Notes under the pieces: model-generated
Databases searched by the model: none
Told to the model about the DNA's origin: nothing
The model's input: the letters and a program-made list of their open reading frames with translations, nothing else
Shown: piece by piece, positions 1 to 14,057 of the stretch
How positions within the stretch are numbered: position 1 is the stretch's first letter
Layout: the number at the start of each line of letters is the position of its first letter
Source of the DNA: Thermodesulfovibrionales bacterium
GTDB taxonomy: Bacteria; Nitrospirota; Thermodesulfovibrionia; Thermodesulfovibrionales; UBA6898
Length of the DNA stretch: 14,057 bases
Direction: 5' to 3'
Assembly (NCBI GenBank): GCA_044450345.1
Contig: JBIOIY010000067.1
Span: 1-14,057 of the forward strand
Program-made: the position numbers and the translations under genes

Positions 1-437
1 GCAGCTGAAGAGACACTCACAATCGCATTAAACTTTCCAACGGTCTTGCCCCTCTGCTCCTTTATAGTAAGATCACCCAGCAAGGACGTGCTTACCGTCC
101 CTACAATACCGTTTGTGACCCCCAATACGGCCTGCAGAAGGTATAGCTGATATTGTTCCTTGATGACCGTATAGAGGAAAATCACCGTTGCATCTACAAA
201 TGCGGTTGTGATAAGAAAGGGTTTCCTCCCTAAACGATCGGAGTAGCCTCCGACAACGTAGGTAGTGGCCGCCTGGAGTAGCACCATTATACTGAAGGCC
301 AAACCGAGTTTTTCCACCCCGCCGCTGAGCTTCGCGACCTGAAGCACATAAAAGGGGCCGATGAATCCCATGACAACTGCCCAGATGGAGCTCACACTCG
401 TGAATATGCGGAGATTCCTTTCATCCGTCGTGATCAA
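1..437 (-). CDS. MFS transporter, N-terminal part (runs off the left edge of the window)
   Basis: Not in the ORF track; translated by hand from TTG at 437, which overlaps the radical SAM stop (TTGA): MITTDERNLRIFTSVSSIWAVVMGFIGPFYVLQV...VVGGYSDRLGRKPFLI...LLGDLTIKEQRGKTVGKFNAIVSVSSA. Contains MFS motif A (GxxSDRxGRK), the D-x5-RG loop motif and several hydrophobic helices. No stop before the edge. Confidence 0.9.
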   Translation of the reverse strand, partial: MITTDERNLRIFTSVSSIWAVVMGFIGPFYVLQVAKLSGGVEKLGLAFSIMVLLQAATTYVVGGYSDRLGRKPFLITTAFVDATVIFLYTVIKEQYQLYLLQAVLGVTNGIVGTVSTSLLGDLTIKEQRGKTVGKFNAIVSVSSA

Positions 438-1735
438 TCGCCGGTCTCCGGCATGTATTTTATTTCCTGCATGACAAGGGTCTCAAGTGTTGCATCCAGA
501 TAAGGCTTTTTGCAATCGATCTCGTGAATGTTTCCGTCTCTCAGGACCTTCATAAACCTGCATCCCCCAAAGCAAAGAGGAAGGTATTCGCAGTCGAGGC
601 ACTGCCCGTTCTTCCAGACATCAAGGGCATGAGATTCATGGATTTCGGATAAACCTTCTCTGAGGTTTCCTGCAGCAAACCCCTCCCACCCGATAAACCC
701 GGGGCATTTGTAGATCGTCCCGTCATAATTCACCACGACATCATTCGTCAGCCCTATCATACAAGGGGAGGGGAGGATTTTAGGGGTCTTGAAACCCCGC
801 TTAAGGATCTCCTCTCTAAGGAAAAGGGTGGCCCTGAATATCCAGGGCTCATTAATCGATTCGCTGCCGTCCCTGAATTCCGGAAGTGCAAACCTCCCGC
901 CCGGCTTTACGACAGGATCAAATTTGACGATAAGAAACTTCTCCGGCGAAAGACCCTCTGCGATGAGATAATCAAGGAGTTCGGGAACCCTCGCGTAGTT
1001 CGCCTCGGTATAGTTGCCGCCGATCTGGATGCTCAGGATATCATACACCTCTGTAATGTTCTTTACGATCGTTTCGAAGGTCCCGCCCCCGGATTTGAAG
1101 GGCCGGAAGGCATTATGGTTGTCCTTCGGGCCATCGAGCGTTATCTTTGCGCTCTTCATTCCCAGACCGGCAAGCTCCTCTGCCTTTGCCTTCGATAGCA
1201 GGGTCCCGTTTGTCACGAGATTGAAGGAGTACGTAAGTCCCCTACCTTCAGATAATGATTTCAGCCTCTCAGAGATCTTCCTGATATCATCAAAGCTTAA
1301 GAGGGGCTCTCCGCCGTAGAAATCGATATGAACGTCTTTGCCCTGGGAAATGGCATGTTTTTTCAGGAAATCTGCCAGAAGCCCCCGGGTCTCGGCGGAC
1401 ATATAGCGCTTCCCTTTCATATTTCCTTCATAGCAATAGGTGCAGCGCAGGTTACAGTCGAGGTTCATAACTACTATGGCATTGAATCTTCCCGCACGTT
1501 TGTTGATATCATCGATAAGACCGAGCATTTCCTTTTTTTCTTCATCCCTGGCAGGAACCAAAAACCCGAGCTCCAAAAGAATCTTCTGATCGGATGCCTC
1601 CAGTTCTCCCTTTTCTATTTGCTCTAGAGCAGTCTTAGGCAGGAGAATCGTTGATGCCCGCTTGGTGGAATAAAGAAGCAGGTAGTCGGGATCACCTTCA
1701 TAAGTATACGTCTTAATATATCTGGATAATTGCAT
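434..1735 (-). CDS. gptM: Radical SAM/SPASM peptide maturase, geopeptide-maturase-like
   Basis: CxxxCxxC (CNLRCTYC), FYGGEPLL, VTNGTLL, ITLDG and a C-terminal SPASM cysteine pattern (CMIG...GTIYKC...CLDCEYLPLCFGGC...C). Start moved to ATG 1735 (MQLSRYIKTY) because the upstream in-frame codons run through a terminator hairpin. The subfamily and symbol are from recollection of Geobacter-type maturases and are less certain than the rSAM/SPASM call. Confidence 0.85.
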   Translation of the reverse strand: MQLSRYIKTYTYEGDPDYLLLYSTKRASTILLPKTALEQIEKGELEASDQKILLELGFLVPARDEEKKEMLGLIDDINKRAGRFNAIVVMNLDCNLRCTYCYEGNMKGKRYMSAETRGLLADFLKKHAISQGKDVHIDFYGGEPLLSFDDIRKISERLKSLSEGRGLTYSFNLVTNGTLLSKAKAEELAGLGMKSAKITLDGPKDNHNAFRPFKSGGGTFETIVKNITEVYDILSIQIGGNYTEANYARVPELLDYLIAEGLSPEKFLIVKFDPVVKPGGRFALPEFRDGSESINEPWIFRATLFLREEILKRGFKTPKILPSPCMIGLTNDVVVNYDGTIYKCPGFIGWEGFAAGNLREGLSEIHESHALDVWKNGQCLDCEYLPLCFGGCRFMKVLRDGNIHEIDCKKPYLDATLETLVMQEIKYMPETGD

Positions 1736-1741
1736 AGCTTG

Positions 1742-1769
1742 AAAAAAGAGAGGGGGAGTTGGCTCCCCC
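1742..1769 (-). terminator. Intrinsic terminator or attenuator between precursor peptide and maturase
   Basis: Minus strand reads GGGGGAG-CCAA-CTCCCCC then TCTCTTTTTT, about 26 nt after the peptide stop. Confidence 0.8.
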
Positions 1770-1795
1770 GTAAAGTAAGTTTGCAATCGGGCCCA

Positions 1796-1894
1796 TTAAG
1801 ATCTGAACGGCACGAAGGACAGGTAGCAGCAGACACCTGTCGGACCAGCCGACTCGTTCACCCCTTTGCTAAGGACGACTATCGCCTTTTTCAT
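1796..1894 (-). CDS. Putative RiPP precursor peptide (32 aa, Cys-Cys), geopeptide-like
   Basis: AGGAGG-AAGAG-ATG start; MKKAIVVLSKGVNESAGPTGVCCYLSFVPFRS*. Lies directly upstream of the SPASM enzyme and is followed by a terminator. Too short for the ORF track. Confidence 0.85.
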   Translation of the reverse strand: MKKAIVVLSKGVNESAGPTGVCCYLSFVPFRS

Positions 1895-1964
1895 CTCTTC
1901 CTCCTATCAAATGAGTTGGGTATACCTCCAATGGAGGTCCTATCGTTCTATCAAACAAATATTT

Positions 1965-3845
1965 CTATATCTTAAGCCGCAGGCCAGCCTCGACCCATCT
2001 TCTGGGGTTCCTGAAGGCATCAACCAAATATTGAGAGCCGTTAAAGATATTGTGGGCGGTAAAGAAGACCTCCGCGTTTCTTTTACCAAAGGAAAGGACC
2101 TTTTTTGTGAGACTGAAATCCCATATCATGGAGTTATATTCGCCGCTTGTTGACGAGTCCGCGTTCCACCAGATATAATGGCCCTTAAGCAAGGCCCTAA
2201 GAGATTTGTTGTCATTGTAATGAACCCCCACATCAAAGGTATACCGCGGAATATTCTGCACTTCTTCCCCGGTGTCTCTATCAGTGGCATCGGTAAAGGC
2301 AACACCCGCAGAAAGGGAGATGTTATAGACCGGGACGGTTTTCAGCTCGAACTCGAATCCCTGTCTCCTCTGCTTTCCCTGGTTGACAGCCGTAAATGTC
2401 CCGTCACTCAAGGTCTCATTGAAAAGTGCATCAGTAATTTCATGCCTGAACGCTGTAGCCTTCAACCAGAGGTATTTAAGACCAGTTGACTCGATGCCTG
2501 CCTGCACAGACCATACCTTCTCCATCTTTAGATCCGGGTTTGGCACAGAGAAGGTACCCGTGCCGAAGGTCGCTCCAAGCGGGGGGGTACTGAAACCTCT
2601 TGCCCCAATAGCCCTCAGCATGGTCTTTTCACCCAGGTTATAAGTCACTCCCAGGCTTGGGCTCACGAAGCTGCCGTTGGTGCTCGTATGATCATACCTG
2701 ATGCCTGGAGTGAAGGCAAACTTGGCTGCTGTCATCGTGTCATTCACAAATACCGCCCACTTGCCAAGACTCTGTTTTCCGCCGGTGATATTATTTGACA
2801 CTAGCTCCCCGTAGTCATAGTCAAAGCCCGAGACCACATCATGAATGCTGTTTTTCCATGTGAACTTGAGGCTCCCCCCGCTGCTCTTATCGTCAATGTT
2901 GCTGGCCGATAGGATTTCCCCGGTGCTGAAGCTATTATTGATATGTTCCGCACGCTGACGCGAGGTCCTCAAGGACGCATTAAGGTCTGCGGTATCGGTC
3001 AACGAATAATTGAACGATAGTGTAGAGAAAAGATACTCGAAGTCATTGCCGAAGGATATATCAAAGTCGGGAAACTCCCCCTCTCCCCTTGACCCTTTGT
3101 TATAGCCAAAGGTAAACGTGACGTTGGCTTTTGACAAGACATCCCATCTTAATTTCGAATAAAGATTGTTCTCATAAAAAGAGGTGTTGGGTCTTAATCC
3201 GTTTGAAACAAGATTTCCGCCATACAGGTAATAGGAAAGACTCTCCACCTGACCGGAAACCTCAGCCCTGTAATCCCCCGTGTTCCTCTCTCCGTAAGAA
3301 GCGGAGAGCATTCCTCCCGCTTTCCGTGATCCATCGCCACCCTTTGTTATGATGTGAATTATTCCGCCCAGCGACGAACCCCACGTGGAGGAGGCCGGCC
3401 CCTTGATTATCTCAATCCTATCGATAATCTGGGCAGGAACAGCACCAATGTCGGCGAAGCTGTCGGAGAGGTTATTGAGTGTTACGTCATCGATAATCAC
3501 GATTGCGTGCCTGAATTCCGAGCCCTGTATCCGGACGGTATCAGCGCTTCCGGGGCCGCCCCGAGAGTCTACCTGAACCCCGGTTATGGTTAAAAGGACA
3601 TCGGCCAGCGTATGCGCGTTCATCTCCTCTATGTCTGCGGCCGTGATTACGGTCATGTTCTCGGCGACGTGGGAAATTGACTTAGGATGCCTCGTGGGAG
3701 TTACGACGAGGTCTTTGTCTTCGTAGAACATCTGGAGCGTATTGATTTCATCTTCAGGCTGTGCCCAGGCATCAGAGATAAATGAAACAGAAAAGGCGAA
3801 AAGACAGAGGGCCATTATTTTTTTTATTAATTGGTCACTGTTCAT
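1965..3845 (-). CDS. TonB-dependent outer membrane receptor
   Basis: Signal peptide, VVTPTR TonB-box region, plug motifs (TVITAADIE; IDRIEIIKGPASSTWGSSLGGIIHIITK), barrel motifs (NPDLKMEK, HNIFN) and an alternating C-terminal beta strand; 626 aa. Confidence 0.95.
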   Translation of the reverse strand: MNSDQLIKKIMALCLFAFSVSFISDAWAQPEDEINTLQMFYEDKDLVVTPTRHPKSISHVAENMTVITAADIEEMNAHTLADVLLTITGVQVDSRGGPGSADTVRIQGSEFRHAIVIIDDVTLNNLSDSFADIGAVPAQIIDRIEIIKGPASSTWGSSLGGIIHIITKGGDGSRKAGGMLSASYGERNTGDYRAEVSGQVESLSYYLYGGNLVSNGLRPNTSFYENNLYSKLRWDVLSKANVTFTFGYNKGSRGEGEFPDFDISFGNDFEYLFSTLSFNYSLTDTADLNASLRTSRQRAEHINNSFSTGEILSASNIDDKSSGGSLKFTWKNSIHDVVSGFDYDYGELVSNNITGGKQSLGKWAVFVNDTMTAAKFAFTPGIRYDHTSTNGSFVSPSLGVTYNLGEKTMLRAIGARGFSTPPLGATFGTGTFSVPNPDLKMEKVWSVQAGIESTGLKYLWLKATAFRHEITDALFNETLSDGTFTAVNQGKQRRQGFEFELKTVPVYNISLSAGVAFTDATDRDTGEEVQNIPRYTFDVGVHYNDNKSLRALLKGHYIWWNADSSTSGEYNSMIWDFSLTKKVLSFGKRNAEVFFTAHNIFNGSQYLVDAFRNPRRWVEAGLRLKI

Positions 3846-3928
3846 AAAATTTGCTATAGTGTATTCAGTTGCTTATAAGTTTATAGCGTTTAAGCTAACT
3901 ATATAAGAAATAGTACCGCTTGTCTACA

Positions 3929-4840
3929 ATGGGGAAAATTGATTTGCAAAAGTATTTCACACTTATATTGCTTTTCTTCCTTACCTTCGCACACGCCTAT
4001 GCGGGCCAAAAGAGCGTTCTCATCGTCCAAAGCGCAAACCTAGGGCCTTACAACGAGGCGGTAGAAGGCTTCAAGAGCAGCTGTCAGTGCGCTTCAAAGG
4101 AGTTGGTTCTTTCAGATGCCGTAGGACTAAACATATACAGGGAAATCCGTTACATCCAACCCGATGTCATTCTCGCCGTGGGGATCAATGCGCTTCTTAG
4201 GCTTAAAGCAATCAAAGATGTTCCCATCGTTTATGCAATGGTGTTCAACCCGGAGTCTATGCAATTAGCGGGTGCCAACATTACGGGTGTCAGCATGAAT
4301 ATAGCGCCTGAAAAGCAGTTATCTCTGCTCCAGGAGGCCTTCCCCGGCCTCCACAAGGTAGGTCTTCTCTATAACCCCCTCAAATCCGGAGGTTTCGTCA
4401 AAAAAGCACTCGCTTCATCGAGGGACATGTCGATAAAGATCATCGTAAAGGAAATCCATCATCCCAAGGATGTTCCTCTGAAAATTAACAGTCTCAAGGA
4501 CAAAATAGACGTATTCTGGATGATAGCCGACTCAACGGTTTTCTCACCCGAAACCGTAGAATATCTCTTCCTCTTTTCCTTTGAGAACAAGATACCTGTC
4601 TTGACCTTTTCGGAGAAATACCTGCCAATGGGCGCGGTAATGTCTGCAATTATAGATGCAAGGGACATCGGGAGGCAGGCCGGAGAAATGGTAGCGAAGA
4701 TCCTGTCGGGAGCCAATGTTGCGGATATCCCAAGTGTTGATGCGCGGAAAGCCAACGTCACGATAAATCTGATAACGGCAAAAAAAATAGGGAGACCCAT
4801 CAGCAACGAGACCCTTCTCCGGGGGAGGGCAATCAACTGA
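3929..4840 (+). CDS. ABC-type substrate-binding protein (ABC_sub_bind-like)
   Basis: Signal peptide, PDVILAVG, NITGVS, KVGLLYNP, DIGRQAGEMVAKILSG and TINLITAKKIG match this family. Start may be ATG 3929 or TTG 3920. No permease or ATPase in the window. Confidence 0.9.
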   Translation: MGKIDLQKYFTLILLFFLTFAHAYAGQKSVLIVQSANLGPYNEAVEGFKSSCQCASKELVLSDAVGLNIYREIRYIQPDVILAVGINALLRLKAIKDVPIVYAMVFNPESMQLAGANITGVSMNIAPEKQLSLLQEAFPGLHKVGLLYNPLKSGGFVKKALASSRDMSIKIIVKEIHHPKDVPLKINSLKDKIDVFWMIADSTVFSPETVEYLFLFSFENKIPVLTFSEKYLPMGAVMSAIIDARDIGRQAGEMVAKILSGANVADIPSVDARKANVTINLITAKKIGRPISNETLLRGRAIN

Positions 4841-4841
4841 G

Positions 4842-4916
4842 ATGAAAGAGAAATTAATCGGCGCTTTGAGAAAAACAGGCCAGAGCTTCAGTACAAAGGT
4901 GGTTTCACTTTTGTAG
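4842..4916 (+). pseudogene. 5' stub of a truncated gene, possibly a membrane sensor kinase
   Basis: ATG 1 nt after the SBP stop (TGAgATG); MKEKLIGALRKTGQSFSTKVVSLL* stops just as a hydrophobic segment begins. The product identity is inferred from context only. Confidence 0.45.
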
Positions 4917-4925
4917 TACGCGTTG

Positions 4926-4959
4926 ATTTCAGGAGAGGGCTTTCTTCTCCGGATGAAAT
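4926..4959. terminator. Imperfect hairpin between converging transcription units
   Basis: ATTTCA-GGAGAGG-GCTTT-CTTCTCC-GGA-TGAAAT; no clean U-tract on either side. Confidence 0.35.
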
Positions 4960-5170
4960 TGTCGCCTCAATTGACAGCCTTGCGTGTGTGCAGTATAGGA
5001 GAAATAAACGCCCCTTACAAATTCTTGAATGCGTTTGTTAGGAAGAAAGTAACAGTTAGCCAAACACTAAACTCGCGCGGAAGATGCGTTGAGAAAGTTA
5101 GTGATCAAAAAAGATATTTTTTAGTACTGCAGACATCCCCTAAAAACACACTATGTTGGCGTCGTAACAG

Positions 5171-8100
5171 TCATTCGTCTTTAAAAAGTTTTGCGAACTT
5201 TTTCTGTGCCTGCGCCACCCGCCTTGATGGCTGGGGTTGAGGCAATGGCGACGAAGATGGAAGGTAGGTTGCGCTGTAAACCGGGTGGCCAGTTCCAACG
5301 GGGACCATATTCCCTGTAAGAATGTTTTCCTTTGTGCCGGACAGGGGATCGAGCCGCTTTCGCAGGGCCGCTTCGGCAAGAATTAGCGTTGTGTTCTGGA
5401 AAGAAGCAGCCGACAGCCAGCTGTCGGATAAAAGGGCGGCATCAGTAAGGCTAACGATAAGGGGCTTCGCAACGGCACGTTTGCCTTTCGTACGATCGTT
5501 TTCCTCGGCAAACATCCACTTTGACACGATCTCATCGACCACAAAGTCGGTGTCCCCGGGATCTACTATAAGGACCTTCGCAAGCATCTTTCTAAGTATA
5601 ATCTCCAGATGCTTGTCATTAAGCTCAACGCCCTGGCTCCGGTATACCTTCTGTACCTCATCGATGACGTGAAGGGCGACTTTTTTAGCCCCGAGAATCC
5701 TTAAAACGTCCAATATGTCGAGAGGGCCTTCGGCGAGAATATCTCCTTTTCTCACAACATCGCCGCTAAATATGTTGAGCTGTCTATATATGGAGACATC
5801 GCAGCGCCATCGGTCATTGTCGTTGATGATCTCAACGCCGAGCATTTTTCCCCGTGGCGGATAAATGGTTACCTGCCCGTCGATTTCCGCAATGACCGCC
5901 GTGTTCTGCATTTCCCTGATCTCGATCACCTGCAGAACGCGCTTTAGCCCGCCGGTGATGTCGGCGTTCTTTTCCGCCGCCTTTGGAACGTACGCAAGGA
6001 CATCGCCAGGGCTGACGTTCTGTCCTTCTTTGACAAGTACAATGGCCCCAATGGGAAGGTAATATTGTTTTTCCCCTATACTCACTTGCGGTACCGTGTG
6101 TTCAAATATCGCACTGACGATCGTTAGCGTTATGCCCGTTTTTGAGTCCATATTTCGTGTAATGGTTTTCCCGTCGGAGCAGCCGTTAAGTTTGGCAACG
6201 CCGCCGGCTGTCGCCACGAGTGGCAGATTGAATGGGTCCCAGTGGGCAAGCTTCTGACCGGGTTCGATGATATCCCATTCTTCCACAGTAAGGGTTGCAC
6301 CATAAGGTACGGACCCCGCGTCAGTCTCAGAGCCGTGTCTTGAAATAGATATACGCCCGTTTCGCCCAACCACAACAAGCCCCGCGTCTCCTCTGACAGC
6401 CAGGATATCCTTAAAAGTCACTGCCCCCTGCGACTTCGCGAAAAGGTCGGCCTTTGCCCCGGAGCCGGCCGCGCTGCCGCCTTCATGGAAGGTTCTCAGG
6501 GTAAGTTGCGTCCCCGGCTCGCCCACTGATTGTCCTGCTATGATCCCAACCGCATCACCTATTATCGGCAGAGCCCTCGTCGCAAGGTCGTGGCCATAAC
6601 ATAGGGCGCAAATTCCGGGCCTTTGAGCGCACGTAATAGGCGAGCGCACGGCCACCTCGCTGAAACCGGCTTCCTCGATTTTGGCCGCTATCTCCTTAGT
6701 CACTATATCGTTTCTGTGAGCCAGGACCTCGCCTGATACGGACTCACGCATTTCTTCGGCCAGCACTCTTCCTATAATGCGGTCTTTGAGTGGGATAACG
6801 AGATCGTCGCCATCGTAGAGCGCACTCAGGGGAAACCCGTCGGTGCAGCCGCAGTCATAGGCATTTACAATTACGTCATGGGCGCAATCCACAAGCCTGC
6901 GGGTAAAGTGTCCGGCGGTTTTGGTCTTCAGTGCCCCGTCCGCCCGGCCCTTTCGTGCGCCGTGGCACGAAAGCAGATACTCATGATAAGTGAGACCTTC
7001 TTTGAAATTTGACTTAATGGGGATCTCCACAAGCTCGCCATTGGGTTTAGCCATGAGGCCCCTCATGCCGGCCAGCTGGCGTATCTGCTCCCGGGAGCCC
7101 CTGGCACCGGAGTCGGCCATCATGAAGACCGAGTTGAATTCCTTCATATCGGTCCGCTCGGCCTCACTCAGGCCTTCGTGGTCGGCCACGCCGAGGCTTG
7201 CCATCACTTTGTCGGCGATCGCTTCCGATGCTTTCTTCCAAAGGTCAACAATCCTGTTGTGCTTTCCTTCCTCGTTGAGCAGTCCATTTGCAAACTCATC
7301 TAATACATCCTTTACCTGGGCTTCCGTCTCCGCTATGATCGCCTGTTTCTCAATTGGGATAGTGACGTCGCTTATAGAAAGAGAAATACCCGACAATGTG
7401 GCAAACTTAAATCCGATCTCTTTAATCTTGTCGAGGAATATCACGGTTGCCCCTTGGCCAGCCTGCTCATAGCACATCTCTAAGAGCTTGCCCAAATCCT
7501 TTTTCTTTAGCGTCTTGTTGACAGACGAGAAGGGTAGTGCGGGCGGAATAATCTCACTGAATATCACGCGGCCCGGGGTCGTATCAACGAGTTGCCCGTC
7601 GATTCTCACCTTTACCTTGGAATGCAGGTCGAGCAACTTTTGGTCATATGCCATGATCACGTCGTCTTTATCGGCAAATAATTTACCTTCTCCTGGGCAG
7701 CCACCTCGGTCTTTGGTAAGGTAGTAGACCCCGAGCACAATGTCCTGAGTCGGTGCTACACTGATTTTTCCACTGGCGGGCGACAGGATGTTATTGATTG
7801 ACATCATGAGTATGCGTGCCTCCACCTGAGCTTCAACCGTCACCGGCAAATGTACGCCCATCTGGTCGCCGTCGAAGTCCGCGTTGAAGGCCGAACACAC
7901 CAGAGGATGAAGACGTATCGCCCTCTCTTTGTGAAGAACCGGAGTGAATGCCTGTATCGACATACGATGCAGCGAAGGGGCACGGTTTAAAAGCACCGTC
8001 TTTTCACTGAGTACGTCCTCCAGGGCTTCGACCGATGCGGCTGTACGCTTCTCCACCATTATACGGGCATGCGCAAGCGACGAGGCGTAGCCCATCTTCC

Positions 8101-9223
8101 TCAGACGACTATAGACAAAAGGCCTGCAAATATCCATCGCCAGATCGAGCGGCAAGCCGCATTGATGCAACTTCAGCTCGGGCCCGACTGCTATCACGGA
8201 CCTACCGGAGTAGTCGGCGCGCTTTCCGAGCAGGTTGCGCCGCATCGTGCCCTCTTTCTTCTCGATCCTCGAGGAAAGAGACTTCAGCACTTTTTTTCCC
8301 GTGCGATCTTTCGCCATCTGCAGCTTTCCATTTGAAAAAAGCGCGTCCACGGCACCCTGGAGCAGTTTTCGCTCGATGTTAATGAGGGCCTCGGGCATGG
8401 CTCTCTGGTAGAGGCCTTGGAGACGATTGTTCCGGATGATTACGCGTGCATACAGGTCGTTGAGATCGGAACTCGCCACCGTCCCATCATCAAATACAAT
8501 CACGGGCCTTAGATCTGGCGGCATCACCGGAAGATGTGTCAGAAGTATCCACATTGGGTCAACACCGGATTTATATAGATCGCGCACAAGAAGTAACCGA
8601 GCGTTTACCCTTCGTGACGGCTTCTTGCCTCGGAGTTCGTTCATTAGGTGAGGGAGATTCAGCTCCTTCAGTTTTTTTCGGATGAGCTTGCCGCCGCTGA
8701 GCGCCCTAAAACCGCCATCATTTGAGTTCTCTGTCTCGTAGTGCAGGTAGGCGCTCGCTGAAATGATCTGATTCGTCTCGTAGGGACTTTCCCCGGGCTG
8801 CTCCACAACATAAGAATTACATTCGACAATCGCGTCGATTTGTCTAGGGGGAATGGCCAGCAGCAGGGCTAATGTCCGGCGATACCACGGATGCACGATA
8901 GGCACGGCCAGCTTGATATGCCCCATGCGTTTGCGCCGCTCTTTAGGGTCTGCAAGCGTCACGCCGCACCGGCTGCACCGAACGAGCTTTTTTCGGTAAT
9001 CGCGGTGATAGGTGCCGCAGCCACAGACACCGCGCTGGACCGGGCCGAAGATTCGCTGGCAAAGAAGACCGCCTGGAACGGGTACCATTGTTGCCGCATC
9101 AAGCGTCTCATGTCTGGTAACTTCGCCGTAGGACAACTCAAGCACGCGCTCAGGACTCATAAGGGAAATCCTCAATCCCTCAATTAGACCGTCTCTTTTT
9201 GTATCATCTTTTTTTTGTTGCAT
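5171..9223 (-). CDS. rpoC: DNA-directed RNA polymerase beta-prime subunit, divergent orphan paralogue
   Basis: 1350 aa with NADFDGD (7865-7885), N-terminal Zn site (CGC...CSRC), NLLGKRADYSGRSVI, LNRAPSLHR, second Zn site (C...C-x6-C-x2-C), trigger loop GEPGTQLTLRTFH, an SI3-type insertion and a C-terminal SAASFQ...KEN...GTG segment. No rpoB upstream and no rpsL downstream. Confidence 0.97.
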   Translation of the reverse strand: MQQKKDDTKRDGLIEGLRISLMSPERVLELSYGEVTRHETLDAATMVPVPGGLLCQRIFGPVQRGVCGCGTYHRDYRKKLVRCSRCGVTLADPKERRKRMGHIKLAVPIVHPWYRRTLALLLAIPPRQIDAIVECNSYVVEQPGESPYETNQIISASAYLHYETENSNDGGFRALSGGKLIRKKLKELNLPHLMNELRGKKPSRRVNARLLLVRDLYKSGVDPMWILLTHLPVMPPDLRPVIVFDDGTVASSDLNDLYARVIIRNNRLQGLYQRAMPEALINIERKLLQGAVDALFSNGKLQMAKDRTGKKVLKSLSSRIEKKEGTMRRNLLGKRADYSGRSVIAVGPELKLHQCGLPLDLAMDICRPFVYSRLRKMGYASSLAHARIMVEKRTAASVEALEDVLSEKTVLLNRAPSLHRMSIQAFTPVLHKERAIRLHPLVCSAFNADFDGDQMGVHLPVTVEAQVEARILMMSINNILSPASGKISVAPTQDIVLGVYYLTKDRGGCPGEGKLFADKDDVIMAYDQKLLDLHSKVKVRIDGQLVDTTPGRVIFSEIIPPALPFSSVNKTLKKKDLGKLLEMCYEQAGQGATVIFLDKIKEIGFKFATLSGISLSISDVTIPIEKQAIIAETEAQVKDVLDEFANGLLNEEGKHNRIVDLWKKASEAIADKVMASLGVADHEGLSEAERTDMKEFNSVFMMADSGARGSREQIRQLAGMRGLMAKPNGELVEIPIKSNFKEGLTYHEYLLSCHGARKGRADGALKTKTAGHFTRRLVDCAHDVIVNAYDCGCTDGFPLSALYDGDDLVIPLKDRIIGRVLAEEMRESVSGEVLAHRNDIVTKEIAAKIEEAGFSEVAVRSPITCAQRPGICALCYGHDLATRALPIIGDAVGIIAGQSVGEPGTQLTLRTFHEGGSAAGSGAKADLFAKSQGAVTFKDILAVRGDAGLVVVGRNGRISISRHGSETDAGSVPYGATLTVEEWDIIEPGQKLAHWDPFNLPLVATAGGVAKLNGCSDGKTITRNMDSKTGITLTIVSAIFEHTVPQVSIGEKQYYLPIGAIVLVKEGQNVSPGDVLAYVPKAAEKNADITGGLKRVLQVIEIREMQNTAVIAEIDGQVTIYPPRGKMLGVEIINDNDRWRCDVSIYRQLNIFSGDVVRKGDILAEGPLDILDVLRILGAKKVALHVIDEVQKVYRSQGVELNDKHLEIILRKMLAKVLIVDPGDTDFVVDEIVSKWMFAEENDRTKGKRAVAKPLIVSLTDAALLSDSWLSAASFQNTTLILAEAALRKRLDPLSGTKENILTGNMVPVGTGHPVYSATYLPSSSPLPQPQPSRRVAQAQKKFAKLFKDE

Positions 9224-9229
9224 TTGTCG

Positions 9230-9247
9230 TGATGCTTATGATGCTTA
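9230..9247. repeat. 9-bp tandem duplication TGATGCTTA x2
   Basis: Exact copies at 9230-9238 and 9239-9247; the second includes the upstream gene's stop codon. Confidence 0.8.
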
Positions 9248-10099
9248 AAGGAATGGTGCCTCGCCATCTCTAATGGTGATCCACTTCGTCCCGACAAAGC
9301 CGCCGCGTACGAAACTCTCGAACGTGCCGAAATACACGCGTTCGTATAGGTCATCGAGGCTTTTAAATACCTCATTTTTTTTGGCGTGTTTCTTTTCACT
9401 CTCTATATAGCGCGAAAAGTGCTCGCGTAGTATCTCGATTCTGCGTGTGTGAGTGCAGATGATAAAGCTCATCCACCTGTTCTTGACCCACAAGGTATGC
9501 GCCTTCGCTGCCACCAATCGCTCGTCGAGAGTCCCGTTGTCGATTTCGATACCCAGGGATTTTTGCCTGACTTTGTCTTTTTGCTGAAATGTGAAACGAA
9601 TGAACAGATCCGGATAGGGCATCCTTTTTTTTGCCCCCTTGGATGCGCTTTTAAGACTGTTTTCGTCCTCCATGGAAAAATCGTATATGACTTTGGCGCT
9701 TTCGCGCTTTATAGCCTTGACCACAGCTACTACCTGCATCTCGTGGGCGACAGTCCATTTATTTGGGAGGGTATACCGGATACGCCTGGCATCCCAACTT
9801 TCCCGCTCTATGAGGACAGCGGCTGAGTGGGGGGTCAAGGCATAGAGAGCATGAACGCCTTTGCCGTGTCGGTCACAGTAAATCCTGGACGCAATATAGT
9901 CATCCTTCTTTAACGCGAATATTCTTTTTTGAAAGGCGCTATACGACATATCGTGCTTCGTCTTCTTTTTCCCGTCTGTTTCATCCACCGGATTCTTGGC
10001 TATGACCCTCTTTAGTTCACTTATGATCTGCTCGGCTGTCATAGGGCCGCTGGATAGCACCCGGAAAATATCCATATCTCTGGATGTGATGAATGCCAT
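9245..10099 (-). CDS. Replication-relaxation family protein (N-terminal wHTH + PD-(D/E)xK-like domain)
   Basis: ITSRDMDIFRVL...MTAEQI N-terminus, YALT wing, AHEMQV, PYPDLFI and GIEIDNGT match the PF13814-type pattern by eye. Starts 3 nt after the parB stop, with AGGAG upstream. Confidence 0.75.
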   Translation of the reverse strand: MAFITSRDMDIFRVLSSGPMTAEQIISELKRVIAKNPVDETDGKKKTKHDMSYSAFQKRIFALKKDDYIASRIYCDRHGKGVHALYALTPHSAAVLIERESWDARRIRYTLPNKWTVAHEMQVVAVVKAIKRESAKVIYDFSMEDENSLKSASKGAKKRMPYPDLFIRFTFQQKDKVRQKSLGIEIDNGTLDERLVAAKAHTLWVKNRWMSFIICTHTRRIEILREHFSRYIESEKKHAKKNEVFKSLDDLYERVYFGTFESFVRGGFVGTKWITIRDGEAPFL

Positions 10100-10102
10100 T
10101 CC

Positions 10103-10999
10103 TTATTTCTCCTTTGCCCCTATCTCGGCAACTTTTTGCCTGAAGGCAGAAAAGCCCGCATCGATGGCAGTCAATGTGTCCTCAGCTACAGCCTCACCTT
10201 TCTTGATACGGATGCGGAAAATGATATCCTTAGCGGATTCTCTAATCATCCCAGGGTCATCACTATCACCATCCCCTTTTTTATTTAAAAACTTTAACAG
10301 TAGCCCGGGGATGCTTTCCTTGGGTCCTTCCCTCCCGAACCGGCGAATGATGCGGTCATATTCGCGGCGGTTTGCTTTCGATATTTTTTTTAGCTCGCCT
10401 ACAATTTTCGTGTATCCCTCGGCTGTCGCCCTGTCGACCTCTGAAGCCTGATTCAGAAAAAGGGCCGAGACTTCCGGGATACTGGTGATCGCCTCATGCA
10501 ACTTGAAATATTTTGCAACCGTCGACTTATCCTTGCCCACCTGTTTAGCTACCCCCTCCGCGGTTTCGTAGTCCTGCCTCAACTCGACATACCCAAACAC
10601 AGTGTCCACGAAGTTCAGGTCTTCGCGCTGGATATTTTCCAGCAATCCTTCCCGTCTCATTTCTTTGTCATCATAGTCTTTGATGAATGCGGGAATTTCT
10701 GTGAGGCCCGCAAGTCGAGCTGCCCGGACACGCCGTTCGCCTGCGACGATCTCAAACAGATGAGGCGCTTCTGGGTCCTTCGCCTTTCGCACAGTAATCG
10801 GGCTTCTAACTCCGTCGGCTTTGATGGTTTCGGCAAGGCCGTTGAGAGCGGCTTGGTCGAAAGCTTTTCTTGGCTGAAATGGGTTCGGCGCTACCTTATC
10901 CAGCGGGATAAAAACGGCCTCGGCAGCCACCGAGTTTTTGTCCATGCTTGCTGCCGCGTCCCTGAGAATGTCATGTGTCGTTGCTCGTTTTGTGTCCAA
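10103..10999 (-). CDS. parB: ParB/RepB/Spo0J family CTPase DNA-clamp protein
   Basis: PNPFQPRKAF, IVAGERRVRAA (GxxRxxA arginine patch), ENIQREDL and an HTH (AEGVAKQVGKDKSTVAKY); GGAGG 6 nt before the TTG start. No parA in the window. Confidence 0.93.
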   Translation of the reverse strand: MDTKRATTHDILRDAAASMDKNSVAAEAVFIPLDKVAPNPFQPRKAFDQAALNGLAETIKADGVRSPITVRKAKDPEAPHLFEIVAGERRVRAARLAGLTEIPAFIKDYDDKEMRREGLLENIQREDLNFVDTVFGYVELRQDYETAEGVAKQVGKDKSTVAKYFKLHEAITSIPEVSALFLNQASEVDRATAEGYTKIVGELKKISKANRREYDRIIRRFGREGPKESIPGLLLKFLNKKGDGDSDDPGMIRESAKDIIFRIRIKKGEAVAEDTLTAIDAGFSAFRQKVAEIGAKEK

Positions 11000-11040
11000 G
11001 ATAAACCTCCATGAGTTGTTTTTTTAAGGACTGTTAAGTG

Positions 11041-11068
11041 ATATTAAAGAGCACCGAACCAAGTGCAA
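11041..11068 (-). promoter_or_regulatory. Candidate sigma70 promoter for the parB operon
   Basis: Minus strand TTGCAC-16 nt-TAATAT about 40 nt upstream of the parB start. Confidence 0.4.
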
Positions 11069-11106
11069 AAAAAAAGTGGCGCTCCGCCACCCCTTTTCCG
11101 CACTTT
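11061..11106 (-). terminator. Intrinsic terminator upstream of parB
   Basis: Minus strand GTGGCG-GAG-CGCCAC followed by T9, extendable by GGAAAAGGG/U9 and AAGTGC/GCACTT pairing. Confidence 0.7.
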
Positions 11107-11112
11107 CACCCA

Positions 11113-11184
11113 CTGGTAAAAATCCTAGTAAAACAGCTCGAAAAAAACATGGTAAATACCCCCGTAAAAACCCTGGTAAATCTG
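11113..11184. repeat. Six degenerate 12-bp tandem repeats (consensus about CTGGTAAAAAcc)
   Basis: CTGGTAAAAATC CTAGTAAAACAG CTCGAAAAAAAC ATGGTAAATACC CCCGTAAAAACC CTGGTAAATCTG. Confidence 0.75.
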
Positions 11185-11479
11185 CAAACCCTCTTTTCCC
11201 CCTTTGGTTTCCTTAAATATCAGCTACTTACAGACCTATTACTGACCGCCTGCGGCTTTCCATTAACCCCTCCCACTACCACTTTTTTTGACCCTTGTTT
11301 TATTACCCTCTTTTTTGCCCTTTATTCCTAACGCCCCTCAACTCCTCTTTCTGCCCGTAAGCCTACGTATTTTCAGCGTTTTGTAATACTTCTAGCCTCT
11401 CTCGTAAAACTCTTTTTTTAGACCTCTTGTGCATTAACATTTTTTCCCTTTGTTTTCCTTGTGTTAGCTGTCCTCTTCC

Positions 11480-11508
11480 TTGACCGAAGGGTCATTTCCC
11501 GGTATAAT
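11480..11508 (+). promoter_or_regulatory. Near-consensus sigma70 promoter with an inverted repeat over the -35
   Basis: TTGACC-17 nt-TATAAT; TGACC-GAAG-GGTCA at 11481-11494. Confidence 0.7.
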
Positions 11509-11932
11509 TATAGTAATTCGTTGTACCGACATAGGATTTACTCCTCATAAAGCTCTCTGAGCCTGATATAAAGCTGGCAACTCTTTTTGTGCCTTTCGAT
11601 GGCTTAATTACGCCACTACCCCTTAATTTATTTGTACTGCTTACTTATTTACAGTCACTTCCTTATTTATTGATTTCCCTTCCCCTTTTGTAAGCCCCTC
11701 TTTTTGCTGTCGCAATTCGCCGGTATCCTCCCTTGCCTTTATCACGGTCGATTTCACTACTTGGGGTGTCTTATGCCAACTTGCAACTACATATTTCTTA
11801 AAAGCGTTTCTATTCCTGTTGTACTGCTTATCCTGGCAGGAGATTTATGACCCCTGTCACACCTTTTGCAAGTATTGTCATAGCGGCGATTCCCCATGAA
11901 CCGTACCGGGAGGGGGGAGGCTCATCGCTATA

Positions 11933-12082
11933 TCAATCAACCCTTAGCCTTATGTTTCCACCGCGGTAGTAGTCACTCTTACTTGCATCGTCTGCAGCAT
12001 CGTTTAATGGCTTCATGAAGAAGACCATTAAGCCGAACAGCCAGGCAGAAGTTATCTCGATTGCCGATCCCACCAGTTCCAT
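11933..12082 (-). CDS. Possible 49-aa small membrane peptide
   Basis: MELVGSAIEITSAWLFGLMVFFMKPLNDAADDASKSDYYRGGNIRLRVD*: hydrophobic N-half and charged C-half. The GAGG is too close to the ATG for a good RBS. Confidence 0.3.
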   Translation of the reverse strand: MELVGSAIEITSAWLFGLMVFFMKPLNDAADDASKSDYYRGGNIRLRVD

Positions 12083-12377
12083 TTCCTCAGCGCCATTTCC
12101 CTATTGCCTCTCATTTCTTATTCACAAAAAAAATCAGCTTTTCGTCAAGACCCTCCCTCCCCAAATATTTTCTTTTCCCAAAATAAAATCAAAATTCTCG
12201 ACTCCGCAATCCAACAGATTCTTTCCCGGAAGATTACCCCCTTTCTTTTTTCCAACCGCTTCAGACAACTCCTTTCGTTTGTTTTCGACAGCAACAAACC
12301 ATACTGATTCACCCACCATTCCTCTTCACCCACGCATCAAATCTTTAGTCGTTAAGAGGCATTTCTTTGTCTCTCCG

Positions 12378-12460
12378 CAACGGGAAAGGCATGTCAACTT
12401 ACTTTCCCTTTGTTCAGCATCTCCAGTTCTAAACTCTGGCAAAAAGTGACGTAGTTGGAC
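12378..12460 (+). ncRNA. Conserved structured upstream element, copy 1 (RNA or ssDNA)
   Basis: GGGAAAG-[GCATGTCAACTTA]-CTTTCCC; CCAG-[TTCTAAACT]-CTGG; GTGACGTAGTTGG. Confidence 0.65.
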
Positions 12461-12522
12461 CTTCTTCTCGGCTTACCTTTGGTGAGTCGCCAGCTTTAAC
12501 AGTCTTTCTCTAGGAGGATTCC

Positions 12523-12654
12523 ATGAAGACACAGGTATTGGTCCTGGTTCTCGCTTTTTCGATGATCATCAGTCTCGGCTTATATGCCGGCAAAGTTCTC
12601 AAGGATTTTCAGCAGAGGCAGATCGAAAAAGTCGAACACGCCCTTAATCAGTAG
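12523..12654 (+). CDS. 43-aa single-pass membrane or secreted hypothetical protein
   Basis: AGGAGG 5 nt before ATG; MKTQVLVLVLAFSMIISLGLYAGKVLKDFQQRQIEKVEHALNQ*. Not in the ORF track. Confidence 0.75.
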   Translation: MKTQVLVLVLAFSMIISLGLYAGKVLKDFQQRQIEKVEHALNQ

Positions 12655-12710
12655 CCCCCATCTTTACACGAGACATTTCGCAGCATCACAGCAGATTTAC
12701 CCTCATACGA

Positions 12711-12794
12711 TTCCTTTTGAGGCATGCCAACTTACTCGAAGGGAAGTTTTGACACACCAGTCCTAAACCCTGGTCAAAGGTGACGTAGTCGGGC
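12711..12794 (+). ncRNA. Conserved structured upstream element, copy 2
   Basis: TTCCTTTTGAG-[GCATGCCAACTTA]-CTCGAAGGGAA (11 bp, two G-U); ACCAG-[TCCTAAACC]-CTGGT; GTGACGTAGTCGG. Confidence 0.65.
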
Positions 12795-12817
12795 AAAAGA
12801 CAATTCGGAGGTTCCAG

Positions 12818-13048
12818 ATGAGCGGAATGAAAACAGTGTCAAGTCAGCTTTCAAGATGGTTCGGTGGCGTTGATGCCCAGAGACTCTTGAACGGCATTCA
12901 GGCCGAGATATCCCATGACCGTGCCGCAAAGCTATTCGGCGTCAACGAAGACAGACCCTCCGCCTATATCCTGATGGACAACCTTTCTTTCTCTGTAAAA
13001 AGGAACGTCACTGCCGCCACCGTCTTCGTACGTGTTGCGAACTGCTGA
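12818..13048 (+). CDS. Hypothetical protein (76 aa)
   Basis: GGAGG at 12807-12811, 6 nt before ATG, directly after element copy 2. No recognised domain. Confidence 0.65.
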   Translation: MSGMKTVSSQLSRWFGGVDAQRLLNGIQAEISHDRAAKLFGVNEDRPSAYILMDNLSFSVKRNVTAATVFVRVANC

Positions 13049-13059
13049 CCCTGATAAAC

Positions 13060-13305
13060 ATGAGAGGAAAGAAAAAGCCGACTGAAAAGACGGTAGTGGT
13101 AATCAGAAGCATGCCGGAGTTTCATACTTTGTACGGCGGGGATATGCCGATGTTTGGCAAGAACCACGGGAACGAAAAGATCCGGACAGTTGAGGGTCTA
13201 CGCGGGTTCCGTACGAAGAGAGGCCATTTTATAGACCGTGCATGGGTAAAGCAGGCGCAGCTATCTGCGGGGCAACTGTCTTGTTTTCCGAAGATCCGAT
13301 TGTGA
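13060..13305 (+). CDS. Hypothetical basic protein (81 aa)
   Basis: ATG 11 nt after the previous stop on the same strand; no clear RBS; no recognised domain. Confidence 0.5.
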   Translation: MRGKKKPTEKTVVVIRSMPEFHTLYGGDMPMFGKNHGNEKIRTVEGLRGFRTKRGHFIDRAWVKQAQLSAGQLSCFPKIRL

Positions 13306-13455
13306 TGAATGGCAATGAGTCCCTAATGGCCGCCTGCTGCAGAAACCGGCTGCAACGCATACGGAGAAAGCTACGGGCATCCGACAACCCTTAACCGGCC
13401 GGCAAAGCGTTTCAGACAGTTTAAGGCCGGCAAAACAACCAACAAGGAGAAAAAT

Positions 13456-13656
13456 ATGGCAAGCAAGATCGCCAAAGACAATCTGCGCAAGGCTATCGAG
13501 ACCTGCGAGCGCTATCAAAGAGGCATCAATCTTTCCGACGTGAGAGTGACAAATCTCAGAATAGGGAAGGGCACGGTCGCAGCCGACGTCACTGTGGTTA
13601 ACGACGATGGGCATACGAAGAAGCTCCGTAACAGATACGACATCTTCTCACTTTAG
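13456..13656 (+). CDS. Hypothetical protein (66 aa)
   Basis: AAGGAG followed by an A-rich spacer and ATG; plausible alpha+beta pattern; no recognised domain. Confidence 0.7.
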   Translation: MASKIAKDNLRKAIETCERYQRGINLSDVRVTNLRIGKGTVAADVTVVNDDGHTKKLRNRYDIFSL

Positions 13657-13867
13657 CTCCGTCCGCATACAACCTTCCCCTATATGTCTGTCATCCCCCG
13701 TAAGTCAAGACGAGTTCCTTTCCAGAACCTACATCACAGATACGCTGTTATCCCGCAATAAGCTGGAAGGACTTCCAACCAGTATGAAGGACTGAACCAG
13801 GGTAGTACACACTCGAGCAAAGATCACGGACATGTTCGACATGATCGTCTGATCTGCCCACGATGAA

Positions 13868-13896
13868 ACGCAATAGGAAAGTACGCAATAGGAAAG
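13868..13896. repeat. Tandem duplication ACGCAATAGGAAAG x2 (15-nt period)
   Basis: Exact 14-mers at 13868-13881 and 13883-13896; duplicates most of the 5' arm of element copy 3. Confidence 0.85.
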
Positions 13897-13976
13897 GGCA
13901 TGTCGGCTTACCTTCCCTGTTGCTCCGGTGGTTTCTAAACTTCCACCCTGTCAAATAAAGTGACGTATGCCGAGAC
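13885..13976 (+). ncRNA. Conserved structured upstream element, copy 3
   Basis: GCAATAGGAAAGG-[GCATGTCGGCTTA]-CCTTCCCTGTTGC (13 bp, one mismatch, one G-U); GGTGG-[TTTCTAAACTT]-CCACC; GTGACGTATGCCGA. Confidence 0.65.
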
Positions 13977-13998
13977 CAAATCAAAAAAGAGGTGTCCC

Positions 13999-14057
13999 AT
14001 GACAAAAACAACATATCTTGAAAAAGCAGGTCAGCCCACGAAGACTTTCTGGAGCAC
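13999..14057 (+). CDS. Start of a hypothetical protein (runs off the right edge)
   Basis: GAGGT 5 nt before ATG; MTKTTYLEKAGQPTKTFLE..., directly after element copy 3. Confidence 0.55.
   Translation, partial: MTKTTYLEKAGQPTKTFWS

Follow-up and report, generated by a model that had tools for sequence, protein, structure and literature searches.

We found that a genomic island in sulfate-reducing Nitrospirota, as judged from its sequence, carries its own gene for the catalytic beta-prime subunit of RNA polymerase, intact and strongly diverged. The gene (rpoC2) lies in one operon with genes for a ParB protein and a relaxase-like protein (RR), suggesting that a mobile element can re-fit the transcription enzyme of its host. 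In the reading we prefer, with a probability of about 0.5, the island-encoded isoform (beta-prime-2) would replace the host beta-prime in part of the core polymerase. The window analysed was the entire 14,057-bp contig C67, one of the 86 contigs of genome G000, and the following features were assigned to it.

4900-5170, no strand: probable island edge, where homology to other copies of the rSAM-TBDR-ABC cluster stops
5171-9223, minus strand: rpoC2, 1350-aa beta-prime paralogue without internal stop
9245-10099, minus strand: RR, 284-aa ORF, diverged PF13814 (Replic_Relax/MOBC)
10103-10999, minus strand: parB, 298-aa ParB/Spo0J-family protein
11000-12520, no strand: leader/control region upstream of parB, ORF-poor, its minus strand purine-rich
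12523-14057, plus strand: small island genes of 43, 76, 81+50 and 66 aa, and one running off the contig

The ORF coordinates agreed exactly with the order given in the original prediction (parB, a middle gene, rpoC), with gaps of 3 nt between parB and RR and 21 nt between RR and rpoC2. A profile scan of 12 ORFs in the window detected no rpoB, rplL or rpsL family, as had been claimed for the neighbourhood of rpoC2. The separate canonical rpoBC expected elsewhere in the genome was located on contig C6, where the sole rpoB of G000 (C6:85893-89954) lies immediately upstream of the canonical rpoC (C6:81803-85813). The latter shows 46% identity to rpoC2 of the window. Unlike a housekeeping orthologue, rpoC2 is not next to rpoB, falls in a separate clade and shows identities that conflict with host relationships. 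All six genomes found to carry the cassette have one rpoB each (model TIGR02013) and no second copy, which favours use of the host beta by beta-prime-2. The cassette junctions were supported by contigs from other public sequencing runs. In run X3, an 8,602-nt contig spans positions 7862-14057 and a 3,299-nt contig spans 4595-7887, and contigs from run X7 span 8201-13377 and 4998-6505. Parts of the window sequence occur in data of 13 studies, with soil, peat and groundwater among the sites; no RNA run was listed as containing it, which bears on expression in neither direction.

The rpoC2 product scored 1262.6 bits against the NCBIfam rpoC model TIGR02386 (cut-off 963.5) over residues 17-1314, and all five Rpb1 Pfam domains were found. 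Inspection of the translation and alignment showed that NADFDGD, both Zn sites and the trigger-loop His are intact, as originally described. Within the 29 members of the paralogue clade, NADFDGD, K334, R339, K345, R425, the Zn2 Cys residues and trigger-loop R933 and H936 are invariant, and the Zn1 Cys residues are kept in 28. At trigger-loop position 932 all 29 paralogues have Leu, where all 29 canonical sequences have Met. When the paralogue consensus was compared with the canonical consensus, the best-kept regions (active site, bridge helix, trigger loop, switch 2, F-loop and clamp helices) showed identities of 0.67-0.83. The diverged regions were the lid (0.31), jaw (0.34), rudder (0.42), rim helices (0.45) and Zn-binding domain (0.46). 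This distribution, with the active centre best kept, suggests that rpoC2 is specialised rather than decaying. At the clamp-helix position E295, a residue with a key part in sigma-70 binding, only 12 of the 29 paralogues retain the Glu, which counts against the preferred reading. Homologues had been expected to evolve under purifying selection, and rpoC2 dN/dS was indeed 0.09-0.17 (0.117, 0.170 and 0.085-0.086 for pairs free of saturation); RR and ParB gave comparable ratios. The low ratios, together with the invariant catalytic residues, indicate that rpoC2 is a functional gene. A further point against the preferred reading is that no clear Shine-Dalgarno site precedes rpoC2.

In the beta-prime trees, rpoC2 belonged to a separate paralogue clade (29 sequences, 100% SH-aLRT), long-branched as had been predicted and well supported. 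Both trees placed this clade outside the group formed by the Nitrospirota canonical sequences and Proteobacteria, with support of 98 (LG+G4) and 93 (PMSF) and with a risk of long-branch attraction; the trees are compatible with origin by an old duplication or by acquisition. The paralogue was present in 4 of the 41 relatives searched. An rpoC without rpoB, adjoining ParB and PF13814-type genes, was predicted to recur, and this arrangement was found in other loci. The parB-RR-rpoC2 trio was syntenic in every locus inspected, that is in six species genomes (G000, G002, G003, G024, G057 and G363) and four further contigs (L021, L022, L023 and L024). L024 is the one inspected of nine metagenome loci, and of the 27 database paralogues (P0010-P0036) the synteny count takes in P0024, which by its length and its 72,143-bp contig matches G024:C12. 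Where the record names an organism, all hosts of the trio are Nitrospirota (Thermodesulfovibrionia). Plasmid and phage collections yielded only canonical-type rpoC, with identities of 42.6% or less, and no close relative of rpoC2. The rpoC matches in these collections were mostly chromosomal sequence filed as plasmid or phage.

We compared the divergence of rpoC2 with that of the canonical rpoC in pairs of hosts. Between G000 and G003, which are of the same genus, the canonical genes are 95% identical and the rpoC2 genes 52%; the corresponding values for G057 and G024, again of one genus, are 97% and 56%. Between G003 and G057, which are of different genera, canonical rpoC is 90% identical (dS 1.52) and rpoC2 83.5% (dS 1.04). 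The flanks of rpoC2 are mosaic and contain integrases in some loci. Integrase or transposase genes adjoin the cassette in G002 and G024, and in G338 RR is separated from an integrase by a beta-prime remnant of 166 aa. The conflict with host relationships and the mosaic flanks, sometimes with integrases, suggest that the gene rides a mobile island. The mobile-element setting originally proposed is thus indicated by the integrases, the patchy distribution and the disagreement with host phylogeny. Five other Nitrospirota loci have ParB-RR pairs without rpoC but with an excisionase and/or tyrosine integrase, in the module order ParB-RR-(HTH_17)-integrase. Neither the window nor the ~40 kb examined in G003 contains an integrase. 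No oriT was recognised, and the island regions examined showed no coupling protein or type IV secretion gene; we regard the island as a putative integrative element. At the left side of the window, homology to the rSAM-TBDR-ABC cluster ends at ~4900 when compared with C57 and G004 or at ~5001 when compared with C7, and a run X3 contig continues as C57/G004-type sequence from 4900 onward. The 100-bp segment between 4900 and 5001 was considered as an element end or dispersed repeat and rejected; it was found only in C67 and C7 and was attributed to a duplicated host cluster.

The parB gene has a TTG start behind a GGAGG site. Its product matched the Pfam models ParB_N (94.5 bits) and HTH_ParB (19.9 bits) as well as TIGR00180 (126.6, cut-off 58.45), and its translation contains the motif GERRVRAA (GERRxRA type). 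The best sub-threshold NCBIfam score was obtained with the Noc model (133 bits, cut-off 315). No ParA-type ORF was found in the window and none adjoins parB. KorB, VirB and Noc are orphan ParB-family proteins with a regulatory role, and the island protein resembles them in combining ParB_N and HTH domains and a GERRxRA motif with the lack of an adjacent parA. The canonical parS sequence had no match in the window at up to three mismatches, and repeats near parB (~11110-11185) may be element-specific ParB sites.

The label "replication-relaxation" given earlier to the middle gene was upheld through homologues, whereas searches of Pfam, NCBIfam and PHROG with the window protein itself gave no match up to E 10. 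Syntenic homologues scored 37.5, 30.0 and 26.1 bits against PF13814 (gathering score 25.3), further relatives scored 24.8-29.2 bits, and four of six database relatives carry PF13814. In an AF2 model of RR (pLDDT 84.4), residues 1-105 form a winged helix with VIA Z of 10-11 to RosR, TubR, PadR and MarR. The C-terminal domain gave weak Foldseek matches to FokI, MspJI, BsaWI and EcoO109I (E 4e-3 to 2e-2, TM at most 0.27). The acidic motifs H119-E120, D145-E146-N147, P163-D164 and E185-x-D187-N188 are invariant. From its sequence relatives and model, RR appears to be a winged-helix plus nuclease-like protein and a diverged member of PF13814. The cited account of this family treats it as MOBC relaxase / PD-(D/E)XK and describes MOBC relaxases as proteins in which an HTH at the N terminus is joined to a restriction-endonuclease-like domain (PMC3424549). 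Of the two halves of the family name, "relaxation" is thus the better documented. A predicted complex of RR with residues 1-700 of rpoC2 gave scores of 0.00 and 0.00, which is evidence neither way.

Related islands were found to carry further genes connected with transcription. A sigma-70-family gene lies 4-6.5 kb upstream of parB in G002, G003 and G057, with TIGR02937 scores of 75.7 in G003 and 63.0 in G002 (cut-off 42.9). In G024 and G363 the ~7-8 kb examined upstream of parB contained no sigma gene. The window contig stops short of the expected sigma position, so the link to sigma is seen in three of five islands with enough sequence to judge. A second RseP gene directly follows rpoC2 in G003, G057 and G024. 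Paralogues of DnaN, class II ribonucleotide reductase and helicases are also present on related islands, and rpoC2 may therefore be one of several spare informational genes and not the core of a device for transcription. Island length is at least ~30 kb in G003, G057 and G002, where several proteins without a family, of ~360-369, 326, 205 and 127 aa, are encoded.

The original predictions that were open to computation all came out as expected, which supports the original interpretation in part; its central idea, that the protein would assemble with host alpha2-beta-omega into an alternative polymerase, is kept here as a proposal. From the observed paralogy, operon, conservation, selection, mobility and island content, we propose the following mechanism. 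The orphan ParB and the PF13814 protein would be the DNA-handling core of the island, in one operon with rpoC2. With no beta gene on the island, beta-prime-2 would compete with the host beta-prime for host alpha2-beta assembly intermediates. The product would be a second core RNA polymerase whose catalytic chemistry is unchanged but whose surfaces for nucleic-acid handling and factor binding are altered. The altered surfaces would comprise the zipper, Zn-binding domain, lid, rudder, rim helices, jaw and the clade-fixed Met-to-Leu change in the trigger loop. The hybrid enzyme might act together with the island sigma-70-family factor (three related islands) and the RseP paralogue (three islands), and the RseP-type protease could release the island sigma. 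In phases of island activity, such an enzyme would serve to express the genes of the island or to re-programme transcription in the host. That the mobile Nitrospirota island amounts to a transcription-takeover kit, in which subunit swapping by beta-prime-2 is combined with the island's own sigma and, in some versions, with an RseP-type protease, is a tentative proposal with odds somewhat below even.

Alternatively, rpoC2 could provide a spare, inhibitor-insensitive target. Together with host beta it would keep transcribing while the host beta-prime is blocked by an RNAP-targeting natural product, a bacteriocin or a phage protein, and the island would thus confer immunity by target replacement. 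Several RNAP inhibitors and phage proteins bind at the bridge helix, the trigger loop, the lid, the rudder, the rim helices and the jaw, where clade-fixed changes were found (in the trigger loop, M932L in 29/29). The second copies of other essential proteins on the islands (DnaN, class II ribonucleotide reductase and RseP) are consistent with such a role, as is the fast divergence of rpoC2 alleles, with dN of 0.39-0.45 against 0.03-0.07 for canonical rpoC in same-family host pairs. On the other side, rpoC2 is fixed in the ParB-RR operon while the flanks vary, whereas resistance genes carried as cargo tend to differ from one related element to the next. There is no biosynthetic cluster that consistently accompanies rpoC2, and PADLOC detected no known defence family in ParB, RR or rpoC2 (PADLOC-DB 2.0, 2023 library, 0 families at E 1e-5). 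We consider this explanation rather unlikely. The actinomycete rpoB paralogues are a precedent for it (PMC5431353).

The tight coupling of rpoC2 to ParB and RR and the divergence of its sigma and factor surfaces could also point to a role outside the polymerase, for example as a decoy or scaffold that ties up sigma or beta of the host and so shuts down host transcription, or as a DNA- or RNA-binding part of a ParB/relaxase complex. This is quite improbable, as the catalytic residues, Zn sites, trigger loop and bridge helix are constrained in 28-29 of the 29 members and a decoy needs none of them. A polymerase encoded entirely by the island would require a divergent, unrecognised beta-like partner elsewhere on it, as in phage multisubunit polymerases. 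The islands of G003, G057 and G002 do contain family-less proteins, and phage beta-prime-like proteins exist, with 27.6% identity to rpoC2 over residues 17-1078 in the case of Rhizobium phages. However, there is exactly one TIGR02013 rpoB gene in each of the six genomes, no family-less island ORF was seen that is long enough for a beta subunit, and beta-prime-2 is full length and nearer to bacterial beta-prime (~46%) than to the phage versions, making this possibility highly improbable. That the locus is a contaminating contig, a mis-assembly or a decaying duplicate might be suspected from the short 14-kb contig, the draft state of the genome with its estimated contamination of 1.94%, and the low tetranucleotide correlation of C67 to the rest of G000 (0.89, sixth from the bottom among 74 contigs with a length of 10 kb or more). 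Such an artefact is hardly credible and is contradicted by several observations. In related genomes the cassette is embedded in contigs of 294, 438 and 72 kb, with neighbours that include ordinary cellular genes (ResB/CcsA cytochrome c assembly, UvrD). The left 4.9 kb of the window matches a genome of the same genus at 87% identity and two other G000 contigs at 89-90%, the junctions are bridged by contigs from other studies, and dN/dS is ~0.1.

Literature searches returned no published description of an island-borne beta-prime in a parB-RR operon. The rpoB paralogues of actinomycetes are reportedly chromosomal and lineage-specific, and are said to lie neither on a mobile island nor in an operon with ParB or relaxase-family genes; they encode beta, whereas rpoC2 encodes beta-prime. 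In the cited description, for example of Nonomuraea gerenzanensis, they give "two forms of RNA polymerase" (PMC5431353). Like rpoC2, they represent a divergent second large core subunit, present beside the housekeeping gene and away from the usual operon partner, which is proposed to form a second polymerase, and they thus set a precedent for a second polymerase form arising through a paralogous large subunit (PMC5431353). Francisella RNA polymerase is described as containing two non-identical alpha subunits, again a paralogous core subunit and one that is incorporated into the enzyme (PMC3294249). Unlike rpoC2, both alpha genes are a fixed feature of all Francisella and contribute to a single enzyme, with no mobility or alternative enzymes. 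Phage multisubunit RNA polymerases, such as those of jumbo phages, and the beta-prime-like genes of Rhizobium phages resemble the island in that a mobile genetic entity encodes a beta-prime homologue. Phages encode beta-like and beta-prime-like parts, often split, and are independent of host beta, whereas the island has beta-prime alone, full length and 46% identical to the host copy. The RR-type gene close to recombinase genes in Nitrospirota loci is reminiscent of integrative mobilizable elements with a PF13814/MOBC relaxase. In streptococcal elements of this kind a PF13814 protein is found near recombinase genes, the examples given using serine integrases and a VirD4 coupling protein (PMC5357655). 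None of the described elements is known to carry a polymerase subunit, unlike the island.

Bacteria are generally taught to have one core RNA polymerase, which is redirected by sigma factors, by small modifiers or by whole phage polymerases. A selected, intact beta-prime on an island without a beta partner would add catalytic-subunit swapping to these routes. If true, this would be the first bacterial mobile element to change the core enzyme itself; others supply a sigma factor, some modifier or an entire polymerase. A set of ~30 diverged beta-primes with a kept active centre and remodelled lid, rudder, zipper, jaw and rim helices would be useful for assigning functions to these parts. In genome-quality and phylogeny pipelines rpoC is used as a single-copy marker, and such paralogues will be taken for contamination or will distort trees.

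The leader region (11000-12520) contained no credible ORF, Rfam match or tRNA. Four TTTACYAG-type repeats ~24 nt apart (repeat family D1) occupy ~11110-11185, and a terminator-like hairpin with a T9 run was seen on the minus strand at ~11065-11092. A sigma-70-like promoter candidate lies on the plus strand at 11480-11508 (11/12 positions matched), and promoter-like repeats occupy 12387-12458 and 12720-12792 of the window. The pattern TAAAC-N14-16-CGTA, presumably an ECF-type promoter consensus, occurred twice in the window against 0.15 expected; a third repeat copy does not fit it and most related loci have one exact match, and we treat it as a lead only. The whole of 11000-14057 was also considered as a conserved non-coding block or large RNA. 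This was rejected because the alignment revealed plus-strand genes with ribosome-binding sites and third-position variation at 12523-14057. These small genes are transcribed away from parB, and two of them, more loosely a third, come after a ~36-nt repeated element (repeats D2 and D3). The block is 77-86% identical in nucleotide sequence and 83-91% identical in protein sequence to its counterparts in G003 and G057, and it was found in 3 of 54 family genomes, each time beside the cassette.

We used family models to define the gene content of the window, which makes up all 14,057 bp of contig C67; its source genome (G000) is a draft of 86 contigs (3.19 Mb, 91% complete, 1.9% contamination). Three adjacent genes form what we call the cassette:

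10103-10999, minus strand: parB, TTG start with a GGAGG site ahead of it
9245-10099, minus strand: 284-aa ORF (RR), 3-nt gap from parB
5171-9223, minus strand: rpoC of 1350 aa (rpoC2, encoding beta-prime-2), 21-nt gap from RR

The complete set of five Rpb1 domains was detected in the 1350-aa ORF (Pfam), which scored 1262.6 bits with the NCBIfam rpoC model (cut-off 963.5). ParB contained ParB_N and HTH_ParB (Pfam) and scored 126.6 bits with the NCBIfam ParB model (cut-off 58.45). The remaining ORFs with a family match were an MFS transporter fragment, a radical-SAM/SPASM protein (rSAM), a TonB-dependent receptor (TBDR) and an ABC substrate-binding protein. The family scan found no rpoB, rplL or rpsL among the window ORFs, and Rfam and tRNA scans gave 0 matches in the window.

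The sole rpoB of G000 lies on another contig (C6:85893-89954), followed by the canonical rpoC (C6:81803-85813), with which the rpoC2 protein shares 46% identity. Three others among 41 related genomes (G002, G003, G024) carry an rpoC 53-59% identical to the window copy; the canonical copies in the same 41 are all 43-48% identical to it. A protein search with rpoC2 retrieved 27 paralogue clusters (47-98% identity, 1207-1358 aa; P0010-P0036), and canonical Nitrospirota sequences ranked below them (44-46% identity, mostly 1359-1417 aa). The relatives are recorded in the database as Nitrospirota or Thermodesulfovibrionia. In plasmid and phage collections the best match was a canonical rpoC at no more than 42.6% identity, with nothing closer to rpoC2. 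A tree of 63 rows (IQ-TREE quick, LG+G4) united the window protein with 28 paralogues in a single clade with 100% SH-aLRT, a stem of 0.58 and terminal branches mostly of 0.3-0.9, against ~0.05-0.15 for canonical Nitrospirota. A second tree (29 rows, site-heterogeneous model) agreed, with a clade support of 100 and a stem of 0.87. Both placed the clade outside canonical Nitrospirota plus Proteobacteria, a placement that is unsafe given the long branches. rpoC2 represents a recurrent family and is not an accident.

The operon was also found to be conserved. Using tblastn, we found parB and the 284-aa gene immediately ahead of rpoC2, in unchanged order and strand, in G002, G024 and G003. The same arrangement was present at 6/6 loci recovered by searching species genomes with the 284-aa protein (the G002 and G003 loci recur among the six), in genome G363 and in a metagenome contig (L024). 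At locus L022, an apparent three-frame break coincides with N characters in the record. Independent assemblies from other studies bridged the gene junctions of the window, the sole break being at 7862-7887 in the active-site core. Contig depth was 490-1365 in the bin 7505-7973, because contigs of many other organisms match this core; it was 20-35 in 7036-7504 and 2-38 in nearly all other bins.

In unsaturated pairs, dN/dS of rpoC2 was 0.117 (window vs L024), 0.170 (loci L020 vs L023) and 0.085-0.086 (G003 vs genome G057), with 0.05-0.15 for RR and 0.10-0.14 for ParB. All 29 clade members keep NADFDGD, K334, R339, K345 and R425 (E. coli numbering), the trigger-loop residues R933 and H936, and all four cysteines of Zn2; 28 of the 29 also retain the Zn1 cysteines. 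We compared paralogue and canonical consensus sequences by region, with the usual beta-prime region limits (E. coli numbering). Identity was highest (0.67-0.83) in the active site, F-loop, bridge helix, trigger loop, switch 2 and clamp helices, and low in the lid (0.31), jaw (0.34), rudder (0.42), rim helices (0.45) and Zn-binding domain (0.46); the N-terminal zipper region is partly deleted in the paralogues. At trigger-loop position 932 all 29 paralogues have Leu where all 29 canonical sequences have Met, and the two groups also differ consistently at several positions of the bridge helix. This uneven conservation fits a specialised enzyme subunit rather than a decaying duplicate.

The original prediction had labelled the middle gene a replication-relaxation gene. 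No Pfam, NCBIfam or further model scanned matched the 284-aa protein itself. Its syntenic homologues exceed the PF13814 (Replic_Relax) gathering score, and the domain is present in 4/6 database relatives. PMC3424549 assigns Replic_Relax to the PD-(D/E)XK superfamily, usually with a fused HTH, and PMC5357655 equates it with MOBC relaxases of mobilizable elements. The label therefore holds through the homologues, the window protein being a probable diverged member. The AF2 model (pLDDT 84.4, pTM 0.83) has an N-terminal winged helix (residues 1-105; VIA Z 10-11 to RosR, TubR, PadR and MarR) and an alpha/beta C-terminal domain with weak Foldseek matches only, to restriction endonucleases. A nine-member RR profile matched only 174 of 1.84 billion representatives at E<=1e-3, which marks the subfamily as rare. 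G000 itself has another, distant RR-like gene at C19:8392-9162 (E 1.5e-8 to the profile), with no adjacent ParB or rpoC.

As judged from pairwise identities, host and rpoC2 histories are in conflict:

Identity between genomes that carry the cassette
G000 and G003, same genus: canonical rpoC 95%, rpoC2 52%
G057 and G024, same genus: canonical rpoC 97%, rpoC2 56%
G003 and G057, different genera: canonical rpoC 90% (dS 1.52), rpoC2 83.5% (dS 1.04)

The RR profile matched in 15/401 sampled genomes of the phylum. At loci without rpoC2, ParB-RR lies beside an HTH_17 excisionase-type gene and/or a tyrosine integrase (G277, G338:C112, G437:C47, G063, G333), or RR beside a ParM-like actin (G384). Contig G338:C58 has the order ParB-ParB-RR, a 166-aa ORF (8375-8875 of locus L065) whose match is confined to the N-terminal portion of Rpb1 domain 1, then an integrase, and appears to hold a decayed version of the cassette. 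Where rpoC2 is present, it is followed by an IS91 transposase and an integrase in G002, and an integrase lies ~1.5 kb beyond it in G024. ParB-RR thus appears to serve as a core module for integrative elements of Nitrospirota, and one lineage of these elements carries beta-prime.

The left 4.9 kb of the window, with the MFS fragment, rSAM, TBDR and ABC genes, is 87% identical to a same-genus genome. The rSAM-TBDR-ABC cluster occurs in three copies in G000, 89-90% identical (C67, the window contig, 1-5001; C7:1-4779; C57:14707-19384), and because of this repeat the window contig is short. Homology to C57 and to genome G004 ends at 4900, within the first 60 nt of a 665-aa gene intact in both, and homology to C7 ends at ~5001. 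These breaks place the putative island edge between ~4900 and the rpoC2 stop at 5171. In the C67 and C7 copies, the 665-aa gene downstream of the cluster is cut after ~60 nt.

On the other side, a terminator-like hairpin lies just upstream of parB, and 11000-12520 contains no credible ORF and four TTTACYAG-type repeats ~24 nt apart. Beyond it we found:

12523-14057, plus strand: small genes of 43, 76, 81+50 and 66 aa, and a further one truncated where the contig stops

None of these matched a family. Their cluster is present in 3/54 family genomes, and the proteins are 83-91% identical to cassette-adjacent genes in G003 and G057, whereas the adjacent cassette is only 34-53% identical to that of G003, a further sign of mosaic exchange. 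Contigs from three other public sequencing runs (X2, X3, X7) have one extra G at position 13243, which fuses the 81-aa and 50-aa ORFs into a ~111-aa ORF like that of G003; at this point the window carries either a frameshift or an assembly error. The small genes are preceded by copies of a repeated element of ~36-70 nt (12387-12458, 12720-12792, ~13896-13960). Two copies fit TAAAC-N15-CGTA (2 matches vs 0.15 expected), which resembles the ECF-type promoter consensus. The element is a candidate promoter and may be a target of the island sigma factor.

In G003 and G057, the region outward from rpoC2 spans ~30 kb. It begins with small conserved genes and a CsgG-like lipoprotein, followed by a RES-Xre toxin-antitoxin pair (present in G003, but not detected in the corresponding part of G057) and a sigma-70-family factor of two domains (TIGR02937, 75.7 bits, cut-off 42.9). 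Next come a weakly DnaN-like protein, a DEAD-box helicase and a class II ribonucleotide reductase, then a RuvC-like protein and an SMC/SbcC-like ATPase, and after these a full three-domain DnaN, a RecG-like helicase and a host-like UvrD 90% identical to that of G000. The backbone recurs as a mosaic in G002: the reductase, a 326-aa protein of no assigned family and RuvC share 90-93% identity with those of G003, the helicase 51-54%, sigma 27-30% and rpoC2 a value in the mid-50s %. In G003, G057 and G024, rpoC2 is immediately followed, in the same orientation, by a gene for a second RseP (site-2 protease); these genomes have two RseP genes each above the model cut-off, and G000 and G002 one each. 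The G003 island RseP is 38% identical to RseP of G000. DnaN, class II ribonucleotide reductase, the RecG-like and DEAD-box helicases and the RuvC-like and SMC-like proteins are second copies on the related islands; from genome to genome, identity is 90-93% for some modules and 27-54% for others.

Second-copy DNA-metabolism genes and RseP on islands
G003:C34 ~90000-109000 (L091): DNA-metabolism genes
G057:C2 ~190000-206000 (L092): DNA-metabolism genes
G002:C101:1-8000 (L093): DNA-metabolism genes
G003:C34:79554-80615: RseP
G057:C2:218720-219781: RseP
G024:C12:1429-2478: RseP

No sigma gene was found in the 7-8 kb upstream of parB in G024 and G363, and the window contig ends inside a homologue of a 108-aa island gene, short of the expected sigma position. 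The island stretches examined contained no capsid, terminase, coupling-protein or type IV secretion genes, and PADLOC has no model for ParB, RR or rpoC2.

The island carries a beta-prime that is under selection and catalytically complete, and that shares its operon with ParB and a protein of the MOBC family. The rpoB scans found no island beta, and a sigma factor and/or RseP paralogue is present in 4/5 other cassette genomes. We infer, with a probability of about 0.5, that beta-prime-2 enters host alpha2-beta intermediates to give a second core enzyme, which the island sigma would steer to island promoters. The altered lid, rudder, zipper, Zn-binding domain, jaw and rim helices would then change promoter opening, RNA exit, termination or factor binding. 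In a closely related reading, the same hybrid enzyme would serve as an inhibitor-insensitive spare; it suits the company of other duplicated essential genes on the islands, and we consider it possible but rather unlikely. A decoy role for beta-prime-2 is improbable, fitting poorly with the invariant catalytic residues. Very improbable is a hidden beta subunit encoded on the island, to which the rpoB scans give no support, and an artefact is scarcely credible, being contradicted by large-contig synteny and independent assemblies.

The rpoB paralogues of actinomycetes and the two alpha subunits of Francisella are chromosomal. Full-text literature searches that covered rpoC paralogues in Nitrospirae, replication-relaxation genes with RNA polymerase and ParB, and a second or duplicated rpoC gave no description of this arrangement. 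The nearest cases, described in PMC5431353 (actinomycete rpoB) and PMC3294249 (Francisella alpha), involve a paralogous core subunit, proposed in the former to give an alternative polymerase. The enzyme proposed here would be of this known kind; what is new is that the subunit is beta-prime, borne on an apparently mobile island and tied to ParB and a relaxase-family protein.

In G002, rpoB lies at C57:3805-7866 and its contig stops 4 bp beyond, so the canonical rpoC is missing from the assembly. This leaves the paralogue as the sole rpoC detected in the draft, and marker-based pipelines could take it for the housekeeping gene.

Follow-up and report, generated by a model that had tools for sequence, protein, structure and literature searches.

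A structured element of about 85 nt, composed of two hairpins and an H-type pseudoknot, occurs three times in the window, by which we mean the whole 14,057-nucleotide stretch of DNA that was analysed. The motif represents a previously uncatalogued structured RNA family without a match in Rfam 15, and its status as a genuine structured element is strongly supported. We interpret the copies as RNA elements located in the mRNA-sense leaders of small genes, early or accessory in role, that belong to one family of integrated mobile elements within a Nitrospirota family, and estimate the probability of this reading at roughly one half. That the motif is a functional RNA of the sense strand acting in cis is probable, and that it works specifically as a factor-binding leader is a tentative proposal.

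Architecture of the three copies

All three copies are located on the plus strand, at the sites reported in a preliminary description of this DNA, and they share a common architecture. A first stem (P1) closes a 13-nt loop, a second stem (P2) carries a TTCTAAACT-type loop, and an A-rich GTGAYGTA junction precedes a 5-nt strand at the 3' side that pairs with the P1 loop to form the pseudoknot. Copies and helices were delineated from the sequence, constrained folds and covariance-model scores.

12377..12458, plus strand: motif copy 1 (sequence, constrained fold), scoring 105 bits (R1) and 97.1 bits (R2)
12377-12388 with 12402-12413, plus strand: P1 of copy 1, with a 1x1 C.U interruption; loop 12389-12401
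12423-12426 with 12436-12439, plus strand: P2 of copy 1, loop TTCTAAACT
12440-12453, plus strand: junction of copy 1, including GTGACGTA at 12446-12453
12394-12398 (TCAAC) with 12454-12458 (GTTGG), plus strand: pseudoknot of copy 1
12711..12792, plus strand: motif copy 2 (sequence, constrained fold), scoring 103.5 bits (R1)
12711-12721 with 12735-12745, plus strand: P1 of copy 2, 11 bp including T.G wobbles; loop 12722-12734
12756-12760 with 12770-12774, plus strand: P2 of copy 2; GTGACGTA at 12780-12787
12727-12731 (CCAAC) with 12788-12792 (GTCGG), plus strand: pseudoknot of copy 2, one A.C mismatch
13885..13973, plus strand: motif copy 3 (constrained fold), scoring 25.2 bits (R1) and 67.7 bits (R2)
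13885-13897 with 13911-13923, plus strand: P1 of copy 3, one A.C interruption; loop 13898-13910
13927-13931 with 13943-13947, plus strand: P2 of copy 3, 11-nt loop; GTGACGTA at 13960-13967
13903-13907 (TCGGC) with 13969-13973 (GCCGA), plus strand: pseudoknot of copy 3

The P1 sequence of copy 2 is wholly unlike that of copy 1. In the orthologues of copy 2 the 3' strand of the pseudoknot reads GTTGG instead of the mismatched GTCGG, and in copy 3, unlike in the other two, one extra base separates GTGACGTA from the 3' strand of the pseudoknot. The boundary between two X20 contigs falls at position 12407, within P1 of copy 1; the contigs represent different strains, and this was given no weight.

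The composite pattern GCATGNCNNCTTA-N(25-60)-GTGACGTA was found three times in forward and never in reverse orientation in the entire 3.19-Mb assembly, all three on this contig, and the reversed-pattern control in the same assembly yielded 0 and 0. Within the window, GTGACGTA was observed 3 times against an expectation of 0.16 (reached in 0 of 200 shuffles), and the loop pattern 3 times against 0.69 (5 of 200 shuffles). Used by itself and with a single mismatch tolerated, the loop pattern was non-specific genome-wide, with 59+63 matches versus 60+65 in the control. Single-sequence folding-energy z-scores for the three copies were 0.00, -0.19 and -1.70, which is not unusual; the support for the structure comes from covariation and not from stability.

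Covariation in the wider family

The collected set consisted of 28 copies from 12 loci, six in genomes from a single Nitrospirota family and six on contigs from metagenomes, and the covariation test used an alignment of 29 rows, 26 of them distinct. In this alignment 89.3% of the cells were paired compared to 59.7% in shuffles (0 of 500 reached the observed value), although such cell counts overstate the number of independent events since many of the sequences are orthologous and the 28 copies fall into about 12 paralogue or lineage types. The covariation score of 0.823 was not reached by any of 500 shuffled alignments (0.256), and sliding the partners by 1-3 columns gave 0.249 or less. All three helices covary, with double-sided changes at 10 of 11 pairs in P1, at all 4 pairs in P2 and at 3 of 5 pairs in the pseudoknot, and RNAalifold recovered identical P1 and P2 helices.

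The pseudoknot provides an independent test, because it was absent from the model used to build the alignment. For eight types of 5' strand, the mean number of pairs was 4.875 out of 5 with the strand's own partner versus 3.68 with the partners of others, and none of 10,000 partner permutations reached the observed total. A ninth type, ACGAC with GTCGT, was identified in genome G191, so that nine 5' strand types are represented in the family, each with a matching partner. Both the stem covariation and the loop-to-tail pseudoknot, originally proposed from three copies, hold in the larger set, in which compensatory changes give the fold strong support.

Across the family, P1 spans 7-13 bp and closes a loop of 12-13 nt, five bases of which take part in the pseudoknot. 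P2 is a short hairpin with a conserved TTCTAAACT-type loop, set on a long connecting strand, and the junction is a conserved A-rich GYGAYG(Y)A directly 5' of the 3' strand of the pseudoknot. About 30 unpaired bases are conserved in the motif. The sequence blocks that were first described as invariant are less strict in the wider family, where both the opening five bases of the loop and GTGACGTA show variants such as GTGATGTA, GCGATGTA, CCGATGTA and GTGACGCA.

Database searches and distribution

Searches of the whole window against Rfam 15 at the gathering threshold gave no matches. At E<=10 the segment 11000-14057 yielded 4 weak matches, and at E<=1 the loci L017, L018, L022, L030 and L044 yielded 6, none of them over a copy. 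No Rfam family matches the motif. ARAGORN predicted no tRNA or tmRNA in the window. Neither the plasmid nor the phage collection contained a match to 12300-14057 in distant blastn searches. The metagenome collections were scanned by exact pattern. Seven stretches in viral contigs that matched a two-block pattern were rejected as chance matches, having neither a flanking stem nor CTAAAC, and a second pattern gave 0 matches in viral contigs.

Among 401 genomes sampled across the phylum, the motif pattern was confined to the window's own family, where it was found in 5 of 54 genomes; none was found in the other families sampled. The motif family is thus small and rare and its general importance uncertain.

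Association with a mobile element encoding an orphan beta-prime

Upstream of the copies, the window contains a module on the minus strand.

5171..10999, minus strand: context module with an orphan beta-prime, a Replic_Relax-type ORF and ParB
5171-9223, minus strand: orphan beta-prime, full-length, 46% identical to the rpoC product of the host
9245-10099, minus strand: 284-aa ORF, itself without a Pfam match, whose orthologues match Replic_Relax
10103-10999, minus strand: ParB, from the Pfam scan

The orphan beta-prime retains the four zinc-binding cysteines. A small sigma factor, comprising regions 2 and 4, is likewise encoded by the elements. The copies are arranged in series, with 3-4 per element within 1.6-4.7 kb, in a region of small genes, toxin-antitoxin pairs and DUF3085. 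A 1.4-kb ORF-free region adjoins the Replic_Relax protein and ParB. In the element of genome G174, the ORFs scanned (about 46 kb) include RNR, dUTPase, a clamp-like protein and helicases, and showed no oriT, no relaxase of a known MOB type and no type IV secretion Pfam family. Terminator-like hairpins are present within the motif-bearing operons of this element, and a tyrosine recombinase is located at its end.

Co-occurrence with the orphan rpoC was complete in that all six motif-bearing genomes contain the ParB, Replic_Relax and rpoC module, at a distance of 1.3-8 kb between motif and beta-prime; the two most divergent metagenome contigs, L017 and L022, were too short to judge. A related element in genome G152 has the module, a sigma-like gene and an orthologue of the ORF that follows copy 3, yet it has no motif. 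A filter-free search of G152 gave nothing that overlapped the expected small-gene region and nothing below an E value of 0.97, nor was a second repeated motif found in this element. Because the orthologous downstream gene is carried here without the motif, the motif is dispensable. With regard to the suggestion in the preliminary description that the motif could be the signal for the beta-prime, the link is an association at the level of the element, and a specific tie to beta-prime is unproven because of G152.

These data bear on the possibility that the motif is a put-like nascent RNA that docks on RNA polymerase, possibly via the element's own beta-prime, and alters pausing or termination on early operons, which we consider quite unlikely. 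The consistent proximity of the beta-prime, its similarity to the host protein with all four cysteines kept, the sigma factor and the terminator-like hairpins in the G174 operons are in line with such a role, as is the similarity in size and in the two stem-loops to the HK022 put RNA, which acts via the zinc-binding domain of beta-prime (PMC9378689). On the other hand, G152 has beta-prime, Replic_Relax, ParB and a sigma-like gene without the motif, and the co-location is with the whole element and not with rpoC specifically. Furthermore, put lacks a pseudoknot and is present once per early operon (PMC9378689), whereas 3-4 copies are found serially here, with no predicted terminator between those in the window.

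An extended version of this idea is that the motif and the beta-prime of the element, together with sigma, form a cognate pair, such that the RNA would dock on a hybrid polymerase, much as put RNA does on the zinc-binding domain of the host beta-prime, and license transcription of early operons through terminators or Rho-sensitive leaders. Such a pairing is improbable; if true, it would amount to a takeover module made of an RNA and a polymerase subunit on a mobile element. A new class of self-cleaving ribozymes or an exonuclease-blocking RNA knot would be almost equally novel.

Strand preference and block spacing

The orientation of all 28 copies is that of the flanking genes. Under identical constraints, the plus strand folded better for 17 of 22 distinct copies and the minus strand for 5, with mean constrained folding energies of -17.4 and -15.5 kcal/mol, respectively. 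The preference for the plus strand is moderate and not absolute, given the 5 of 22 copies that favour the other strand. The cells of P1 and P2 contained 44 G.U versus 15 A.C combinations, so the initial observation that G-U pairs favour the plus strand extends to the larger set. P1 energies ranged from -8.4 to -16.2 kcal/mol as RNA and from -2.0 to -6.9 kcal/mol as DNA, and the P2 region yielded -0.1 to -5.3 kcal/mol with DNA parameters. The conserved loop-to-tail pairing, the sense orientation of all copies and the greater strength of P1 as RNA were counted in favour of a sense-strand RNA.

The distance from CTAAAC to CGTA/TGTA was 15, 15, 19, 21 and 23 nt among copies, and that from CTTAC to TTCTAAAC was 21-27 nt. 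Since the former distance varies, the motif is not a DNA site of fixed spacing. The blocks CTAAAC ... CGTA are loosely reminiscent of ECF-type -35/-10 motifs, a reading that was rejected on the basis of the 15-23 nt spacing.

It is highly improbable that the motif is a double-stranded DNA site with stems that are incidental palindromes, be it an operator or a promoter used by the sigma factor of the element or by a hybrid polymerase. The presence of conserved blocks upstream of genes, the loose ECF-like resemblance and the element-encoded sigma factor with its regions 2 and 4 would fit a promoter, and no consistent sigma-70-type promoter was found elsewhere upstream of the copies. The scans also showed no shared upstream k-mer at a fixed distance. 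Besides the variable spacing of both block pairs, however, three helices maintain their pairing via double-sided changes, a non-palindromic loop-to-tail pairing in nine variants would be needless for a duplex site, and the wobble pairs are asymmetric between the strands.

A single-stranded-DNA element, such as a Frpo/ssi-like promoter, a priming site or a single-strand origin used during transfer or replication of single-stranded DNA, is very unlikely. The location of the Replic_Relax protein and ParB beside the 1.4-kb ORF-free region, the small genes, toxin-antitoxin pairs and DUF3085 that recall leading regions, and the ability of P1 and P2 to fold also under DNA parameters are compatible with this explanation. 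However, the DNA hairpins are weak, a 5-bp loop-to-tail pseudoknot would be unusual among single-stranded-DNA signals, the copies track gene starts, and relaxase and type IV secretion families were absent from the ORFs scanned in G174. The better-folding strand is that of the mRNA sense (17 versus 5) and hence no template for the adjacent genes, unlike in Frpo (PMC11541004). Moreover, stem sequences differ completely among copies and contain no conserved -35 or -10 duplex, so the Frpo/CUP-like promoter put forward in the preliminary description is not supported. Taken together, the folding of the sense strand and the variable block spacing favour an RNA that acts in cis within mRNA leaders, and speak against both a Frpo-like single-stranded promoter and a double-stranded promoter.

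Downstream genes and a putative leader function

Each copy in the window is followed by an ORF with an ATG preceded by a Shine-Dalgarno (SD) sequence, at 12523, 12818 and 13999, as had been noted from the sequence.

12523..12654, plus strand: 43-aa ORF that follows copy 1 (SD sequence AGGAGG), encoding a small hydrophobic peptide; conserved in L013 and L018
12818..13048, plus strand: 76-aa ORF after copy 2, conserved in L013 and L018
13999..14057, plus strand: 5' part of the ORF that follows copy 3, truncated where the contig ends; 84 aa in complete orthologues

The distance from the 3' strand of the pseudoknot to the start codon is 64, 25 and 25 nt for copies 1, 2 and 3, respectively. Besides copies 2 and 3, it is 25 nt in L017 and about 30 nt in G191; for four others the range is about 43-65 nt. 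In L022, intervals of 290 and 375 nt separate the two copies from the next ORF, and the copies are followed by a long repeated unit with a 34-nt palindrome, suggesting that the motif may there lie upstream of a promoter or operator. The ORF after copy 3 belongs to a small cysteine-rich family (C-G-C ... C-x2-H) that is also found downstream of the motif in L017 and G174. The 43-aa and 76-aa ORFs have no Pfam or PHROG match, and the small downstream proteins gave no informative match in Pfam, PHROGs or the ESM Atlas. Overall, the genes downstream of the motif are heterogeneous and unannotated.

No run recorded as RNA is listed for 11400-14057. At the locus, two runs labelled metatranscriptomic, which probably contain DNA, and two DNA runs gave only short contigs and strain variants; that the motif is transcribed is something we infer. 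A terminator scan predicted no terminator after the motif, and none on the plus strand between the three copies in the window. By eye, no complementarity between SD and motif was conserved between orthologues, and the SD was located outside any conserved helix. With regard to generic features of riboswitches, the motif has the complexity of an aptamer, there is no terminator or SD-sequestering helix, and the putatively regulated genes are heterogeneous.

A self-cleaving ribozyme or RNA-processing signal, which would cut a polycistronic early transcript ahead of groups of genes, so that the downstream message would begin with a structured 5' end, is unlikely. Small ribozymes of phage-like regions are multi-copy, intergenic and co-oriented with unrelated genes, and have a pseudoknotted core. 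The motif shares this profile, with no expression platform and with conserved unpaired bases around the pseudoknot, and a single long transcript would fit the absence of predicted plus-strand terminators between the copies. Against this, no Rfam ribozyme family was matched even at E<=10 for the copies in the window or at E<=1 for the five other loci, and the motif has neither P3/P1.1 of HDV-like ribozymes nor the P2/P3 arrangement of pistol. Neither of these topologies fits.

Under our preferred reading of the motif as a leader RNA, the element would act in cis on the RNA that bears it, and the roughly 30 conserved unpaired bases may form a tertiary core or a binding pocket. Such a core would lie approximately 14-17 nt upstream of the SD in roughly half of the paralogue types, corresponding to the 5' edge of the ribosome footprint. 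The bound state, whether with a small ligand, with a protein encoded by the element or the host, or as the folded knot alone, could in turn determine how readily ribosomes load onto the downstream cistron, how fast that cistron decays from its 5' end, or both.

The motif is a new structured-RNA family for a phylum and a type of mobile element without catalogued cis-acting RNAs. Comparably complex motifs without an expression platform have in earlier cases been recognised as ribozymes, riboswitches or polymerase-modifying RNAs of new types. Unusually, the host element encodes both a full-length orphan beta-prime and a small sigma factor, and the motif offers a concrete handle on the control of early genes by such an element.

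Comparison with known systems

Integron attC sites have conserved inverse-core and core sequences at both ends. Like attC, the motif is structured, is located between small ORFs that appear promoterless, and has short complementary strands bounding its conserved part. Unlike in attC, the paired 5-mers vary (GCCGA, GCGGG, GTGGC, GTCGC, GTCGT), the 5' strand is located in a hairpin loop and there are invariant single-stranded blocks. An attC reading was rejected because of the variable cores, with nine 5' types.

The motif resembles small ribozymes such as pistol, HDV-like and hatchet in being multi-copy, intergenic and co-oriented, with a compact pseudoknotted core and no expression platform. 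It differs from them in having no Rfam ribozyme match and in a helix order unlike that of pistol and HDV-like ribozymes.

In topology, the motif is reminiscent of H-type pseudoknot leaders with a hairpin in the long loop, such as the preQ1-II-type aptamers. In both, a hairpin loop pairs with the 3' tail, a second hairpin is inserted, the length is about 80 nt, unpaired bases are conserved and the location is in 5' leaders. Unlike these aptamers, the motif has no similarity to any Rfam family, the variable 3' strand of its pseudoknot excludes the SD, and it precedes unrelated small ORFs of mobile elements that imply no ligand.

In Frpo, the -35, -10 and UP elements are recreated by a long hairpin of the transferred (template) strand, which thereby imitates double-stranded DNA (PMC11541004). 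The motif is similar to the Frpo/ssi elements in consisting of repeated structured elements just upstream of small early genes and beside a replication/partition region. It differs in that no sequence is conserved in its stems, folding is better on the sense strand, and there is a conserved pseudoknot.

The HK022 put RNA is about 70 nt long and located downstream of early promoters (PMC9378689). The loop-to-tail pseudoknot and the 3-4 serial copies set the motif apart from put. Like put, the motif is about 70-85 nt in size, has two stem-loops and would belong to early transcripts of mobile elements, and the elements that bear it have a beta-prime of their own.

Three copies of a conserved pseudoknot

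The motif is present in three copies, and the sequence bears out their positions and strand as reported in the preliminary description, which was accurate overall.

12377-12458, + strand: copy 1
12711-12792, + strand: copy 2
13885-13973, + strand: copy 3

A composite pattern (the 13-nt loop pattern, 25-60 nt, GTGACGTA) had three matches in the 3.19 Mb assembly of 86 contigs, all forward and all in the window, which is the entire contig C67; the reverse strand and a reversed-pattern control gave none. The block GTGACGTA was observed three times in the window against 0.16 expected (reached in 0 of 200 shuffles) and the loop pattern three times against 0.69 expected (5 of 200), while the loop pattern by itself, when one mismatch was allowed, was not specific genome-wide (122 matches versus 125 in the control). 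Single-sequence folding of the + strand was unremarkable (z-scores 0.00, -0.19 and -1.70), and the claim of a structure must therefore rest on comparative evidence.

A 15-nt tandem duplication (13868-13897) lies across the 5' strand of the first hairpin (P1) of copy 3; the first 14 nt of its units are identical (13868-13881 and 13883-13896), and one unit is absent from contigs of related strains. At position 12407, in the 3' strand of copy 1 P1, one 240-nt contig ends and another starts at the same base. Both derive from a single run labelled metatranscriptomic and flagged as probably DNA, and they probably represent different strains, since their difference counts differ.

With loop and junction kept open, constrained folding gave every copy a P1 of 7-13 bp with a loop of 12-13 nt and a second hairpin (P2) of 3-5 bp with a loop of 9-11 nt, and in every copy five P1-loop bases are complementary to five bases 3' of the junction. 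The P1 sequence is unrelated between paralogues: its 5' strand is purine-rich in copies 1 and 3, pyrimidine-rich in copy 2 and the metagenome contig L017, and different again in the genomes G174 and G191 and the metagenome contig L022.

Covariation was quantified on a model-made alignment that was fitted to P1 and P2, and is thus biased in their favour; the pseudoknot was absent from the model and was added by hand. With this bias, standard pairs made up 89.3% of 514 cells versus 59.7% in column shuffles, and the covariation score was 0.823 versus 0.256 (0 of 500 shuffles reached either value), falling to <=0.249 when partners were slid by 1-3 columns. The pseudoknot cells were paired in 81.5% of cases, despite the copy-3 group being one base out of register, with double-sided changes at 3 of 5 pairs. 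RNAalifold recovered the same P1 and P2, with double-sided changes at 14 of 15 pairs. In a register-aware comparison, eight pseudoknot 5' strands (TCAAC, CCAAC, CTAAC, TCCGC, TCGGC, GCCAC, GCGAC and TCGAC) matched their own partners at a mean of 4.875 of 5 positions versus 3.68 for other partners, and a ninth type, ACGAC with GTCGT, occurs in G191. Single mismatches were found in three combinations (window copy 2, copy 1 of locus L020, and the copy 2 lineage of L018/G198).

Both parts of the proposed structure were thus upheld, the covarying stems by double-sided changes at 10 of 11 P1 and 4 of 4 P2 pairs in the 29-row set, to which the same bias applies, and the loop-to-tail pairing by nine 5' types with partners and a permutation test on eight of them in which 0 of 10,000 rearrangements reached the observed total. 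Comparative sequence analysis shows each copy to be a predicted, conserved H-type pseudoknot with an embedded hairpin and about 30 conserved unpaired bases.

Family consensus in element order (P1, loop, linker, P2, junction, pseudoknot 3' strand)
P1 loop: N-C-A-K-R, the pairing five N-C-N-N-C, then T-T-A
Linker: variable, 9-14 nt
P2 loop: TTCTAAACT; two G174 copies deviate
Junction: A-rich, ending G-Y-G-A-Y-G-(Y)-A

Relatives and distribution

Rfam 15 gave no family match at the gathering score and, at E<=10, none overlapping a copy, so that the earlier suggestion of novelty stands: the motif belongs to no Rfam family. A covariance model (R1) built from copies 1 and 2 also recovered copy 3. 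The exact three-block pattern was found on two contigs, from two Nitrospirae MAGs, among 185,579 species genomes, and on six contigs of the metagenome collection. A distant blastn search with 12300-14057, run against 72,556 plasmids and 50,697 phage records, had no match. In IMG/VR, a looser pattern gave 7 stretches that proved on inspection to be chance matches, and a second pattern gave none.

Genomes with the motif in searches with R2, a second covariance model from 20 copies, and with a two-block pattern
R2, even phylum sample: 1 of 151 (only the genome that holds the window)
R2, close relatives: 3 of 41
R2, family to which the window belongs: 5 of 54 (G000, G153, G174, G191, G198)
Two-block pattern across the phylum sample: 2 of 401, each from the window's family

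The total set comprises 28 copies in six genomes, including L015, the second MAG of the species-genome scan, and six metagenome contigs; the copy list has 29 rows with one copy entered twice, of which 26 are distinct, and represents about a dozen paralogue or lineage types. The motif is a real, new and well-supported structured-RNA family of narrow distribution.

Host element and the orphan beta-prime gene

All six genomes with the motif have, 1.3-8 kb from it, a conserved module encoding ParB, a protein of the Replic_Relax family and an orphan beta-prime of full length, and the beta-prime gene adjoins the other two in G152, G153, G174, G191, G198 and L015. The elements also encode a small sigma factor (regions 2 and 4, about 200 aa), Xre-RES toxin-antitoxin pairs, a CsgG-like protein and helicases, and that of G174 in addition a tyrosine recombinase, a clamp-like protein, a dUTPase and a ribonucleotide reductase. 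The window beta-prime is an extra copy with 46% identity to the host rpoC on contig C6 and conserves the four zinc-binding cysteines.

5171-9223, - strand: orphan beta-prime, full length, 1350 aa

G152, from the same genus, has the same module, a sigma-like gene and an orthologue of a Cys-rich gene, and is without the motif: a filter-free model search yielded nothing below E 0.97 and nothing over the expected region, and no substitute repeated motif was found there. Presence of the motif is therefore optional within the element family. The rpoC, Replic_Relax, ParB and sigma genes of G152 are the same and its small genes (L039, 11800-15600) differ in order, so the small-gene region appears to be mosaic between elements. 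As for the earlier suggestion that the motif could be the signal for the beta-prime, the module lies near the motif in 6 of 6 genomes, but G152 has the module without it; the association is with the whole element, and not demonstrably with beta-prime, the link being co-location at element level. No rpoC was seen in 3.3 kb of L017 and 7.5 kb of L022, two divergent metagenome contigs whose short length allows no judgement.

In G174 and G198, of one genus, the orphan rpoC abuts a gene for an RseP-like M50 peptidase (L031, 1402-2484; L053, 7321-8388), followed in G174 by the tyrosine recombinase; the junction suggests a shared insertion site. The window's neighbours differ from these and encode an ABC substrate-binding protein and a TonB receptor.

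RNA or DNA

Under mirrored constraints, the + strand was the more stable in 17 and the - strand in 5 of 22 distinct copies (mean -17.4 versus -15.5 kcal/mol). P1 and P2 contain 44 G.U versus 15 A.C cells, upholding the reported plus-strand bias, with a count tilted towards the strand used for the alignment. Every copy runs in the same direction as the genes around it. The hairpins lose stability two- to threefold when folded as DNA (P1 -2.0 to -6.9 versus -8.4 to -16.2 kcal/mol). Block spacing varies across copies, from CTAAAC to CGTA/TGTA by 15, 15, 19, 21 or 23 nt and from CTTAC to TTCTAAAC by 21-27 nt, which is natural for a fold and incompatible with a bipartite duplex promoter. From these observations we infer that the motif is a sense-strand RNA, presumably transcribed and acting in cis. 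Strand, spacing and covariation all disfavour function as DNA: a single-stranded promoter, priming site or single-strand origin is very improbable, and a duplex promoter or operator is less likely still.

Position relative to genes and likely role

The pseudoknot strands of copies 1, 2 and 3 end 64, 25 and 25 nt before an ATG with a good Shine-Dalgarno sequence. L017 and G191 have similarly short spacings, of 25 nt and about 30 nt, and in three G174 copies the value is about 43-65 nt; for the first G174 copy, the next ORF found with a Shine-Dalgarno sequence is a 31-aa reading frame 292 nt away. In L022, 290 and 375 nt separate the two copies from the next ORF. After each copy comes a repeat of about 200-300 nt (1495-1700 and 3040-3255) that contains a long hairpin and a 34-nt perfect, operator-like palindrome, and in this contig the motif may belong to a larger unit, regulatory or non-coding. 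Upstream of the copies, no sigma-70-type promoter recurs at a fixed distance and no k-mer is shared at one; a promoter-like site ends 29 nt before one G174 copy, and in G174 and G191 a copy is preceded, at 25-45 nt, by a terminator-like hairpin.

The downstream genes are heterogeneous and unannotated. In three divergent elements (that of window copy 3, L013 and L018; L017; G174) the motif precedes a gene of a small Cys-rich family (57-88 aa, invariant C-G-C ... C-x2-H) without Pfam or PHROG match; in G152 the family occurs without the motif.

Members of the Cys-rich family
L013, 7424-7678
L018, 3503-3757
L017, 2065-2304
L030, 13863-14036
L039, 13113-13367, - strand

Between parB and copy 1, 1.4 kb (11000-12370) lack convincing ORFs. 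The + strand of this region appears pyrimidine-rich by eye, with a cluster of short GGTAAA/AGTAAA-type repeats at about 11115-11185 and a near-consensus sigma-70 promoter (TTGACC, 17 nt, TATAAT) at 11480-11508 pointing at the motif region; the stretch may combine an origin or partition site with a long leader. In L017, a TnpB-type fragment (804-1154, Cas12f1-like TNB domain) lies about 800 nt upstream of the motif, and after it comes an RNA match to the HgcC family that is weak and sub-threshold (E 0.015).

Among the copies examined, the Shine-Dalgarno sequence never lies in a conserved helix and no terminator was found 3' of the motif, hence there is no classical expression platform. Four kinds of RNA were considered because complexity without such a platform fits them. 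We tentatively favour, at a probability of roughly 0.3 that includes a nuclease-blocking 5' knot, a leader that would bind a factor or ligand and, from its place at the 5' edge of the ribosome footprint, modulate decay or the loading of ribosomes. An element for self-cleavage or processing of a polycistronic early transcript, which the same complexity would fit, is unlikely, and a put-like RNA docking on the polymerase is somewhat less likely still.

Comparison with known systems

Pseudoknot aptamers with an embedded hairpin have a topology like that of the motif, with no sequence relationship to it. Sites of the attC type are defined by their cores, and this reading is ruled out because the paired 5-mers of the motif vary. 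Two features that define Frpo are a duplex that mimics a promoter and a template strand that folds (PMC11541004); the motif fails both and, with strand, spacing and covariation also against it, the single-stranded-DNA promoter initially suggested is not supported. The likeness to put (PMC9378689) is limited to size, two stem-loops and residence in a mobile element.
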